Made by a program: the position numbers and the translations under genes. This document shows, in pieces, positions 1 to 64,000 of a stretch of DNA of 64,000 bases. A model generated the notes under the pieces. The model did not search any database. It was not told the origin of the DNA and was given only the letters and a program-made list of their open reading frames with translations. The DNA is from an uncultured Dehalococcoidia bacterium. GTDB lineage: Bacteria > Chloroflexota > Dehalococcoidia > DSTF01 > RBG-16-68-14. The stretch lies in contig CAYOSF010000010.1 in the NCBI GenBank assembly GCA_964406605.1, positions 117,840-181,839 of the forward strand, given 5' to 3'. Each line of letters opens with the position of its first letter. Position 1 is the first letter of the stretch.

Positions 1-1
1 C

Positions 2-562
2 GAGGACCTCCTCTACGTCCTGGCGATCGGGGCCATCACGAACGTGGCCTCGGCGATCCTGAGGGCCCCGGACATCACGAGTAAGGTCGTCGTCGTCTGG
101 CTGGGGAGTCATGCCCCCTGGTGGCCTCACACCCGCGAGTTCAACCACGCGCAGGACATCCCCGGGGTCCGCGTCTTGTTCGGCTCCGGCGTCCCCCTCG
201 TTCACGTGCCGTGCCTGGGCGTAGCGTCCCACCTCCTGACCACGGTGGCCGAGATGGAGCGATACGCGAAGGGACAGGGGGCGATCGGCGACTATCTCTG
301 CGACCTTGTGATGAGCTCCGCGCGCGAGCCGACCCGGGGCCGGTCCAAGGTGATCTGGGACATCGCCGCGGTGGCCTGGCTGATCGACCCGGCGTGGGTC
401 CCGACGCAGCTTGTCCATGCGCCGATTGCGCAAGACGACGCGACCTGGACCTACAGCAAGGACCGGCACTTCATCCGGCAGGCCTACTGGGTCAGCCGGG
501 ACGGCATCTTTCGGGACTTCTTTAGCAAGTTGGCGGCACATGCAGCGTCGACCGGCCCCTAA
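2..562 (+). CDS. Nucleoside hydrolase (inosine/uridine-preferring IUNH family), C-terminal part; the 5' end lies outside the window
   Basis: The frame is open from the window edge. The translation ..DLLYVLAIGAITNVASAIL.. and ..EFNHAQDIPGVRVLF.. resembles IUNH-family core motifs. GC3 is high. Confidence 0.65.
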   Translation, partial: EDLLYVLAIGAITNVASAILRAPDITSKVVVVWLGSHAPWWPHTREFNHAQDIPGVRVLFGSGVPLVHVPCLGVASHLLTTVAEMERYAKGQGAIGDYLCDLVMSSAREPTRGRSKVIWDIAAVAWLIDPAWVPTQLVHAPIAQDDATWTYSKDRHFIRQAYWVSRDGIFRDFFSKLAAHAASTGP

Positions 563-649
563 GGCTCCGCGAAACGTGGTGGCGGGAATGGACTCACCCG
601 CTGCGAGAAGGCCTGAAACGTGGTACAGGGAAGGAGGCGCAGGGCGGTG

Positions 650-1237
650 CTAGTATGCCTCGACGACGAATCCGTCGCACGCGATGAAGCCGCCGTCGAT
701 CTCCCAAATGACGGTATAGGTGCCGGCGGCGAGCGGAACGGCCCCGGCGAAGTCGCTGGGATAGACGACATTCCCCCATTCGTCTCCGATCACCGAGGTT
801 GCCGCCACGAATGAAGTACCGTCAGGCCAGATCACCCGCGCCCCCGCCCAATAGGTCTCGTCCGATGCGCCGAACTTGTTTCGAAGTCCGAGCTCAACGA
901 CCTCGCCCGGCCGGACAGGACCGGGCACTCCCCGCGGCGCCGAAACCTGCCAGGTTCGGTCGATGGTCGGGTTCGGAGTGTCAACACAGTACGTAACAGC
1001 CGGGTCGAACTGCGGCCCACCCGCCTCCGGTTGAGCATCGCTCAACGGTGTTTCGGTTGGCTGCAACGTAGCCGTGGGCGCGGGTGGCGCCGACGTGACG
1101 GTGCGTTGAGCCTCGGCGGTGCCTGTCGCGGGCGGGGTGTGCGTGGGAGTCGCCGCAGCGTCCTCACCTGCTCCTCCGCAGGCCGAAGCGAGCAGCAGCA
1201 GAGCCGCTCCGAGCACCTGTACCAGTATGCCCCGCAT
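650..1237 (-). CDS. Secreted lipoprotein, function unknown
   Basis: It has a signal peptide with a lipobox (LLLLASAC), then a Thr/Pro/Ala-rich linker and a ~110-aa C-terminal domain. I recognise no family. Confidence 0.6.
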   Translation of the reverse strand: MRGILVQVLGAALLLLASACGGAGEDAAATPTHTPPATGTAEAQRTVTSAPPAPTATLQPTETPLSDAQPEAGGPQFDPAVTYCVDTPNPTIDRTWQVSAPRGVPGPVRPGEVVELGLRNKFGASDETYWAGARVIWPDGTSFVAATSVIGDEWGNVVYPSDFAGAVPLAAGTYTVIWEIDGGFIACDGFVVEAY

Positions 1238-1384
1238 GTCGCGTCATTCTATCCACACACCAGGAAGCACCGCCAGGAATAGTGGCGAGGGGCCGCCCGG
1301 GCTCGCGGCGGGAACGCGACGTCGTGCGTGTTCGCGCTGCCCGGGGATGTGGCGCGGCGCGGGTGTTTGCTGTAGGGTATCGCC

Positions 1385-2989
1385 ATGCCGAACGAGCCGG
1401 TCGGTGTGCTGGTGATCGGAGCGGGTGCTTCGGGGGCGGCCTTCGCCTGGAGGATCGCCGAGACCGGCATGAGCGTCCTCTGCCTCGATCAGGGCCCCTG
1501 GATGAAGCAACGAGACTACCCGAGCAACGGGCTGGACTACGAAGCGCGCATGATGGCGGAGTTCTCAACCAGCCCGAACGTGCGCGGGCTGCCCGCCGAC
1601 TACCCGGTCAACGAGCAGGAATCCGACATCTCGCCCCTGATGTACAACGCCGTCGGCGGGAGCACCATCCTGTGGGCGGCGCATTTCCCCCGGCTTGCGC
1701 CCGGTGATTTCCGGGTGAAGAGCGAGGATGGAGTCGCTGATGACTGGCCGATCGACTACCGGACCCTCGAACCCTACTTCGCCCTGAACGACCGGATGAT
1801 GGGCGTCTCGGGGCTGGCCGGCGACCCGGCGTATCCGTATCACGAGCCGCCGTTGCCACCGCTGCCACTCGGGAGGGTCGGGAACACGCTGGCCCGGGGC
1901 TTCGAGAAGCTCGGCTGGCATTGGTGGCCCTCCGACAGCGCCATCCTGTCGCAGGAGTACGAGGGGCGCGAGGCGTGCGTCAACCTCGGTCCCTGCTTGA
2001 GCGGTTGCCCGCAAGGCGCCAAGGCCAGCACCGACATCACCTACTGGCCGGCCGCTCAACGGAGGGGCGTGCAGGTGCGCAGCGGCTGCCGCGTGCGTGA
2101 GATCACCGTGGGCGAGGATGGGATGGCGGACGGGGTCCTCTACCACGACGAGGAGGGCCGGCTGCAGGAGCAGAGGGCGGAGATCGTCGTGCTGGCGTGC
2201 AACGGCATCGGCACGCCGCGGTTGCTGCTCAACTCTAAGAGCAGCCGGCACCCCGATGGGCTGGCCAACAGCAGCGGCCTTGTGGGCAAGAACCTGATGT
2301 TCCATCCGTATGCGATGATCACGGGCATCTTCGAGGAGCCGCTCCAGGGCCGCTGCGGACCTCTCGGCTGCACGTTCTGGAGCCACCAGTTCTACGGGAC
2401 CGACCGCTCGCGGGGGTTCGTGCGCGGGTACTCGTTCGAGGGGGTGCGGGGCCTGGGCCCGGCGCAGACCGCGCTGTGGGGAATGGCCTACGGTCGCCTT
2501 CCCTGGGGCCGGGACCACCACGAGGCGTTCGCCCGGCTCTACGACCACACGGCGACGCTGCTCGGCATCACCGAGGATCTGCCGGAGGAAACCAACACCG
2601 TCACCCTGGACCCGGACCTGACCGACGCCCACGGCATCCCGGCGCCGAAGGTCACCTACCGGCTCAGCGAGAACAGCCGGAAGATGCTGGCGCACGCGGT
2701 CGAGCGGGCGAAGGAGGCGCTGACGGCCGCGGGCGCGGTAGAGACATTCGCGGAGCCGTTGATGCGCGCGGCGGGCTGGCACTTGATGGGGACGGCCCGC
2801 ATGGGGCGGGACCCGAAGACCTCGGTGGTCAACGAGTGGGGGCGGGCGCACGACGTGAAGAACCTCTTCATCGTCGATGGCAGCGTCTTCGTGACCGCCG
2901 GCGCTTCGAACCCCACCTCGACGATCCAGGCGTTCGCGCTCTACGTGGCGGACCGCATCAAGAAGAACATGGAAACGCTCTTCGACTAG
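1385..2989 (+). CDS. GMC-family FAD-dependent oxidoreductase (flavoprotein subunit)
   Basis: The N-terminus has a GxGxxG motif (VLVIGAGASGAAFA). The C-terminus (..NLFIVDGSVFVTAGASNPTSTIQA..) is typical of the GMC oxidoreductase C-terminal domain. Confidence 0.9.
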   Translation: MPNEPVGVLVIGAGASGAAFAWRIAETGMSVLCLDQGPWMKQRDYPSNGLDYEARMMAEFSTSPNVRGLPADYPVNEQESDISPLMYNAVGGSTILWAAHFPRLAPGDFRVKSEDGVADDWPIDYRTLEPYFALNDRMMGVSGLAGDPAYPYHEPPLPPLPLGRVGNTLARGFEKLGWHWWPSDSAILSQEYEGREACVNLGPCLSGCPQGAKASTDITYWPAAQRRGVQVRSGCRVREITVGEDGMADGVLYHDEEGRLQEQRAEIVVLACNGIGTPRLLLNSKSSRHPDGLANSSGLVGKNLMFHPYAMITGIFEEPLQGRCGPLGCTFWSHQFYGTDRSRGFVRGYSFEGVRGLGPAQTALWGMAYGRLPWGRDHHEAFARLYDHTATLLGITEDLPEETNTVTLDPDLTDAHGIPAPKVTYRLSENSRKMLAHAVERAKEALTAAGAVETFAEPLMRAAGWHLMGTARMGRDPKTSVVNEWGRAHDVKNLFIVDGSVFVTAGASNPTSTIQAFALYVADRIKKNMETLFD

Positions 2990-2991
2990 TC

Positions 2992-3444
2992 ATGGCCGAA
3001 ACACGCGCGGCCCTAAACGATCCCGACTTCATGGAGGCGCTCCTCGACCTCGTGATCCCGCCGAGCGCGTCCGGCGACCTTCCGGGGGCGGGCGCCCTGG
3101 GCCTCTCGGAAGACGTCGTCGCGGCGCTCCAGGCCGATCCGACGCTTGGGCCGCTGGTCGAGGCGGGGGTGGAGGCGCTACGGGAGGCGGCTCTTTCCGA
3201 GCACGCGGAGGGCCTTCCGGCAATGACGCCGGAGGCCGGCGAGAAGGTGATCGAAGCCCAGCTCGCCGCCCATCCCCTGTTCATCATCGGCATCCTGCGG
3301 TATCTGTACCCGGCCTACTACGGGCACCCGCGCGTCCTGGAAGGCATCGGCGAACCGCCACGTCCCCCGTTCCCGGAGGGGTTCGACGTCGAAGCGACCG
3401 ATGAGGAGCTGCTGGAGAAGCTGCGGGCACGCCGGAGGGCGTAG
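2992..3444 (+). CDS. Small subunit of a GMC-type dehydrogenase (gluconate 2-dehydrogenase subunit-3-like)
   Basis: The ATG at 2992 lies 2 nt after the upstream stop codon (stop 2987-2989). It encodes 150 aa. The ..YLYPAYYGHPRVLEGIG.. segment resembles the subunit-3 family. The listed ORF 2476..3444 is its 5'-overextended frame. Confidence 0.6.
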   Translation: MAETRAALNDPDFMEALLDLVIPPSASGDLPGAGALGLSEDVVAALQADPTLGPLVEAGVEALREAALSEHAEGLPAMTPEAGEKVIEAQLAAHPLFIIGILRYLYPAYYGHPRVLEGIGEPPRPPFPEGFDVEATDEELLEKLRARRRA

Positions 3445-3594
3445 GAAAGCGGCGCAACGCGGCGCGCCGTCGCCGGACAGCCCGCTGATCGCGAGCGCCG
3501 TGCCGGCCGTGTCGAGGAGGTAGTCTCTGCCGGCACCCGCCTTCAGACTGGACGGTGGCCTCGTCCACGGAGAGGCCGGACTGGGAGGAAGCCC

Positions 3595-4047
3595 ATGGCA
3601 ATTCGTGTGCTGAAGAGATCGGTCAAGTGGGGGGCAATTGGCGCGGTCTTGGTCTTCCTCGTGATCCAGGCGGTACCGTACGGCCGTGATCACGGGAACC
3701 CGCAGGCGCGAACGGAGCCTGGCTGGGACAGCCAGGGGACCCGCGCTCTCGCGGTCGCCGCCTGCTTCGACTGTCACAGCAACGAGAGCCACTGGCCGTG
3801 GTACAGCAACATAGCTCCCGTATCATGGCTTGTCCAGCACGATGTCGACGAGGGCCGCGACAAGCTCAACTTCTCGGAGTGGGATCGGTCTCACGCTGAA
3901 GCCCACGAAGCGGCCGAGGTTGTGGACGAGGGCGAGATGCCCCCTTGGCAGTACAAGCTGCTGCATTCAAGCGCGCGGCTTTCGTCTGCCGAGCGGCAGG
4001 CGCTCGTTCGTGGTCTTGAAGCCACGCTCGCTGGCGCCGGAGGCTAG
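3595..4047 (+). CDS. Haem-binding-domain protein (membrane anchored)
   Basis: It has an N-terminal TM helix. The motifs CFDCHS, WPWYSNIAPVSWLVQHDVDEGR, LNFSEW and MPPWQYKLLH match the bacterial haem-binding-domain family pattern. Confidence 0.6.
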   Translation: MAIRVLKRSVKWGAIGAVLVFLVIQAVPYGRDHGNPQARTEPGWDSQGTRALAVAACFDCHSNESHWPWYSNIAPVSWLVQHDVDEGRDKLNFSEWDRSHAEAHEAAEVVDEGEMPPWQYKLLHSSARLSSAERQALVRGLEATLAGAGG

Positions 4048-4286
4048 GGCAAGGAAGAGCCTGCCATAGGCTGAACAAACGCGTCCGGCCGGGGCCGGCA
4101 TCCCTGTTGCGCTCGCACACCTCGTCGGCGCGCGAAGGGACGCGCCATCCGGGCGAATTGGCTACCATGGCGGATGGTGAGATCCATGGGGAAGGTCAAG
4201 GTCTCTGGGGGAAGGCGCGACCTCGCCGGCACGGGTCGGATGAGGCGAAATCGGCGCGGCGCCGTGGATGGTCACGGGGTGAGGTA

Positions 4287-4964
4287 ATGGGCTCAGCGGT
4301 GGGTGAGATCCTGCCTCTCGGCATCGGGGTGGCGATCAGCCCGTTTCCGATCGTCGCGGTGATTCTGATGCTCCTCACCCGGCGGGCGAAGAGCAACGCG
4401 CCGGCGTTCCTCGCCGGGTGGGTCGCGGGCCTGGCTGTGGTGGGAGTCATCGTGCTGCTCATCTTCGGCGGCGCGGACATAGCGACCTATGACGAGCGAG
4501 CGACCGGCCCCTCGGCGTTGAGGACGGCGGTGGGCGTGCTGCTCTTCCTCCTTGTCTGGCGCCAGTGGCGCAGGCGGCCCGAGAGAGGCGAGGAGCCCGA
4601 GATGCCGCGCTGGGTGCGGCGCATGGAGTCGGTGAACCCGGCGATGGCGCTCGGATTGGGCGCCATCCTGTCGGGCATGAACCCAAAGGATACGACGCTC
4701 GCTGTTCTGGCCGCGGTCTCCATCGCGCAGGCGGAGCTGAGCGCCGGCGAGTCGGCGGTGACGCTTGCCGTCTTCATCGGCATCGCTACGTTGAGCGTCG
4801 TGGCCCCCATCACCGTCTACTATGCGCTGGGTGAACGCGCCGATGAGACGCTCCACGGTTGGAAGGCCTGGCTGACAGCACACAATGCGACGGTGATGGC
4901 GGCGCTGTTCGCCGTCTTCGGTGTCCTGTTGGTGGGACAGGGCATCCGAGGGCTCGTCGCCTGA
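4287..4964 (+). CDS. GAP/Sap-family integral membrane protein
   Basis: The ATG at 4287 is preceded by GGTGAGG. The segment ..ILPLGIGVAISPFPIVAVILML.. and multiple TM helices fit the family. The upstream 60 codons of the listed ORF are Arg/Gly-rich and are probably not translated. Confidence 0.6.
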   Translation: MGSAVGEILPLGIGVAISPFPIVAVILMLLTRRAKSNAPAFLAGWVAGLAVVGVIVLLIFGGADIATYDERATGPSALRTAVGVLLFLLVWRQWRRRPERGEEPEMPRWVRRMESVNPAMALGLGAILSGMNPKDTTLAVLAAVSIAQAELSAGESAVTLAVFIGIATLSVVAPITVYYALGERADETLHGWKAWLTAHNATVMAALFAVFGVLLVGQGIRGLVA

Positions 4965-5127
4965 GCCGGCGAGAGGGGCCGGTGGCGGGATGGAAGCCCG
5001 GGAGCGCCGCCCGCTCGGTACGCCCGCGACTACAAACTGGACGCGGAGCACCGCGGCCGAACCTCCCTGAGCGCGCGCCGCTTGCGTTCGTAACAGGTGT
5101 GTCGTATACTATTTATAGAACAGATTG

Positions 5128-5655
5128 ATGGCAATGAACGATTATGGCGATGACATGAGCAGCCGGGATCACCCTGGTCAAGCACTAGATGACAAGACGA
5201 GCCCGTTCGAGGGCGAGACTCCGTTCAGCCGGCCGGATGCAGGGGCGGGAACAGGCACGCTGAGAAAGGACTCCCGTCCTGACCGGCCCCTCATCGAGTC
5301 CCCGAACAGAGGCGGTAGCAACGGGGCCGCACACGGAATCGGCTCTGTGAGCGTGCCGAAAGCGGCATCCGTGGTGCGTGACAGCCTGGCCCATTATCGG
5401 ACCGTCCTGGCAAACGAAAGGACTCTCCTGGCGTCCGTCCGGACAGCGCTGGCGCTGTTCGTAGCCGGAGTATCTTTCGTCCGGTTCTTCGACGTTCTCG
5501 CGGTCGAGGTGGTCGGGTGGATATTCGTGCCGGCGGCGGTGGTCCTGCTCCTGTTTGCCTTTGCCAGATACCGAAAGATGGCGCAGGGCCTGGCTCTTGA
5601 GGCCGGGATGGACGGCGATACCGGGCCCGGTCAACGAGGCACTTCTTCCCGCTAG
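5128..5655 (+). CDS. DUF202 (YidH-like) membrane protein with a long disordered N-terminus
   Basis: ..LANERTLLASVRTALALFVAGVSFV.. plus a second TM helix is the DUF202 pattern. Confidence 0.6.
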   Translation: MAMNDYGDDMSSRDHPGQALDDKTSPFEGETPFSRPDAGAGTGTLRKDSRPDRPLIESPNRGGSNGAAHGIGSVSVPKAASVVRDSLAHYRTVLANERTLLASVRTALALFVAGVSFVRFFDVLAVEVVGWIFVPAAVVLLLFAFARYRKMAQGLALEAGMDGDTGPGQRGTSSR

Positions 5656-6123
5656 ATCCGGCAGGTACGGAGGCGATATCGCGTCGGCCCCGCCGGCGCT
5701 ACCATCCTGGGGTCGTCAGCCGTGCAAGCATGGCTGACGGGCGGAGCCAGAGGAAGCGTCGGGCGGCGATGCGGGCCGCGGCGCTCAGTACGAACGCGAG
5801 GCGGCGCACGGTGGCCCCCACAACGGTCGGCTCAGCAGCTTAGCGAAGGGGAGCCACAGCCGGAGCCTCGGGGTCTTGGGTCACTTCGTGGGCTCGGCTT
5901 TCGTCTCAAGAGCCGGGACTACAATCGCTTCCATCATTCTCGCAGGTAGGACGGGTCCGGCCGGCGCCATCCGGGCGGTGCTGATTGTGCGGGCATGGCC
6001 CGCGCACCCGCCCTCTTCAGGCCCGCTTGCGCGCACGGGCTGTCCTCCCCCATGATACGTACTCAGAGAAACTGACCCCGATCGCTCACCGCGCGTGAGC
6101 CCGACTTGGAGGGAGTGAAGAAG

Positions 6124-7620
6124 ATGCCGAGACTGTTCACCACGACGGTGATCCCTGCCATCCTGCTTCTTGGGATGCTCTTCGGCTCGTCGAGCGCGAC
6201 GACCGGCAGCGCCCAGGAGACCGAGTTCGTTCCCATCATCTTCGTGCACGGCGGCGCCGGCTCGGGTGCGCAGTACCAGTCGCAGGCGATGCGCTTCGCC
6301 AGCAACGGCTATCCGGCCGACCGTATCCGGGTCTTCGACTACGACTCGTCGAACCCGGCGCCGGAGATCGTCCAGCCGGCCCTGGACGCGCTCATCGATG
6401 GTGTCCTCGCCGAGTTCAATGTCGACCAGGTCTACATGCTGGGACACTCGCTCGGCACGGGCGTCATGCAGTCGTACCTGAACAGCTCGCCCGAACGCGC
6501 CGCGCGGGTTGCCAAGTACGTCAACATCGACGGCTCCCCGGCCGACTCCCTGCCGGGCGGGGTGCCCACCCTGGCGATCTGGGGTATGGGCCACTCGGAA
6601 GTCGAGGTCGTGGGAGCGGAGAACGTGTACCTCCCCGACCAGACGCACACGCAAACGGTGACCTCGCCGGAGTCGTTCGCGGCGCAATACGAGTTCTTCA
6701 CGGGCGAGCCGCCGGCGACGACGGACATCGTGCCCGAGGCGGACGTCCAGCTCGCCGGGCGGGCGGTGCTGTTTCCGCAGAACGTGGGAATCGAAGGCGC
6801 CACGCTGGAGATCTGGGACGTCGATGCGCTGACAGGGGCCAGGACGGGCAGCGAGCCGGAGGCGACGTACGTCCTGGGAGCCGATGGCGCGTGGGGGCCC
6901 TTCGCGGCCGACGGGACGGCGCACTACGAGATGGTCTTGATCCGCGAGGACGGTACGCTCGACCATCACATCTACTTTCAGCCGTTCATCAGGAGCAACT
7001 ACCTGATCCGGTTGCTCTCGGTGGCACCCGATTCCCCGATCGTGCTCAACGCCGATGGCAGCGAACGCCACAGCGACGCCACGATCATCAGGTACAAGGA
7101 GTGGTGGGGCGACGATCCGGGCGGCCGCAACGACACGCTGGAGATCAACGGGACGAACGTGATCAACGCGGCGACGAGCCCGATCTCGAACCGGACCATC
7201 GGGATCCATGCCTTCGACAAGGGCTCCGATGGGGTGACCGACCTGAGCGAGCCGGACGCGTTCTTCATCGCGCTGCCGTTCCAGACCGGCGTGGACATCT
7301 ACATTCCCGCGGCGCCGCCCGATGGGACGATCTGCTTCGCGAACGCGCCGAGAGGCGATGAGAGCCACATGCAGGTGGTGAACGTCCCGAACTGGCCCTC
7401 ATCCGAGCACCGCATCTCGGTCGAGTTCACTGACTACGTCCGGGAGGGCGAACCGGAATGCGGAGCGGCCGCCGCGCCGGAACCGACCCCGCAGCTCCAG
7501 CTTCCCGATACGGGCAACGGGCCGACACCGGGCGCAGGTGTGCTGCCATACGCCGTCGGCATCGCTCTTGCGATGGTCGTTCTTGGGCTCTCGGCCGTGT
7601 ACGTCCGGTCGAGGTTGTGA
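6124..7620 (+). CDS. Secreted alpha/beta-hydrolase (lipase-like) with a C-terminal LPXTG cell-wall sorting signal
   Basis: GGAGGGAG lies 8 nt upstream of the ATG at 6124. A signal peptide is present. HGG and GHSLG (GxSxG) motifs are present. LPDTG at 7501-7515 is followed by a hydrophobic helix and an RSRL tail. Confidence 0.75.
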   Translation: MPRLFTTTVIPAILLLGMLFGSSSATTGSAQETEFVPIIFVHGGAGSGAQYQSQAMRFASNGYPADRIRVFDYDSSNPAPEIVQPALDALIDGVLAEFNVDQVYMLGHSLGTGVMQSYLNSSPERAARVAKYVNIDGSPADSLPGGVPTLAIWGMGHSEVEVVGAENVYLPDQTHTQTVTSPESFAAQYEFFTGEPPATTDIVPEADVQLAGRAVLFPQNVGIEGATLEIWDVDALTGARTGSEPEATYVLGADGAWGPFAADGTAHYEMVLIREDGTLDHHIYFQPFIRSNYLIRLLSVAPDSPIVLNADGSERHSDATIIRYKEWWGDDPGGRNDTLEINGTNVINAATSPISNRTIGIHAFDKGSDGVTDLSEPDAFFIALPFQTGVDIYIPAAPPDGTICFANAPRGDESHMQVVNVPNWPSSEHRISVEFTDYVREGEPECGAAAAPEPTPQLQLPDTGNGPTPGAGVLPYAVGIALAMVVLGLSAVYVRSRL

Positions 7621-7754
7621 GAGCCGAACCGCCGGGGTCAGGTAGCTGCGAACGGCAGCTCCTCCGACAGGCCCGTCAGCGAGCATCGGCGCGGCGGAAG
7701 TCCGCGCCCGTCGCTTCCGATTCGTTCGTGTCGCCGGGTAGTCGGTGATCGGTT

Positions 7755-9416
7755 GTGTCCTTTCCGCTCTTCGTCGTCATCAGTTCGGCCGTGGCCGCAA
7801 CGACGGTAGGCGCGACGCTGCTCGTTTCACGCTGGCGCCGCGCGGCGATCCTCGCCGCGTTCGCCGGTTCCGCCGGGCTCCTCCTGTTCCATGGTCCGGT
7901 CTTCTTCCACCACTTTCCCGTCGACGATGCCTACATCACACTGCGGTACTCCAAGCACCTGGCTGACGGGCTTGGGCCCAACTGGAACAGCGAAGGGAGG
8001 GTGGAGGGCTACACGAGCTTCCTCTGGATGGTACTGCCCGCTGCTCTGAACAAGCTGGGGCTTGATCTGGTAACGGGCCTGCGATTCCTGGCCTGGGGCT
8101 CCCTTCTTGCCACGCTCTTCATCGTCTACCGGATCTGGAAGCTGTGGGCGGACGAGGACGACGGACATTCCGCCATCGATAGTCCGGTCCTGCTCGCGGC
8201 CGTGCTCCTCGCCGTCGCGATCACCGACGGCATCGCGTACTGGGGCTTCTCCGGCATGGAGACCCCGCTCTTCATGTTCCTCCTTACGACCGGGGCTTAT
8301 CTCTACCTCCTTGAGCGGCGAGGCGCCGCGCAGCCATGGTCAGCGGTCGTGTTTGCGGCGGCGGCGATGACCCGGCCCGAGGGTATGATCGCCGCGGCCG
8401 TCACGGCCGCGTTCACACTGGTGGATGCGGCCGGCATGGCGAACCGTCGCCGCGCACTTCTACGTGTTGTCTCCTGGGGCAGCCTGTTCGTCTTGATCTA
8501 CGGCTCGTATTTCCTTTGGCGGTACGACTACTACGGCGAACTGCTGCCGAATACGTTCTACGCGAAGGCGGACCCGACGAGGGCGGTCGTGGCCCGCGGG
8601 TTTGACTACGTCCGCACTGCGGCTCTGACGTACCATCTCCTTCCCCTCCTCGCTGGCGTGGCAGTGCTCTTCACCAGACGCCGCCTGCGTCAAGACGCTG
8701 CCTATCTTGTGGTCCTGATCGTGGCGATGCTAACCGGCGTCGCCGTGGAAGGAGGGGATTCCTTCGGCCATGGGCGCTTCATCGCGCCGCTGCTGCCGCT
8801 GCTCTACGTCGGCGGCTTGGCCGGATTGGCGATGCTGCTTCAGCGGCTGCCGCTGCAGCCGAAGCAGAGCGCGCTCGTAGCGACGGTCGTGCTGGGCATC
8901 GCCGGCCTGATGCTCCTGCGGGAATCCCACAATCCCTTCCTTGCGGACGTTCGTGAGGATCACGCTGACCGGCGCGTCCTCGGGCTTTGGCTGGGCAAGT
9001 ACACGCCGCCCGACTACACCATTGCCGCCTTCGCCGTCGGTTCCATCGCGTACCACAGCGACCGCAACATGCTGGACTTGCTGGGTATCAACGATGCGGT
9101 TATTGCCCATTCAGATGTGCCGGATTTCGGAACCGGTATCGCCGGGCACGAGAAATACAACGTGGACTACGTTCTGGACGACGTGCGCCCGGAGATCATC
9201 GTTACGGGAGACGCGGACCTGGGGCCGCTCACCACGGAGGAGCTCCGCCGCAGGTCCGCGGGGCCCGGCGGACTCCCGGCGAAGACCGCGCTCATGACCG
9301 ATCCACGTCTTTGGGAGCGGTACGAGGCCCGTTCGCTCTACGAGGATGGTCGCTGGTTCAACTTTCTTCAGCGCAAGGACACCGTCGCCGAGCTGCAGGC
9401 GCCGGGGCTGAGGTGA
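7755..9416 (+). CDS. Polytopic membrane protein, GT-C-fold glycosyltransferase-like (ArnT/arabinofuranosyltransferase-like)
   Basis: It has more than 10 predicted TM helices. The N-terminal motif DDAYITLRYSKHLADGLGPNWNSEGRVEGYTSFLW is the kind seen in membrane glycosyl/arabinosyl-transferase-like proteins. The start codon is GTG. Confidence 0.5.
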   Translation: MSFPLFVVISSAVAATTVGATLLVSRWRRAAILAAFAGSAGLLLFHGPVFFHHFPVDDAYITLRYSKHLADGLGPNWNSEGRVEGYTSFLWMVLPAALNKLGLDLVTGLRFLAWGSLLATLFIVYRIWKLWADEDDGHSAIDSPVLLAAVLLAVAITDGIAYWGFSGMETPLFMFLLTTGAYLYLLERRGAAQPWSAVVFAAAAMTRPEGMIAAAVTAAFTLVDAAGMANRRRALLRVVSWGSLFVLIYGSYFLWRYDYYGELLPNTFYAKADPTRAVVARGFDYVRTAALTYHLLPLLAGVAVLFTRRRLRQDAAYLVVLIVAMLTGVAVEGGDSFGHGRFIAPLLPLLYVGGLAGLAMLLQRLPLQPKQSALVATVVLGIAGLMLLRESHNPFLADVREDHADRRVLGLWLGKYTPPDYTIAAFAVGSIAYHSDRNMLDLLGINDAVIAHSDVPDFGTGIAGHEKYNVDYVLDDVRPEIIVTGDADLGPLTTEELRRRSAGPGGLPAKTALMTDPRLWERYEARSLYEDGRWFNFLQRKDTVAELQAPGLR

Positions 9417-9570
9417 GCGTGCACAGGCGAGACCCCCGTCCTTGACTAAGGAGTGGCAGCGCTTCCAGTCTGCCCGCCCGGGCGGGCCCGGGTCAGCAGG
9501 GGTATACTGCCGGCGGGCTGGCCTTGCTCGATAGGCCCGTCGCCGGGGCCGAAGGGAGCCATCGCCGGGC

Positions 9571-10887
9571 ATGAGAAAGTCCTTTCCGGTCACAGCGCTT
9601 CTTGTCGCCGCTGCGGCGGCCGGTTCGTTGCTGCTGTGGGCATGTGGCGGAGACTCGGAACAGCGGGGACAGCAGACCGCTCCGACGATGCTCGGGACGC
9701 CGGTCGTGACGGCAACCCCCGACGCGCGCGCCGGCCAGAGCGCTTCGGAGCGGCTCATCCAGCCGGGCGATCTGGTGTACGTGGGGGCGTTCCGGCTGCC
9801 GGACGGGCCGGAGGAGATCGGTTGGTACTACAGCGGCGCCGCCATGACCTACTACCCGGACGGCGATCCGGACGGCCCGGCCGACGGCTACCCGGGTTCG
9901 ATCTTCGGGACCGGGCACGACTGGAACCAGTACGTCTCGGAGATCAGCATCCCCGTTCCCGTCCTCTCGCCGGACAAGGACGTGGCTGACCTCAACACCG
10001 CGACCACGTTGCAGGACTTCCACGACATCCGGGGCGACCTGTTCGGTGAGTTCGAGATCCCGCGTGTCGGGCTCGAGTACCTGCTGGCGCAGGGCGGGCA
10101 GACGGAAGGCAAGCTCTACTTCTGCTGGGCGCAGCACATGGGCGAGGGCGACACCAACGCTTCCCATGGCTGGAGCAACCTCGACCTTTCCGACCCCGAG
10201 AGCGCCGGGCCATGGCGCATCGGAGACTACTGGAACTACGTCACCACCGACTACATCTTCGCCATTCCCCAGGACTGGGCGGACGTCAATACGCCGGGGA
10301 TGTACCTCGCCACGGGCCGCTTCCGCGACGGCGGCCAGGGCGCGCGGGGACCGTCGCTCTTCGCCTACGGACCGTGGAACGAGGGCGACCCGCCCGCGCC
10401 GGGCAGCACGCTTCCGGCCGTCCCGCTGCTCCTGTACACGGATGTCACCGCCGCTGATGGGTACACCTTGGACGGCTACCACCATTCCGACGAATGGTCC
10501 GGCGGCGCATGGCTCACCGCGGGCGAGAAGTCGGCCGTGATCTTCGTCGGCACCAAAGGACGGGGGGAGTGCTGGTACGGGAACGCGGACGGCCCGTGTC
10601 TCGACTGCGAGGACAGAGGCTGGTGGTCCGACGCCTTCGTCGGGCAGATGCTCTTCTACGATCCCGCCGATCTGGCCGCGGTGGCCGCAGGCGAAAAGGA
10701 GAGCTACCAGCCTCAGCCGTACGCGACGCTGGGCATCGATGAGTACCTGTATCACGTGGAGTCCACCCAGCAGTTGCATCACGTGGGCGCGGCGGGCTTC
10801 GACCGCGAGCGGGGTCTGCTGTACGTCTTCGAACCGCTGGCCGACGGCGACAAGTCTCTGATACACGTCTGGAGGGTGCAGGGATGA
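9571..10887 (+). CDS. Lipoprotein of unknown function (438 aa)
   Basis: It has a signal peptide and lipobox (LLLWAC) and a long GC3-rich ORF. Its 3' end and signal region are re-used in the remnant at 18299..18544. Confidence 0.7.
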   Translation: MRKSFPVTALLVAAAAAGSLLLWACGGDSEQRGQQTAPTMLGTPVVTATPDARAGQSASERLIQPGDLVYVGAFRLPDGPEEIGWYYSGAAMTYYPDGDPDGPADGYPGSIFGTGHDWNQYVSEISIPVPVLSPDKDVADLNTATTLQDFHDIRGDLFGEFEIPRVGLEYLLAQGGQTEGKLYFCWAQHMGEGDTNASHGWSNLDLSDPESAGPWRIGDYWNYVTTDYIFAIPQDWADVNTPGMYLATGRFRDGGQGARGPSLFAYGPWNEGDPPAPGSTLPAVPLLLYTDVTAADGYTLDGYHHSDEWSGGAWLTAGEKSAVIFVGTKGRGECWYGNADGPCLDCEDRGWWSDAFVGQMLFYDPADLAAVAAGEKESYQPQPYATLGIDEYLYHVESTQQLHHVGAAGFDRERGLLYVFEPLADGDKSLIHVWRVQG

Positions 10888-11040
10888 AGCTCCCTGGATG
10901 GCATGCGCCCGGCGTGCTACCCTCCGCGTGCGACCTCGACGGCAGGGTGCGGGCATGACCGCCCGGGAAGGTGGAGCGATGCGAGGCAAGAGACTTCTTT
11001 GGTGCGCGGTCCTGGTGCTGGCTGCCCTGGCGCTCGCCGC
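10606..11040 (+). repeat. Direct repeat copy A (3' end of 9571..10887, the intergenic spacer, and the first ~20 codons of a lipoprotein gene)
   Basis: 10606-10678 aligns with 18428-18500. 10844-11040 aligns with 18501-18697. I count 11 mismatches in 270 aligned nt. Confidence 0.85.
10979..11040 (+). pseudogene. 5' fragment (signal peptide only) of a paralog of the lipoprotein gene 18636..19511
   Basis: MRGKRLLWCAVLVLAALALAA matches the start of 18636..19511 (MRGKRFLWCAVLVLAALALAA). Similarity stops at 11040, and the downstream frame is Arg/Ser-rich nonsense. Confidence 0.55.
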
Positions 11041-11165
11041 GGGCGCGCCGTCGCCGACGCATCCGGCGACGTCTTCGCATTCCTTCCGCCGCTCGAGCTG
11101 CAGGCGACGCCAAGGCCCAGAAGAGCGGAAGCGACGAGGATGGAGGGTATGGCAAGGATCCTCAC
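11041..11165 (-). pseudogene. 5' fragment of a lipoprotein gene truncated at the rearrangement junction
   Basis: The GTG at 11165 lies 3 nt after AGGAGGAGG. It encodes VRILAIPSILVASALLGLGVACSSSGG (signal peptide plus lipobox). After ~41 codons the frame runs antisense into the opposing signal-peptide fragment. Confidence 0.4.
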
Positions 11166-11175
11166 AGGCCTCCTC

Positions 11176-11745
11176 CTAACGGCGTCTCCGCGCGACCCGT
11201 AGCCCGGCGAAGGCCAGCACGACGGCGGCCGGCACGGCGAATGCGACAGGCAGGACGCCGCCGGGGTTGATTGGCCTGCGTTCCTGGACATGAATATGCA
11301 TCACGGGGCTCGACACCGCCGGGCCGGAAGCAGCCAGCTCCGGCGATTTCGGGAGGACGACAACGTGCGCGCCGACGTCACCGTTCACCACCGACTTCAC
11401 GGTCCAGGACCGGACCGCCGACGAATGCGGCGCGATGGAGCCCACCTCGATCTTGCGGTCCGAGGCCCAGTCTTCGGGGTCGACGTACGTCGTGCGGTCG
11501 AGCGCGACGAGCTCGATCGACGCAATCAATGTGCCCGTCGCGGAGTCGTTGTTGTTCGAGATCGTGGCGCTCAGTTCAAAGCTGTCGCCCAGTTGCGTTG
11601 ACACGCTGGACATGTCGAGCGACACGGTCACGTCGCCGAGCGGGGGCTGCTGCGCCGCCGCGGAGCCTGCCCAACGTACTCTGACGAAACCGCACGCGCA
11701 CAGCAAGACGATGGCCAGGACGGCACGGCCGATCCAGCCGGTCAT
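11176..11745 (-). CDS. Exported protein with an N-terminal signal/anchor and a C-terminal TM anchor, ABC-2 operon partner
   Basis: The ATG at 11745 overlaps the upstream permease stop (ATGA). It encodes 189 aa. The C-terminal hydrophobic helix is followed by RRRR. Confidence 0.6.
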   Translation of the reverse strand: MTGWIGRAVLAIVLLCACGFVRVRWAGSAAAQQPPLGDVTVSLDMSSVSTQLGDSFELSATISNNNDSATGTLIASIELVALDRTTYVDPEDWASDRKIEVGSIAPHSSAVRSWTVKSVVNGDVGAHVVVLPKSPELAASGPAVSSPVMHIHVQERRPINPGGVLPVAFAVPAAVVLAFAGLRVARRRR

Positions 11746-12554
11746 GAGCGAAATCCCCCACGTAGTCTGAGCTGGCTCGCGAGCAGGAAGACCAACGCGA
11801 TACCAAGAGCCGCGGCGATCGCCGGTGACCAGAGCCAGTCCAGGCCCTGTCCGAATGTGTGATCGCGGACGACGATCCCTCGGACGTATTCGGCGGCGGC
11901 CGTGACGGGGTTGGCGCGGTCTAGTAGGCCTCCCAGCCAGCCCTTGAACGTCAGCTGTGTGGGCGCCGCGAGCGCGACGAAGACGAAGAAGCTGACCGCC
12001 AGGCTCAACCGGTTCGAACTGGAAAAGATGCTCACGATGAGACCGAGCGCGCAGAATGCGATTGTCAGGAGACTGCCCGTGAGGACCGCCACCACGATCG
12101 TCTCCGGGACGATGCCCAGTCCCCGCGCGAGCACCCAGATGTACGGGAAGGCGACCAGCATCAGCACCGGCCAGATGGAACCGGCGGCGATCAGCTTGCC
12201 CAGTGCGATGTGCCGACGAGATAGGGGCGTAAGCAGCAATGTCTCCATCGTCTCGCGCTCTCGTTCTCCGCTGATGGCGTCGGCGCTCAACAGAAGGCTC
12301 GCCGCGACGCCGATGCCCAACGTCATCTGCACGATCAGGTTGACGGTGTCGCGCTGATCGATGATGTTCAGGTCCTTGTTGTTCGCCGCCAGATAGGCGA
12401 GGAAGCTCAACAGCAAGCTGAAGCCAAGGGCAATGCTTGGCCCGCGCGCGGACAGCCACAAGTCGCGCAGCTCCTGGCCCGCGACAATGAGCCAGCCGAG
12501 CCGTGGTGCCGACATCGGTCGATCTCGCGGTTCAGCCATACTGAGCGAGGTCAC
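11742..12554 (-). CDS. ABC-2-type transporter permease
   Basis: It has six predicted TM helices and the ABC-2 permease architecture. A GTGA overlap links it to the upstream ATPase gene. Confidence 0.8.
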   Translation of the reverse strand: MTSLSMAEPRDRPMSAPRLGWLIVAGQELRDLWLSARGPSIALGFSLLLSFLAYLAANNKDLNIIDQRDTVNLIVQMTLGIGVAASLLLSADAISGERERETMETLLLTPLSRRHIALGKLIAAGSIWPVLMLVAFPYIWVLARGLGIVPETIVVAVLTGSLLTIAFCALGLIVSIFSSSNRLSLAVSFFVFVALAAPTQLTFKGWLGGLLDRANPVTAAAEYVRGIVVRDHTFGQGLDWLWSPAIAAALGIALVFLLASQLRLRGGFRS

Positions 12555-13510
12555 AAATTCGCCTCCCCGGTGAGCGCGAAGAAGGCGTCACTGAGCCGGC
12601 CCCCCTCGAGCTCGTAGGAGAGCACGGGCACATCCGCCTCCAGCAGCGCCTTCAGGGCGTCCTTGCCGGCAACCGCCTTGTCCGCGTCGGTCACGCGGCC
12701 ATCGAACGCGATGACAAACACGTCGCGTTCCTCTCCGGGCCTCACCAGGATCCCCTTGACCGCGCGCAGTGCCGCCGCTGCCCTTTCATGGAGACCACGA
12801 GGCACGCGCACGTTGGCTCCTCCGGTCGCTGCTTCCCGCTTGATCTCGTCGATGGTCCCCTGCGCTACGACGGCGCCCCGGTGCATGATGATCGCTCGCG
12901 CGCAGACCCCCTCCACTTCGTCAAGAAAGTGGGTGCTCAGGATCACCGCGGCGCCTCGGTGCTGGGCGACCTGGCGAATGAGCGCGAGTATCTGGCGCTG
13001 CCCGCCCGGGTCGAGGCCGAGGGTCGGCTCATCGAGGAAGATCACTTCCGGCTCGTTGACGAGCGCCCGCGCGACGCCGAGGCGCTGGCGCATCCCCCGG
13101 CTGTACGTTCCGATCGTCGATGTGGCTCGCTCCTCGAGGCCAACTTCGGCGAGGAGGGCGGAAGCGATCTCGTTCGCGCGCTTCGCGGAATGTCCGTACA
13201 GGCGCCCGTGGTACCGGATGAATTCCTCGCCTGTCTGGTGGAGGGGATAGCCCGCGCTTTCGGGCAGCACGCCGACCCGCTGCCGGATGCTGGCCGCCTT
13301 GGTGTGAGGTATGCCGGCTATGCGGAACGAGCCCCGGGTGGGCGTGAGGATAGTGGTGAGAACGCGGATCGCGGTCGTCTTGCCGGCGCCGTTCGGACCG
13401 AGGAGCCCTATCACCTCACCGGCGTTCGCGTCAAAGGACAAGTCGCGCACTGCCGTGAACGAACCGTAGGACCGAGCCAGGGAATGCGCCTCCAGAATCG
13501 CGCTGGTCAC
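12551..13510 (-). CDS. ABC transporter ATP-binding protein
   Basis: Walker A (GPNGAGKTT), YSRGMRQR signature, Walker B (IFLDEPTLGLD) and an H-loop are present. I prefer the GTG at 13510, which is GAGAGG-preceded. The alternative start is the ATG at 13549. Confidence 0.9.
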   Translation of the reverse strand: MTSAILEAHSLARSYGSFTAVRDLSFDANAGEVIGLLGPNGAGKTTAIRVLTTILTPTRGSFRIAGIPHTKAASIRQRVGVLPESAGYPLHQTGEEFIRYHGRLYGHSAKRANEIASALLAEVGLEERATSTIGTYSRGMRQRLGVARALVNEPEVIFLDEPTLGLDPGGQRQILALIRQVAQHRGAAVILSTHFLDEVEGVCARAIIMHRGAVVAQGTIDEIKREAATGGANVRVPRGLHERAAAALRAVKGILVRPGEERDVFVIAFDGRVTDADKAVAGKDALKALLEADVPVLSYELEGGRLSDAFFALTGEANL

Positions 13511-13660
13511 GTCGTCGATACCTCTCGGGCCAGTGTGACAGACGCACATGAAGCCATCATGAAGCCGCGCGGTCGGCCTAGCGAATCGCCTGCAGGCAGC
13601 GGCCGGATCGCAGATCCAACGAGAGGTCCCGGGCCAGCCGAGGCGAGGTGACTCGGAGCC

Positions 13661-16324
13661 TCAGAGCCCCCGGATGGTTTCCAGCACCGATCGGGCAGCC
13701 AATCGCGTCATGATCTGCGAGCTACCGGCCGCGGCGAGGACGACGGCCAGCGCGACTGCACCGAGATACGGCCAGGGCATGACCATATGGTCGGGAGGTG
13801 GATCGAACACGCCGGTCAGCAGCTTCACCAAGATGCGCGCGATCGCCCAGCCAAGCGCCGCTCCGAACACGCCGCCTCCCATCAGCATGACCAGGGCCTC
13901 GCTCCAAACGAAGGCACCGAGCTGCCGCGGCCGCGCACCCAGCGCAACGACGATCGCCCAGGTTCGCCGGCGCTCCTCAAGGCCGAGGGCCAGCACGAGC
14001 CCGGACCCGGCGGCGGCCAGAACCACCGCGAACACGAGCTCAATTCGCGTCAGGCCGTGCAAGCTTACGGCGGTCAGGCTGGAGTTCGTTTGACGGCGCG
14101 CCTCTTCGATGTCGCGGACGGTGGCGCCCGATGTTGGACCCAACAGTTGACGCACCGCGGCGGCGACGTCCGCCGGCGTCCTGTTGGTCCGTATCAGCAG
14201 CGTCTCCACGGCTGGAGAAGCTGTCTGTTGCGCTACGTAGTCGGCGTTGGCGACCAGGAATGAGTCACTCGGCGCAGTCGGGAACTCACGGACGATGCCG
14301 AGATAGTGGAACGGCACCACGCGGTACTGACTGTCCGCCGCACTCTGTAGGCGGAGCTGGACAAGATCACCGGGCTGCAGCTGGAAGTCACGTACGGTCT
14401 CCGCCGAGACCAGCACACCGTCCGGCGTCGTCGCCAGCGCCGCGAGAGTCCTGTCCGCGCTGCCACCGGCGAAGAGGGCATCAGTCAGACGGGTCGCGCG
14501 GCCGATGCTTCCCGGTCGGATGCCGTAGAGATCCTGCAGGTCGTTTCCAACGTACGCGAACCGATGCTGCATCGGCTCTACCGCGGAGACGCCGTCTACG
14601 CGGGCGATGTCTGGCAAGTGACCTGCCAGGTTGGCTGTCGCCGGCGCAGTGACTGTCACGTCCGCGCCGTTCGTTAGCTCGGCGTCCACGCGTGATTGGG
14701 CGCGGTACGTGGCATTGAAGATCGCCGTGGACATGGCAAACGCGATGGCAAGCGCGACCAAGATCGCGCCGGTCGCGAGAAGCATCCGTTGACGAGAGAG
14801 CGAGGCACCGACCAGCGACGAAAGGCGGTGCGCAATGGGACGAATGAGGGGGACATCGGTGCGCCCGTCTCGCGCCAGCAGCATGCGCGTCAGGCGGATG
14901 CAGAGCAACGACGCTCCCAGCCATACGAAGAGCGGTGCCAGCAAGGCCGTGTACGAAACTGAAACGCTGGGTACGCCCTCCGGGGCAACGACGACTTGGT
15001 AGCCGTTCCGAGCTGTGAGCCAATAGGCGAGCGCCGCTAGTCCGAGGAACAGGAAGTCTAAGCCCAACCGCTCCCAGAGCGGCGCCCCGCGGCGCCGCGG
15101 AACGGCTGCGCGGGAACGTACGAAGCTCACGCCGACGGCGTCGCGCCACGCGGGCAGGAGCACGGTTGTCAGCGCCAGGACGAGGCCACCACCGGCGGCG
15201 ATCCCGCCCCACAGGGGCGTCCCCAGCGCTCCGTTCCCAAAGCCCCATCGCCCAAACGTGTCATGCACTACCAGGCTGCCGAGGCCCAGACCCAGTACCG
15301 CGCCTCCCAGCCAGACGCAGAGCGCCTCGATGGATGCCAGCCCGGTGAGCGTGGCGACCGACGCGCCGCGCACGCGCAGCAGTGCCTGCTCGTGCCGTCT
15401 TCTGGTTGCCCCGGAAGAGATGAGCACCGCCGTTAGCAGTGCGCTCAGCAGGACGCCGGGTGTGCCGAGGAACAGGAACAGGACGAACGCGTAGAGTGCG
15501 TCTGACCGCGCCACGTCCAGCCGTGCCGCTAGGTTGTCTCCGACCGTCGCGCCACCGGCAAGCCGCGCCTCATAGTTGCGCGCCAGCCGCTGGATGGTCG
15601 TGAACGCGCTCGCCGGGTCGGCGGGCAAGTCGTGCACGAGCGCGACGTGGAGCTGCGTGTGCACGGAGCCGGGGCTCGCTTGCGCGCTGGGGGCAAAGAG
15701 CGCTTCCCAGCGGTCAAGGGGGAGCAGGAGGACGTTGTCCGGCGGTGCCTGCGGGCCGGCGCCAGGCGGCGCACCGACTTGCTGGAAAAAGGAGTCCGCG
15801 AGGGGCAGATCGACGATGCCGTCGACCGTGAGGTCGATGGCTGGCAACCCCGGACGTTTGACGGAGACCACCGTGCCGGGTTGCGCGTGTAGATTGGCCG
15901 CGGTCTGCTGGGCGAGGAGCACATCGCCCTGACCGACCAGAGTTCGGACCTCGCTCGGAAACGCTGCCTGATAGCCCGGCTGCAACCCAACAACTTTGCC
16001 GGCCCCCGTTGTCTGTACCGTCGCACCCGTGCGCGCCTCGAATCCAGGCGTGTCGAAATAGCCGACCCGGGAGAGACTGGTGTAACCCGGCAAGCGGCCG
16101 AGTTCTGCGATCGCCTGCTCCGCATTGGCCTGTGGGCCGAGCTGGACCTGCCAGTCGACAGCGACATCCGCGATCGCTTGGTCGGTCATCTTGGCCCTCG
16201 TCGATGCGAAGAAGCCGGCGAGGACGGCGACGAGCGCAATCGATACGGCGATGCCTGCCGTAGTTGCGGCGAGCCGTCCGGCGCGATGCCGCAGCAGACC
16301 GCGTAGCCAGATCAGATAGAGCAT
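13661..16324 (-). CDS. Large FtsX/MacB-type ABC permease with two FtsX-like halves
   Basis: It is ~887 aa with two 4-TM FtsX-like modules, each with a large extracytoplasmic loop. The ATG at 16324 overlaps the upstream ATPase 3' end. Confidence 0.85.
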   Translation of the reverse strand: MLYLIWLRGLLRHRAGRLAATTAGIAVSIALVAVLAGFFASTRAKMTDQAIADVAVDWQVQLGPQANAEQAIAELGRLPGYTSLSRVGYFDTPGFEARTGATVQTTGAGKVVGLQPGYQAAFPSEVRTLVGQGDVLLAQQTAANLHAQPGTVVSVKRPGLPAIDLTVDGIVDLPLADSFFQQVGAPPGAGPQAPPDNVLLLPLDRWEALFAPSAQASPGSVHTQLHVALVHDLPADPASAFTTIQRLARNYEARLAGGATVGDNLAARLDVARSDALYAFVLFLFLGTPGVLLSALLTAVLISSGATRRRHEQALLRVRGASVATLTGLASIEALCVWLGGAVLGLGLGSLVVHDTFGRWGFGNGALGTPLWGGIAAGGGLVLALTTVLLPAWRDAVGVSFVRSRAAVPRRRGAPLWERLGLDFLFLGLAALAYWLTARNGYQVVVAPEGVPSVSVSYTALLAPLFVWLGASLLCIRLTRMLLARDGRTDVPLIRPIAHRLSSLVGASLSRQRMLLATGAILVALAIAFAMSTAIFNATYRAQSRVDAELTNGADVTVTAPATANLAGHLPDIARVDGVSAVEPMQHRFAYVGNDLQDLYGIRPGSIGRATRLTDALFAGGSADRTLAALATTPDGVLVSAETVRDFQLQPGDLVQLRLQSAADSQYRVVPFHYLGIVREFPTAPSDSFLVANADYVAQQTASPAVETLLIRTNRTPADVAAAVRQLLGPTSGATVRDIEEARRQTNSSLTAVSLHGLTRIELVFAVVLAAAGSGLVLALGLEERRRTWAIVVALGARPRQLGAFVWSEALVMLMGGGVFGAALGWAIARILVKLLTGVFDPPPDHMVMPWPYLGAVALAVVLAAAGSSQIMTRLAARSVLETIRGL

Positions 16325-17001
16325 GCGTCGCTGACTGCCAGGTACCCGTCGGTCATGCGCCAAACCGCGTCGAGGCGTGTCGCTACGAGCGGGTCGTGCG
16401 TGGCGATCACCGCGGCGCTTCCGCCCGCTCGCAGCGCCTCGAGCAACGTCGACAAGACTTCCTGTGCCGTGGCGGAGTCGAGCTGGCCCGTCGGTTCATC
16501 CGCAAGGAGCAATGCCGGCCCCACCGCGAGCGCGCGGGCGATGGCGGCGCGCTGTGCCTGACCCCCGGAGATCTCTTCCGGGAACTTGTCTTGCAGGTGG
16601 GAGATCCGGAAGCGCGTCAACGCCTGGCCGGCAACGGCGTTCGAGCGCTTCTCCGAAAGACCGCTGAGCAGGAGCGGGAGGCGGACATTCTCGATGACCG
16701 AAAGTGGTGGCAGGAGACTGGGACCTTGAAAGATATCCACGATCTGGCTCGGACGAAGACTCTCGCGCGGGCCCAGGGAGGGCCAAGAAACGGATCCCGA
16801 CGTGGGATTGTCGAGGCCGCCGAGCAGGTGCAAGAGGGTGGACTTGCCGCTCCCACTCGGGCCGACGAGCGCGATGCGCTCGCCTGGGTAGATCATGCAG
16901 GAGGCCGGATGCACGGCTTCCGTCGCGCTGGCTCCCGAGCCGAAACGCCGGCTGATGTCGACGGCCAGCACCAGGGGCTCAACCATCCTCCAGCCGTCCA
17001 T
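16312..17001 (-). CDS. ABC transporter ATP-binding protein (MacB/LolD-like), second NBD gene
   Basis: GPSGSGKSTL, ISGGQAQR, LLLADEPTGQLD and ATHD motifs are present. It overlaps the preceding NBD gene. Confidence 0.9.
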   Translation of the reverse strand: MDGWRMVEPLVLAVDISRRFGSGASATEAVHPASCMIYPGERIALVGPSGSGKSTLLHLLGGLDNPTSGSVSWPSLGPRESLRPSQIVDIFQGPSLLPPLSVIENVRLPLLLSGLSEKRSNAVAGQALTRFRISHLQDKFPEEISGGQAQRAAIARALAVGPALLLADEPTGQLDSATAQEVLSTLLEALRAGGSAAVIATHDPLVATRLDAVWRMTDGYLAVSDACSI

Positions 17002-17647
17002 CGATGAGGTGGAGAACCCGGTCCGCCATTGCCGCGACGGATTGGCTGTGCGTCACGATCAAGTTCGCGCCGCCCCGGCGCGCCCGATCGCGAAGGACAT
17101 CCAGCACGCGCGCCTCGTTCGCCGCGTCCACTTCACCCGTCGGCTCGTCCGCCAGAAGAACCGGCGGGTCGCCGTTCATAGCCACCGCCAACCCCGCCCT
17201 CGCCAGCTCACCTCCGGAGAGGTGGGCCGGCAGCGCGTGCGAGCGACCGGCCAGACCAACGGCCCGAAGCGCTCGCTCCGCTTGGTCGGAGTGCGCCGCC
17301 TTTGTCCTGAGACAAGTTGCGAGCCGGGTGTTGTTTGCGGCAGAGAGATGCTCCAGAAGATTGCCCGACTGCAGCAGAATGCCGATATGGCGGCCGCGAA
17401 TCGCCGTTCGGACCGCTTCTGATCGACGCGTCATCCGCTCTCCCACGATAGCCACCCAGCCGCCGGTAGGCTCGTCCAGCCCAGACAGGCAGTTGATCAA
17501 CGTTGACTTGCCGCTGCCTGATGGGCCCATGATGGCGACCGTTTCACCTTCGCGCAGCATCAGTGAGACGCCGCGCAAAGCAAGCGTTTCGTCGTCGCCT
17601 GTGTGATAGAAGCGATAGAGATCGTGGGCCTCGAGGACGGCGTCCAT
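16979..17647 (-). CDS. ABC transporter ATP-binding protein (MacB/LolD-like), first NBD gene
   Basis: GPSGSGKSTL, LSGGE, VLLADEPTGEVD and VTHS motifs are present. An ATGA overlap links it to the upstream lipoprotein gene. Confidence 0.9.
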   Translation of the reverse strand: MDAVLEAHDLYRFYHTGDDETLALRGVSLMLREGETVAIMGPSGSGKSTLINCLSGLDEPTGGWVAIVGERMTRRSEAVRTAIRGRHIGILLQSGNLLEHLSAANNTRLATCLRTKAAHSDQAERALRAVGLAGRSHALPAHLSGGELARAGLAVAMNGDPPVLLADEPTGEVDAANEARVLDVLRDRARRGGANLIVTHSQSVAAMADRVLHLIDGRLEDG

Positions 17648-18276
17648 CAGCCCCAGGTCATGCTCTGCGAGATCAAGTTCCAGACATCAACGTTGTCCGA
17701 TCCCGCGGGCGCGGACAGCGAGAGCGCGACCATCTTGCCGTCCTTGAAGAATTCGTATCGGTCCGTTTCCAGCCGCGTCTGCTTGGCGGTGACCGGATCG
17801 GGTGCCGAGTTCGAGCGGTACCGGATCCGTATCGCGGGGCCGGCCGGGAGATCGAACGCGTCGACCTCCACCAGTTCGAACGCCTCGACCTGCTGCTGGA
17901 GGTGCGGTACATCGGTAGTCGTGGCGGTCTGGACCGTCGGCGCCGCGTCGCTGGCGGTGACATCCACGGTGATGCTGTCGAGCTTGTCTACGAAGCTCAC
18001 ATTCGGGCCGGATTCCCCACGCGCCCAACCTTCAGGAACCTGAATGCTGTAGCCGCCCGCTGTCGAGCGGTATGCAACAAACGCCTGGGAATCGGGGATG
18101 TCGCCGGGCGGGTTTGTCTCCGGCGCCACCGGGCTTGCCTGAGCCACAGCACCGGGAATTGAGGTGACGTCCGCCGTCCTCGCCGGAGCGCCTGACCTGC
18201 CCGAGCTGCATCCCACGAACAGCGCCAGCCCGAGGAGGCCAACCGAGAGCGCGATTTTCGATCCAATGTTTTGCAA
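17647..18276 (-). CDS. Lipoprotein, first gene of the FtsX-type ABC operon
   Basis: It has a signal peptide and lipobox (LALFVGC) and encodes 209 aa. I recognise no family. Confidence 0.65.
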   Translation of the reverse strand: MQNIGSKIALSVGLLGLALFVGCSSGRSGAPARTADVTSIPGAVAQASPVAPETNPPGDIPDSQAFVAYRSTAGGYSIQVPEGWARGESGPNVSFVDKLDSITVDVTASDAAPTVQTATTTDVPHLQQQVEAFELVEVDAFDLPAGPAIRIRYRSNSAPDPVTAKQTRLETDRYEFFKDGKMVALSLSAPAGSDNVDVWNLISQSMTWG

Positions 18277-18298
18277 GGGAATGTCTCCTTAGTGCGCA

Positions 18299-18544
18299 GT
18301 GACTGCATCTACCGTAGCTCTACGACATGAAGGGCAGATGAAGCGCTGGCGTTCCGCTGCCGTGGGTTCGTTGCTGCTGTGGGCCCGCGATGAGCGGGGT
18401 ACGGACCGGAGACTTGGTCTACGCGAGTGCGAGGACAGAGGTTGGTGGTCAGACACCTTCGTCGGGCAGATGCTCTTCTACGATCCCGCCGATCTGGCCG
18501 ACGGCGACAAGTCTCTGATACACGTCTGGAGGGTGCAAGGATGA
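18299..18544 (+). pseudogene. Collapsed remnant of a paralog of 9571..10887
   Basis: The 81-aa frame keeps AAVGSLLLWA (compare AAAGSLLLWA), CEDRGWWSD.FVGQMLFYDPADLA and DGDKSLIHVWRVQG from the 438-aa gene. Large internal parts are missing. Confidence 0.55.
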
Positions 18545-18697
18545 AGCTCCCTGGATGGCGCACGCCCGGCATGCTACCCTCCGCGTGCGACCTCGACGGC
18601 AGGGTGCGGGCATGACCGCCCGGGAAGGTGGAGCGATGCGAGGCAAGAGATTTCTTTGGTGCGCGGTCCTGGTTCTGGCCGCCCTGGCGCTCGCCGC
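18428..18697 (+). repeat. Direct repeat copy B
   Basis: It aligns with 10606-10678 plus 10844-11040. It lacks 165 nt relative to copy A, at a CTGGCCG microhomology. Confidence 0.85.
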
Positions 18698-19511
18698 CGC
18701 GGCCTGCGGGGACGGCGGAGAGGAGAAGGAGACCGCCGACACGGGCGGCGACGAACCGTCCGTCGCCTCTGAGACCCCGCTTCCGGAGCAGGACGCCGAC
18801 TACCCCGCTGGCGCGCCGTCCGATAGTGACTTCCGCCGCATCATCTTCCTGCACCATTCCGTCGGCGCCGACCTGATCGAGAACGGGGAAGTCCGCCAGG
18901 GGCTGAGCGACCTGGGCTACGAGTTCTTCGATCACGGCTACAACGACGACGGCCTCGTCCTCGCCGACGGCACCTGGACCGGCACCGACTTCGACGTCCC
19001 GGACGACAATACCGATCCGGACGGGTTCGCCGACATCTTCGCGCAGCCGCTGCACGACCCTCCGGACAATACCTTCAGCTACCTGATGCAGTACGAGGTC
19101 ATCGCGTTCAAGTCCTGCTATCCGGCGAGCAACATCGACAGCGATGAGCAGTTGGCCGACTACAAGTCGTACTATCTTTCCATCCGCGACCGGATGGATG
19201 AGTACCCCGACAAGATCTTCATCGTGTTCACCCCGCCGCCGGAGGTGGCCGGCGGCACAGACGCCGAGGCGGCCGCGAGGGCGCGGGCGTTCAGCGACTG
19301 GTTGTCCTCAGACGAGTACCTGAGCGGCCACCCGAACGTCTTCACGTTCGACTTCTTCGACTTGCTGGCGGACGCTTCCACCAACATGCTGCGGTCCGAC
19401 TACCAGGTCGACGAGGAGGACGGTCACCCCAACGAGCTGGCCGGCCGGACCATCGGTCCGCTATTCGTGGAGTTCGTAGACCTGGCGGTGAGGAGCTACG
19501 CCGCAAGCTGA
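18636..19511 (+). CDS. Lipoprotein of unknown function (291 aa)
   Basis: The ATG at 18636 follows GGAAGGTGGAG. It has a signal peptide and lipobox (LALAAAAC) and an acidic mature domain (..IIFLHHSVGADLI..KIFIVFTPPPE..). Confidence 0.7.
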   Translation: MRGKRFLWCAVLVLAALALAAAACGDGGEEKETADTGGDEPSVASETPLPEQDADYPAGAPSDSDFRRIIFLHHSVGADLIENGEVRQGLSDLGYEFFDHGYNDDGLVLADGTWTGTDFDVPDDNTDPDGFADIFAQPLHDPPDNTFSYLMQYEVIAFKSCYPASNIDSDEQLADYKSYYLSIRDRMDEYPDKIFIVFTPPPEVAGGTDAEAAARARAFSDWLSSDEYLSGHPNVFTFDFFDLLADASTNMLRSDYQVDEEDGHPNELAGRTIGPLFVEFVDLAVRSYAAS

Positions 19512-19740
19512 GAAGCGCAATCGCTTCCGCTCGCGCTACCGCCCGGCGCACTCCAGGTCGACGTCGATGTCCAGCCGACCGGCGCTCTCCTCCAGCGCCG
19601 TGCAGGCCGCAGCGATAGCGCGGTCGCGGTCGGCGCGGCGCCCCCCCCGCGCTGCCCCAGGAGAATGCCCGGTCGTGTGGTCCGGGGAGGACCTCCACTG
19701 CATCACGGGCTGAGCCCACCGCGGGTATACTGTGGGCACC

Positions 19741-20700
19741 ATGAAGAATGCTGTTGCGGCGGGTGTGCGTACGCTTCGTTTCGAGGCGCTGGGGACGGAG
19801 GTCTTGGTGTGTTCCGCGGCGGCCGGCGAGCTGGGCGGCGAGCTGCGGGCGTTGGTGGAGGAGTACGAGCAGCGTTTTAGCCGCTTCCGGCCCTCCAGCG
19901 AGCTGGAGAGACTCTCCTGCCGCACCGGAGAGGAAGTCGCGGTGTCGGACGATCTGTTCGAGGTGCTGGACCTCGCCATGGGATTCTGGCGGGAGACGGG
20001 CGGCCTCTTCGACCCCCTGGTCCGATCCGAGCTTGAGGCCGCCGGCTACGACCGGAGCTTCGCCCTGGTCCCCGCGTCATCTGCCGAGCCCGCCTCTCCC
20101 CCGCCCGCGGGCAGGCGTCCTTCGTTCGGAGAAGTGCAGCTCAACGTCGCGCGCCGGAGCGTCCGGCTGCCCGAAGGCGGGCGATTGGACCTGGGTGGCA
20201 TAGCCAAGGGCTGGATCATCGATCGACTGGCGCGACGCCTCGAGCCGTATGGCCCGTTCCTGGTCGACATCGGCGGTGACGTGGCGGCGCGCGGACACGG
20301 GCCGGACGGCGGGCCGGGCTGGCTCATCGGCGTCGCCGACCCGTTCCGGCCCGAGGAGGACCGGTGCTGGGTGCGGCTGGAGGACGCCGCCATCGCAACC
20401 TCGACGGTGATGCGGCGTCGCTGGCGGCGGGACGGTTGCTGGATGCACCATCTCATCGACCCCAGGACCGGGCGTCCCGCGCGCACCGGTCTGTCACAGG
20501 TGACCGTCGTGGCGCCGACGGCGACGGCCGCGGACGTGTACGCGAAGACCGCGCTCATCCTGGGGTGCGAGGAGGCCTTCGATTGGCTGGACCGCCGCTC
20601 GCTGCCCGCATTGCTCGTGACGCCGGTCGATGCCGTTCGCACCGCCCTCTGGCGATGGATGGAGGTCCCCATGGCCGTGCGATCCGGCAAGGGAGGATGA
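19741..20700 (+). CDS. apbE: FAD:protein FMN transferase (ApbE family)
   Basis: RFEALGTEVLV (the xMGT-type start) and LDLGGIAKGW motifs are characteristic of ApbE. The alternative start is the GTG at 19732. Confidence 0.85.
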   Translation: MKNAVAAGVRTLRFEALGTEVLVCSAAAGELGGELRALVEEYEQRFSRFRPSSELERLSCRTGEEVAVSDDLFEVLDLAMGFWRETGGLFDPLVRSELEAAGYDRSFALVPASSAEPASPPPAGRRPSFGEVQLNVARRSVRLPEGGRLDLGGIAKGWIIDRLARRLEPYGPFLVDIGGDVAARGHGPDGGPGWLIGVADPFRPEEDRCWVRLEDAAIATSTVMRRRWRRDGCWMHHLIDPRTGRPARTGLSQVTVVAPTATAADVYAKTALILGCEEAFDWLDRRSLPALLVTPVDAVRTALWRWMEVPMAVRSGKGG

Positions 20701-21026
20701 AGATGTCCAGAAGGATCGCGATCGTCGTAGCGCTGGCCGTGACCGTCGTGGTCGGCTCGCTCTTGCTCGCCATCGGAGCCGGCGCCTTCAGGGGAGGAGG
20801 CGATGGCGAACAGGCCGGCCAGGCGCCTACCCAGACTCAGCAGGCCGCTCCCGCCGGTACCCAGGAAGCGGACGTGACCCAAGGGACGCCGGGTGCGCCC
20901 GATGGCGTCGCCACCAGCGAGCCGGGCGCCGGCGATGACGACGACCGCGGGCGCGAGCGGGAGCAGGAGCAAGAATCCCACGGGGACCACGACGATGGCC
21001 ACGAGGGGGAAGAAGAGCACGACTAG
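20697..21026 (+). CDS. Membrane-anchored protein with an acidic, His-rich tail
   Basis: An ATGA overlap links it to the apbE stop. It has one N-terminal TM helix and the tail ..DDDDRGREREQEQESHGDHDDGHEGEEEHD. Confidence 0.5.
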   Translation: MKMSRRIAIVVALAVTVVVGSLLLAIGAGAFRGGGDGEQAGQAPTQTQQAAPAGTQEADVTQGTPGAPDGVATSEPGAGDDDDRGREREQEQESHGDHDDGHEGEEEHD

Positions 21027-21225
21027 GCATGAGGGCACGAAGCTGCTGGTGGTCTGCGGCAGCTTCCTCGCCTTCGCCGCCCTCACGGCCTTCATCAGCA
21101 GCCGGGAGCCGCCTTCCGAGCCGGCGCTGACTCGCCCGGTCGTCGCCGAGCAAACGGCCGATGGGAACGCCGGCGGGCCCGTGGCGCAGCAGCCGACTCC
21201 CGTCACCCGCACGAGAGGGACGTGA
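20995..21225 (+). CDS. Small single-TM protein (76 aa), tentative
   Basis: The frame is GC3-rich. KKSTTRHEGTK is followed by the hydrophobic helix LLVVCGSFLAFAALTAFI. It ends 3 nt before the next gene. The start is uncertain. Confidence 0.35.
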   Translation: MATRGKKSTTRHEGTKLLVVCGSFLAFAALTAFISSREPPSEPALTRPVVAEQTADGNAGGPVAQQPTPVTRTRGT

Positions 21226-21228
21226 GGC

Positions 21229-21852
21229 TTGGATGCTCACTTCTACTGGTACATGGCGCGTGCGTCGGGCGTCGTCGCCTTCTGGCTGCTGACGCTTTCG
21301 ACCGCGCTCGGCCTCAGCACGTCGTCCCGCCTTTGGGACGGTCTGCTGGAGCGCGGCTGGGTGTTCGAGACGCACAAGGTCGTCTCGTTGATGGCGTTGT
21401 TGTTCGTGGCGCTCCATATGGCGGTGCTCCTCCCGGATCCCTGGACGGACTTCGGCGTGGTGGACCTGCTCGTGCCCGGGACGTCCGCCTACCGGCCGGA
21501 GGCCGTCGCCCTGGGAGTGCTGGCGATGTACACGGGCTTCATCGCGACGGCCAGCTTCTACCTGAGGACGCGGCTGGGCCGCCTCACCTGGCGCGCGCTC
21601 CACTTCGTCACCTTTGGGGCATTCGTGTTGATGTTGCTCCACGGCGTCTTCGCCGGGACCGATAGCGAGGAGCTGTGGATGCGGGCATCGTACTCGGCGG
21701 CGACGCTGCTGATCCTCTTTCTGACCGTCTACCGGATCCTCGTCGTGCCGACTGGAGGACCCACTCCCTCCGCGCCCCGGCTGGCCGGCGACGGCAGCCG
21801 CATGACCCGCGCTGATCGACAGTGGCGCGGACGGCCGCGCTGTTCGCGGTGA
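21229..21852 (+). CDS. Ferric-reductase-like transmembrane domain protein (MsrQ/FRD-like haem b module)
   Basis: TM helices carry conserved His residues (..FETHKVVSLMALLFVALHM.., ..ALHFVTFGAFVLMLLHG..). The C-terminal 35 aa are Arg/Pro-rich and look non-native. Confidence 0.7.
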   Translation: MDAHFYWYMARASGVVAFWLLTLSTALGLSTSSRLWDGLLERGWVFETHKVVSLMALLFVALHMAVLLPDPWTDFGVVDLLVPGTSAYRPEAVALGVLAMYTGFIATASFYLRTRLGRLTWRALHFVTFGAFVLMLLHGVFAGTDSEELWMRASYSAATLLILFLTVYRILVVPTGGPTPSAPRLAGDGSRMTRADRQWRGRPRCSR

Positions 21853-21894
21853 AGGCCGGCTAGGGTTCTCAGCCGCCACCGGTCGCGACTCCGA

Positions 21895-22029
21895 CTACCC
21901 ACCGGTGCGGTGGGTGTAGCGGAACGGGTTGTTCAGCACATACGTGTACCGGTTCAACAACTGCGGGACCATCGGGTCCGGCACCGTGGTGTCCGGCTGC
22001 AGGAAGCGGCCGACCCCACGGCGGCCAGC
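21895..22029 (-). pseudogene. RHS/YD-repeat-associated core remnant
   Basis: The frame reads GRFLQPDTTVPDPMVPQLLNRYTYVLNNPFRYTHRTGG*. This matches the GRFxSPDP..NRYxYxxNNPxxxxDPxG signature at the end of RHS cores. There is no start codon, and the frame is bounded by stops. Confidence 0.5.
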
Positions 22030-22308
22030 CTACCACGGGATGTCATTCCCCAGCGCCTTGACTGCGACGAAGAGAAGAAGTGCGAACAGTGCCCCTCCTA
22101 CTGCAAGTACCAGGCCGGCCACCAGGGACTCGGCCACCGGTGCGCCATCTGCCAGAAAAAGGAAGAATGCCATCCCCGTGCCCGTTCCGGCAAGCAAGAC
22201 CGTTCCTAACCTGACGGAATGCAGGTTGCGGCGCCTTAGCCACGCAAGGAGTGTCAAGCAGGTCCCCGGAATCACTACCCAGCCGATCAAGAGAAACAGA
22301 CCTGCCAT
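22030..22308 (-). CDS. Small three-TM membrane protein (92 aa), tentative
   Basis: MAGLFLLIGWVV.. and three hydrophobic helices are present. It lies in a lower-G+C patch next to the RHS remnant. Confidence 0.4.
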   Translation of the reverse strand: MAGLFLLIGWVVIPGTCLTLLAWLRRRNLHSVRLGTVLLAGTGTGMAFFLFLADGAPVAESLVAGLVLAVGGALFALLLFVAVKALGNDIPW

Positions 22309-22448
22309 AGCACCTATGTGATCTCGGTTGTAGCTAGCAGCATTCCGGGCAGATCGTCTCCTGGGCCACATCCAGCGCGTTCAGAGGCGCCTGCCAGGCA
22401 TTGGCCTCCTGCTGGTTGCCGAGTGCGCCGCATCGCGCGTCCCGCCCG

Positions 22449-23225
22449 CTACAACCCCGTGAAATCGACCGGGCGCTTCTCGCGGAACGCCTGGATCGCC
22501 TCCTTGTTCGCCGGCGACCCGACGCAGAGCGCCATCGCCGGCTCCTCCCGCCTCCGCGCCGCGACCAGCGCCTCCGCGCGGGTATCGAGCAGCAACTGCT
22601 TCGTGCGGCGCAGCGCCGACAGCGGCTGCCCCGCGATCTCCGACGCCAGCTCCAGCGTGCGGCCCAGCAGCTCGTCGTCGGGGAACGCCGCCGCGGCCAG
22701 GCCCAGGTCCACCGCCCGCTCCGCGTCGATCCAGGCGTTGGTGTAGAGCAGCTCCGCGGCCGGCTGCGGCCCGACGATCGCCTGCAGCAGGTAGCTGCTG
22801 CCCGCTTCCGGCACCAGGCCCAGCGAGACGAAGGGCGCCCGGAGCCGCGCCGACCGCGCCACGTAGACCGCGTCGCAGTGCAGGAGCATCGTGAGGCCGA
22901 TGCCCACGCCGACGCCGTTGACGGCCGCCAGCAGCGGCTTGTCGAAGGTGTTCAGCCGGTCGATGAACGGGCCGAAGCCGTGCGGCTGCCCGTCGTCGTA
23001 GGCCGGCGTGTTGCCCATCTCGCTCAGGTCCTGGCCGCCCGAGAAGGCGCCCGGAGCCCCGGTGATCACGGCCACCTTGACGCTGTCGTCGGCCTGGGCG
23101 TCGGCCAGCGCGTCGCGCAGGTCGTCGTACTGCTGGTCGTTGAAGGCGTTGCGCTTGTCGGGCCGGTTCATGGTAAGCAGGGCCACGCCGTCCCGATGTT
23201 CGGAGAGGACTGTCGCTCGGTTCAT
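22449..23225 (-). CDS. Enoyl-CoA hydratase/isomerase (crotonase) family protein
   Basis: ..GVALLTMNRPDKRNAFN..VAVITGAPGAFSGGQDL.. are crotonase-fold motifs. Confidence 0.9.
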   Translation of the reverse strand: MNRATVLSEHRDGVALLTMNRPDKRNAFNDQQYDDLRDALADAQADDSVKVAVITGAPGAFSGGQDLSEMGNTPAYDDGQPHGFGPFIDRLNTFDKPLLAAVNGVGVGIGLTMLLHCDAVYVARSARLRAPFVSLGLVPEAGSSYLLQAIVGPQPAAELLYTNAWIDAERAVDLGLAAAAFPDDELLGRTLELASEIAGQPLSALRRTKQLLLDTRAEALVAARRREEPAMALCVGSPANKEAIQAFREKRPVDFTGL

Positions 23226-23344
23226 CTCGATACCTCCGATGCCGGCCGCCGGTCCCCAGGCGACGCGCTCCCACGGGGGCGGGCCCTGCGCGTCCGAGCC
23301 GCCGCGATGGTGGACCGGGATGTCGGGCTATCCGGGGCGGCCCG

Positions 23345-23518
23345 CTACGGCGCGAGCATCTCCTGTATGGTCTTCCTGATGCCCGCGAAGTAGGCGGCGC
23401 CCCATATCTGGGTCTTCTCGAAATAGGATAGGCTCCGCGAGGCCGGGTCGAATACGACGGCGATCTCGGCGGAGGACATGTGCTTGGGAGGGGCCTCGGT
23501 CTTGACCTCAATTCGCAA
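23345..23518 (-). CDS. Small ORF (57 aa, TTG start; internal ATG gives 46 aa), tentative
   Basis: It is not in the supplied track because it is under 60 aa. The frame is strongly GC3-biased and encodes ..MSSAEIAVVFDPASRSLSYFEKTQIWGAAYFAGIRKTIQEMLAP*. I recognise no family. Confidence 0.3.
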   Translation of the reverse strand: MRIEVKTEAPPKHMSSAEIAVVFDPASRSLSYFEKTQIWGAAYFAGIRKTIQEMLAP

Positions 23519-23653
23519 TCAGAGAATAGGAGCCCTAGCCACCGAGGGGGATGACCACTCCAATTCCAATGGCTGTCTCATGGCGCCCTTGTCTTGACCT
23601 GAATCACATTGTCGCGGTCCTCCTCCCGGACCCTGGACTGCAACCGTCCCATG

Positions 23654-26251
23654 CTACACCGGCAGACGAGGAACCACGCCAGCGGTAAACTGTAGCACCA
23701 AGGCGGCATCTAGTGCGTTGACGACACCATCTTGATTTGCATCGGCTTGGGCTTGGCACGCCAATGAGCCTCTTAGTCCAGCTGCATACTGAAGGATGGC
23801 CAAGGCGTCCAGGCTCGATACGTCTTCGTCGCAATCTGCATCGCCATAGACGACCATTGGCGTTGCAGTGGCAGTCGGGGTCGCCGTTTGCGTCGCACCC
23901 GCGCTGGGACTGGGGGTCACAGTTGCGGTCGGAGACGCTGTTGGTTGCTCTCCTTTCCCTCCGCTGCTGCACGTGCTGTTCGCACAGTGGAGGATGACCA
24001 GGGCCAAGTTGTTGGCCCGGTCGCCGAACGCAACGACGGGATTTGCATTCGAGTCCAACACTAGGGAGGCCCCCAACCCAACGGAACCAAACGTAATCGG
24101 CGTCTCAACGATATTGCCCGAAGCGCACGCCAGATCACCGCACGACACAATGGTTAGATCTCCCTCTCCTGGCTCATGGACTGCTATGACAGGTCTCCCT
24201 CCTGAACTGAGGGCTAGTGACAGGCCTCGCTCACTCATAAAGAAACCCCCAGCCCCTCCAGCCACGACGGTCTCAGACTGATTCCCAGACTCACAGGTGA
24301 CATCACCGCACCGCAGTAGACGGACCAGTTCATTCTCAACGTCATAATACGCTACTACTGGAATACCCAGCGGATCCAGAGCTAGGGACGAGAACCCGAC
24401 GTTGGTGCCTTCGTCTACCGCGATCGCCTCGTTCGGTCCAGTGCAATTGGGGTCCTCGCAATGAAGCACGTACAAGTCGCCGTCACCCTCGTCAAATCGC
24501 GTGAAGCTCATCACCGGATTCCCATCTTGGTCGATTGCCAGCGAACTTAGCGCGCCAGCTCCAAGTGGACTGATGGTGTTGCCACTCGAACACGTGGGGT
24601 CTCCGCAGTGCAGTAGCACCAGTCCGCCAAGGCCATCGTCATAGCTGACCGCGGGATTCCCGGATCTGTCAAGTTCAAGTGAAGCTCCACTGCCAAGTTC
24701 GTGTTCGGTCGGCGCAACAATTGTATTGCTCCCGCTGCAAGATGGGTCGCCGCAGTGCAGAACATTGATCCCACCATCCGCTTTGTACGCCACGACCGGG
24801 TTTCCTAGGGAGTCGAGCTTCAGCGACGGTCCCGAACCATCGAAACCAACGATCGTACCGTCTCTGCAATTGCTGTCGGCGCAGTGGAGCACCCGTATCT
24901 CCGGCGAACCTCCTTCTGGGCTGTGTCCATATCCCACAACCGGATTCCCATCTTCGTCGAGCACGAGTGAGCTCGCGAATCCAAGGGTAGCGCCACCCAG
25001 GTCGGGTCTGCTCACCTGGTTGCCCGAAGTGCACCAGGAATCCCCGCAACGAAGTACTTTCAAGGAGAAGCTCTCTTCAAGTGGGACGAAGGGTCCCGTC
25101 GTACCGTCGAAGTAGCCAATTGCAGGATTGCCCAGATCATCGAGTCGCAGCGATGGAGATCCGAACTCCCCTTCGTCCACCGCGATCATCGTGTTGTCCG
25201 CTGCGCAGTTGGTGTCGCCGCAGTGGAGTACTCGTAGCTCACCCGAGACCGAGAACGGTGGACTATGGACAAACAGGTATGCGATCACCGGTCGTCCAGC
25301 TGCGTCAAGAGCGAGAGACGGACTGCCCCCGGTAGGTCCAAAGGTGTCGGGCGAGGTGATCACGTTCTTGGACGTACATGCCGCGTTTCCGCAGTGCACT
25401 ACTCTCAGCGCACCGAAGCCGTATGCCACTACTGGGTTTCCACTCCCATCGAGAGCCATCGCCGTACCTGCCCCCCACACATGATTTCCATCCGGGTCGG
25501 GCGATGCGATGGAATTCTCAGAAGCACAGTTGGGATCCCCACAACTCAGCACTCGCAGGCCGGCATCTGTTGACTCGTCGCCCTCTCCCACGTAGCTCAC
25601 GACAGGATTGCCATCGGAATCCAGCCGAAGATCAGTCGTTCCGCCTGACGCGGCGACGCCTGGAGAACTCGAAATGTTTCCTTTCGCGCAGTTCGGATCG
25701 CCACAATGGAGCAACTTTACAACGTGGTTCGCGCTGTCATAGTAGCTCACCACAGGGTACCCGGACACATCCAACTCAAGTGAGGAGTATCCGCCTACTC
25801 CCCCGGTATCAGCCGTAACTAGGGAATTTCCGGACGTGCAATTGGCGTCGCCACAATGAAGGATCTTCAATGAGCCGTCGCTTTGGCTGCCATAGCTGAC
25901 CACCGGCTTGCCTTCAGCATCTAGCTCGATAGAGGTGTCAATCGCGAGGACGGCGGAATGCGGCGTGGCGATTGAGTTCCCGGCAGAGCACGTCGAATTG
26001 CCGCAGTGCAGGACCTTGAGTGCGTTCTCGGTTTCGTCGAAGTAGCTGACAACCGGGTTCCCAAGGACATCTAGAACCAGCGAGGGCGATGTGCCAACTA
26101 CACCATCGCTGTCGGGCACCGTAATTGTGTTCCCTCCGGTTCCCCGCGCCACGTCCCCCGGCAGCAACAAACTCGCCGCCGCAGCGACGGCGAGGATCGC
26201 TAAACTAGTGAGTACCTGGCGCCAACAATCCATCGATCCCTCCAGTTTCAA
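23654..26251 (-). CDS. Secreted protein with 14 tandem Cys-pair repeats, a Thr/Pro/Ala linker and a C-terminal dockerin-like module
   Basis: A signal peptide is present. There are 14 units built on ..LDxxGNPVVSY..(L/V)(K/R)(V/I)LHCGDxxC.(S/G)N.. . The C-terminus reads GDADCDEDVSSLDALAILQ...DANQDGVVNALDAALVLQFTAG..LPV. Confidence 0.85.
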   Translation of the reverse strand: MKLEGSMDCWRQVLTSLAILAVAAAASLLLPGDVARGTGGNTITVPDSDGVVGTSPSLVLDVLGNPVVSYFDETENALKVLHCGNSTCSAGNSIATPHSAVLAIDTSIELDAEGKPVVSYGSQSDGSLKILHCGDANCTSGNSLVTADTGGVGGYSSLELDVSGYPVVSYYDSANHVVKLLHCGDPNCAKGNISSSPGVAASGGTTDLRLDSDGNPVVSYVGEGDESTDAGLRVLSCGDPNCASENSIASPDPDGNHVWGAGTAMALDGSGNPVVAYGFGALRVVHCGNAACTSKNVITSPDTFGPTGGSPSLALDAAGRPVIAYLFVHSPPFSVSGELRVLHCGDTNCAADNTMIAVDEGEFGSPSLRLDDLGNPAIGYFDGTTGPFVPLEESFSLKVLRCGDSWCTSGNQVSRPDLGGATLGFASSLVLDEDGNPVVGYGHSPEGGSPEIRVLHCADSNCRDGTIVGFDGSGPSLKLDSLGNPVVAYKADGGINVLHCGDPSCSGSNTIVAPTEHELGSGASLELDRSGNPAVSYDDGLGGLVLLHCGDPTCSSGNTISPLGAGALSSLAIDQDGNPVMSFTRFDEGDGDLYVLHCEDPNCTGPNEAIAVDEGTNVGFSSLALDPLGIPVVAYYDVENELVRLLRCGDVTCESGNQSETVVAGGAGGFFMSERGLSLALSSGGRPVIAVHEPGEGDLTIVSCGDLACASGNIVETPITFGSVGLGASLVLDSNANPVVAFGDRANNLALVILHCANSTCSSGGKGEQPTASPTATVTPSPSAGATQTATPTATATPMVVYGDADCDEDVSSLDALAILQYAAGLRGSLACQAQADANQDGVVNALDAALVLQFTAGVVPRLPV

Positions 26252-26927
26252 GAGTCACTCCCAACGTGCGGTCGCCTGCCTTCTGGAATGACAATCCTAT
26301 CACATGCTTGCCTGACCACCAAATTGGAGCACGCTATGAGAGTCCTCACGTGCCATTTCTGTCCGCAACCGCGCGCTACCAGAAGCTGGCGCTCTTGGAA
26401 TGCGCGGCGCGCTGGCGAACGTGCGGTCCCCGTGGACCACGTCGCGAGCGCACTCGTAGCCTTCCCCCTCCAGGCGCTGCAGGACCGTCGAGAGATACGC
26501 GCGTGCGTCTTCCTGCTCTGCCATATCGTTGCCCCAGTGTGGTGTGCTGTGACTGACGTCGAAAGTCACCCCATGCTACGTGCAATCCAGAGCCTCGTCA
26601 AGGCGTGCCCCTGCGCGCTCCAGCGTGAAGGCACGGCCGCCTTCGCGGCGGTTGACGGCGCGGCATCCTGTGCGCTATACCGAGCGCACCTGCTGGGCGG
26701 TGGGAGCCAGGAGTGGGAGGAGCGTCATATGGATGCGGTACCGATCACGTTCACGTCCTCTACCAACCCCGACAACTTGACAGGCCGCGTTGGCCTAGCC
26801 GTGGGGCCCGCCGGGTAGCCGGACGCCGCGAAGAGCAGCCGGGCGCGCCGGCAGTCTGGTACTCCTATCCGGCCGTGAGCTGACGTCGTCGCGCGCCCCG
26901 CGGCTGCGCCTGTGCGTGAGGCAAGCC

Positions 26928-27140
26928 ATGGGTCCTCCCAAGAGGGCGCTGAAGCGCCGCAAGGACTCCCCAAACACCAAGGCGGAGCGATCTGAGCCGC
27001 CCTGTCCGCACGCGGCGCTCGTTCCCCATTGGGACAGCATCGGGGACATCGGCAATCCAAAGAAGGTGACCCACTATACGTGCCGGCGGTGCAACGCGAC
27101 CTTCTCCGTCCAGGAGGGGGCAAGGCTCAGGGCGCGGTAA
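26928..27140 (+). CDS. Small basic protein with a Cys/His pairing (zinc-ribbon-like), tentative
   Basis: It encodes 70 aa in a GC3-rich frame, with CPH...CRRC spacing. I recognise no family. Confidence 0.3.
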   Translation: MGPPKRALKRRKDSPNTKAERSEPPCPHAALVPHWDSIGDIGNPKKVTHYTCRRCNATFSVQEGARLRAR

Positions 27141-27178
27141 GCGGGGCGGGCGGGGCTGAGCGCCGGACGGCGCCGCTG

Positions 27179-29695
27179 CTATGCTGCTGATTCCTGGATA
27201 GCCAGGCCTTCCGCCACGTCTCGGGGGCGGCCGATGTGGTAGCCCTGCGCGTAGTCGGCGCCGAGCTCTCGCAATAGCTGCACCGTTTCGTCGTTGCCGA
27301 CGAACTCGGCGATGGTCTTCTTGCCCAGCCCCGTGGCCACCTGCACGATGGCTTGCACCAGGTGCTGGTCCACCGGGCTGTGCGGCAGGTCACGGATGAA
27401 CGAGCCATCGATCTTCAGGTAGTCGACGGGCAGGTGTTTCAGGTGGTAGAAGGACGAGAAGCCGACGCCGAAGTCGTCGAGTGCGAACTGGCAGCCCAGC
27501 CCCTTCAGTCGAGCGATCAGGCTCTGAGCTTGGGCGATGTTGGCGATGGCGGCCGTCTCGGTGACCTCCAGCACCAGGCTCGTCGGCTCGACCGACCTGG
27601 CTTCCAGCTCCCGGGAGATGAAGTCGTAGAGATCGTTGTCGGCAAAGGCCTTGCCGGACAGATTGACCTCCAGCCGCACCGCTCGTCCCGCTCGACGTTG
27701 CGCTGCTATCAGGCGGACGGCCTGGCTGATCACCCACCGGTCGATGGCGTTGATCATGCCTGAGCGTTCCGCGATTCCGATGAACGAGTCGGCTTCGATC
27801 ACGCCGTCTTTGCTGCGCAGACGGAGCAGCAGTTCATGCTGGGGTACGCTCCCGCTATGGAGGTCCAGGATTGGCTGCGCGTAGAGGCAGAACAGCCCGT
27901 GTTCCAGGGCGTCCCGGATGCGATGCTGCCACCCGAGCCTGGACTCGACCTCGGCGTGCCAGTCCATCCCGCCGGCGCAGACACTGACGCGGTTCGGCCC
28001 CTGTTCCTTGGCCTGGTACATGGCCAGATCGGCCCGGGAGAGCAGGTCCTCGGGTATCAAGCCGTGCTCTGGGTACAGCGCGATGCCGATGCTGGCGGTC
28101 ACCCGGGCCGCGCTTCCGCCGGCCTGGAAGATGTGGCCTTGGATGGAGCTCAGGAGCATGCCCGCTACCTCAAGGGCCTGCTCGCGGTCGGCGTGGGGAA
28201 GGAAGACGGCAAACTCGTCCCCGCCTGCCCGGGACACGATGTCGGAGTCGCGCAGCCGGTCTCGGAGCAGCCGGGCCAGCCCGGCGAGCAGCTCGTCGCC
28301 GGCCAGGTGGCCCAGAGTGTCGTTGATGTCCTTGAAGTCGTCCAGGTCCAGGAACAGCAGGGCGCCCCCGGTATCGTACCTCTCCGCCAGAGCCAGCTGC
28401 GTCTCCAGCTCCTCCTGGAACCGCCGCCTGTTGAACAGGCGAGTCAACGGGTCGTGATTCGCCAGGTGCACGAGGCGGTCCTCGAAGTGCTTGCGCTCGC
28501 TGATGTCCCGCACGACACCGATGAACGCCTCAGGGTTCCCCTCCCCATCGCTGACGAGCGAGGCGCTGAGTTCGGCGGGGAACCGGCTCCCGTCCTTCCT
28601 CAGCAGGCGGTACTCGATGTTCCTGACGCTTCCGGTTCGCAGGGCGGCGGCTGCATTCTCCGCGGCCCGCTGGCGGTCTTGCGGGTCCACGAATTCCATC
28701 GCGCTCCTGCCGATCATGTCGTCCGCGGTTTCGCACCCGTGCACGGCTATTGCCTGACGGTTGACCATGACGATGTTGCTGCTCAGGTCGGTGAGCGTGA
28801 TGGCGTCGGGGGACGTCTCAATGAGCGTCCGATAGCGCGACTCGCTCTCGCGCAGCGCCCGTTCCGCTCGCTTCCGCTCCGTGATGTCTCTCAAAGAACC
28901 TTCGATTGCCACCGGCGTGCCGTCTTCCGAGAGCACGAGACGGGCACCCACCGAGGCGTCTGCCACCCGGCCGTCGCCCGTCTTGAGGCGGACCTCGTAG
29001 TCGATGACCTCCCTGTTCTCCACGAGCGTCTTCACGAGGTGTGCCCGGGACTCCGGGTCTTCGTAGATGTCGAGCACCTGCGTGCCGATCAGCTCGTCGC
29101 GTGCGTATCCGTAGCCTTCCACCGAAGGGCTGATTTCCGTGATGATGCCTTCCATGTCCGTTCGGTAGAAGACGTCCCGGACGTTCTCGAAGAAGCTCCG
29201 GTACTTCGCTTCCTGTTCCCTGAGCGCCTCTTCCGCCTGTTTGCGCTCGGCGATGTCGCGCACCGCGACAGCTCTCACCGACCGGCCCTCGTACAAGACG
29301 GTTCTGCCCCTGATCTCCAGGGGGATCTCAGTCCCATCCTTTCGAAGGCCCTGCACCTCGCACGGCTCCTCGCAGCCCGACACGATGTTCCGCCAGACAG
29401 TGGCGCGGGATTCTTCCGTGACAAGAGTCAGCCCGTCCAAGCCGACGAGCTCGGCGACTTCATATCCCGAGAGCGCAGCCAGAGCCGGGTTGGCGGCCAG
29501 AATCGTGCCCCTATCGTGAATGAAGACCCCCTCAGTAGCCGCCTCGCACAGAAGCCTGAGACCTTCTCCGTCTGCTCGACGGACGTGGTCCGCTTGTATT
29601 CCCTCGGCGGATTCCGAGCCGGACCGCTCGCGGCGACTCAGAATCTCGTTGCCCGCCGGCTGCCCGGACTGCCTGTCGTGGTGTCCTTCTGCCAT
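27179..29695 (-). CDS. Multi-PAS GGDEF-EAL signalling protein (c-di-GMP cyclase/phosphodiesterase)
   Basis: It has three or four PAS-like modules. GGDEF (RAGGDEFAV) and an EAL domain (..ELLLRL.., DDFGVGFSS) are present. The start is uncertain: I use the ATG at 29695, but the ORF extends to 29839. Confidence 0.9.
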   Translation of the reverse strand: MAEGHHDRQSGQPAGNEILSRRERSGSESAEGIQADHVRRADGEGLRLLCEAATEGVFIHDRGTILAANPALAALSGYEVAELVGLDGLTLVTEESRATVWRNIVSGCEEPCEVQGLRKDGTEIPLEIRGRTVLYEGRSVRAVAVRDIAERKQAEEALREQEAKYRSFFENVRDVFYRTDMEGIITEISPSVEGYGYARDELIGTQVLDIYEDPESRAHLVKTLVENREVIDYEVRLKTGDGRVADASVGARLVLSEDGTPVAIEGSLRDITERKRAERALRESESRYRTLIETSPDAITLTDLSSNIVMVNRQAIAVHGCETADDMIGRSAMEFVDPQDRQRAAENAAAALRTGSVRNIEYRLLRKDGSRFPAELSASLVSDGEGNPEAFIGVVRDISERKHFEDRLVHLANHDPLTRLFNRRRFQEELETQLALAERYDTGGALLFLDLDDFKDINDTLGHLAGDELLAGLARLLRDRLRDSDIVSRAGGDEFAVFLPHADREQALEVAGMLLSSIQGHIFQAGGSAARVTASIGIALYPEHGLIPEDLLSRADLAMYQAKEQGPNRVSVCAGGMDWHAEVESRLGWQHRIRDALEHGLFCLYAQPILDLHSGSVPQHELLLRLRSKDGVIEADSFIGIAERSGMINAIDRWVISQAVRLIAAQRRAGRAVRLEVNLSGKAFADNDLYDFISRELEARSVEPTSLVLEVTETAAIANIAQAQSLIARLKGLGCQFALDDFGVGFSSFYHLKHLPVDYLKIDGSFIRDLPHSPVDQHLVQAIVQVATGLGKKTIAEFVGNDETVQLLRELGADYAQGYHIGRPRDVAEGLAIQESAA

Positions 29696-29878
29696 GCCGA
29701 CTGCCTTCAAATGTTGTATCGGTTCCCTCTGACGTGGAATCCAGGCCCGTCCAAGCTGGTCGGGGGACACAGCGACGCAAATACGGGAAGCGGACGACGG
29801 GCTCCGTGGGGCAGCATACGACGCCGCGAGGGGCGTCACGACGACCAGCTACACTGACTCTGCCCTTCGGGGCTGGCC

Positions 29879-31555
29879 CTACGGGACCGGCGTGGGTGAG
29901 CCCTCCGCCTCCTGTATGGCCTCAATGATGTCGCCCGGCCCGGGCCGCCTGGGCTGGATGCTGAGGAACGGGACGACCTGCTCGGTCATCATCTCATCGA
30001 CGACGCCGGCATACCGCGGCTCGTCCACGACGTTGTGATCCTCGTCCGGGTCCTCATCGAGGTCGAATAGCTGGACGGGCGCCTTGGTCTCCTCGTACAC
30101 GAGCAGCTTGTGGCGCTCCGTGCGAAACATGGCGAAGCCGTAGTTCTCGCTGTGCACCGACTCGCGGGCCGCCCCGCCGGCGGACCCCGTCACGCGGCCA
30201 AGAAGCGAGATCCCTTCGCTCCCCTTGAGCGCCGGAGCGCCCGCGATCTCGCGGATCGTCGCGGGGATGTCGACGTGCTCCACCAGATCGTCGATCACCT
30301 TGGCCTCCATTCCGCCCGGCGGCCTGACGATCAAGGGCACGCGGACGGACGGTTCGTAGAACACCATCTTGGTGAGCATGAGGTGATCGCCGAGCATCTC
30401 GCCGTGGTCGCTGGTGTAGAAGATCCACGTGTTGTCGAGGATACCCTTGCGCTCCAGCGCCGCGATGATGTCGCCGATGCGCTCGTCGATGAGCGTCACG
30501 TTGGCGTAGTAGAAGCGGCGGACCTCCTCGACGATCTCCTTCGTCAGCGTGTCGGAGTGCCCATAGGATTGGAAGGCCTCGATGAAGATGCGCAGCGGTC
30601 CGGAGTCGGGGAGTTCGGGCGGCGTGAGCGTCCCCAGCGGGACGTCGCTGCCCCGGTAGCGCTGGACGTACTCGTCGGGCGCATCCCACGGATCGTGGGG
30701 GCCGGGGAACCCCACCCACTGAAAGAACGGCTGCTCGCTGTCGTAGCTCTCGATCCACTCCGCCGCCCGCCGGCCCGTCCAGTTGTCGATATAGGCGTCG
30801 GCCGGCAGCGGGAGGGACTCGGTGTGCCACATGGGCAGGCGGTCGACGAGCTCGCCGTTGATCTCCACCTGCCCGCGCCCGTAGCGCCTGTAGGCCATCC
30901 ACTCCTGGTACGTCTCGTACAGGCCCAGGCTCTCCAGGTAGTCGCTGTACTCGGTGCGGATGTTGGCGGCGGCGTGCTTGCCCACCGTCTCGATCGGCTC
31001 GTCGAAGCCGAGGGAACTGATGTAGTCGATTCGGTCGCGCGTGTCGGCGACGCCGGCATGACGGTAGAAGTGCATCTTCCCCACGCAGCTCGTGTAATAG
31101 CCCGCCTCCTGCAGGCTCTGCAGGAACGTCGGCAGCCCGACGGGGACTTCCCACTTGTTCTCGAACACGCCGTGATCGCGAACGTAGCGCTCCGTGAGGA
31201 ACGAGGCGCGCGCCGGCATGCAGAGCGGCCCCTGGCAGTAGGTGTGGCTCAACAGCACGCCCTCTCCCGCCAGGCGATCGAGGTTGGGCGTCTGGACGAC
31301 AGGGTTGCCCTCGCAGCCCATGGCGGGCGCGCGGTGCTGATCGGCCATGATCACCAGGATGTTCGGCCGCTCCCCGGCTGACCCCGTTCCGGGAGCCGTG
31401 CCCGTCGCGCCGGCCCCCGGTGCTTCGTCGCCGTCGCCTCCGTCGCAGCCGGCGGCCAGCGCGAGGCCTGCGGCGCCGATCCCCGCGGCGCCCAGGAGCC
31501 GCCTACGCGAGATGCGTTCACGCTGAAACCACTGCCAGTAGCTCTTCCTCGTCAC
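29879..31555 (-). CDS. Sulfatase (arylsulfatase-type, formylglycine-dependent) with a Tat signal and lipobox
   Basis: The GTG at 31555 lies 4 nt after GGGAGGGAGGGAG. SRRRLLGAAGIGAAGLALAAGC is the Tat signal with lipobox. CMPAR (CxPxR) is present. ..ILVIMADQHR.. is the sulfatase N-terminal motif. Confidence 0.9.
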   Translation of the reverse strand: MTRKSYWQWFQRERISRRRLLGAAGIGAAGLALAAGCDGGDGDEAPGAGATGTAPGTGSAGERPNILVIMADQHRAPAMGCEGNPVVQTPNLDRLAGEGVLLSHTYCQGPLCMPARASFLTERYVRDHGVFENKWEVPVGLPTFLQSLQEAGYYTSCVGKMHFYRHAGVADTRDRIDYISSLGFDEPIETVGKHAAANIRTEYSDYLESLGLYETYQEWMAYRRYGRGQVEINGELVDRLPMWHTESLPLPADAYIDNWTGRRAAEWIESYDSEQPFFQWVGFPGPHDPWDAPDEYVQRYRGSDVPLGTLTPPELPDSGPLRIFIEAFQSYGHSDTLTKEIVEEVRRFYYANVTLIDERIGDIIAALERKGILDNTWIFYTSDHGEMLGDHLMLTKMVFYEPSVRVPLIVRPPGGMEAKVIDDLVEHVDIPATIREIAGAPALKGSEGISLLGRVTGSAGGAARESVHSENYGFAMFRTERHKLLVYEETKAPVQLFDLDEDPDEDHNVVDEPRYAGVVDEMMTEQVVPFLSIQPRRPGPGDIIEAIQEAEGSPTPVP

Positions 31556-31715
31556 GCTTCTCCCTCCCTCCCTGTTACCAACCGCCCGGCTCGGGCACAC
31601 GCGTGTCATCGCCGCATATCGATGCCTCGAGCGCCCAACGGGAGGCATCGATCGCGACCGGCTGTGTCACATTCTACGATGTCGGGGCCGGGGGGTGGGA
31701 GCGCGCCTGCGCCCC

Positions 31716-32876
31716 TCACCCTATCGGATACCGCCCCTCCTCAAGCGCCGTCCGGTACAGCGCGAGCGTCTTCTCGCCTGAGACGTCGTTCTGGATGTTG
31801 TGGATCGGGGCGAAGACGAAGCCGCCGCCGGGCGCCAGGTCTGCGATGCGGCGCTTGGTCTCCTGCCGCACCTCGGCCACCGTGCCGAACGGGAGCACCC
31901 GCTGCGAGTCGCAGGCGCCTCCCCAGAAGACGAGATCGCGGCCGTAGCGACGCTTCAGCTCGGCCGTGTCCCCCAGCCCGGCGGCGGAGACCTGGATGGG
32001 ATTCAGGATGTCCACCCCGATCTCGATGATGTCTGGGATGAACGCGGCCACCGACCCGCAGGAGTGCAGCATTACCTTCGCCTTCGTCCGCGCCTTTATC
32101 GTCTCAACGATGCGGGCGTGCCGCGGCTTGACAAGGCGGCGATACATGGCCGGGGAGATCATGGGACCGTCCTGCACACCCAGGTCGTCGCCGAACATGG
32201 CGACATCGAGGTACTCGCCCACCTCGTTCAGGAAGCGCTCCCAGGCCCGCACGGCCATACTCGTGAGACGCTCCAGCAGCGCTTCCGCGAACTCCGGGTT
32301 GGCCGCCAGGTCGAGCATGGACTCGGCGTAGCCCCGGATCCACTGCGGCCTGGCCAGGATGTCCCCGCCCAGACCGCAGTTGCCCACCAGCGCGTACGGG
32401 GTCCCTTGGCGGAGCGTCCGTGCCTTCTCGCGCAGCCCCGCGTAGCGAGTGGGATCGTCGGGGTCGGGCCACGAGTAGCGCTCCAGGGCCTCCAGCGTCG
32501 ATTCCTTGATCGGGGACTCGACATAATCAAAGTAGTGGCCGCCGGCCTTGGGCCGGCTCAGCTTGGCGCCCCACTGGTCGTAGTAGGTCTCGTACTCGCC
32601 CTCGTCTCGGACCTCATAGCGGAAGCCGGCCGGCGGGTTCGCGTCGACGGGCCGGAAGTCCACCTCCAGGGCCTGGAAGACCTCCTCGTGCACGGCCGCC
32701 AACTGCTGGAGCATGTTCGCGACGCTGACCTCCAGGTCCGAGCGGCCGAGGCGGGCGAGCAGGTCGGCGTAGGCGTGGAGGCAGATGCCCGTCACCTCCG
32801 TGCTGCCGAAGTCGATCGGCACGCGGTCCGGCTCCTCGTGGTTGAGCGCCGTGAGCACCCTCTCGCGGCTCAGCAT
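31716..32876 (-). CDS. Uroporphyrinogen-decarboxylase (URO-D) family protein
   Basis: The N-terminus ..LTALNHEEPDRVPIDFGST.. and the C-terminus ..FVFAPIHNIQNDV.. are typical of URO-D/MtaA-like family members. Confidence 0.8.
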   Translation of the reverse strand: MLSRERVLTALNHEEPDRVPIDFGSTEVTGICLHAYADLLARLGRSDLEVSVANMLQQLAAVHEEVFQALEVDFRPVDANPPAGFRYEVRDEGEYETYYDQWGAKLSRPKAGGHYFDYVESPIKESTLEALERYSWPDPDDPTRYAGLREKARTLRQGTPYALVGNCGLGGDILARPQWIRGYAESMLDLAANPEFAEALLERLTSMAVRAWERFLNEVGEYLDVAMFGDDLGVQDGPMISPAMYRRLVKPRHARIVETIKARTKAKVMLHSCGSVAAFIPDIIEIGVDILNPIQVSAAGLGDTAELKRRYGRDLVFWGGACDSQRVLPFGTVAEVRQETKRRIADLAPGGGFVFAPIHNIQNDVSGEKTLALYRTALEEGRYPIG

Positions 32877-32904
32877 GCCGGTCGCTCCTCTCCAGCCGCC
32901 TGCG

Positions 32905-33648
<744 letters not shown>

Positions 33649-33836
33649 GGAAATTCCTCCAGTCGTCCTCGCCGGCGTTCGTCGGTGGACCGACGGCCCT
33701 TCATCGGGAGTCGCTTCCGGTGAGCAACATGCTAGCGCCGGCCCGATGCGGCGTCAAAGAGCGCCGCTCTGGACTGTCGGCCGCGTGCTACAATCGGCGC
33801 ATCGACACGGCCGCCTCACGAGAGGAGGAAAGCACG

Positions 33837-34808
33837 ATGGCCACTGTCCTAGGCGACATAACGGCACAGGACGACTACACGCATCCCCTCGGCCCGGAGG
33901 AGAACTTCAACGAGAGCATGTACTTCAACTTCTTCGACCAGGCCAGCGGGCACGGCGGCTTCCTACGCATGGGCAACCGGGCGAACGAGGGCTACGCGGA
34001 GGTGACCCTCTGTCTCTTCCTGCCCAGCGGCGAGGTGCTCTTCAACTACAAACGCCCTGAGATCACGAGCAACGACGCCATGGACGCCGGCGGCATGCGT
34101 TTCGAGATCGTCGAGCCGCTGGAGAAGCACCACACCACCTACGAAGGCTCGGCCGTCTTTCTCACCGACCCGACGCAGATGGCCGACCCCGGTGCGGCCT
34201 TTCGCGAGAACCCGCGCAAGCGCATCTCGGTCGAGCTCGACCACGAGGCCCTCGGCCCCGCCTACGGGTCGAGCGGAGCCGGCGAGCGGGCGGGCGAGGA
34301 GGGCGGAGGATTCGCCCGCGCCCACTACGAACAGCACATGCGCGCCCGCGGGACGCTGCGCGTCGACGACGAGACCTTCGAGGTCGACGGCACCGGCCTG
34401 CGCGACCACTCGTGGGGGCCGCGCTACTGGCAGGCGATCCACTCCTACCGCTGGCTCACCTGCGCATTCGGCCCGGAGCTCTGCATCATGGTGTCCGAGG
34501 TCACGCCCAAGCCCGATGCGAGCAACCGGACCGGCATCGTCATCCGCGACGGCGCGGCGCAGCGTGTCAGCGGCTTCGAGCTGGAGTCGCGCTTCGCGGA
34601 GGGGACGCCCTATCACACCGGCATGACCGCCCGGCTTGCCCTCGAGGGCGGGGAGAAGCTGACGGTGGAGGGCGAGGTCAAGGGCTTCATCCCCCTCCGC
34701 AACCGCCGGGAGGGCATGGTGACGCACATCGGGGAGGGGATGACCCGCTACACCTGCCTCGACCGCGTCGGGTTCGGCATCTCCGAGTACCTGGACCAGG
34801 TGGAGTAG
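33837..34808 (+). CDS. Conserved hypothetical protein (323 aa)
   Basis: The ATG at 33837 follows GAGAGGAGGAAAG. ..NESMYFNFFD.. and ..LRDHSWGPRYW.. are present. It precedes a phosphotransferase/DUF6285 pair. The function is not recognised. Confidence 0.65.
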   Translation: MATVLGDITAQDDYTHPLGPEENFNESMYFNFFDQASGHGGFLRMGNRANEGYAEVTLCLFLPSGEVLFNYKRPEITSNDAMDAGGMRFEIVEPLEKHHTTYEGSAVFLTDPTQMADPGAAFRENPRKRISVELDHEALGPAYGSSGAGERAGEEGGGFARAHYEQHMRARGTLRVDDETFEVDGTGLRDHSWGPRYWQAIHSYRWLTCAFGPELCIMVSEVTPKPDASNRTGIVIRDGAAQRVSGFELESRFAEGTPYHTGMTARLALEGGEKLTVEGEVKGFIPLRNRREGMVTHIGEGMTRYTCLDRVGFGISEYLDQVE

Positions 34809-34831
34809 GCCGCACCGGCCCGGCGAGATCG

Positions 34832-35851
34832 ATGACGCCGGAAGAGCTACAGGAGCGCCTTGCCGAGTTCCTCCGCCGCGCTACCGATGCGCGGCAGGTC
34901 CGGGTCGATGGCCTGCGGCTGCTGACGGGGGGCGCCTCGCGCCAGACCTGGTCTTTCGACGCCGCCGTCGAGGCCGAGGATGGCTCGTCAAGCACGCTCC
35001 CGCTGGTCCTGCGCACCGACCCCAGCCGCGGCCCCACGGCCCTGGACCGCGACTCGGAGTATCGCCTGCTCGTGGCCGCGCGGCAGGCGGGGGTGCCCGT
35101 GCCCAAGGTCCACTTCATGGGCGACGACTCGCTGGACTCGCCGTTCTTCATCATGGAGCGTGTGGAGGGCGAGACGATCCCCCGCCGGATCCTCCGCGAT
35201 GACGAGTACGCCGGGGCCCGGCGCGACATGGCCGGGCAGCTCGGAGCGATCCTGGCCAAGCTTCACGCCATCCCAGTGGACGAGAGCGGCCTCGATATCC
35301 TCCCCGGTCCCGCGCCGGGACGCCGGCCGGCGGAAGAGGAGCTGGCTCGCTTCCAGCAGGTCTACCGGGCCATCGCCCTGGAGCCTCATCCCGCCTTCGA
35401 GCTGGCGTTCCGCTGGCTGCAGCAGCAACTCCCCTCCGGGACGGAGCGCGCGCTCGTCCACGGCGACTACCGTATCGGGAACATGATCGTCGGGCCGGAG
35501 GGGGTCCGTGCCGTGCTCGACTGGGAGCTATCCCATATCGGCGACCCGATGGAGGACCTGGGCTGGATCTGCGTGCGGTCGTGGCGCTTCGGCAACGACG
35601 ATCTGCCCGTGGCCGGCGTCGGCACCCGCGAGGAGTTCTGGCGCGCCTACGAAGGGGCGGGCGGCCGGGCCGTGGAGCCTGAGCGCGTGCGCTTCTGGGA
35701 GACGTTCGGCAACCTGCGCTGGGGGATCATCTGCATCAGCCAGTCGCGCACCTACATCGACGGGCGCAGCCCCAGCGTGGAGTTGGCCAGCATCGGCCGT
35801 CGCATCGCCGAGACGGAGTGGGAGCTGCTGAACCTGGTGGAGGGCCGCTAG
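34832..35851 (+). CDS. Phosphotransferase-family protein (APH/choline-kinase fold)
   Basis: ..LTGGASRQTW.. is present. The catalytic motif is LVHGDYRIGNMIV, followed by LDWELSHIGDP. Confidence 0.85.
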   Translation: MTPEELQERLAEFLRRATDARQVRVDGLRLLTGGASRQTWSFDAAVEAEDGSSSTLPLVLRTDPSRGPTALDRDSEYRLLVAARQAGVPVPKVHFMGDDSLDSPFFIMERVEGETIPRRILRDDEYAGARRDMAGQLGAILAKLHAIPVDESGLDILPGPAPGRRPAEEELARFQQVYRAIALEPHPAFELAFRWLQQQLPSGTERALVHGDYRIGNMIVGPEGVRAVLDWELSHIGDPMEDLGWICVRSWRFGNDDLPVAGVGTREEFWRAYEGAGGRAVEPERVRFWETFGNLRWGIICISQSRTYIDGRSPSVELASIGRRIAETEWELLNLVEGR

Positions 35852-35855
35852 ACCC

Positions 35856-36245
35856 ATGCAAGACCGTCCCACGTATGACGAGCTTCTTTCCGCCGTCGAG
35901 CGCTTCCTCGACGACGAGATCGTCGCCAACATCGAGGGCGCTCGTCGCTTCCACGCCCGGGTCGCCGCCAACGTGCTGCGCATCGTCCGTCGCGAGCTGG
36001 CGAACGAGGAAGAGCATCTCGATCGAGAATGGACCGGCCTCGATGAGATCCTCGGCCCCGCCGAGCGCCCGCCCTCCCGCGCCGCGTTCCTGGAGGCGCT
36101 CACCGACCGCAACGAGGAGCTGTGCCGGCGCATCCGCGCAGGCGATACCGACGGCGGCCCCTTTCGCGAGGGCGTCTACGCCCACGTCCGCAGGACCGTT
36201 CGCGACAAGCTCCTCGTCACGAATCCCGGGTGGCTGGGGGAGTAG
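35856..36245 (+). CDS. DUF6285-like small protein (usual partner of the preceding phosphotransferase)
   Basis: It starts 5 nt after the upstream stop and encodes 129 aa (..RPTYDELLSAVERFLDDEI..ARVAANVLRIVRREL..). Confidence 0.65.
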   Translation: MQDRPTYDELLSAVERFLDDEIVANIEGARRFHARVAANVLRIVRRELANEEEHLDREWTGLDEILGPAERPPSRAAFLEALTDRNEELCRRIRAGDTDGGPFREGVYAHVRRTVRDKLLVTNPGWLGE

Positions 36246-36250
36246 GGGAG
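36128..36250 (+). repeat. Direct repeat copy 1 (3' end of 35856..36245)
   Basis: It aligns with 39303-39426. I count about 11 mismatches in ~120 nt. Confidence 0.8.
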
Positions 36251-36325
36251 CCGAAGTCCTGAGCCGGAATCCGGGGCGGCCGGCCGCTCTTCTAGGGCCC
36301 GCCGGTCATGGAGTAGCCCAGCATA

Positions 36326-38884
36326 CTAGGCTGCTTCAGACCACGTGCGCAGCAGCACCTCCTCGAGCTCCTCGGCATCAACCGGGCGGCTAAAGAGGAA
36401 GCCCTGCACTTCGTCACACAGCTCGCGCTCGAGAAACGCGAGCTGCTCCTCGGTTTCCACACCCTCCGCCACCACGCCCAGCTTGAGGTTGTGTGCCATG
36501 TGGATCACCGTGGCGGTGATCTCCGCGTCTCTCGGGTTCGTGGCGACGTTCCGGACGAAGGAGAGATCGACCTTCACGGCATCGATGGGCAGGCGGCGCA
36601 GGTAGCTCAGGGAGGACTGGCCGGTGCCGAAGTCGTCGATGGCGATCTCGATGCCCATCTGTCTCAACTGCCGCAGCATCATGATGCTGTAGTCCACGTC
36701 TTGAATGGCCACGCTCTCGGTGATCTCCAACTGGAGGAAGTGGGCGTCGAGGCCGGTCTCCTGCAGCACCTGCCGCACGCGTTCCACCAGATCGCGCTGT
36801 TGGAACTGCCGCGCCGAGAGGTTCACCCCTACGCGGACTCGTGGGAGCGCTGCGTCCTGCCAGACCTTGGTTTGGGCGCAGGCTGTGCGCAAGATCCATT
36901 CCCCGAGCGGTGCGATCAGGCCGGTCTCCTCGGCTACCGGGATGAACTCGGTAGGCATCACCAGCCCTCGTTTCGGATGCTGCCAGCGCACCAAGGCCTC
37001 CACGCCGACGATCCGCCCGCTCTGGATATGGACCTGGGGCTGGTAGTGGATGACGAACTCCTCTCGCTCCAGCGCGTGGCGCAAGTCGTTCTCCAGGGCC
37101 AGCCGATCGAGGATGCTGGCACTCATGGCAGGGCTAAAGAGCTGGTGGTTGTTCCGCCCGTGCTCCTTCGCGCTGTACATGGCGATGTCGGCGTTCCTCA
37201 GCAAGGTCTCCGCGTCGTCGCCGTGGTTGGGGAACACGGCAATGCCGATGCTGGGCGTGATGCGAAACTCGTGGCCGCCCAGGAAGCGCGGCCGCCGGAA
37301 CTCCTCCACGACCCGCTCGACGACCTCGATTGCGTCGCCGATCCGCTCGACGGCTGGTAGCAGCAGCAGGAATTCGTCGCCCCCCACCCGGGCCACGGTG
37401 TCCCCCTCCCCTGTCAGCTCCCTGAGCTGCGCGGCGATGGTCCGGAGCAGATCGTCTCCCTCAGGATGGCCGGCCGTGTCGTTCACCACCTTGAAGTGAT
37501 CCAGATCGAGCAAAGCCACTGCCACGAGTCGGCTGTGACGGCGCGCCTGGGCCAGCGCCACATCCAGACGGTCCCTGAACAACGTGCGATTGGGTAGATC
37601 GGTCAAGGGGTCATGGTACGCCAGGTGTCTGACAGCCTCCTCCGCTTGCTTGCGCTCTGTGACGTCGCGGAAGATGCCCCTGGTGGCCACCGGCTTTCCG
37701 TCCTGCAGCTGGGCGAAGGTGCTGCCCTCAACCCAGATACTCCTGCCCTGCTTGGTCACGAACTCGGCCTCAATTCGGTCAAGGCTCTCGCCGGCCATCA
37801 CACGCTGGAACATGGCCATGCAATGCTCTTTGCTATCGGGGTGAACGATGTCAAGCATGTTGAGGCTGCGGATCTCTTCCTCGCCGTACCCAAGTGTCTC
37901 GCGCCAGGCGCGGTTGACATAGACATAGGACCCATCCATCGCCACGCTCTGGATGATGTCGCTTGTGCTCTCAAACAGGTCGCGATATCGTTCCTCGCTC
38001 TGCCGCAACTGCTCCTCCGCCCGCTCGCGTCTGGCGATGTCTTTGACCAGCGAATCTGTCATCCGATTAAAGGAGGCGCCCAAGCGGACGAGTTCCTGCG
38101 GGCCTGTCGCGGGTGCCCGAGCCTCGAGATCGCCATCCGCCACGGCCAGGGTGGTCGACTCCAACGACGAAAGCGGCTTCAGGATGGAGCGCGCCATCAG
38201 GGCGGATGCTGCGGTACCCAAGACAGCACCGGCCGCGCCGAAACCGACAAGGAGCCAAAGGGCGATCTGGCCTGCATGGTCGGCCTGGCCTCGAAGGCTC
38301 GCCGCTTCCTGACGCTCGAAGTCGGCTGCGTCCCTGAGCTGCACGCCGATCATGGTCATCGGCGAGACCTGCTGTTCGAGAGCGGCTCTTGCACCTTCAA
38401 TGTCGCCGGTCTGGCGTAAGCCGATCACTACCTCCGCCGTCTCTGAGAGCTTGGCCAACCCCTCGGCTATGAGGTCCAGCCCGGCGGACTCCTCTTCGCT
38501 GTAGTGCTCATACTGCCCATTGGAGCTGTGCTCTTCTTCCAGTGCTCGCGCCAGACTGAGGGAGTCCTTCGCATCCGCAATGCTCCTGCGGAGAATGGGA
38601 GCGAGCGCCTCGTCTCCAGTAACGATGTAGCGTTCGAGCAGCCACGCGGCGACGGCGCTCTGGAACCTGGCGTCTTCCAGGGCTAGTGCTGTCCGTTCGT
38701 AAGAAGCTGCGGTGGCAAGGTGGGAATCGTGGTGCCGCTCCATCAGCGTGGCGCTTGCTACCACCGCGATCAGGACAAGGACGAGCAGGCCGTTGCTGGC
38801 AATGATCCGTCCTTTCGTCGAGGAAGGCAGGGGCAATCTGGCCCACCGGAGACGGGGAATGCTGATTCCTGGCAACCTTATCAT
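36326..38884 (-). CDS. Membrane sensor HAMP-PAS-GGDEF-EAL protein (c-di-GMP turnover)
   Basis: It has an N-terminal TM helix, a periplasmic helical region, a second TM helix with HAMP, and PAS. GGDEF (VGGDEFLLL) and EAL (EALVRW, DDFGTGQSS) are present. Confidence 0.9.
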   Translation of the reverse strand: MIRLPGISIPRLRWARLPLPSSTKGRIIASNGLLVLVLIAVVASATLMERHHDSHLATAASYERTALALEDARFQSAVAAWLLERYIVTGDEALAPILRRSIADAKDSLSLARALEEEHSSNGQYEHYSEEESAGLDLIAEGLAKLSETAEVVIGLRQTGDIEGARAALEQQVSPMTMIGVQLRDAADFERQEAASLRGQADHAGQIALWLLVGFGAAGAVLGTAASALMARSILKPLSSLESTTLAVADGDLEARAPATGPQELVRLGASFNRMTDSLVKDIARRERAEEQLRQSEERYRDLFESTSDIIQSVAMDGSYVYVNRAWRETLGYGEEEIRSLNMLDIVHPDSKEHCMAMFQRVMAGESLDRIEAEFVTKQGRSIWVEGSTFAQLQDGKPVATRGIFRDVTERKQAEEAVRHLAYHDPLTDLPNRTLFRDRLDVALAQARRHSRLVAVALLDLDHFKVVNDTAGHPEGDDLLRTIAAQLRELTGEGDTVARVGGDEFLLLLPAVERIGDAIEVVERVVEEFRRPRFLGGHEFRITPSIGIAVFPNHGDDAETLLRNADIAMYSAKEHGRNNHQLFSPAMSASILDRLALENDLRHALEREEFVIHYQPQVHIQSGRIVGVEALVRWQHPKRGLVMPTEFIPVAEETGLIAPLGEWILRTACAQTKVWQDAALPRVRVGVNLSARQFQQRDLVERVRQVLQETGLDAHFLQLEITESVAIQDVDYSIMMLRQLRQMGIEIAIDDFGTGQSSLSYLRRLPIDAVKVDLSFVRNVATNPRDAEITATVIHMAHNLKLGVVAEGVETEEQLAFLERELCDEVQGFLFSRPVDAEELEEVLLRTWSEAA

Positions 38885-39302
38885 TCGTGCAGTGTCGCGC
38901 TGCCCACGCTCAAGGAGCGCAGGTCTTCCTGCTCCAACCAGCGGGACGGTGCTGGCCGCTTGCGGACCCGCGCCTGGACTGCCGGCTCGGCGAGCATCTC
39001 GCGCACGGCCGGCGCTGTCTTCAGTCCAATGGAGTATCGGTGCTTTTGCCGTCCCTCTTCATTGAACCGGAGGCAGATGCGCCCTGTCTGCTTCTGGACA
39101 GATACAAGTGCGCCCTCTTGCCATCGTGGCGGCTCCCCCCAGGCAGAGTTCGCAAGGACATAGCCTCCAGTGCCAACGGCGTGTGCCCCGCAAGACTGCT
39201 GAAGAAGGCCGTGCTCCAGCGTTGAACGGCCTCGCCCGGGCTACGAGGCTCACACCGGGCGACAAAGCTGTGCGCGGTCGAGGAATCCGAGCAGGGCTGG
39301 GA

Positions 39303-39420
39303 GCGCATCCGCGAAGGCGACACCGACCGCGGCCCTTCCCGCGAGAGCGTCTACGCCCACGTCCGCCGGACCGTTCGCGACAAGCTCCTCGTCACGAACC
39401 CCGGTTGGCTGGGGGAGTAG
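39303..39420 (+). pseudogene. Orphan duplicate of the last ~38 codons of 35856..36245 (direct repeat copy 2)
   Basis: It reads ..RIREGDTDRGPSRESVYAHVRRTVRDKLLVTNPGWLGE*. The intact gene reads ..RIRAGDTDGGPFREGVYAHVRRTVRDKLLVTNPGWLGE*. No 5' part is present. Confidence 0.7.
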
Positions 39421-39438
39421 GGGGAGGTCCAGCGGTTT

Positions 39439-39840
39439 CTATGCCGCCTGCGCCAAGAAGCTCTCAATCTTCTCGCGGTTGTGCGGGTACTCGAAGACGG
39501 CGCACTGCCACTCGCTGCTCGCGTCCCCGATCGCCGAACCGAGGCGTTCGAGGAGAGCACATGCCCCGGCTACCGCCGTTTCGGGGAGCAGCACAGCGAC
39601 GACGGGCCCATCGTCGAAGACGGCAACCACATCACACCCTCCCCTGAGGGCGCATATCAAGGAGTCAAACCAGGGCGATTCGAGGGCATCCCGGTCGGTT
39701 GAGCCCATCGGGGGACGCAGCAAGAGCACCGAGAACGAGTGTTCGTAACGCCGTGACCGCTTGACCTCTTCCGCCAGCCGGGCGTGAAACTCCTTGCCAT
39801 CTACTGCAAGTGACGCGTTCTCTTTGTTCCTGTGAGCCAT
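39439..39840 (-). CDS. Stand-alone degenerate GGDEF-like domain protein (133 aa)
   Basis: ..FHARLAEEVKRSRRYEHSFSVLLL.. and ..VVAVFDDGPVVAVLLPET.. follow the GGDEF-domain layout. FDDGP stands where GGDEF would be. Confidence 0.5.
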   Translation of the reverse strand: MAHRNKENASLAVDGKEFHARLAEEVKRSRRYEHSFSVLLLRPPMGSTDRDALESPWFDSLICALRGGCDVVAVFDDGPVVAVLLPETAVAGACALLERLGSAIGDASSEWQCAVFEYPHNREKIESFLAQAA

Positions 39841-40179
39841 GATTGACCTTCCTGCCCCCACACGGTTGATTGTCGGTCGCTCAGCCCATCTTGACCATGG
39901 GGATCGGCCCAGAAGCGCCGAGCTTTGCCCGAACACTGAGGACAGATAGTGTGGCCTTGCGGGGCTTTCACCTGCCACGGGTAAGTGATGCGTGGCTGTG
40001 GAGATCAAGACACAAGCCCAGCGAATCGCCTGAGAGATACTTGATCCTACCCATGCACTGTCTCTCCCAGATGTGGTAGCGTAGCCCCGACCGGTGGTGG
40101 AGCATTCCTCCACCCGACTTGCAGGCGCCTGGTGGTTGTCCCCACCCGGCACTTGGCGTCCCCAGAGAGGTGAACACCC

Positions 40180-42342
40180 ATGTCTGCATGGAAGAGATTC
40201 GCGCTCCGGTCGCGACGAACGGCCCTCGTTCTGAGCGTCATGGCGTTCGCGGCAGTAGCCGTGCTTCCCTGGCCGACGGCCGAGCCGACCGGCGCGACGG
40301 GCAACACCATCACCCAGTTGGACCAGGCTGGCGCTTTCGAAGGGTCCGGCTCGCTCGTTCTGGACTCAAGCGGCAACCCGGTGATCAGCTTCTACCGCGG
40401 GGGAGATCGGGACCTCGTGGTGGTGCACTGCAACGACCCCAACTGCGAAGGTGACGACGAGAGCATCGTCACACCCGATACGGGCGACGTAGGCACGTTC
40501 ACCTCGCTCAAGCTGGATTCAAGCGGCAACCCGGTCGTCAGCTACTACGACAAGGCCGGCCGCGACCTGAAGGTGCTGCACTGCGGCACTGCCAACTGTA
40601 CATCAGGCAACAGCATGACCTCGCCCGACACGAGCGGTATCGTGGGCCAGTACACTTCGCTGGAGTTGGACTCAAGCGGCAACCCGGTGGTGAGCTACTG
40701 CGGCAACACTCAACTGAAGGTCATGCACTGCAACGACCCAAACTGTGCGGGCGGCGACGAGAGCATCAACTCGACCGACTCAGGCTTCGACTTCGGGTAC
40801 ACGTCGCTGGAGCTGGATGCAAGCGGCTACCCGGTCGTCAGCTACTGCCAGTTCGGGGGAGGTCTGTGCAACGACCTGAAGGTGCTTCGCTGCAACGACC
40901 CGAACTGCGCGGGCGGCGACGAAAGCATCGCCTCGCCCGACACGGAGGGCGATGTCGGCTACTATACCTCGCTGGAGCTGGACGGAAGCGGCTATCCGAT
41001 CGTGAGCTACCACGACTTCACCAACCACGACCTGAAGATGCTGCACTGCGGCAACGCCAACTGCACGTCGGGCAACAGCCTCACCTCGCCTCACACCGAC
41101 GACAACGTCGGTGGAGACACCTCGCTGGAGTTGGACTCAAGCGGCAACCCGGTGGTCAGCTACCACCACATAGGCTACGGCGACCTCATGGTGATGCACT
41201 GCAATGACCTCGACTGCTCGGGCGGCGACGAGAGCTTCGCCTGGCCCGACACGCCCGGCTGGGTGGGGTCGTATACATCGCTGGCGCTGGACTCAAGCGG
41301 CAACCCGGTGGTCAGCTACCGCAACGACACCGGCCACGCCCTCAGGGTGCTGCATTGCAGCGACCCCAATTGCGCCGGCGTCAAGATCACACCGACCTCC
41401 ACACCAACGCCCACGCCAACCTACACGGCCACACCGACGGACACGCCCACGCCCACCGATACCCCCACGCCAACGGCCACGGCCACGCCCACCGATACCC
41501 CCACGCCAACGGCCACGGCCACGCCCACAAACACGCCGACCAACACGCATACACCTACCGTGACCAGCTCGCCAACCCCAACCCCAACTCCAAATACTCC
41601 TGTCGGGGCGCCGGTAGAGGTGCCGCTGGGCGTCGGGGTTACGGTCACCTTTGACGAGGTGACACAGGCTGGCAATACGACGCTGACAACGAGTGAGCCG
41701 GGACCGCCACCGCCGCAGGGTTTCCGCTTGGGCTCTCCGCCAACGTACTACGACATCTCCACCACAGCAACCTACACAGGAAGCATCGAGGTCTGCATTG
41801 ACTACGACGATTCTGCCTTCGCACCCGGCGTCGAAAAAAGCCTGCGGCTCTTTCATCGCGAAGACTCTGCTTGGGTGGACGTGACCACCTTCCTGGACAC
41901 GGACATCAACCGGATCTGTGGCAGGGTCACCGACCTGTCCTTGTTCGTCCCGGCCGAACTGATACCGGGAGAGGACTTCGATGGTGACGGATGCCCGAAT
42001 GAGGAGGAGTTGGGTGACGACGGGCGAGCGGGCGGGCGCCGCGACCCGCTCAACCCGTGGGACTACTTCAACCCGACAAACGACGGGCTGAACCGCATTG
42101 ATGACGTGCTGGCCGTGGTGGACCACTACTTTCTCCGCGAGGGCGAGCCGGGCTACGAGAGCGGCAAGTACGACCGGAGCTATCTGGGGCCGAACGATTG
42201 GAACCTGGGTCCGCCGGACGGGCAGGTGCTGGTGGACGACGTTGTGCACGCGGTGAAGCAGTACTTCCACGACTGCGGGACAGGGATCGTGAAGCCGACG
42301 CCCACAGCGCCGCTGGCACCCAACGCGACGCCACTGCGGTAG
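40180..42342 (+). CDS. Secreted protein with 7 Cys-pair repeats, a PT linker, a beta-sandwich-like domain and a C-terminal Ca-binding/dockerin-like region
   Basis: A signal peptide is present. Seven units share the ..LDSSGNPVVSY..LKVLHC(N/G)DPNC.. motif seen in 23654..26251. A long TPTPT linker follows. The C-terminus carries DFDGDGCPNEEE and two N/D-x-D-G..(I/V)DDV helices. Confidence 0.85.
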   Translation: MSAWKRFALRSRRTALVLSVMAFAAVAVLPWPTAEPTGATGNTITQLDQAGAFEGSGSLVLDSSGNPVISFYRGGDRDLVVVHCNDPNCEGDDESIVTPDTGDVGTFTSLKLDSSGNPVVSYYDKAGRDLKVLHCGTANCTSGNSMTSPDTSGIVGQYTSLELDSSGNPVVSYCGNTQLKVMHCNDPNCAGGDESINSTDSGFDFGYTSLELDASGYPVVSYCQFGGGLCNDLKVLRCNDPNCAGGDESIASPDTEGDVGYYTSLELDGSGYPIVSYHDFTNHDLKMLHCGNANCTSGNSLTSPHTDDNVGGDTSLELDSSGNPVVSYHHIGYGDLMVMHCNDLDCSGGDESFAWPDTPGWVGSYTSLALDSSGNPVVSYRNDTGHALRVLHCSDPNCAGVKITPTSTPTPTPTYTATPTDTPTPTDTPTPTATATPTDTPTPTATATPTNTPTNTHTPTVTSSPTPTPTPNTPVGAPVEVPLGVGVTVTFDEVTQAGNTTLTTSEPGPPPPQGFRLGSPPTYYDISTTATYTGSIEVCIDYDDSAFAPGVEKSLRLFHREDSAWVDVTTFLDTDINRICGRVTDLSLFVPAELIPGEDFDGDGCPNEEELGDDGRAGGRRDPLNPWDYFNPTNDGLNRIDDVLAVVDHYFLREGEPGYESGKYDRSYLGPNDWNLGPPDGQVLVDDVVHAVKQYFHDCGTGIVKPTPTAPLAPNATPLR
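41452..41523 (+). repeat. Perfect 2 x 36-bp tandem duplication inside the PT-linker coding region
   Basis: 41452-41487 equals 41488-41523 (cccaccgatacccccacgccaacggccacggccacg). It encodes PTDTPTPTATAT twice. Confidence 0.9.
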
Positions 42343-42409
42343 GTCACGCCCGGCGCTTCACTATCGGCAGATAGTGTGGCTTCGTGGAGCGGGCGAACGC
42401 CTCTGGACC

Positions 42410-43249
42410 CTAGTCCCAGAAGTCTAGCGTTGTCCGCATCGCCTTCTCGAAATCCTCGTCGGACATCTGTTTGTGCAGTCCGCCCAGCAACTCGGCGTCC
42501 TGACCGACGAGGTAGCGCCGACTCGGCTGCTCCGCGGCCGCTGCGTCGACAATCACGTCCGCTACTACTTGCGCGTCGGCCAGTTCGCCACCTCCAGGCA
42601 GTTTGAGACGCGCCTCCGCAAATCGTTTCTCCAGTTCAGCGTAGGGCGATCTCTCTGTGAACCGTCGAGCTGGCCCCGAGTTGTTGGACATCTCCGTCTC
42701 GAAATCGCCCGGCTCTATCATCACAACCCGGATTCCGAACGGGTGCAATTCGTAGTACAGCGCGTCGGCCAGCGCCTCGACAGCGTGCTTGCTGGCGGAG
42801 TAGATGCCCGAGAATGGCGCCGTCACCTTTCCCGCCAGGGAGCCGACGATGATGATGGTGCCGTCCTGCTGGGCGCGCATCTGCGGCAACACGGCCCGCG
42901 TCGTCCGGATCACGCCGAAGACGTTTGTCTCGAAGACTGCCGCCACCTCGTCATCATCGAAGTCCTCAACGGGACCCCCCGTGCCGATGCCGGCGTTGTT
43001 CACCAGCACATCAATCCGCTCTGCTCGTCTGACAACCTCCGCAACCGCACCCTCGACTGACCCGCCGTCGTTCACGTCCAGCTGCAGCACCTCCACTGAA
43101 ACGCCTGCCGCCTTCGCCTCCTCACGGAGAGGGCCGTCCTTCCCGGTATTCCGCATCGTCGCGAAGACCGTGTTGCCGCGCCGGGCGAACTCCAGCGCTG
43201 TTAGCTTCCCGATTCCTGAACTGCAGCCCGTAACCACTACGACAGACAT
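42410..43249 (-). CDS. Short-chain dehydrogenase/reductase (SDR) family oxidoreductase
   Basis: The ATG at 43249 follows GAGGAGGA. TGCSSGIG (TGxxxGxG), NNAG and YSASK motifs are present. Confidence 0.9.
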   Translation of the reverse strand: MSVVVVTGCSSGIGKLTALEFARRGNTVFATMRNTGKDGPLREEAKAAGVSVEVLQLDVNDGGSVEGAVAEVVRRAERIDVLVNNAGIGTGGPVEDFDDDEVAAVFETNVFGVIRTTRAVLPQMRAQQDGTIIIVGSLAGKVTAPFSGIYSASKHAVEALADALYYELHPFGIRVVMIEPGDFETEMSNNSGPARRFTERSPYAELEKRFAEARLKLPGGGELADAQVVADVIVDAAAAEQPSRRYLVGQDAELLGGLHKQMSDEDFEKAMRTTLDFWD

Positions 43250-43481
43250 TCGATCCTCCTCGCTGTCCCTTGGCGGACCGCCCTGCGCCGACAAAGTGAC
43301 CCACGAGGATTGTACCCGAGTAGCCAACGCGGCAGGCGGACAGCTGCCATTTGCACGATGTAGAGATGGTGCGAGGTGGGTGCAGCCTCATCCTGCAGTT
43401 CACGGCGGGCTTGATACCCTTCCTGCCCCCGTAGCAGAGTGGCTCGCTTCCCAAACAGAGCGTCGCGCGTTCGAGGAGAGG

Positions 43482-45059
43482 CTACGGCGGCTCGGTGAAG
43501 AAGTAGGGGCCTTCCATGCCGGCGATGCATGAGCTGTCGGGCGGCACGGCGGGATCGTTGAGGAAGGCGAGCGTCATCTCGAGCGGGCAGAGGTCGGCGA
43601 TACTGACGCCGTGGCCGACGCCCGGGAAGGTGAAGAAGTAGCTGCGCGAGAGGTCCTGCGCGACCTGTTCGCCCCAATGCGGCGGCGTGATCGGGTCGTA
43701 CTCGCCGGCGAGAACGAGCGTTGGGATGTCGCTCGCGACTGGTTGGTTCTCGATCGGGTCCGCGGGCGGGACGTTCCACAGCTCGCAGATGTCGATGATC
43801 GGCGCGGCATCAAAGCCGTAACGGATCCTGGGGTAGGCCTCGAGCGATGCTAGGTACGCGTCTTCGGAGCTGAAGGGGAACTCCTCGCGGCACTCTACTG
43901 AGTAGTGCATGCCCGTGCTGGTCGTTTCGTGCGTGAAGAAGAGGTCTCCGAGGAGCGGTGTGAGCACCTCCGTGTCCCCGTTGTAGGCCGTGTAGATCAC
44001 GGCTGGCAAGAACGGAATGCTGCCGGTGGAGTACATCTCGGAGAAGAACGAATCTATGAAGAGGTCGCCGCTCATCTTGGCTGGGATCGTCTTGTCCATC
44101 GCGAACTGGTAAGCCTCGAGATCGGCCGGCGTATCGTTCAAGCGATCGACGAGCTCGAAGAAGACGCGCTCCAGGTCTGGGTACGCCGCGTTGCAAGCGG
44201 GGTCCGCGGCGCACCCGGCGAAGAGCGCACTAAAGGCACGGTCGGCGTTCGGCAGCATCTCGCCGTACAGGTCCGCCTGTGGTGGATAGCTCGAGTCAAG
44301 GATCACGCTGCGAATGCCCTGCGGATAGTCGCGCATTATCGTGAGGGCAAGACGCGTGCCGTAGGAGATACCGTAGAGGTTCCACTCCTCGATGCCGAGC
44401 GCTTGGCGCAGGTCGTTCAGATCGGCTGCGCTCTCGGCGCTGTTGTAACCGGAGAGGTCCGCACCGGAGGCCTCCAAGTCTCGCCTACAGGCCGTCAACG
44501 ACGCGGTGATGAGGGACTGGAGTTGCTCCCTGCGGACATCGCGCTCCATCCACTGGAGGATCGCGCTCTTGAATTGCGGGCAGTCGAGCGCCGGCTGCGA
44601 CTCGCCGACGCCGCGCTGGTCGAACAGTACAACGTCGCGGTCGGCGACGAATGGGCCGAAGAAGCTGTCGAACGAGAGCTTCATCGTCTCTAGCGTGCTG
44701 GCTCCCGGCCCGCCTTCGAGATAGACCATCGGGTCGGGCCGCGGATCGGGGTTGTTGCTCTTCGCCACGGCCACCGCGATGACGATGTCACGGCTGTTGG
44801 GGTCGGCGCGGTTCTCCGGGACCGTAAGCTGGCCGCATTCGGTGATGCGCCCGATCGGCACTTCGTACGGGCAGGCGATGCGCTCGTAGCGCTCCTCGGG
44901 CGAGAGCTGTGGCCTGGCCGTGGGCGTAGGCGGCCTCGCCGTGGCCGCTGATGACTGCGGCGGCGTCGAATTCGAGGTTGACAGGCATGCACCGGCGAGT
45001 AGCGCCAGCACAGCGAGTCCTGCGGCATGGATGGGACCCGAGAGACGTGGGTTCGCCAT
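43482..45059 (-). CDS. Secreted alpha/beta-hydrolase lipoprotein (tripeptidyl-aminopeptidase/TAP-like)
   Basis: The ATG at 45059 follows AGGAGGG. The lipobox is LLAGAC. GISYGT (GxSxG) is present. The TAP-like C-terminal region carries conserved Cys residues. Confidence 0.8.
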   Translation of the reverse strand: MANPRLSGPIHAAGLAVLALLAGACLSTSNSTPPQSSAATARPPTPTARPQLSPEERYERIACPYEVPIGRITECGQLTVPENRADPNSRDIVIAVAVAKSNNPDPRPDPMVYLEGGPGASTLETMKLSFDSFFGPFVADRDVVLFDQRGVGESQPALDCPQFKSAILQWMERDVRREQLQSLITASLTACRRDLEASGADLSGYNSAESAADLNDLRQALGIEEWNLYGISYGTRLALTIMRDYPQGIRSVILDSSYPPQADLYGEMLPNADRAFSALFAGCAADPACNAAYPDLERVFFELVDRLNDTPADLEAYQFAMDKTIPAKMSGDLFIDSFFSEMYSTGSIPFLPAVIYTAYNGDTEVLTPLLGDLFFTHETTSTGMHYSVECREEFPFSSEDAYLASLEAYPRIRYGFDAAPIIDICELWNVPPADPIENQPVASDIPTLVLAGEYDPITPPHWGEQVAQDLSRSYFFTFPGVGHGVSIADLCPLEMTLAFLNDPAVPPDSSCIAGMEGPYFFTEPP

Positions 45060-45646
45060 GCGGCCCTCCTGACATAAGAATCGGTTGGGTGACGGCAAGC
45101 TGGAGGGCTCAGGATGTGTGGCCGCGCAGGTCACGTTGTGCGCGAGCTCGCTACGGGGGCCTCACTCTTGTGGAAGCCTGGTCAGAGATGAAGGCTTGCA
45201 TGGTGCAGCATGCCCTGCAAGGGAGATATCGATGATTGAGCACACGGGGGACGGCCCAGTGCACGTCTTCACCATGCAGAATGAGCGGAACCTGATCCGC
45301 CTGCCGTTCCTGGCGCATCTGCTCGAGGCGGAGAGTGAAGGCGATTCGGCCCCCGTCCTGGTGCTCCGCGCTTCGCACGAACCACGGGACCGCCCCCAGC
45401 GCCGCGTCCATGGCATCGCCCCTCGGCGGGCCTCGGCGAAGGTTGGCCGTCTGCCGGCAAACTACGGGCCCGGAACGACAAACGCGTGAGCCCCAGTGCG
45501 CCCCGGACGGTAGAATGAGTCCGCGAGATCTTGGTGACACCGTTACCGCCTCAAGACGTCGGAGGCGAGTTACAGTGCGCGAAGCGTTGGAGTCGCATAC
45601 CAACGCGGGGCGAAAGCGTCGCCGGCCGCAGAAGGATCGCTCCAGT

Positions 45647-46708
45647 ATGACACAGCCCCCAAAGGTGGCCGCCCGGCGCCGGTGGCCGATCAGTGCTTTC
45701 GTGTGGCTGGCCCTGCTCGTTGCGGTCAGCGCTTTGGTGTTCACCAACGTGGGCGAACTGCGGAAGATCGCCGGCGCACTCGCGGACGCACGCTGGCAGG
45801 CCGTCGTACTCGCTGCAGCTGTCGAATTGCTCTTTCTCGTGAACTTGGGCTTCTTCTATGCGAACACGTTTCGCGCAAGCGGCATCTCCGCCGGCGCGGG
45901 CCGCTACGTCCTCCTCTCCTCCGCTTCCAACTTCGTTAACCTGGTCTCCAAGACGGGGGGCCTCGGCGGCATCGCGCTCTTTCTTGAGGAGGGACGGCGC
46001 AGGCGCGAGCCGGCCGCGCGCGTCACCGCCGCTTACATGACGGTCTACGCGTTGGGCTACGGGGCGTACGTCCTGACGCTCGCCGTTGCGCTCGGATTGT
46101 TGTACTTGCGGGGCTCCCTCCAGCCCGTGGAGCTCGTCGCGTCGGGAATCATGCTGACGCTTATCATAGGCATCGCTGTTGGCGTAGCGATGAGTCTGCG
46201 AAACCGGGCGCTACTGGAGCGCCTCTTCATGGTGGCTTCACGCCCCCCCAATGTCCTCGCGCGGCTTCTGGGCCGCCGGCCGTTCGTTGAGCGACCCTCC
46301 GCCCGGCGTGCCGCCGCCGAGCTCTACGATGCCATCATGCATATCCGGCGCCGGCCTGGGAGGTTCGTCCTCCCGGCCGGGCATGCCCTTGCGGTGGAAC
46401 TGTTGAGCGCGTTCCTGCTGTACACGGTTGCCCGGGCCTTTCATGGGAACTTGGGCTTCGAGGCCGCGCTGGCCGCCTACGCCATCTCACTCCTCTTCTC
46501 CATGATCGCGATCACGCCATCGGGCCTTGGGTTCGTTGAGACGTCACTGAGCGTCCTCTTGATCTCGTTCGGCATGCCCAGACAAGACGCGATAGCCACG
46601 GCCCTTGGCTATCGCCTGTTCGAGTTTTGGCTCCCGGTCTTGCTCGGCGCGATCAGCCTTTGGTGGGTGCGTCGCGGCTTCGGCCGGTCGGAGGGCCCCA
46701 CGGCGTGA
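45647..46708 (+). CDS. Lysylphosphatidylglycerol-synthase-TM-region (flippase-like, UPF0104) membrane protein
   Basis: It has ~8 TM helices with Arg-rich loops, the family-typical architecture. It sits directly upstream of an MprF-like synthase gene and overlaps it. Confidence 0.7.
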   Translation: MTQPPKVAARRRWPISAFVWLALLVAVSALVFTNVGELRKIAGALADARWQAVVLAAAVELLFLVNLGFFYANTFRASGISAGAGRYVLLSSASNFVNLVSKTGGLGGIALFLEEGRRRREPAARVTAAYMTVYALGYGAYVLTLAVALGLLYLRGSLQPVELVASGIMLTLIIGIAVGVAMSLRNRALLERLFMVASRPPNVLARLLGRRPFVERPSARRAAAELYDAIMHIRRRPGRFVLPAGHALAVELLSAFLLYTVARAFHGNLGFEAALAAYAISLLFSMIAITPSGLGFVETSLSVLLISFGMPRQDAIATALGYRLFEFWLPVLLGAISLWWVRRGFGRSEGPTA

Positions 46709-48402
46709 GGCGGGCGCCCCGGCCCACCCTTGAACGCCACGCGATCGCCGTGGGAGCGGTGCTGCTCGCCACGTATGACGTCGTCCTCACCATGCTGCCG
46801 GCGCCGCTGGCCGGCGTGGGCCAGATCCGACACGTCGTGCCAAGGGATGCGGTCAATGGGAGCCGCTTCGTTCTCTTGGTGCTCGGGATGCTGCTGTTTC
46901 AGTCGGCACCCGGTCTCTGGCATGGGAAACGCTTCGCCTGGGCGATGGCGCTCGCGTGCTGCGCCGGATCCGCGTTTGCCCACCCGTTCAAGCACCTTGA
47001 CTTGTGGGGTACGAGCGCGAGCATGCTGTTGGCGGGCGTGCTAATCGGCGCCAGGGCGCAGTTTCCCGCGCGCAGCGACCCACCGACAGCGCTGCGCGGC
47101 GTGCTCACGCTGGTCGTGGGGCTCGCCGCCGTCTTCGTGTACAGCACGGCCGGCCTCTACCTTCTGGACCCGGACTTCCGGCACCCCGTGCCGCTGGGCT
47201 CGGCGCTCCGCGACAGCTTCACGCTGCTGTTCATTGTCCCCGCCGCCACGGCCGAGCCGGCTACTCACCACGGCGTCTGGTTCATCGACTCCGTCCGCGC
47301 CGGGGTTCTGCTCGTGCTGGCGCTCGGGTTGGCGCAGTTGCTGCGCCCGGTCATCGACCGAACGCGCATCCACCCCGCGGAGCGTGGGCGGGTCCGCAAG
47401 CTACTGGAGCGGTACGGTGACTCGTCCATCGCGTTCTTCGCGCTGTTGCCGGACAAGACCTACTTCTTCGCCGAACGGGGCGATGCGGTCCTGGCATTCA
47501 AAGCCGTTGGTGGAAACGCCGTCGTTATGGGCGACCCCATAGGAGACGAAGCAGCCCTCTCCAATCTTGTCGAGTCCTTTCAGGAGCACTGTGAGCTGAA
47601 CGGCTGGGCCGTGGCCTTCCATCAGGCGACGCCCAGGTACCTGGAGGAGTATCGCAGGCACAGGCTCGCTGCCTTGAAGATCGGGGAGGAAGGCACCGTG
47701 CGCGTCCAGGAATTCAGCCTGGCCGGCCACGCGATGAAACAGCTTCGTTCGCGGATGAACCACTTTGAGCGGGAAGGGTTTCAGGCCGAGGTCCTGGCGC
47801 CGCCCCATTCGCCCGCGCTGATCGTGGCCCTGCGTGAGATCTCGGATGAATGGCTCGCGCGGGGCGGCCATCGCGAACGGACATTCACGCTGGGCTACTT
47901 CGATGAAGCGCTCCTGCAAACATGCGAGATCATGGTTGCGAGAACGCCTGGCGGCTCGCCTGTCGGCTTCGCGAATATCATCCCTTCCTACCGATCGCGG
48001 ACGGCCAACTTCGACATGGTGCGCTATCGCCGGGAGCCGGGCGGCGTGGCGGACTTTCTCTACGTGTCCTTGATCCGTCATTTTCGGCGGCTGGGATACG
48101 CCGGGATGAACCTCGGGCTCGCGCCGTTCAGCGGGATCACCAAGGGCGGCGTTTCGTCGCCGGCGGAACGCGCGATGCGCCTCCTCTACGAGCGCGGTGA
48201 CTTCCTCTTTCGCTACAAAGGGCTGCGTGAGTTCAAAGAGAAGTTTGCGCCGGCCTGGGAGCCGCGCTACCTGGTCTACGGGAGCGATCTTCAGCTCCCG
48301 GGCATCGCGCTCGCCGTCGCACGGGCCGGCGAGCTGGGCGGCCGGGGACGGCACGGCGCCCCCTTGGCTACGCTCATAGCACGTGTTCGAGGGATGGGGT
48401 AA
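46705..48402 (+). CDS. mprF: MprF-like phosphatidylglycerol lysyltransferase (TM domain plus C-terminal DUF2156 synthase domain)
   Basis: The GTG at 46705 overlaps the upstream stop (GTGA). The N-terminal half is TM helices. The C-terminal half (..SIAFFALLPDKTYFF.. ..GLREFKEKFAPAWEPRYL..) is typical of the aminoacyl-PG synthase domain. Confidence 0.75.
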   Translation: MRRAPRPTLERHAIAVGAVLLATYDVVLTMLPAPLAGVGQIRHVVPRDAVNGSRFVLLVLGMLLFQSAPGLWHGKRFAWAMALACCAGSAFAHPFKHLDLWGTSASMLLAGVLIGARAQFPARSDPPTALRGVLTLVVGLAAVFVYSTAGLYLLDPDFRHPVPLGSALRDSFTLLFIVPAATAEPATHHGVWFIDSVRAGVLLVLALGLAQLLRPVIDRTRIHPAERGRVRKLLERYGDSSIAFFALLPDKTYFFAERGDAVLAFKAVGGNAVVMGDPIGDEAALSNLVESFQEHCELNGWAVAFHQATPRYLEEYRRHRLAALKIGEEGTVRVQEFSLAGHAMKQLRSRMNHFEREGFQAEVLAPPHSPALIVALREISDEWLARGGHRERTFTLGYFDEALLQTCEIMVARTPGGSPVGFANIIPSYRSRTANFDMVRYRREPGGVADFLYVSLIRHFRRLGYAGMNLGLAPFSGITKGGVSSPAERAMRLLYERGDFLFRYKGLREFKEKFAPAWEPRYLVYGSDLQLPGIALAVARAGELGGRGRHGAPLATLIARVRGMG

Positions 48403-49097
48403 TGGACGCGGCGATGTCAGCCCGGAGAGAGGGGCGCGCGAGAGCGGTACTCAGATCGCTGCCGTGTAGGTTCCGCAGCAGCATCACGATTACTGCTGCC
48501 GTCGTGGTGATTGGCATCTTGACCGGGACCGTCTTCCGAAGCAACCACCACTCGATCATTGGCGTCGTCGGACTGGACCTGCAGGCGCTGAAGGCCGGCC
48601 GGGTCTGGTTCATACCGGTGGCAACGCTGATTCCCGCGCAGCCCGGCATCAAGTGGCACCTGGCCCTTTTCGTCCTGGTCGCCGTTGGTTTGCTGGAATA
48701 TGTCGCAGGCAGCTTGCGCGCCGTCGTCACGTTCTTTCTCTCCGACTGGCTTGGCTCGCCGTTGACGATCTTGGCCCTCTGGGGGTTGGCGACGGCGGGT
48801 TCGTCCACGGCGGAGCGACTCGTTCACAACCCGGACACCGGCCCGTCGGCGGCGGCCTTCGGCGCATCGGTGGCCGCGGCTATCGTCCTTTCCCCGCCCT
48901 TGCGTTGGGTGGCTCTCATCGGGCTCTCGGCGTTCCTGTCGAGCGCGTTCGCCTTTCAGCAACTGGATGTCGCGCTGGCCCACGCGATTGCGGCCGCCGT
49001 GGGCGCTGGGCTGACCGTTCTCTGGCGTCTCTGGGCACGGTCGAAGACTGGCAGCAAACAGCGCGCTACCCGCAGCGAGTCGGAATTCCCCCGATAG
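48402..49097 (+). CDS. Rhomboid-like polytopic membrane protein, tentative
   Basis: A TAATG overlap links it to the mprF-like stop. It has 6 TM helices. GPSAAAFG (GxSxxxxG) and a late AHAIAAAVG segment resemble the rhomboid Ser/His helices. Confidence 0.45.
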   Translation: MDAAMSARREGRARAVLRSLPCRFRSSITITAAVVVIGILTGTVFRSNHHSIIGVVGLDLQALKAGRVWFIPVATLIPAQPGIKWHLALFVLVAVGLLEYVAGSLRAVVTFFLSDWLGSPLTILALWGLATAGSSTAERLVHNPDTGPSAAAFGASVAAAIVLSPPLRWVALIGLSAFLSSAFAFQQLDVALAHAIAAAVGAGLTVLWRLWARSKTGSKQRATRSESEFPR

Positions 49098-49406
49098 AAG
49101 TCTCGACAGTGCGCAGAGGTCGGGCCGGTCTCTCCCTGTGTCCCGGCGAACTCTTGTTCCCGCCTGCCTGAGCTCCAACGTGCCCGTGCTGCCCTCCAGC
49201 GCCCGCCGACGTCGCACATCCGCACCTGCACACACTTCCCAGTGAAGATACCGGCTGACGGCATGCGCCATTCGTGGAATGGTGTCCCGTCGTTCAGGAT
49301 CGCGCGAGCGGCCATCCTCCGGTGACTGCGCCGACCGCCGCTCATTGACGGCCCGCGTGACCCGGCTCGTGTACAATGTGCCATCACGTGGACAGGAGGC
49401 AGTGCC

Positions 49407-49877
49407 GTGCACCCAATCTACCCAGTGGATGAGCAGGGGAACATCAAGATCCGTCCCATCGGGTACGTGCGTTCGCCGATCCAACACGAGCAGACGGGCG
49501 GCTTCCTCGAGGTGGAGAGCGAGATTGTGCTGGAGCCTCAGTTCGAACCACTGCTCCATGGGATCGAGGACTTCTCACACCTGAACGTTCTTTACTGGCT
49601 CGCCGGGATCCACGCGTGCACGCCCGAACGTCGGCCTCAGGGGCGGGACGACGTGCCTGTGCTCGGCATCCTGGCGACGCGGTGACCCGACCGCCCCAAC
49701 CCGGTCGGGTTGAGCACGGTGCGACTGGCGTCCCGACGAGGCGCAACACTAGTTGTCAATGGTCTGGATGCTATCGACGGCAGTCCCGTTATTGACGTCA
49801 AGCCCTGGTATCCGCCCTACGACCGCCCCACGGAGGAACCCCAAGTTCCCGACTACGTCTATCGGCTCGCGTACTGA
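49407..49877 (+). pseudogene. trmO: TrmO (YaeB/UPF0066)-like tRNA methyltransferase interrupted by an in-frame TGA at 49683-49685
   Basis: Upstream of the TGA it reads ..IRPIGYVRSP..FSHLNVLYW..VLGILATR. The same frame downstream reads PDRPNPVGLSTVRL..LDAIDGSPVIDVKPWYPPYD... Together these give the complete TrmO motif set. Confidence 0.7.
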
Positions 49878-50066
49878 GGAAGGGCAGGGCCGCGGGAAGC
49901 CGGCGGCACGCATGCCGTCGGGGCCGGCGCCGCCTTTCCGCCGAGCGAGCCTAGGGCAGCGCCCGTGGCCGGCGTCGGTGCGCGCAGATTGGGCTAGGCG
50001 GACGATTGAACTATGCTATACTACCTATAGGCATTAGCCCACACTAATATCGAGGAGGAGGATGAC

Positions 50067-50396
50067 ATGGCAAGGATATTCGTCAGGCACCACGTGAGGG
50101 ACTTCGCCACCTGGAAGCCGATCTTTGACGAGCATGAGCCGACCCGGAGAGCGTACGGCATCACCGCTCATGAGCTCTACCAGGGGACGGACGATCCCAA
50201 TGACATAACCCTCGTGTTTGAGACGGGGGACCTGGAGCGGGCCAAGGCGTTTGCCGCGTCCGAAGACCTGCGGTCCGCGATGGAGCGAGCCGGGGTGGAT
50301 GGACCGCCGCAGGTCTGGTTCGTGGAGGACGTCGAGGAGAAGAAGTACTCGAAGTCCATGGCTGAGACGCCGGAGGGCGTCACTGCTTCGACCTAG
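50067..50396 (+). CDS. Small alpha+beta (ABM/Dabb-like) protein of unknown function
   Basis: The ATG follows GAGGAGGAGGA. It encodes 109 aa. An AT-rich patch lies upstream. Confidence 0.55.
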   Translation: MARIFVRHHVRDFATWKPIFDEHEPTRRAYGITAHELYQGTDDPNDITLVFETGDLERAKAFAASEDLRSAMERAGVDGPPQVWFVEDVEEKKYSKSMAETPEGVTAST

Positions 50397-50412
50397 GGCG
50401 CCGCTTGCCATA

Positions 50413-50454
50413 GCCATGGCCGCGGGCCGTGGAGCGGCAGAGCGCGGCCATGGC
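50413..50454 (+). terminator. Perfect 12-bp inverted repeat (hairpin) 17 nt downstream of the 50067..50396 stop
   Basis: gccatggccgcg (50413-50424) pairs with cgcggccatggc (50443-50454), with an 18-nt loop. Only a short T run follows, so the terminator role is tentative. Confidence 0.3.
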
Positions 50455-50690
50455 GCCGTGGTTTCCGGTGCCGTCGGGTGGAGGGGTACGGCGCTGTCAA
50501 GCTAGATCGTCGCTGGCGCCCGCGGCAAGCGACCGGGTGGATCGCCGTCGAGGGGAGAGCGCCGTTGAGGCGTCGACCGGGAAGCGGCGCGGAACATCCG
50601 AATGCCGCCGACGGCTCACGCCGTGCTGTAGAGGGTGGGGGCCCTTGGCTTGACGGCGCACACTCCGCCTAACAGATTGGGGACGGATTG

Positions 50691-51260
50691 ATGAACAGAT
50701 TGGAAGGTATCGAAAATCGAGGCAGTTCAGTCGTAGGCGATCACGGCGGGTCGACCAGCATCACCTCGCTGGCTGCTGACCTAGCTAGTCAAGATGGACG
50801 GGCGCGTGCGAATGCGCGGGGGTCTCTGGTCGCGATCGGTCGACCGGCCATCGCTCCCTTGACCGAAGCACTGGCAGACTCGAGGACACAGGTGAGGTGG
50901 GAGGCGGTCAAAATCCTAGGCGAGATGCTGGATCCGGCGGCAGCCCCAGCGCTGGTGGAAGCCCTGCGAGATGCCCAGTCCGGTGTCCGCTGGCTGGCCG
51001 CCGAGGGATTGATCGCCCTTGGGCCCAGCGGGTTGGAGCCGTTGCTGCAGGCGCTGGTCAAGCACTCTGATTCAGCATGGCTGCGGGAGGGTGCCCACCA
51101 CGTGCTCCGCGACCTGGCCAGGGGCAACCTTGAGAAGGTCGTCAGACCGGTCTTGACTGCGCTGGAGGACATCGAGCCGTCGCTGGAGGTGCCGTGGGCG
51201 GCAGAAGCCGCGCTGGATGCGATGGCAAAGGTCAGTCTGCGCGGCCGCGGGACACGATAG
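50691..51260 (+). CDS. HEAT-repeat (PBS-lyase-type) protein
   Basis: It shows repeated ..A.PAL.EAL.D....VRW.A...LG.. units. Confidence 0.75.
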   Translation: MNRLEGIENRGSSVVGDHGGSTSITSLAADLASQDGRARANARGSLVAIGRPAIAPLTEALADSRTQVRWEAVKILGEMLDPAAAPALVEALRDAQSGVRWLAAEGLIALGPSGLEPLLQALVKHSDSAWLREGAHHVLRDLARGNLEKVVRPVLTALEDIEPSLEVPWAAEAALDAMAKVSLRGRGTR

Positions 51261-51292
51261 GCACCCAGGGCCTGGACGGCGCCCTCGGGTCC

Positions 51293-51964
51293 TCAGCCGT
51301 AGACGCTCCAGTTGGACGCGTAGGCGTGCAGTCGAAGCTTGCGGGCCACCGCGAGCGACGCGCCGTTGTCCCAGGACGTGCTGTAGAGTGGGGTGCGGCC
51401 GGTCGCCCGGACCGCGAGCGCCCAGGCGGCGGTGACGCGCGGGGCAAGGCCGCGGCCGCGGAAGGGCTCCGCGGTCTCCAGACCGGCCTCGGCGGCCTCC
51501 CCGGAGCGGCGGGCGCAGAAGCACACGCTTGCAGCGTGACCGTCCTCGAGCACTGCGACCACCGGCGAGCAGCCGGGTATCTCCTCCTCGGTCCAGCCTC
51601 GGAAGTAGCGCTCGAGCGCCCGCATGTCGTCGACGAGGACGACCCGGCCGGGGTCCGGCAGGGCGTCGGGAAACGAAAAGGCGGGGCCCGACGAGACGCG
51701 GCCGCCGAGCAGCGACTCATAGCGTTCGGCGTGCACCGGCTGCTCGCGCAGGTCAGCCGCGGGCCGTTCGCTGCGGGCGAGAGCATTGATCTCCGCCGCG
51801 ATTCCGTCGGGCACGTCGGCGCGGACGGCCCAGACGCAGGCCGCGACGCTGCGTACGAGGCAGAAGAGCGGTGGCGAGTTCGGGCCGGGCTCTCGGGTCG
51901 CTGCGATGCGACCGCGCTCGTCGAGGGCGTACAGGGTGCGCAGATGGAGGTCGGGTGTCGTCAT
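51293..51964 (-). CDS. GNAT-family N-acetyltransferase
   Basis: The C-terminus ..FRGRGLAPRVTAAWALAV..PLYSTSWDNGASLAVARKLRL.. follows the GNAT acetyl-CoA-binding pattern. The start is uncertain, and the ORF extends to 52102. Confidence 0.6.
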   Translation of the reverse strand: MTTPDLHLRTLYALDERGRIAATREPGPNSPPLFCLVRSVAACVWAVRADVPDGIAAEINALARSERPAADLREQPVHAERYESLLGGRVSSGPAFSFPDALPDPGRVVLVDDMRALERYFRGWTEEEIPGCSPVVAVLEDGHAASVCFCARRSGEAAEAGLETAEPFRGRGLAPRVTAAWALAVRATGRTPLYSTSWDNGASLAVARKLRLHAYASNWSVYG

Positions 51965-52188
51965 CTGGTTGATGATAGGCTCGGTCTGCGTGAGCGTGCT
52001 AGCACGGGGGCTTCGCACCGCCAGCGCCGAACGTTCCACTGACTCGTGCGATCGGATCTCAAACAGCCGCTCCGAGTGTCCGTCGATCGACTTGACTCCC
52101 ACCGCCGGCGCTGGCGATCATGCATCACCAGGGCCGTATGGTCCTGGCGTTGTTCGAAGCCTCGCACAAGGAAACGCAGTCTTTTCCG

Positions 52189-53412
52189 ATGACCGACCTG
52201 TCGAGAGACGAAGCGCGGAGGATCGCGGTGGCGGCGCAAGGCTTTGCCGATCCAAGACCGGCTGGACGGGTAGATATCCGGCACCTCCGGCGGATTCTTC
52301 GGCGTGTCGGGCTGCTGCAGATCGACTCGGTGAATGTGCTGGTGCGGTCGCACTACTTGCCGCTCTTCTCACGGCTCGGTCCCTACCCTGTGTCCCTGCT
52401 CGACGACGCCGTTTACCGGCGCCGGGAGTTGTTCGAGACGTGGGCCCATGTGGCTTCGCTCGTGCCCGTCGAGGTCTACCCGCTGCTGCGATATCGAATG
52501 GACGGCGGGGTGCCGTGGAAGCGCCTGGGGCGGTGGGTGCAGGGGAACGGACGCTACATCGACGCGGTCCTTGACGAGGTACGGCGCAAGGGCCCGCTCT
52601 CACCCGCCGAGCTGGAAGATCCAGGCGGTCGTGCAGGTCCGTGGTGGGGCTGGTCCAAGGGCAAGAACGCGATGGAGTGGCACTTTCGGAAGGGGCGCGT
52701 GATGGTGCACGACAGACGCAACTTCGAGCGCGTCTACGACCTGACAGAGCGCATCCTGCCTCGGCGCGTGCTCGTCGGCGACGCGCTCGACGAGGCCAAG
52801 GCACAGCGCGCGCTCCTGCTGCTGGCGGCGCGGTCGTGCGGCGTCGGTATCGCGCGTGACCTCGCCGACTACTACCGTTTGCCGCTTCCACGCGCTCGCG
52901 AGCTGCTCCGCGAGCTGGCGAGCGCGGGAACGCTGCGCGAAGTGCGCGTCGAAGGCTGGCGGGAGCCGGCCTACATGCTCCCAGACGCCCGGCTGCCGCG
53001 TTCGGTCGCTGCGCACGCTCTGCTCTCGCCATTCGACTCCCTCATCTGGGAGCGCAGTCGCACCGAGCGGCTCTTCGCTTTCCACTACCGGATTGAGGTC
53101 TATCTACCGGAGAGGAAACGCCAGTACGGCTACTACGTGCTCCCCTACCTACTCGGAGATCGGTTGGCAGCGCGCGTCGATCTCAAGGCCGACCGTGCGA
53201 GGAGTCTCCTGCTCGTGAAAGGAGCGTTCGTCGAACGCGAAGAAGACCCGCCCGTCGTCGCCCGAGAACTCGCTACCGAGCTTCGGCTGATGGCAGAATG
53301 GCTCCGGCTCGAAGACGTGAGCGCGGCGCGACGAGGCAATCTGTCGGTGCAGCTTCGGGAGGCGCTGAGAAGGCCGAAAAGGCGCCGCCCGATGTCGCGC
53401 GAGAGCGGGTGA
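52189..53412 (+). CDS. YcaQ/AlkZ-like winged-helix DNA glycosylase family protein
   Basis: ..ARRIAVAAQGF.. and ..VGLLQIDSVNVLVRSHYLPLFSRLGPY.. are hallmark N-terminal motifs of this family. Confidence 0.8.
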   Translation: MTDLSRDEARRIAVAAQGFADPRPAGRVDIRHLRRILRRVGLLQIDSVNVLVRSHYLPLFSRLGPYPVSLLDDAVYRRRELFETWAHVASLVPVEVYPLLRYRMDGGVPWKRLGRWVQGNGRYIDAVLDEVRRKGPLSPAELEDPGGRAGPWWGWSKGKNAMEWHFRKGRVMVHDRRNFERVYDLTERILPRRVLVGDALDEAKAQRALLLLAARSCGVGIARDLADYYRLPLPRARELLRELASAGTLREVRVEGWREPAYMLPDARLPRSVAAHALLSPFDSLIWERSRTERLFAFHYRIEVYLPERKRQYGYYVLPYLLGDRLAARVDLKADRARSLLLVKGAFVEREEDPPVVARELATELRLMAEWLRLEDVSAARRGNLSVQLREALRRPKRRRPMSRESG

Positions 53413-53658
53413 CGCGTTCGCATGGCCGACCGGCTCGCCGATAGCGACCCGCGCCCGGTCAAGCCCACGTCGCACAATCGCACTTGGCCGGCAACTCGCG
53501 CGATGCGCCCGCAGGGTCATCGCCGCATGAGCGATGTGCCGCGGTGGTTCGCCGTATCCGCGGCCGGCCGGCGGAAGCCGGCGGCCCGGTTGCACGCCGA
53601 CGCGCGCCGTGCTAGCTTGCGGCCACGAAGGCACGAGAGCAGCGAAAGCGGAGGCTGC

Positions 53659-55053
53659 ATGCTCACGCGACTTACCCCTCCAGGACTTGGTGTTCTTCTC
53701 GCAGCGCTCGTCGTGGGGACAGCCCTGCTGTGGCCGGCCGCCGATTCGGGCTGGGCGTCGGGCCCAATCGTGTCGGTGACGGCCGGAGGCGAGCATACGT
53801 GCGCTCTGACTTTGGCGGGTCGGGTGAAGTGCTGGGGTGACAACTTCCGCGGCCAATTGGGGGACGGGACGTCCACTGACCGCAGCGTGCCCGTGGATGT
53901 GGTGGGTCTTGGAAGCGGGGTTGCTGGCGTCACTGCGGGGCAGCAACACACCTGCGCCTGGATGCCGTCGGGCACGGCGGGGTGTTGGGGATCGAACACC
54001 TACGGCCAGTTGGGAGATGGGTCAGGTGCGCCCCAGCAGTTCACGCCGTCGACCGTGGTGGGTCTGACAAACGCGGCGGCATTGAGCGCGGGGTCTGACC
54101 ACACCTGCGCTCTGACGAACGCCGGAGGCGTGAAGTGCTGGGGGCGGAACGATTTCGGTCAAGTGGGCGATGGAACCACGACGCATCGTCCCACGCCCGT
54201 AGGCGTGACCGGGCTGGGCAGCGGCGTCGCCGCTGTCGCGGCCGGCGGCAACCATACGTGCGCCCTGACGACGGCGGGGGGCGTCAAGTGCTGGGGTCGC
54301 AACAACCAGGGCCAGCTCGGAGACGGTACGACGATTGACCGAACGACGCCGGTCAACGTGGTTGGGTTGACGAGTGGCGTCGCCGCCATCGCTCCCGGGT
54401 TTCTCCATACCTGTGCGCTCACGACGGGCGGTGACGTGAAGTGCTGGGGGCGGAACGACCACGGCCAGCTCGGGGACGGCACCGGGACCCCCCGACCGAC
54501 ACCGGTCAGCGTGCTTGGCCTGCCGGCGGGCACGACTGCCGTGGCCTCCGGCGGCAGCCACACGTGCGCCGTCACCGCCGGCAGCCGCGTTCGATGCTGG
54601 GGTTGGAACGGGTTCGGGCAGCTTGGGGACGGCACGACGGTGAGCCAGAACAGAGCGGTAGGCGTGTGCGCCGACGCGACGTGCGCCGGCCCCCTAGAGG
54701 ACGTAGCCAGCGTCGATGCCGGTTACACGCACACTTGTGCCGTGACCATGGAGACCGGGACCAGATGCTGGGGGAGCAACGGCAACGGCCAGCTGGGGGA
54801 CAGCACCACGATCGATCGGCGCGCACCGGTGCACGTCCTACTCGCCAAGGCTGTGCGTATTGGGGACGTGAACTGTGATGGAGCCATCAATAGCGTGGAC
54901 GCGGCACTCGTCCTGCAGTTGGTGGCCGGCCTCGTCCCATCCCTGCCCTGCCAGATTGCCGGGGATGCCGACCTGGACGATTCCGTCAACTCAATCGACG
55001 CGGCGCTCATCCTGCAGTTCACCGCGGGCCTCATCGGTCACCTGCCGCCGTAG
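53659..55053 (+). CDS. Secreted RCC1-repeat (7 blades) protein with a C-terminal dockerin-like module
   Basis: A signal peptide is present. There are seven ..HTCA....G.VKCWG.N..GQLGDGT.. units. The C-terminus reads [53 protein letters not shown]. Confidence 0.85.
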
Positions 55054-55234
55054 CGGGCGAAAGCCGACCGCCAAGATCGCACGATCGCACGTGCCCGCGG
55101 GTGCCTGAGGACTGGCTTCTGGCCCAGCGTCTCGTTCGCGAGCAGCGGGCCGGCAATACCAGCCCCTGGCGCCGCGCGTCGTCCTCCTTCGCCTTTAGCC
55201 TGTAGGGCCCGATCAGGTACGCTGTGCCAACGTG

Positions 55235-56281
55235 ATGTCTGCTCTCCTGCGGGTGCTAGTCGTTGCCTCACTTGTAGCCGTCGGAGCAGCCTGCGGTCGA
55301 ACGGATTCTGTGGACGGGCCTGCAGAGACGGAATCTGAGATTGGCCCCGCACCGGCGCTGTCGGACGTCCAATTCTGGGCGTATCAGATCCAAGGCCTTG
55401 ATCGAGGGGACGCCATCGCCGACCTCGCGAACTCTCACTACGACCTGATCGTTGTCGAGCCCACCCGAACGGTCGCCGGCAACGAGGGGTTCGACACGGC
55501 GAGCGCCGTCGCGCGCATCAAAGCGAGCGCCAACAGTTCCGGCGACGGGCGGAAGATCGTGCTGGCGTACATCGACATCGGAGAAGCTGAGGACTACCGG
55601 ACGTACTGGGACGACGCTTGGAGCGCGCCTTCAGGAGATGGGCGTGGAAACCCCGACTTCCTCGTCGCGCCTGATCCCGACGGCTGGTCCGGCGACTATC
55701 CGGTTGCGTTCTGGGACGGCCGGTGGAAGGACATTGTCATCTACGACGACGACAGCCTGATCGACGCGGCGATAGCCGACGGCTTCGATGGCATCTATCT
55801 TGACTGGGTAGAGGCATATGATGACGTGAGCGTGATCGATGCGGCGGAGGAAGACGGCGTAGACGCGGCAACGGAGATGGTCGCGTTCATCCGAGAGATG
55901 CGTGAGTTCGCGGAGGAGAGGCACCCTGGATTCCTGATCGTGGCCCAGAACGGGGCGGATCTGCTCGATGGTCACCCGGAGTACCTCGATCTCATCGACG
56001 GTCTGGCGCAGGAAGACCTCTCGTTTCTTGGAGACGCGGACACCGGCTGGGATGGCCCGGACTCCGGAGACATCCCGCAGGACGAGGGGTACCACAACTA
56101 CCTCCTTGGCGTGCTCGAGCGCTACGCTGCCGAAGGCATCCCGACCTTCTGCGTTCAGTACGCCAGAGAGCCGGAGAACGTCGAGCGGGCGCTGGAGGAT
56201 GCCGACGATGTCGGGTGCGTTCCGTACGTTACGCTGACGCCCTTGGATCGCCTCACCGATACCCCACCACCCGGATATTGA
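55235..56281 (+). CDS. GH114/TM1410-like putative glycoside hydrolase lipoprotein (endo-alpha-1,4-polygalactosaminidase-like)
   Basis: The lipobox is AVGAAC. ..WAYQIQGL..YDLIVVEP.. and ..VLAYIDIGEAEDYRTYW.. fit the GH114/TM1410 pattern. Confidence 0.7.
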   Translation: MSALLRVLVVASLVAVGAACGRTDSVDGPAETESEIGPAPALSDVQFWAYQIQGLDRGDAIADLANSHYDLIVVEPTRTVAGNEGFDTASAVARIKASANSSGDGRKIVLAYIDIGEAEDYRTYWDDAWSAPSGDGRGNPDFLVAPDPDGWSGDYPVAFWDGRWKDIVIYDDDSLIDAAIADGFDGIYLDWVEAYDDVSVIDAAEEDGVDAATEMVAFIREMREFAEERHPGFLIVAQNGADLLDGHPEYLDLIDGLAQEDLSFLGDADTGWDGPDSGDIPQDEGYHNYLLGVLERYAAEGIPTFCVQYAREPENVERALEDADDVGCVPYVTLTPLDRLTDTPPPGY

Positions 56282-56494
56282 GGCTGATAACGGGCCGCTC
56301 CATCGTCTCTGTCGACGTCGAGGACGACGGACCTGACGACGACCCCAACGGTGGCCGCGTATGAGCCAACAGCGGCGGTGGCTCTGGCGTGCCGGCAGTC
56401 CGTCCAGTCCGTCGCCTCGTGACACCGGCCGGCGCCCAGGCGGGCTGATCTGCTCCGTGGCGCCTTGGCGCTCCAGCGGACTGGCTAGGCCCCG

Positions 56495-57739
56495 CTACTC
56501 GACGTTCAAGAACACCGGATTGGACCAGGCGAAGCGGTCGGGACCGTCGGGCAGGTCCCGAGACGCAACCTCAACCCGGTAGTACCCGGATTCAGTCACA
56601 CCGCTGTCGGCCAACGTGTCCTCGTATGCCGGCTCCATAGGGCTGATCGTCCGCCAGACCTCGCCGTTCTTGATGATGTCTATCTTGACCAGCACGGCGG
56701 TGGGGCTCTCGGAGTTGGCGTGGAGCTTCAGATTGGCTCGCCCGCCGGCGGCGGGGACACGGACGGTGCCTCCCATCAGCTCCCCGTTGACCTCGAGAGC
56801 GAGGGACGGTCCGGTAGTGGCGAAGCCGCGGCCTGCCTTGATCGCCTCGTAGACCTCTTCCGTGGTCAGGGCCCGTACGTAGATGCCGTTCTTGGCCACG
56901 CCGACGTTCGAGTCGGGGTCGCCGGTGTTGTGGGCGTCACTGTTGGCGACACCGAAGATGGGCCTATCGGCCCTGCCGTCAACGTAGGCCATGAGAAGCT
57001 GGTCCCACGAATTCAGAGGTGCCTCGGGCGCGCCGAGCCACTGTCCGACGCCCGTCAGCAGCTTGGTGGCGGAGTGGACGCCAACCCTAAGGGGAACCGA
57101 TTGGCCCCCAAGGAGCGCGGGCGTGTTCAGGTCTCTCTCGCCGTAGAGACCGAGGTCGCTCAGCGTCTTCGCCAACGCCAGCGCCTCTTCGTCCACATAC
57201 CCCAGCAGCCTCGCATAGCTGAAGAGGTCATCGATGTGGCTCTGGTTGTAGAGCTCAATGCAGTCCACGCCGTATTCGAGCCGCGTAGTACCCGACGTGT
57301 GGCAATGGACAGCAATGCCGCCGTTGGCGTGAATGTGGGCGGCCCACTTTGCCAGCGTCTCCGCATCCGTCGGGCCGGTGCCGGCCGGGTTGGGCGGATC
57401 CGGCCACGCCTCCTCGGGACAGACCTCGCTCGCCGCATCTCCGACAAAGGGGCTCTCGACGTTGAACCCGAGCATGTGTGATCGGTTGAATATGCTTTCG
57501 CTGCCTGTGATCTCGACACCGAGAAGGGCAAGGAAGGTGCCGGGATCCGACGCCGCAGCGGTTTCGGCGGCCAGCGCCTCCCATTTGGCCCTCGTTAGGT
57601 GTTCTCTGCAGTGGTCGGTAATGATGACGACGCTGAGGCCGCGACGAAGCGCCGCCGCCTTGACGTCTTCCACTGACCCCGTACCATCGGAGTGAGTCGT
57701 GTGTATATGACCATCGTAGTAGACCAACGAATACGGCAC
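56495..57739 (-). CDS. PHP-domain metallohydrolase (CehA/McbA-like)
   Basis: The N-terminus YYDGHIHTTHSDGTGSV and ..VVIITDH.. are PHP motifs. Confidence 0.75.
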   Translation of the reverse strand: MPYSLVYYDGHIHTTHSDGTGSVEDVKAAALRRGLSVVIITDHCREHLTRAKWEALAAETAAASDPGTFLALLGVEITGSESIFNRSHMLGFNVESPFVGDAASEVCPEEAWPDPPNPAGTGPTDAETLAKWAAHIHANGGIAVHCHTSGTTRLEYGVDCIELYNQSHIDDLFSYARLLGYVDEEALALAKTLSDLGLYGERDLNTPALLGGQSVPLRVGVHSATKLLTGVGQWLGAPEAPLNSWDQLLMAYVDGRADRPIFGVANSDAHNTGDPDSNVGVAKNGIYVRALTTEEVYEAIKAGRGFATTGPSLALEVNGELMGGTVRVPAAGGRANLKLHANSESPTAVLVKIDIIKNGEVWRTISPMEPAYEDTLADSGVTESGYYRVEVASRDLPDGPDRFAWSNPVFLNVE

Positions 57740-57943
57740 GGAAACAAGACCTCGGTATCAGTCTCGCGCGGGCCCCTCGTTTGCGCGGGACGCTCATACA
57801 CAATGGAATACGCTGTTGCCCGCTCAGGCAAGTCCTGCCGGCAGGCAGGCTGAAATCCTGGCCCGGAGCGCGGCCCAGCCGGCACCCCGGCGCGGGGCGG
57901 TCACGCCCGCGTCCTGAGGTCAGACTATCTGCAGATGGCGCGC

Positions 57944-59308
57944 CTACGGCGGCAGACTGGGTATCAAGCCGGCGCTGTATTGCAGGATGAGTGCTGCGTC
58001 TATTGCGTCGGTGCTGCCGCTGGCGTTGACATCCGCGTTGTGCTCGCAGGGCAGCGAACCCACCAGTGATGCCACTAGCTGCAGGACGAGGGCCGCGTCG
58101 ATGGCGTTGGTAGTGTAGTCGCAGTTGGCATCACCCACGGGAATGGCCTTCGCCCCGGAGACGCTCACCGGCACGTCGCTCCTGAGGTTTGTGCCGTCCC
58201 CCAACTGGCCGAAGATGTTGTCGCCCCAGCACGCGACGCTGCCTTCAGTGAGCAAGGCGCAGGTGTGCAACCATCCGCCCCCGACGGCCGTCACGCGGCT
58301 GCCCAGGCCCAAGACCGCCTCCGGCAGGTCGCGGTCGGTCTTCGTCCCGTCTCCCAACTGCCCGTAGGAATTGAGGCCCCAACACTTCACGGTGCGCTCA
58401 GCCGTCACGGCGCAGGTGTGAAACCATCCAGCTCCTATCGCCTGGACCCCGGCGGTCAGGCCCGGGACGTTCACCGGCAAGTTGCTGTTCGTGTTCGTGC
58501 CGTCGCCCAACTGGCCGTGATCGTTGCCTCCCCAGCACTTGACGCCGCCCTCGCCAGTGAGGGCGCACGTATGGCGCATCCCTGCCGAGACTGCCCGGAC
58601 ACCGCTGCTGAGGCCGGAGATGTTCGTCGGCACGGTCCTTCGCATGTTCGTGCCGTCGCCCAACTGGCCGTCGTTGTTGTTGCCCCAGCACTTCACACTA
58701 CCCCCGGTCATGATGGCGCACGTGTGGCTGTAGCCTGCCGAAACAGCCTGCACACCGCTGCTGACGCCCGGGACGTTCACCGGCAAGTTGCTGTTCGTGT
58801 TCGTGCCGTCGCCCAGCTGGCCGTAATCGTTGCTCCCCCAGCACTTGACGCCGCCCTCGTCCGTAAGGGCGCACGTGTGGATGCGGCCTGCCGAAACGGC
58901 CTGCACGCCGCTGCTGAGACCCGAGACGTTCACCGGCAGGTTCCTGTCCGTGTTCGTCCCGTCTCCCAACTGGCCAGCGAGGTTGTCCCCCCAGCACTTG
59001 ACGCCGCCCTCGCCAGTGAGGGCGCACGTGTGGTTGTGGCCTGCCGAAACGGCCGCGACGCCAATACTAAGACCCGAAACGTTCGTCGGCAGGTTCCTGC
59101 GGGTGATCGTGCCGTCCCCCAGCTGACCCTGATCGTTGTCGCCCCAGCACGTGAGGCCACCGCCGCTGCTGAGGGCGCAGGTGTGGTCCGCGCCCGTGGA
59201 TACGCTCTCGACGCCCGTGGCCGAGGCCGGGCCGGGGCGGCCCATAGCGACGGCGGGTATGAGCATGGCCGCGAGGCCCAGAGCGACGAGCGATGTGAGC
59301 GTGCGCAT
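57944..59308 (-). CDS. Secreted RCC1-repeat (7 blades) protein with a C-terminal dockerin-like module
   Basis: A signal peptide is present. There are seven ..HTCAL...G.VKCWG.N..GQLGDGT.. units. The C-terminus reads [53 protein letters not shown]. Confidence 0.85.
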   Translation of the reverse strand: MRTLTSLVALGLAAMLIPAVAMGRPGPASATGVESVSTGADHTCALSSGGGLTCWGDNDQGQLGDGTITRRNLPTNVSGLSIGVAAVSAGHNHTCALTGEGGVKCWGDNLAGQLGDGTNTDRNLPVNVSGLSSGVQAVSAGRIHTCALTDEGGVKCWGSNDYGQLGDGTNTNSNLPVNVPGVSSGVQAVSAGYSHTCAIMTGGSVKCWGNNNDGQLGDGTNMRRTVPTNISGLSSGVRAVSAGMRHTCALTGEGGVKCWGGNDHGQLGDGTNTNSNLPVNVPGLTAGVQAIGAGWFHTCAVTAERTVKCWGLNSYGQLGDGTKTDRDLPEAVLGLGSRVTAVGGGWLHTCALLTEGSVACWGDNIFGQLGDGTNLRSDVPVSVSGAKAIPVGDANCDYTTNAIDAALVLQLVASLVGSLPCEHNADVNASGSTDAIDAALILQYSAGLIPSLPP

Positions 59309-59723
59309 GAAGGTGGAGTCCTTGTCCCAGGATGGCCTCACACTAGACGGCTGAAGCGTACGTGTCAAGCGCACCGCCGCCGAATGAGAGTTGGGTGTGT
59401 TCCGCAATCCAGTTGAGTGCGGTCGCGGTGCTAGGGCTGGGTCGGCGAGCGGGATTGCGCCCTTTCATCATCGTGTGGCCTCCGACCCCCGCGAAGAACG
59501 AAATGACTAGCACCGTGCCGTCGTCATCGGCCCCAGTAGATAGTGCATCCGGCCTTGGCGGGCTACCACGGCACCGTTTGGCCGTCGCCAATGTCGTACA
59601 ATCGCACTTGGACGCCCTTGACCTCCGACTAAGGTATCCTCCAGCGGATGGCATATGACTTCCGGAATGACGTATTCTTGCGATACGTGTGGCTGAGCGT
59701 CCTAGACTGGCACTCACCCATAT

Positions 59724-60545
59724 ATGAGCACCAAAGACCCGAAGATCGCGGCACAAAAGCGCTTCGCCAGCCGTAGGTGGGGTGAGCAGGCCCTCGACCT
59801 CGTCACGCGTTGCGCCACCGACCCGCCGGTGGTGCTTGCCGGCCTCATCGATGCCGTCCGAGAGCGGGCTGGACCAGGCAGCCGTGTCGTCGAGCTCGGC
59901 TTCGGGTCCGGCTGGCTACTGGAAGCGCTGCGTGACCAGCTGCCGGAAACGCAGCTTCACGGACTCGACATGTCGCTGGGCTTCGTCGGGCGGGCCTACC
60001 AAGAGCACCGCAGCGACGCGCGCGTTCTGATCGGCGATATGGAACGGCTGCCGTACCGGGAAGACGCATTTGACGTAGTCGCCACCTGCTGGACTCTCTA
60101 TTTCATGCGAGACATCGACATCGCGTTGGAGGAGATCAAACGCTGCCTGAAGCCGGGCGGCCGTCTCATCGCAGCAACGAACGCGCCCGACCACGAATTG
60201 GAGGTCGGCGAGTTGATTTCTGAGGCGATCCGCCTGGCGCTCGGGCGCGAAGAGCCCGATCACGACGTGGGGCATCGCTTCGACTTGGCGACGGGAGCCG
60301 CAAGTCTGTCTCGCCATTTCTCAAGAGTCGAGGTGCGCCGGTGGGACGGTGAGCTGGTGCTCGTGGATCCGAATGACGTCGAGGCCCTCTGGCAGCCGTG
60401 GGAGCCACCCATGATGGAGAAGCACGAGCAGCGAGCTGTCCGTGCAGAGTTCGTGCGCCTCGCTCGGGAAGTGCTTGCTCGCGGTGGCGAACTGCGGATT
60501 CGGCGCCGCAGCGGCATGTTTCTGTGCGATCGTTCGTCGCCCTGA
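59724..60545 (+). CDS. Class I SAM-dependent methyltransferase
   Basis: VVELGFGSGW (motif I) and LKPGGRLIAAT (post I/II) are present. Confidence 0.8.
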   Translation: MSTKDPKIAAQKRFASRRWGEQALDLVTRCATDPPVVLAGLIDAVRERAGPGSRVVELGFGSGWLLEALRDQLPETQLHGLDMSLGFVGRAYQEHRSDARVLIGDMERLPYREDAFDVVATCWTLYFMRDIDIALEEIKRCLKPGGRLIAATNAPDHELEVGELISEAIRLALGREEPDHDVGHRFDLATGAASLSRHFSRVEVRRWDGELVLVDPNDVEALWQPWEPPMMEKHEQRAVRAEFVRLAREVLARGGELRIRRRSGMFLCDRSSP

Positions 60546-60867
60546 GCCTGTACGGGCGAGCCATCACGACTTGGCCGCCCAACAGCACAGGTTCGCGGGC
60601 TACTTCTGGATTCTTGAGGTGGCATCGGCTTGTTGACCGGTAGGGTCGTGCATTCGCACATGCACGACGGAGGGCAGGCGCGGGCGGGTTCTCGGCCGGT
60701 GTGTTGTTTGGGCGATGAAGGCTGCACTATCCCCACTTAGTGTCACCTCGTCCACTCCGTAACTCCCCCACAGCCTCCTTATCCCTCGATCGCAATCTCA
60801 GATTCGTATCTAGCGATGTCGCAGATCGTGCTCAGTTATCGTGTCGGATCACCTCAGCACGACGGCA

Positions 60868-60917
60868 CCTGTCTGGGGGATAGGGAATCGCCGGTTCGAA
60901 TCCGACCTCCCCGACCA
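60868..60917 (+). pseudogene. Orphan 3' half of tRNA-Pro(GGG): anticodon arm, variable loop, T-arm, 3' acceptor strand, A73 and CCA
   Basis: The anticodon stem is 60868-72/60880-84 with loop CTGGGGG (U33, GGG, G37). The T-arm is 60890-60906 with loop TTCGAAT and one C-A mismatch. CTCCCCG-A-CCA ends at 60917. No complementary CGGGGAG 5' strand or D-arm lies upstream. Confidence 0.6.
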
Positions 60918-60979
60918 TTCTTCGTATCGAGAAGAGGGCTATTCGTGCCACTCGATGTGGCCATGGACGACAAGGCAGA

Positions 60980-61870
60980 CTACTCAGCCACATGCTCGGC
61001 AGCGGCGAGCATCTTGCGTCCAAGGGGCTGCAAGTCGATCTTGGTACACAGCAGTCCCGACGACATGCGCTCGATCACGCCCCATTCCCAGATCGCCGTC
61101 GCATCTAGTCCAGTTCGCACGGCGAGCCACCGCGCCCGCTCACGCGCATCGCCCTGAAGCAGATCGACCGGGTCCCCGCGCATCAGCACGCCCAGGTCGT
61201 ACTCGGCTTCGGCAAGCAGCCCATCGGGATCGATGAGCTTGAATCCGGTGCCAGCTCCGAGCGCGTTCAACTGATGCACATCGCCATGGACGAGCACGGA
61301 ACGTTCGTCATCGTGTGCGGCGATTCTCCGCTGAGCGCAGTCGAGCGCGTAGGCGACCGCGCGCTCCGAGCACGGGCGATCGAGGGCTTCCCAGGTCGTC
61401 GCAACGAACTCGACGAGCCAGCGGCCCTTCTCCGCGCCCGTCGGCAGACCGCAACCCGCCGCTGGACGCCACACACGTTCGACCGTTGAGCACAAGATCT
61501 CGAGCCGCTGCTGCAAGGGCAGCCGCAGCTCAAACAAGGAACGGCCAAGTCGTTCTATAAGAAGAGCGCCGCGTTCGGCATCGTCGCGCAGAAGGAGCGC
61601 GCAACCCTCTCCCTTCGTCATTCGCAGGAACGCGATCTCGTTCCTCGCCCCGTCTGCGCCATGTGGGATGAGCAGCTTCAGGACGGCCGGCGTGCCATCG
61701 GCGAGCGTGGCTTCGGCGACGAACGCTTCATGTCCGCCGGTCAGGGAACGTCCGACGGCAAGAGACCAGTCGCGTTCGAGACTTGCGACCAGCACCGGCA
61801 GATCATCGAGCCATCCCGCCGCGCCAACGTCCAGCGCCTTCCGGCGGACCACGTCTGGTACACGTATCAC
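60980..61870 (-). CDS. Aminoglycoside/hydroxyurea-resistance-kinase family protein (APH(6)-like)
   Basis: The GTG at 61870 gives VIRVPDVVRRKALDVGAAGWLDDLPVLVASLERDWSL.., ..AVLKLLIPHGADGARNE..GALLIERL.. and ..VLVHGDVHQLNAL... The upstream part of the listed ORF overlaps a transposase remnant and is not part of this gene. Confidence 0.75.
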   Translation of the reverse strand: MIRVPDVVRRKALDVGAAGWLDDLPVLVASLERDWSLAVGRSLTGGHEAFVAEATLADGTPAVLKLLIPHGADGARNEIAFLRMTKGEGCALLLRDDAERGALLIERLGRSLFELRLPLQQRLEILCSTVERVWRPAAGCGLPTGAEKGRWLVEFVATTWEALDRPCSERAVAYALDCAQRRIAAHDDERSVLVHGDVHQLNALGAGTGFKLIDPDGLLAEAEYDLGVLMRGDPVDLLQGDARERARWLAVRTGLDATAIWEWGVIERMSSGLLCTKIDLQPLGRKMLAAAEHVAE

Positions 61871-61928
61871 GATGTTGGCACGCTCCTGACCCTGACCGGG
61901 TTTCCCGGACTGCTTGCTTCTTGGCTGA

Positions 61929-62084
61929 TCATGCCGCACCTTCCGTCGTTGTGTACAGGCGTTCGTAGTCGACCGGGCTGAGATTGTCGATGGACGTGTG
62001 CCGGCGCCGCATGCTGTACCAGGCCTCGAGCCACTCAAAGATCGCCGCCGCGAGCTGGGCCCGCGTCGTTGGGCGCGTCCGAGA
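61929..62084 (-). mobile_element. IS3-family (rve/DDE) transposase C-terminal remnant, 51 codons
   Basis: The frame reads SRTRPTTRAQLAAAIFEWLEAWYSMRRRHTSIDNLSPVDYERLY... This matches the conserved ..aIfeyIe.fYN..RrHs.lgy.SP..fE.. tail of IS3-type OrfB. It is bounded upstream by TAG, and no catalytic core is present. Confidence 0.6.
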
Positions 62085-62234
62085 CTACGAGCTCTTCCGC
62101 GACGGCTCCATGCGCTCCTATCTAGAAGGCCTGGCCATCCACCTCATCGGCTACAGGGACATTAGAGAGGCTCTTCGGTCCGGCGCCTTGGAAGGGTGAG
62201 GGAGGCTGGGCTAAAGGCCGCCGTCGCGTCTAGA

Positions 62235-62702
62235 TCACCGAAGAGGCGGACCATCGCCTTTCGAACCCAGCCCCAGCACGTCGTTACGCACATCCGAGCC
62301 TAGCGCGACCACGAACGTTTGCTTTCCGCCTAGCCCGTTGAGACTCGTCCCTAACAGAACCAGACCGTCGTCATGAATGATGTATCTGTCGTGAAGGTCT
62401 CTATCCTGTGCGACTCGGATTTCGAGCTTCCCATGGTGCTGTCGATTGAGGGCAGCGAGGTCTCGCTTTAGGGCGCTCGGGCTTCTGACATTCACGGTGA
62501 GAAGACGTATGACTTTAGCGTCTCGACACTTGTCAAGGAAGTCAAGCGTTCTGGGGTCTACATATGGGTCGCACACTCTCACTTCACCTCGCAACTCCGA
62601 TAGCGTGGCCTCCGTCTTCCTTATGCCTTTGAAAGCTTGTTCTGGCTGGATGAACAAGACCTCCTGCGACCCCGCTGCCGCTACCTCATTGACGACCGGC
62701 AT
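62235..62702 (-). CDS. Small PLD/HKD-superfamily-like protein with an HxR variant motif
   Basis: It encodes 155 aa. LHDRYIIHDDGLVLLGTSLN fits HxK(x)4D(x)6-7(G/T)SxN with Arg in place of Lys. Its G+C is lower than that of the flanks. Confidence 0.55.
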   Translation of the reverse strand: MPVVNEVAAAGSQEVLFIQPEQAFKGIRKTEATLSELRGEVRVCDPYVDPRTLDFLDKCRDAKVIRLLTVNVRSPSALKRDLAALNRQHHGKLEIRVAQDRDLHDRYIIHDDGLVLLGTSLNGLGGKQTFVVALGSDVRNDVLGLGSKGDGPPLR

Positions 62703-62796
62703 GCTAGTGCCCTTCCAAGTTAGCTGAACGGGTGAGACGCTTTCGCTGCCGGCGGGGCTCGGCCGAGAACTCCAGTCCCCGAGCGCGGCCGCCGGA

Positions 62797-63768
62797 CTAC
62801 GACGAGAGTTCAGCCCGGCGCGACCACCAGGCCTCGGCGGCGGTCATCGCGCTCTCGGCCTCGCGGATGCCGTCGCCCACGAGCCCCGCGGTGGCAGCCC
62901 AGTGCAAGGGTATGAGGGCTAGAGCCCCGGGGAGCCAACGGTGCTCGTCGCGAGTCAGCGGTTCCGGAGCCGTGCTTTCGTAGGCGTCGAGCAGTCGTCT
63001 CGGCTCTAGCAATTCGCCGCTCTGTGAGACATGGTGCAGGCTGCCGGCGATGTCGTACAGCCGCTCCCTGAACCTCGCAAAATCCAGGTCGAAGGTGACC
63101 CATGAGCCGTCTGACAGTTCTCCCGCGTTGCCCAATTTGTAGTCCCCATGAATCGGGGCGAATGGCAGTTCGACCTCCTTCCGGAGCTTGGAGAGTTCGC
63201 CAGTCAGTTGGCGCATCCGATGCACGACCGGCTCGCTGCGGGGTCCCAGCCTTCGGCGTGTGAAGCCGACCGAGTAACGCAGTTGGCTGAAGGTTCTGTG
63301 ATCGTCGAGGGGTTCGGGCGGACTCGGCTCCCAGACTGCTTTGAGAGCAGTGTGAACGCGTCCGAGCTCCTCGAATACGCGGACGTGGGAGTCCTCGTCC
63401 GCCCGTGGCTGGACGTGATCGATGAACTCCTCAATCTCAGCCCAACGATCAGCGACCCTCACGAGGTCGCGGCCGGAAATCCGAATCGGCCGAGCGACGC
63501 GGACTTGCGTCCGCTGGAGCCGCTCCCGCAGGCGCCGCAGTCCCGCTACCCGGCCGCGGCGGGTCCAGGGCCTATGAACCCGGAGGAGAACCGGCGGCTC
63601 AACGTCTATCCGCACGTTGAGGTTGAACCCACCGCCGATGTCTGCCCATCCGGCCCCGCGCGCGACGCGGTCGATCAGGGCCGAGACGGCCGGATCATCT
63701 GGGCTGGCTCTAGGTCCAAACCAGCGCGGCAAGGCAGGGGGAGAGGTCGAAGCTTCGATTCCGGTCAT
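62797..63768 (-). CDS. Phosphotransferase-family protein (APH/homoserine-kinase-II-like fold)
   Basis: The catalytic motif is PIHGDYKLGNAG, followed by FDLDFARFRERLYDIA. The start is uncertain, and the ORF extends to 63816. Confidence 0.7.
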   Translation of the reverse strand: MTGIEASTSPPALPRWFGPRASPDDPAVSALIDRVARGAGWADIGGGFNLNVRIDVEPPVLLRVHRPWTRRGRVAGLRRLRERLQRTQVRVARPIRISGRDLVRVADRWAEIEEFIDHVQPRADEDSHVRVFEELGRVHTALKAVWEPSPPEPLDDHRTFSQLRYSVGFTRRRLGPRSEPVVHRMRQLTGELSKLRKEVELPFAPIHGDYKLGNAGELSDGSWVTFDLDFARFRERLYDIAGSLHHVSQSGELLEPRRLLDAYESTAPEPLTRDEHRWLPGALALIPLHWAATAGLVGDGIREAESAMTAAEAWWSRRAELSS

Positions 63769-63863
63769 GGCAATGGCCCAGCAGCGCACCCGACGAAGGG
63801 TTCCGCCGGCGGGCATAGCACAATCTTACCGCGACGCTATGACGGCGGCACCCCGCAGCCCTT

Positions 63864-64000
63864 TCAGCTCGCCTGATACCCGTGGAAGGTGCGCCCGACG
63901 AGGATGTTCCGTTCGAGGTCATCCGGATAGGGCAGGCCCTTCCCTTGTTCGGCAACGGCTCCCAGACCTTGCACACCCTTCATCCGCGGATGTTTGGCAA
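63864..64000 (-). CDS. 3' end of an unidentified gene that continues beyond the window
   Basis: The frame is GC3-rich and open to the window edge. It reads ..AKHPRMKGVQGLGAVAEQGKGLPYPDDLERNILVGRTFHGYQAS*. Confidence 0.35.
   Translation of the reverse strand, partial: AKHPRMKGVQGLGAVAEQGKGLPYPDDLERNILVGRTFHGYQAS

What the first reader, a model, noticed from the sequence alone, without database searches (positions are those of the whole stretch)
23654..26251. Fourteen tandem Cys-pair repeats (2 x 7) of a repeat type I cannot assign to a named family, on a secreted dockerin-tailed protein
After the signal peptide, the 865-aa protein is built almost entirely from 14 units of about 45-55 aa. The shared core is (S/T)L.LD..G.PV(V/I).Y....(L/V)(K/R)(V/I)(L/V)HCGD..C..(G/S)N. 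Every unit carries a C-x4-C pair: HCGNSTC, HCGDANC, HCGDPNC, SCGDPNC, HCGNAAC, HCGDTNC, RCGDSWC, HCADSNC, HCGDPSC, HCGDPTC, HCEDPNC, RCGDVTC, SCGDLAC, HCANSTC.

The count of 14 is twice 7, and the paralog at 40180 has exactly 7. That is what two 7-bladed beta-propellers would give, with one disulfide or metal site per blade. The motif is not the WD40, Kelch, RCC1, NHL or YVTN signature as I know them. The gene is visibly less G+C-rich than its neighbours.
Basis: partly seen in the sequence, partly recalled or inferred. Interest (0 to 1): 0.75.

Follow-up and report, generated by a model that had tools for sequence, protein, structure and literature searches.

The report
Disulfide-stapled double beta-propeller surface protein
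This gene encodes an exported protein made of two seven-bladed beta-propellers, each blade carrying an invariant cysteine pair, followed by a dockerin anchor; it belongs to a very large, widespread family that no curated database describes and that most resembles bacterial sugar-binding propeller lectins.

Summary
The ORF 23654..26251(-) carries exactly 14 units of 43-58 aa. Each unit ends in C-x4-C, and these pairs account for all 28 Cys of the repeat region. The real start is probably the ATG at 26233, giving 859 aa. The tail is a type I dockerin. The paralog at 40180 has exactly 7 units and a 'flexitail' C-terminus.

The fold inference is supported. AlphaFold2 models are confident (pLDDT 83.5 and 86.5) with four strands per unit. 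The 7-unit module superposes on the whole seven-bladed Photorhabdus PLL/PHL lectins (TM 0.70-0.79). Among 122 proteins, 88 have 14 units and 20 have 7.

The repeat has no proper curated family. Pfam BNR_4 and DUF1936 scores are sums of fragments that are not individually significant. There is no PDB sequence hit. The family is nevertheless large: 20,491 clusters at 50% identity, in Chloroflexota, Actinomycetota, Legionella, CPR bacteria and others.

Conservation is purely periodic, with no blade-specific catalytic residues. Weak NCBIfam 'beta propeller lectin' hits recur. C-terminal anchor modules are interchangeable.

Best reading: an exported, disulfide-stapled, multivalent binding (lectin- or adhesin-like) head displayed through a dockerin. 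The ligand is unknown. This is a new variant of a known kind, of moderate interest.

The parts
26141..26233 (-). Start codon (ATG 26233, GGAGG 6 nt upstream) and N-terminal signal peptide, MDCWRQVLTSLAILAVAAAASLLLPGDVARG, with a probable cleavage site A-R-G|T.
   Evidence: Sequence. The gene was called from this ATG on an independent contig. AF2 predicts a helix at aa 7-28. The maximum 12-residue Kyte-Doolittle hydropathy is 2.7. Cleavage is inferred, not predicted with a dedicated tool.
25031..26140 (-). Propeller 1: repeat units 1-7 (aa 38-407 in 865-aa numbering), each with four strands and a terminal (H/R/S)C-x4-C.
   Evidence: Unit HMM boundaries, tblastn of the p2 propeller to 26143-25031, AF2 strands and Foldseek to seven-bladed lectins.
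23969..25030 (-). Propeller 2: repeat units 8-14 (aa 408-761).
   Evidence: Unit HMM boundaries, tblastn of the p2 propeller to 25027-23966 and AF2 strands.
23852..23968 (-). Thr/Pro/Ala/Ser-rich flexible linker (aa 762-800).
   Evidence: Sequence. AF2 pLDDT is below 50 for aa 765-811.
23657..23851 (-). Type I dockerin (aa 801-865). It has two Ca-loop/helix segments, DADCDEDVSSLD and DANQDGVVNALD, and two Cys that are conserved in the window's other dockerins. The stop codon is at 23654-23656.
   Evidence: Pfam PF00404 E 3.5e-9, PDB dockerins 1daq and 2mte, and the alignment with the two other dockerins of the window.
40180..42342 (+). Paralog p2 (720 aa). It has a signal peptide, one 7-unit propeller (aa 40-398; 40297..41373), a Thr/Pro linker, an unassigned middle domain, and a flexitail domain (aa 599-699; 41974..42276).
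   Evidence: 7 units; NF041520 E 8e-25; AF2 and Foldseek.

Best explanation
p1 is an exported, surface-displayed binding protein.

Proposed mechanism:
1. A Sec-type signal peptide exports it.
2. Outside the cytoplasm, the 14 units fold into two closed seven-bladed beta-propellers. Each unit is one four-stranded blade.
3. The invariant C-x4-C lies in the 10-residue connection between the last strand of one unit and the first strand of the next. It forms a small intra-loop disulfide that staples consecutive blades, an adaptation to the extracellular milieu.
4. A flexible Thr/Pro linker separates the propellers from a Ca-dependent type I dockerin. The dockerin tethers the protein to a cohesin-type partner or to the cell surface.
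5. The propellers present one equivalent site per blade or inter-blade groove, up to 14 in all. They act as a multivalent lectin- or adhesin-like head for a repetitive ligand, most likely a glycan.

p1 is a divergent member. It keeps the structural core but has lost the family's conserved aromatic residue in the first loop in 12 of 14 blades. Its codon usage suggests recent acquisition.

Shown here: the repeats, the invariant Cys pairs, the fold, the dockerin, the exported nature of the family and the periodic conservation.

Inferred: disulfide formation, blade register, ligand class and the dockerin partner.
For: Fold:
- AF2 models are confident.
- Foldseek gives all of the top 20 hits to PLL/PHL seven-bladed lectins, at E down to 3e-14 and TMt up to 0.79.
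- Unit counts are 14 in 88 proteins and 7 in 20, of 122 scanned.

Cys pairs:
- Both Cys are 100% conserved in 1,553 units.
- The flanking His is only 76% conserved (Arg 16%), and position +2 after the first Cys is Asp 44% / Asn 43%. The putative extra metal ligands are therefore not conserved.
- Legionella-type members have exactly 28 Cys, that is 14 x 2.
- 194 of 223 Met-starting members have a strongly hydrophobic N-terminus.
- Precedent: each blade of the extracellular seven-bladed CRINKLY4 propeller is stabilised by a conserved disulfide (bioRxiv 10.1101/2020.08.10.245050).

Binding rather than catalysis:
- Of 200 columns that are >=85% conserved in 60 14-unit proteins, only 2 are not periodic consensus positions.
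- Weak hits to NCBIfam NF052348 'beta propeller lectin' recur in 8 of 60 14-unit members, and in the 7-unit member P0117 (E 1e-6 across about 4 blades). There is one hit to BP39L lectin.

Display logic:
- The C-terminal modules of homologs are interchangeable. They include dockerin, flexitail (7/60 and 4/19), fn3, Ig-like, PKD, RTX, NHL, FG-GAP/HYR, cell-wall-binding repeats and LamG, and some members are giant proteins.
- The same window encodes two RCC1-propeller proteins with homologous dockerins.
Against: - No ligand, binding assay or solved structure exists for any family member.
- The Trp pockets that define PLL sugar sites are absent. No unit position has Trp above 8%.
- p1 itself lacks the conserved loop aromatic in most blades, so it may bind weakly or bind something else.
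- p1 and p2 themselves give no hit to the lectin models. Relatives score at most 28 bits against a cutoff of 200.
- No cohesin was found in the ORFs I scanned.
- No conserved neighbour gene was found in 80 loci.
- Cys-Cys distances could not be read from the models.
Confidence: 0.5

Rival explanations
1. It is a carbohydrate-active enzyme, either a polysaccharide lyase or a glycosidase. The catalytic centre would sit in the central cleft of a seven-bladed propeller, as in PL24/PL25 ulvan lyases, PL42/GH145 or GH74. The dockerin would deliver it to a degradative complex.
For: - There is weak Pfam BNR_4 similarity; BNR_4 is the PL25 ulvan lyase family.
- Second-tier Foldseek hits are GH145 BT3686, PL42, PL24 LOR107 and sialidases. 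GH74 appears among the double-propeller hits.
- Dockerins classically tag carbohydrate-active enzymes.
- A sulfatase and a GH114 gene lie in the window.
Against: - Conservation is entirely periodic. No blade-specific invariant residues exist that could form one active site.
- BNR_4 matches cover only about 35-40 profile positions, with no individually significant stretch.
- The enzyme structures match clearly worse than the lectins (TMt 0.56-0.66 against 0.70-0.79).
- There is no conserved carbohydrate-active neighbour gene.
Confidence: 0.1
2. It is a non-lectin protein-protein interaction or structural platform of the cell envelope, for example a scaffold, an S-layer-associated protein or a receptor. 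The propellers would bind proteins or peptides rather than glycans.
For: - Beta-propellers are generic interaction platforms, and Foldseek also finds DDB1, Gemin5 and IFT proteins.
- The Trp sugar pockets of PLL are absent.
- Fusion partners such as NHL, FG-GAP, fn3 and Ig-like modules are typical of adhesins that bind proteins.
- PLL hydrophobic sites can also bind peptides (PMC6943638).
Against: - The best structural matches, and the only recurrent sequence-level signals, are to lectin families.
- Near-identical blades with per-blade conserved polar or aromatic loop residues (D10, G16, Y18, D24, Y33) are typical of multivalent lectins. This last point is inference.
Confidence: 0.25
3. The per-blade (H)C-x4-C motifs are functional metal-binding or redox-active sites, for example 14 Zn/Cu/Fe sites or thiol-disulfide exchange sites, rather than structural disulfides.
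For: - The two Cys are the only 100% conserved positions and are usually preceded by His and followed by Asp or Asn.
- Short-motif, sub-threshold hits fall on Cys or Sec motif proteins. These are DUF1936, the C-x4-C zinc knuckle of ribosomal eL42, the seleno_TsoX 'HSGNPxU' motif, YdhT and RsxB.
Against: - His is replaced by Arg, Ser or Tyr in about a quarter of units, and Asp alternates with Asn. Only two ligands per site would therefore be conserved.
- The family is overwhelmingly exported, where paired Cys normally oxidise.
- All the motif hits are far below family cutoffs.
- CRINKLY4 shows that per-blade disulfides can be purely structural.
Confidence: 0.1

Closest known systems
[quoted passage not shown] This is probably the NCBIfam NF052348 family; the related BP39L lectins are NF052349.
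   Same: Both have seven four-stranded blades of about 48 aa built from near-identical tandem repeats. These lectins are the best Foldseek matches for both models (E down to 3e-14, TMt up to 0.79, whole target aligned). Weak multi-blade sequence hits to NF052348 occur in 9 family members.
   Different: Identity in the structural alignment is only 11-17%, and there are no PDB sequence hits. The lectin models score at most 28 bits against a cutoff of 200. PLL binding pockets rely on Trp (PMC6943638), which is not conserved here. PLLs have no per-blade Cys pair; their Cys, where present, make inter-subunit bridges. PLLs are single propellers without dockerin or flexitail tails, whereas p1 is a tandem propeller with an anchor.
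Plant CRINKLY4 (ACR4/PpCR4) ectodomain propeller
   Same: It is an extracellular seven-bladed propeller in which every blade carries a conserved disulfide. That disulfide is interpreted as stabilisation for the extracellular environment (bioRxiv 10.1101/2020.08.10.245050).
   Different: CRINKLY4 blades are RCC1-like, whereas p1 has no RCC1 signal. True RCC1 propellers in the same window score E 1e-76 to 1e-108. CRINKLY4 is eukaryotic, is a single propeller with an N-terminal strand plugging the pore, and is fused to a receptor kinase.
Pfam BNR_4 (PF15892), the PL25 ulvan lyases (PDB 5UAM)
   Same: Both have a seven-bladed propeller fold. A blade-length motif (D-x-x-G-N-P-hydrophobic-S-Y) resembles BNR_4 profile positions of about 214-256. 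Whole-protein scores of many homologs exceed the Pfam threshold, so they get this label automatically.
   Different: Only one ~35-40 aa segment of the 272-position profile is ever matched, and no stretch is individually significant. p1 itself is below threshold (19.8 against 27.3 bits). There is no blade-specific catalytic His/Tyr. PL24/25 structures are weaker Foldseek hits.
Dockerin-bearing non-cellulosomal surface proteins
   Same: The C-terminal type I dockerin has two intact Ca-binding loops. The window holds two further dockerin-tailed propeller proteins.
   Different: No cohesin partner was identified here. The passenger domain is not a recognisable enzyme.

Membership tests
PLL/PHL-type seven-bladed beta-propeller lectins | A closed propeller of seven four-stranded blades built from tandem ~48 aa repeats. 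| tested here: met
   AF2 models. Foldseek TMt 0.70-0.79 over the whole target.
PLL/PHL-type seven-bladed beta-propeller lectins | Sequence membership, meaning a match to the NCBIfam NF052348 'beta propeller lectin' model above its 200-bit cutoff. | tested here: not met
   p1 and p2 give no hit at E<=1. The best relatives score 28 bits. That NF052348 is the PLL family is my inference from its name and its length of 337.
PLL/PHL-type seven-bladed beta-propeller lectins | Conserved Trp residues forming CH-pi sugar pockets between blades (PMC6943638). | tested here: not met
   No unit position has Trp above 8% in 1,553 units. Tyr or Phe are conserved at positions 18, 33 and 34 instead.
PLL/PHL-type seven-bladed beta-propeller lectins | Measured carbohydrate binding. 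| not testable with these tools
   This needs a glycan array, ITC or SPR.
Pfam BNR_4 (PF15892, PL25 ulvan lyase-type propeller) | A domain-level match to the 272-position profile above the gathering score. | tested here: not met
   p1 scores 19.8 bits against a cutoff of 27.3. p2 scores 28.6 bits but with 0 individually significant stretches. All matches cover only profile positions of about 214-256.
Pfam BNR_4 (PF15892, PL25 ulvan lyase-type propeller) | Blade-specific catalytic residues (His/Tyr) in a central cleft. | tested here: not met
   Only 2 of 200 highly conserved columns are non-periodic, and p1 differs from the consensus at both.
Type I dockerin (PF00404) | Two tandem Ca-binding loop-helix segments (D-x-[DN]-x-D...D) at the C-terminus, above the Pfam gathering score. 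| tested here: met
   37.2 bits against a cutoff of 22.9. The two loops are DADCDEDVSSLD and DANQDGVVNALD.
Type I dockerin (PF00404) | A cognate cohesin partner. | tested here: inconclusive
   No cohesin was found among 21 window ORFs scanned. Only 64 kb of the genome is visible.
Disulfide-per-blade extracellular propellers (CRINKLY4 type) | One conserved Cys pair in every blade of an exported seven-bladed propeller. | tested here: met
   for the Cys pairs, and for export.
Disulfide-per-blade extracellular propellers (CRINKLY4 type) | The Cys pairs are actually oxidised to disulfides. | not testable with these tools
   Model coordinates are not exposed and there are no experimental data.
Disulfide-per-blade extracellular propellers (CRINKLY4 type) | RCC1-like blade sequence. 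| tested here: not met
   There is no RCC1 hit at E<=1. Genuine RCC1 propellers in the same window score E 4e-76 and 6e-108.
WD40 / Kelch / NHL / YVTN / FG-GAP / TECPR repeat families | A Pfam repeat model match. | tested here: not met
   None was reported for p1 or p2 at E<=1. NHL and FG-GAP hits in homologs lie in separate, additional domains.
NCBIfam flexitail (NF041520), paralog p2 only | A C-terminal 107-position domain above the 40-bit cutoff. | tested here: met
   87.7 bits, aa 599-699.

The most novel reading that the evidence does not exclude
The C-x4-C propeller is the founding description of a very large family (more than 20,000 clusters at 50% identity) with no curated description in Pfam-A or NCBIfam. 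On this reading it is a new class of extracellular multivalent glycan-binding modules. It would be only remotely related to PLL lectins, would use Tyr/Asp loops instead of Trp pockets, and would be stabilised by one disulfide per blade. Chloroflexota, Actinomycetota, CPR bacteria and Legionella would deploy it on swappable anchors (dockerin, flexitail, giant adhesins). A more radical version is that the (H)C-x4-C loops are 7 or 14 redox or metal sites, which would make this a new kind of extracellular redox or metal-binding propeller.
Probability: 0.3. Interest if true: 0.6.

Novelty: new variant of a known kind. Interest (0 to 1): 0.4.

Why it matters
If the lectin or adhesin reading holds, this family is one of the larger unannotated sets of bacterial surface-binding modules. 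It occurs in poorly understood lineages (Dehalococcoidia and other Chloroflexota, Acidimicrobiia, CPR) and in Legionella and Coxiellaceae. A curated model would replace thousands of 'hypothetical protein' or misleading 'BNR_4' labels.

The very regular, disulfide-stapled blades would also be attractive as stable multivalent scaffolds for glycan recognition.

For this genome, p1 and the two RCC1-dockerin proteins together point to a cohesin-dockerin-like surface display system for non-enzymatic propeller heads in a Chloroflexota-type organism.

Tried and rejected
1. PDB sequence searches with p1, the 21-unit profile, the 60-protein profile and P0117 gave only dockerin hits or noise.
2. The search for related loci with alignment A1 failed because it has no conserved stretch. 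With p1 alone it found only a distant Sorangium match, so the source genome is not among the species representatives.
3. The exact look-up of the 865-aa ORF failed. The 859-aa form was found, which fixes the start.
4. The listing of cluster members gave no names or accessions for 10 NCBI-sourced homologs.
5. A neighbourhood analysis of 80 loci found no conserved partner gene. The Legionella context was uninformative.
6. Literature searches found no description of this family. I searched for flexitail, PF15892, PF26607/DUF1936, Legionella propellers and Chloroflexi dockerins. Cluster 16 of the fibrillar-adhesin survey (PMC9210967) overlaps BNR_4 and may or may not be this family; its supplement holds no sequences.
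7. I could not obtain a PLL sequence, so I could not run a profile-profile comparison.
8. Model coordinates are not returned, so the Cys-Cys distances, the blade register and the face on which the C-x4-C loop lies could not be measured.
9. PF26607, listed for three homologs in precomputed data, is absent from the local Pfam copy. A newer Pfam release may therefore already hold a relevant model.
10. TRF found no DNA-level repeats, which rejects recent slippage or an assembly artefact.
11. A single 14-bladed ring is rejected, because half of p1 superposes on closed seven-bladed rings.
Full report
**Observation**

The ORF 23654..26251(-) is real. A regex scan finds exactly 14 C-x4-C pairs spaced 43-58 residues apart. 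All 28 cysteines of the repeat region lie in these pairs. The paralog 40180..42342(+) has exactly seven pairs, and tblastn finds no third copy in the window.

The mechanical ORF starts at a TTG. The ATG at 26233 is preceded by GGAGG, and the 859-aa product from that ATG is the form called on an independent metagenome contig (after a failed look-up of the 865-aa form). The coding sequence is therefore most likely 23654..26233.

The 21 units align cleanly into four strand-like segments plus the Cys loop. The consensus is x-x-G-N-x-I-x-x-P-D-x-x-G-x-x-G-x-x-x-S-L-x-L-D-x-x-G-N-P-V-V-S-Y-...-L-x-V-L-H-C-G-D-x-N-C. There is no DNA-level tandem repeat, so the units are ancient.

The lower G+C is real: 58% against about 66%. 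It sits at synonymous sites along the whole gene, dockerin included. GC3 is 0.52-0.71 in p1, against 0.75-0.97 in p2 and in every other gene tested. This points to foreign or recent origin rather than an amino-acid composition effect.

**Ends of the protein**

- The N-terminus is a typical signal peptide: a hydrophobic helix followed by A-R-G|T.
- After a disordered Thr/Pro/Ala linker (pLDDT below 50 at aa 765-811), the C-terminus is a type I dockerin. It scores 37.2 bits against the Pfam cutoff of 22.9 and aligns to the Clostridium thermocellum CelS dockerin. Both Ca-binding loops are intact.
- The paralog ends instead in an NCBIfam 'flexitail' domain (E 8e-25).

**Fold**

- AF2 on p1, using an alignment of 60 14-unit proteins, gave pLDDT 83.5 and pTM 0.74. 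The model is all-beta with four strands per unit.
- AF2 on p2 aa 1-410 gave pLDDT 86.5, pTM 0.84 and 28 strands.
- For the 7-unit module, the top 20 Foldseek PDB hits are all Photorhabdus PLL/PHL seven-bladed propeller lectins. E-values go down to 3e-14 and TMt is 0.70-0.79, with the whole target aligned.
- p1 matches the same lectins with one half. It matches tandem-propeller proteins (DDB1, GH74, Gemin5, microtubule inner proteins) over about 800 columns.
- A unit HMM finds 14 units in 88 of 122 proteins scanned and 7 units in 20. The rest are mostly fragments (the regex count is).

Two closed seven-bladed propellers is therefore well supported, and a single 14-bladed ring is not.

**Family**

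No curated model describes the repeat. At E<=1, Pfam reports only the dockerin and sub-threshold BNR_4 for p1. In homologs, the BNR_4 and DUF1936 scores are sums of many fragments. Each fragment covers only profile positions of about 214-256 (BNR_4) or 15-30 (DUF1936). BNR_4 never gives an individually significant stretch; DUF1936 gives four only in P0041. BNR_4 is the PL25 ulvan lyase family, which is itself a seven-bladed propeller (PMC13193363). NCBIfam has nothing for the repeat. PDB sequence searches find nothing for it.

The family is nevertheless large.
- p1 has 640 hits at E<=1e-5 among the candidates scored.
- An exhaustive profile search of 1.84 billion representatives gives 20,491 clusters at E<=1e-3 and 6,207 at E<=1e-30. 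These include giant proteins of up to 7,237 aa.
- Species genomes carrying it are mostly Chloroflexota (Dehalococcoidia, Caldilineaceae, Anaerolineae). It also occurs in Acidimicrobiia and Gaiellaceae, Legionella and Coxiellaceae, Sedimenticola, several CPR lineages, Bryobacterales and Planctomycetota. Some genomes carry several copies.
- The best matches to p2 are 55-59% identical and come from Dehalococcoidia/Chloroflexota MAGs, so the window is probably from that phylum.
- All names given by sources are 'hypothetical protein' or similar.

**What the conservation says**

Over 1,553 units, the two Cys are the only 100% conserved positions. Next come Pro29 (98%), Asp24 (92%), Leu41 (91%), Ser20 and Leu23 (89%) and Tyr33 (87%). 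The His before the first Cys is 76% conserved (Arg 16%). The residue two positions after the first Cys is Asp 44% / Asn 43%. Only the two Cys could therefore be conserved metal ligands.

Combined with a predominantly exported family and members whose total Cys count is exactly 28, a structural disulfide in each inter-blade connection is the most economical reading. The plant CRINKLY4 ectodomain provides a solved precedent: each blade of that extracellular seven-bladed propeller is stabilised by a conserved disulfide (bioRxiv 10.1101/2020.08.10.245050). I could not measure the geometry because model coordinates are not returned.

In the 60-protein alignment, 200 columns are >=85% conserved. Only two of them are not periodic consensus positions, and p1 deviates from the consensus at both. 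There is thus no blade-specific residue set that could form a single catalytic centre. This argues against the lyase or glycosidase rival and for a structural or multivalent binding role.

**Link to lectins**

Besides the fold match, 8 of 60 14-unit members give weak hits to NCBIfam NF052348 'beta propeller lectin'. So does the 7-unit protein P0117, at E 1e-6 (its aa 365-569 against profile positions 48-255 of 337). One member hits the BP39L lectin family. All are far below the 200-bit cutoff, and p1 and p2 themselves do not hit. This is a remote relationship at best, not membership.

PLL sugar pockets lie between blades and depend on Trp (PMC6943638). Here Trp is not conserved, while Tyr or Phe are frequent at unit positions 18, 33 and 34. 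p1 has lost the position-18 aromatic in 12 of 14 blades, and its first loop is poorly conserved. p2 keeps the aromatic in 5 of 7 blades. p1 is therefore a divergent member.

**Context**

There is no operon logic. p1 lies between an enoyl-CoA hydratase gene and a PAS-GGDEF-EAL gene. No neighbour family recurs in 80 loci.

The C-terminal modules of homologs are interchangeable. They include dockerin, flexitail, fn3, Ig-like, PKD, RTX, NHL, FG-GAP/HYR, cell-wall-binding repeats and LamG. This is the architecture of surface-displayed binding heads.

The window also encodes two RCC1-type propellers that carry dockerins homologous to p1's, including two conserved Cys. This organism evidently displays several kinds of propeller through the same anchor.

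**Verdict**

The repeat is an uncurated but very widespread family, so p1 is not unique.

Most likely it is an exported, disulfide-stapled tandem propeller that acts as a multivalent lectin- or adhesin-like head on a dockerin tether. I put confidence at about 0.9 for the fold, 0.7 for the disulfides and 0.5 for the binding function. Rivals are a protein-binding or structural platform (0.25), an enzyme (0.1), and per-blade metal or redox sites (0.1).

Novelty: a new variant of a known kind. Interest is moderate (0.4).

Noticed in passing
window 53422..55053 (+) and 57944..59407 (-): Two further dockerin-tailed propeller proteins. Both have RCC1-like seven-bladed propellers (PF25390, E 4e-76 and 6e-108) followed by a type I dockerin. 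Their dockerins align with p1's, including two conserved Cys, which suggests a shared anchoring system. A GH114 gene (55232..56281) lies between them.
   Followed up: partly
window 23654..26233 (-): p1 has atypical codon usage over its whole length, dockerin included. GC3 is 0.52-0.71, against 0.75-0.97 in p2, the RCC1-dockerin genes and all other neighbours tested. This suggests recent horizontal acquisition from a lower-GC donor that uses the same type of dockerin.
   Followed up: partly
homologs P0074, P0113 and P0117 (H-C-G-N-P-x-C loops): The NCBIfam selenoprotein model seleno_TsoX ('HSGNPxU motif') gives sub-threshold, motif-only hits (at most 23 bits against a cutoff of 52) on the HCGNPxC loop. 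Sec aligns to the second Cys. This is probably coincidence, but it is a curious motif resemblance.
   Followed up: no
window 41590..41973 (+), about p2 aa 470-598: The region between the Thr/Pro linker and the flexitail domain of p2 matches no Pfam or NCBIfam family. It is an unassigned module.
   Followed up: no
window 27179..29839 (-) and 36326..38884 (-): Two large PAS-GGDEF-EAL (c-di-GMP turnover) genes lie between the two propeller paralogs, and a sulfatase gene is at 29879..31648 (-). No functional link to the finding could be shown.
   Followed up: no
homologs P0012, P0021 and P0041: The precomputed Pfam column lists PF26607.1, which the local Pfam copy does not contain. A newer Pfam release may already model part of these proteins.
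   Followed up: partly
L002 (Legionella quateirensis, UGOW01000001.1 2571442-2589679): Legionella orthologs are bare proteins of a signal peptide plus 14 units (about 740 aa, exactly 28 Cys) with no anchor module. In L. quateirensis a DsbD gene lies three genes upstream and a GH64 gene three genes downstream.
   Followed up: no

Follow-up and report, generated by a model that had tools for sequence, protein, structure and literature searches.

The Photorhabdus lectins PLL and PHL (8q83, 6rgg, 5mxf, 5c9o) are seven-bladed beta-propellers made of seven units of about 50 amino acids. They bind sugars multivalently, in PLL at Trp-containing sites between adjacent blades, and the cysteines of PLL that the PLL3 paper discusses form intermolecular disulfides (PMC6943638). 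These lectins are free and soluble, with neither a linker nor an anchor tail. In their study of recently amplified propellers, Pereira and Lupas used a median cut-off of >60% for those termed "highly repetitive", and a blade with a Cys pair is not mentioned there (Pereira & Lupas 2022, PMC9218822).

The FIIND proteins CARD8 and NLRP1 cleave at S-F/S (the slash marks the scissile bond) with a distal His; in CARD8 the site is S295-F296/S297 and the essential His270 lies 27 residues upstream (PMC3210808). Autopeptidases of the ZU5 type have been noted among bacterial surface proteins that act in adhesion or as enzymes (Zhang et al. 2012, PMC3482391), and proteins with the MAIN domain have the order signal peptide, adhesion or enzyme domains, MAIN and anchor (Brogan & Rudner, bioRxiv 2026, 10.64898/2026.05.12.724683).

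We analysed a gene, here called A, in a 64,000-nucleotide stretch of DNA (the window) from an uncultured Dehalococcoidia bacterium (Table 1). Its product has a MAIN-like architecture of leader, propeller, linker, sandwich and flexitail. On balance, we favour the view that A is a secreted surface binding protein in which a Cys-stapled, glycan-binding propeller is joined by the linker to a possibly self-cleaving sandwich and a flexitail anchor.

Table 1. Coordinates in the window of gene A, its parts and paralog B
Feature	Position	Strand	Residues (aa)	Basis or remarks
Gene A, whole, stop codon included	40180..42342	+	720 aa	ORF list; ATG start
Signal peptide, probable	40180..40290	+	1 to ~37	inspection of translation
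Seven-bladed beta-propeller	40300..41373	+	41-398	motifs, AF2, Foldseek
Blade boundaries			41-89, 90-140, 141-189, 190-243, 244-295, 296-346, 347-398	
Thr/Pro-rich linker	41386..41598	+	403-473	composition: 34 T and 19 P of 71
ZU5/GAIN_B-like beta-sandwich	41614..41961	+	479-594	AF2 tail model, Foldseek, alignment
Candidate autoproteolysis site D585-L586/S587	41932..41940	+		between the sandwich's last two strands (DSSP)
Flexitail domain	41974..42276	+	599-699	NCBIfam NF041520
Paralog B	23654..26251	-	865 aa	14 blades; Ser/Thr/Pro linker; C-terminal type I dockerin

Gene A and its propeller

Gene A is monocistronic, with a divergent ORF upstream and a convergent SDR gene downstream, and a Shine-Dalgarno-like AGAGGTG lies about 8 nt before its start. 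Our promoter scan found no sigma-70-like promoter for the gene, and the terminator-like matches in our terminator scan were no more than chance would give and lay within the ORF. The leader consists of a basic n-region (KR..R.RR), a hydrophobic stretch (ALVLSVMAFAAVAVL) and then PWPTAEPTGA. It is probably an N-terminal signal peptide, with a presumed cleavage site, and as a Sec-type leader it would export A; the homologues have a comparable leader, about 30 aa long, ahead of blade 1. The first-pass annotation, made from the DNA of the window, had described a long TPTPT linker, and this is confirmed. As a 71-aa spacer the linker would hold the propeller away from the cell, and its DNA includes a 36-nt tandem array of 3.4 copies with 89% matches (41407-41528). 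Elsewhere in the window there are a GH114 gene and two RCC1 proteins with type I dockerin tails. There was no locus near-identical to that of A among the GTDB representatives, where its best relatives are Dehalococcoidia MAGs, and the assembly index has no record of exactly this protein. The full architecture was found in a Dehalococcoidia MAG (L001, ORF 1669-3582), and in L003, L005, L014 and L027 the tblastn match covers nearly the whole A query.

The same annotation had proposed a repeat core with exactly seven CX4C units. A regular-expression search for.C-x4-C in A recovered all seven strings and no others (HCNDPNC 83, HCGTANC 134, HCNDPNC 183, RCNDPNC 237, HCGNANC 289, HCNDLDC 340 and HCSDPNC 392), so that each blade is closed by [HR]C-x4-C. 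The units are 49-54 aa long, share 35-71% mutual identity and carry the signature of the family, which recurs in tandem about every 50 aa and reads S-L-x-L-D-x-x-G-x-P-V-V-S-Y followed by L-K-V-L-H-C-x4-C. With a pooled blade HMM, A gives seven domains (E 1.8e-157). In the DNA, direct repeats 128-217 nt long (63-78% identity) match the periodicity of the blades, which is far beyond chance. Structure prediction, which the first-pass annotation had proposed as a check, gave a seven-bladed propeller (AlphaFold2 pLDDT 95.8, pTM 0.93) with 28 strands, or four for each unit. A GNTIT string at the mature start of A had been matched to B, and B does contain GGNTIT, but the string is no special motif and simply forms the opening strand of the repeat, which reads GNSMT in blade 3 and GNSLT in blade 6.

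The best Foldseek matches of the modelled propeller were the PLL5, PLL2 and PHL lectins (E 5e-15 to 1e-12, TM 0.66-0.74). At a TM of 0.73 the identity to the PLL/PHL lectins is just 12-17%, and no PLL or PHL chain was recovered when all PDB sequences were searched by phmmer or by hmmsearch with a 98-sequence profile; indeed, no solved structure in the PDB has a sequence-level match to the A propeller. The likeness of the model to these lectins is therefore one of fold only. The lectins have Trp-based sugar sites between their blades, whereas the only two Trp residues in the A propeller, W355 and W361, are both in blade 7 and blades 1-6 have none. A also differs from them in having a linker and an anchor tail. 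Because it combines seven near-identical blades with a lectin-like fold, the propeller is most likely a multivalent binder of a repetitive ligand, which would probably be a glycan.

Alternatively, the propeller could be an enzyme, for instance a glycoside hydrolase or lyase of the GH145 or sialidase type. GH145 and sialidase propellers follow the lectins in the Foldseek results, which include GH145 BT3686 (E 8e-11), sialidases and a pseudaminidase, and the GH114 gene in the window would suit such a role. Pfam matches to the repeat are fragments of 14-40 residues to BNR_4, DUF1936 and DUF5998, of which BNR_4 (PF15892) is a family that includes such propellers. However, its score of 28.6 bits against a cut-off of 27.3 is reached by no single stretch alone, and the match covers profile positions 227-256 of 272 in A, with the homologues alike at about 30-40 of the 272 positions. 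A regular expression for the Asp-box S-x-D-x-G-x-T-W found none in A. The same positions are kept in all seven blades, with no blade-unique conserved polar residues from which a single asymmetric active site could be formed, and family members carry one to four propellers beside the adhesion-type domains PKD, RTX and TSP3. We therefore consider an enzyme improbable and retain the multivalent binder.

The Cys pair is kept in 2110 of the 2111 blades that were aligned from 337 proteins of the family, and its neighbours vary, with His at 57% (also R or K) and Asp at 54% (also N). In the AlphaFold2 model each CX4C motif of A falls outside the strands, after the fourth one of its unit. The two invariant cysteines thus lie where one unit passes into the next, in the segment that connects its last strand with the opening strand of the unit that follows, and there they most likely form a small disulfide staple in each blade. 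A different possibility is that [HR]-C-x-D-x-x-C forms seven metal sites (Zn or Fe) in place of disulfides. The motif does offer His, Cys, Asp and Cys as ligands, homologues have short spurious Pfam matches to zinc knuckles (DUF1936, PyrI_C, IBR, DNA_ligase_ZBD), and the leader of A contains a twin-arginine-like S-R-R-T-A-L that would fit the export of a folded, cofactor-loaded protein. Yet the two Cys alone are near-invariant, two of the blades in A read G-T-A-N or G-N-A-N and thus have no Asp, the protein is exported, its leader has no NCBIfam Tat-signal match at E<=1, and the leader of B has no RR. Metal sites seem to us unlikely, and we prefer the disulfide staples.

The propeller family, paralog B and the question of duplication

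The Cys-pair propeller family comprises 21,560 clusters at 50% identity, with proteins of up to 7,237 aa. Most members are from the Dehalococcoidia/Chloroflexota and some are from the Actinomycetota; the Acidimicrobiia and Gaiellaceae are also represented. No NCBIfam model matches the repeat, so that its novelty, as far as the known domain models go, was upheld apart from the fragmentary Pfam matches, while the novelty of the tail was largely refuted by the match of residues 599-699 to NF041520. Over the whole propeller, A is 44-62% identical to 97 homologues. The first-pass annotation had recommended a search for copy-number variation, and blade numbers proved to be quantised in sevens, with 7 blades in 138 proteins, 14 in 44, 21 in four and 28 in two. 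Tails of the dockerin, PKD, RTX, TSP3 and flexitail kinds are all found attached to this propeller. A literature search on Dehalococcoidia, dockerin and propeller found nothing relevant. The Dehalococcoides S-layer candidate DET1407, annotated as a "BNR/Asp-box repeat protein", might be related to this family.

Paralog B starts 13.9 kb from A on the opposite strand. It has 14 CX4C motifs and 14 blade-HMM domains, and so A and B do share one repeat family with 7 and 14 units, as had been claimed. Their tails also differ as described: B ends in a Pfam Dockerin_1 domain (aa 802-852, 3.5e-9), whereas A has the beta-sandwich and an acidic Dx[DN]xDG domain, and every tail string quoted by the annotation is present in A.

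From this pair the annotation had derived a further claim, that the family evolved by whole-propeller duplication, with blades 1-7 and 8-14 of B each orthologous in order to those of A. The multiples of seven in the family and the G-N-T-I-T at the start of both proteins agree with such a history. We assessed ordered correspondence with matrices of identity and of normalised score, each with permutations, and with position-specific blade HMMs, and no ordered signal was found for A against B1-7 (p = 0.13/0.08), for A against B8-14 (0.13/0.09) or for B1-7 against B8-14 (0.60/0.73), in a test whose power is limited because blade position is weakly encoded in the family (the position-specific HMMs assigned it with 30% accuracy, against 14% by chance). 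Blades of B that are seven apart share 42.0% identity, compared with 43.1% over all other offsets. BLASTP aligned A with B nearly as well when shifted by one blade (46%, 223 bits) as in register (45%, 248 bits). Among the 44 other 14-blade proteins, the offset-7 diagonal reached p<0.01 in only one; at p<0.05 there were six, where 2.2 would be expected, which is a faint excess in favour of duplication.

The internal likeness of A is strongest at a period of three blades (A2 and A5 66-67%, A3 and A6 71%), and the DNA at a spacing of 465 nt is 78% identical. Blades often resemble those of their own propeller more closely than those of another, as in P0319 (73% vs 51%) and P0214 (59% vs 45%), and the sevens are equally expected from the need to close a propeller. 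Ordered whole-propeller copies are, as far as the sequences can tell, not what the family looks like, and we doubt that duplication in this form took place. The family appears to behave as a pool of seven-blade modules in which blades are amplified or homogenised inside each propeller. The blades of A are 55% alike among themselves but 45% to those of B, and relatives of A in other genomes, at 56-62%, are closer to it than B is; because of this, A and B are long-standing members of the family and not a recent local pair.

The greater likeness within than between propellers and the weak identity of blade positions are also features of recently amplified propellers, although the blades of A, at 35-71%, fall mostly under the "highly repetitive" cut-off (Pereira & Lupas 2022, PMC9218822). 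The pattern is consistent with an ongoing process of amplification or homogenisation that starts from single blades or small groups of them.

The flexitail

In the tail of A, the sandwich is followed immediately by the flexitail, with its calcium-binding-type motif and a Cys at each end. The match of the flexitail to NF041520 is end to end, taking in positions 1-107 of the 107 in the profile (87.7 bits, E 8.3e-25; the cut-off is 40 bits), and for the domain itself we see no difference from that model. Its sequence in A runs DFDGDGC...NPWDYFNP..DG.NRIDD...QYFHDC, with conserved C605 and C699, and the Dx[DN]xDG motif begins at residue 599. Many unrelated secreted enzymes also carry a flexitail, which is joined to esterases and peptidases as well as to RCC1 and PD40 domains, and a single Dehalococcoidia MAG can have at least 7-8 flexitail loci. 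The propeller homologues P0044 and P0082 are already named "flexitail domain-containing putative surface protein" by NCBI. No paper describing the NF041520 domain was found, its function being given as "putative", and a literature search for "flexitail" returned unrelated antibody-engineering papers only.

The flexitail resembles the type I dockerin tails of B and the two RCC1 proteins in being a small C-terminal domain with calcium-binding-type motifs, joined by linkers to diverse secreted domains. By eye, its two D-G-x-N/Q-R-[IV]-D-D...Y-F segments are like the F-hand of dockerin. It differs in its own conserved Cys pair and its NPWDYFNP motif. The possibility that the flexitail is a divergent dockerin was rejected at the level of sequence and profile comparison: residues 461-720 matched 0 Pfam families at E<=10, and hhalign against an alignment of 20 family dockerin segments and that of B gave a probability of 0.25%.

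An anchoring role of the flexitail is suggested by its name, its C-terminal position and analogy. It is likely to be an envelope-attachment module, because in relatives its place is taken by LPXTG, T9SS or membrane anchors. That these are interchangeable with the flexitail after the same domain is the first positional argument for an envelope anchor.

The sandwich domain and its candidate cleavage site

AlphaFold2 models the tail of A with 11 strands (pLDDT 90.2). Ankyrin ZU5, the GAIN domains of BAI3, CD97 and BAI2, and the FIIND of NLRP1 head the Foldseek results (E 4e-3 to 7e-2), with ZU5, GAIN or FIIND accounting for nine of the top 12. The three GAIN domains, all in the top seven, have probabilities of 0.9-1.0 and E-values of 1e-2 to 3e-2; the two-domain query keeps their TM low. 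In an alignment of 15 sequences whose members are 44-67% identical, C539, H559, C580, S587 and F589 are invariant. No Pfam match to ZU5 or GPS was found in these 15 members at E<=10, and searching the PDB sequences with a profile of the sandwich gave no relevant match. Where an anchor could be recognised in the relatives, their domain directly precedes it, be it a T9SS-type CTD, an LPNTG or a C-terminal TM helix.

The candidate site occupies model residues 116-118, flanked by strands 109-114 and 119-125 (DSSP). The consensus of the family is S-[LF]-S-x-F, and A, with its own Asp at position -2, has D-L-S. Of 64 members, 48 have S at position -2, four have T, three have G and none has H, while position -1 is L, F or V. 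The codon of His559 is at 41854-41856, 28 residues upstream of S587; such a His is 25-32 residues away in 59 of the 64, and at exactly 28, the mode, in 28 of them. Since the sandwich combines an invariant Ser and an invariant distal His with an x-[LF]-S of the FIIND type that separates its last two strands, it may cleave itself. If so, the propeller would stay non-covalently on the anchored tail and would be releasable, as has been proposed for MAIN domains.

The resemblances to the two described types of domain are partial. With MAIN and GAIN_B the sandwich shares the order of modules and a candidate scissile site, placed between the last two strands, where a Ser nucleophile follows a hydrophobic residue at -1; the type of beta-sandwich fold may be common to them as well, at weak Foldseek E-values. 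In MAIN and GAIN, however, the motif is H-x-[ST], which is lacking in A and the 64 family members, which usually have Ser at -2; neither a Chloroflexota lineage nor a flexitail anchor is mentioned in the MAIN preprint (10.64898/2026.05.12.724683). With the FIIND of CARD8 and NLRP1 it shares S-[LF]-S (S-F/S in FIIND) and the distal His (27 residues upstream in CARD8 and 28 here), but no UPA follows the sandwich of A, A would be extracellular, and there is no sequence match to ZU5.

The missing H-x-[ST] motif, the D-L-S of A, the marginal Foldseek E-values and the failure of the ZU5 and GPS models to match would all be accounted for if the middle domain were a structural Ig-like spacer without self-cleavage, in a protein that stays a single chain. 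We regard this as a serious contender, if somewhat short of an even chance. It leaves less well explained why Ser587, Phe589 and His559 are invariant among such divergent members, why the motif is placed where GAIN, MAIN and FIIND cleave, between the last two strands, why it resembles the site cleaved in CARD8 and NLRP1 with a distal His, and why the domain is consistently found just before an anchor. More tentatively, we propose that the sandwich is an unrecognised Chloroflexota branch of the ZU5/GAIN/MAIN superfamily that uses a FIIND-type S-[LF]/S with a distal His, that the flexitail is the envelope anchor, that the propeller is a surface lectin releasable by force or signal, and that its lineage is a new propeller family with one disulfide per blade.

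The gene, its repeats, the predicted folds, the assignment to the flexitail family, and the size and modularity of the propeller family are results of the analysis, whereas disulfides, glycan binding, anchoring and autoproteolysis are inferences from them. The beta-propeller, the ZU5/GAIN-like sandwich and the curated flexitail are each of a known type, and A is therefore not a new kind of system. The view of the first-pass annotation that these proteins form a modular surface-protein family is supported, with one propeller carried on many tails and the flexitail attached to many secreted domains. The Cys-pair lineage is very large and is concentrated in the poorly studied Dehalococcoidia and other Chloroflexota; neither Pfam nor NCBIfam has a model dedicated to it, and none of its structures has been solved. 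The pre-anchor sandwich could extend the MAIN release mechanism to the Chloroflexota, and the likeness of the sandwich motif to that of mammalian FIIND bears on the kinship of the autoproteolytic domains.

The repeat core and the Cys-pair propeller family

The open reading frame of A, the seven-blade protein of the first-pass annotation, is real. It is preceded about 8 nt 5' of its start codon by a Shine-Dalgarno-like AGAGGTG, and A is a lone gene, with a divergent ORF upstream and a convergent short-chain dehydrogenase gene downstream. A regular-expression search found exactly seven.C-x4-C motifs in A, with the residues that annotation had listed, fourteen in the paralog B, and none in any further reading frame of the window. 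The units of A are 49-54 aa long, and their periodicity is mirrored in the DNA by direct repeats of 128-217 nt with 63-78% identity. GNTIT, previously read as a special post-signal motif, is present in A but is the first strand of a repeat unit, with the counterparts GNSMT in blade 3 and GNSLT in blade 6.

Features of A and of the surrounding window
Feature	Position	Strand	Remarks
Gene A	40180-42342	+	ATG start; 720 aa encoded
Thr/Pro linker of A	aa 403-473 of A
Gene B	23654-26251	-	paralog of A; C-terminal type I dockerin
PAS-GGDEF-EAL gene (c-di-GMP turnover), large	27179-29839	-	between B and A
PAS-GGDEF-EAL gene with HAMP domain, large	36326-38884	-	between B and A
LPG_synthase_TM ORF, MprF-like lysyl-phosphatidylglycerol synthase	45335-46708	+	overlaps LPG_synthase_C ORF
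LPG_synthase_C ORF, MprF-like lysyl-phosphatidylglycerol synthase	46627-48402	+	overlaps LPG_synthase_TM ORF
RCC1 seven-bladed propeller with C-terminal type I dockerin, secreted-type	53422-55053	+	Pfam WD40_RLD/RCC1, Dockerin_1
GH114 glycoside hydrolase gene	55232-56281	+	between the two RCC1-dockerin genes
RCC1 seven-bladed propeller with C-terminal type I dockerin, secreted-type	57944-59407	-	Pfam WD40_RLD/RCC1, Dockerin_1

Given an alignment of 97 homologues and aa 38-405 of A, AlphaFold2 returned an all-beta model with 28 strands (pLDDT 95.8, pTM 0.93). With four strands per unit, the repeat core is predicted very confidently to fold as a seven-bladed beta-propeller. The C-x4-C positions lie in non-strand segments that follow each unit's fourth strand and run into the next unit. 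The top Foldseek matches in the PDB were the Photorhabdus PLL/PHL seven-bladed lectins (E 5e-15 to 1e-12, TM 0.66-0.74, 12-17% identity), followed by GH145 and sialidase-type propellers. Among solved structures no sequence-level relative of the core was found, even with the 98-sequence profile. The match of Pfam BNR_4 to A scores 28.6 bits (cut-off 27.3) but covers only about 30 of 272 positions, and none of its stretches is significant alone. In homologues, zinc-knuckle-like models match over 14 residues at the H-C-x-D-x-x-C string; beyond such fragments Pfam gave nothing of the kind that, according to the first-pass annotation, would explain the repeat. A has no Asp-box, and its blades 1-6 have no Trp, the residue that lines the sugar sites of PLL (PMC6943638). 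Membership in the PLL or BNR families was therefore rejected, and the core of A is a lectin-like propeller fold outside both.

The family is large. Of 8,000 candidates scored in a word-indexed search, at least 1,390 proteins matched at E<=1e-5, most of them 380-630 aa long and spanning the whole 7-unit query; the best matches (56-62% identity to A) were mainly from Dehalococcoidia MAGs. At E<=1e-3 an exhaustive profile search gave 21,560 50%-identity clusters, of which 6,677 remained at E<=1e-30; the largest proteins reach 7,237 aa. Relatives occur in GTDB representative genomes, among them those of Dehalococcoidia, other Chloroflexota, Ardenticatenaceae, Gaiellaceae and Acidimicrobiia. There are 7 blades in 138 proteins, 14 in 44, 21 in 4 and 28 in 2; because these counts are multiples of seven, the module is the 7-blade ring, which supports the modular family proposed earlier.

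In an alignment of 2,111 blades, taken from 337 proteins, 2,110 have both cysteines, whereas the His before the first Cys (57%, otherwise R or K) and the Asp two positions past it (54%, otherwise N) vary. Such conservation, in a protein that is exported, speaks for a structural disulfide rather than a metal site. The leader of A contains R-S-R-R-T-A-L (aa 10-16; 40207-40227), which looks like the motif for twin-arginine (Tat) export; NCBIfam has no Tat-signal model that matches this leader, and the RR is missing from that of B. If A is indeed exported by Tat, this would matter for the choice between disulfides and cofactor sites at the Cys pairs.

Duplication history of the blades

The whole-propeller duplication proposed for A and B is not supported: it calls for an ordered correspondence of units, and none appeared in permutation, BLASTP or 44-protein tests. 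Permutation of the unit-by-unit matrices gave p=0.13/0.08 for A against B1-7, p=0.13/0.09 for A against B8-14 and p=0.60/0.73 for B1-7 against B8-14. By BLASTP, A matched the first half of B almost equally well in register (45%, 248 bits) and with a one-blade shift (46%, 223 bits), and the second half at 42% and 216 bits. The offset-7 diagonal in 44 fourteen-blade proteins reached p<0.01 in one only and p<0.05 in six, with an effect of 2-4 percentage points, and in several of these proteins identity is far higher within propellers than between them (73% vs 51%, 59% vs 45%). The tests are weak against an old, eroded duplication, since position-specific blade HMMs recovered the true blade position in 30% of cases (14% by chance). 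Mean blade identity is 55% within A and 45% between A and B, and A has relatives in other genomes that are closer to it than B is, so the two are old members of the family rather than a pair that arose here recently.

Within A, similarity is clearest at a period of three blades (A2 to A5, 66-67% identity; A3 to A6, 71%), which suggests duplication of a sub-propeller segment. The junction types follow the same period, with CNDPNC-xGGDES, CG.ANC-TSGNS and CNDPNC-xGGDES alternating, and hint at a 1+3+3 history. The strongest DNA repeats inside A are spaced by three blades (40482-40698 and 40947-41163; 465 nt, 78% identity) and by two (40872-41064 and 41181-41373; 309 nt, 76%). Taken together, the blade comparisons agree with the account of propeller amplification and differentiation given by Pereira & Lupas (PMC9218822).

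Linker, beta-sandwich and flexitail

All the tail strings quoted in the first-pass annotation are present in A. Known domain types explain most of the tail. In the linker DNA, 3.4 copies of a 36-nt repeat stand in tandem (41407-41528; 89% matches), which makes it a likely hotspot for changes in linker length.

Residues 479-594 are modelled as an 11-strand sandwich (pLDDT 90.2). Nine of its 12 top Foldseek matches, at weak E values (4e-3 to 7e-2), were ankyrin ZU5, the BAI3/CD97/BAI2 GAIN domains and NLRP1 FIIND. These belong to the autoproteolytic ZU5 superfamily. Against membership, ZU5 and GPS models gave no sequence-level link to the sandwich. C539, H559, C580, S587 and F589 are invariant in 15 homologous domains (44-67% identity), and 64 family members share the motif x-[LFV]-S-x-F, placed by the model between the penultimate and last strands, where GAIN and MAIN (microbial GAIN-like) domains are cleaved (Brogan & Rudner, bioRxiv 2026). 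Also against membership, the H-x-[ST] of those domains is absent from this family (position -2 is Ser in 48/64 and His in 0/64), A itself has D-L-S, and the preprint on MAIN domains makes no mention of Chloroflexota. A His does lie 25-32 residues upstream in 59/64 (mode 28); in CARD8, S295-F296|S297 is cleaved at the equivalent position, aided by His270 (PMC3210808). That the sandwich cleaves itself is a hypothesis whose chances seem roughly even.

In other proteins the same sandwich directly precedes a T9SS-type C-terminal domain, a sortase signal (LPNTG) or membrane helices at the C-terminus. MAIN proteins share this order of signal peptide, adhesion or enzyme domains, MAIN domain and anchor (Brogan & Rudner), an arrangement that Zhang et al. 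(PMC3482391) had foreseen for ZU5 domains of bacteria. Small proteins of 180-245 aa (P0380, from a Thermomicrobiales MAG, P0366/P0371 and P0375/P0377) are barely more than the ZU5-like sandwich and an anchor signal, which is LPNTG with a hydrophobic tail, a T9SS-type C-terminal domain or a TM helix at the C-terminus. Because they lie on long contigs, several of these proteins are probably complete.

Residues 599-699 are a known, curated domain, the NCBIfam 'flexitail' (NF041520; end-to-end match, 87.7 bits, cut-off 40), for which a literature search found no descriptive paper. Conserved in it are D-x-D-x-D-G-C at the N-terminus, which is a motif of calcium type (Dx[DN]xDG), then NPWDYFNP, the segment D-G-x-[NQ]-R-[IV]-D-D...Y-F in two copies, and H-D-C at the end. 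It is fused elsewhere to GDSL esterases, M28 and subtilisin peptidases, RCC1 and PD40 propellers, and PKD and TSP3 repeats, with at least seven loci within single Dehalococcoidia MAGs. Pfam and profile comparison showed no detectable relation to dockerins. At locus L001 of the Dehalococcoidia MAG swi_bin.376, an A-like gene (1669-3582) is directly followed by a gene (3824-6124, +) whose 766-aa product carries many acidic D-x-D-G-D repeats and has a dockerin-like C-terminus, so that there too a flexitail gene adjoins a dockerin-type surface-protein gene.

Probable surface display and the genomic setting

With B included, three propeller proteins with dockerin tails are encoded in the window, which has no recognisable cohesin. 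GC content is 0.581 across B (24001-26000), 0.632 in the A region and about 0.66 elsewhere in the window; amino-acid composition or foreign origin could account for the low value over B. The two ORFs of the MprF-like synthase could result from a frameshift, or the gene could be truly split.

A is most likely a surface-displayed, multivalent, lectin-like propeller, which the long spacer would hold above a possibly self-cleaving ZU5/GAIN-like module, with the flexitail as anchor. Since B and the two RCC1 proteins use type I dockerins, this genome repeatedly pairs a propeller with a C-terminal attachment module. The Cys-pair propellers form a very large, uncurated lineage that is new here. Also new is a FIIND-like motif variant of a pre-anchor, autoproteolytic-type domain in Chloroflexota.
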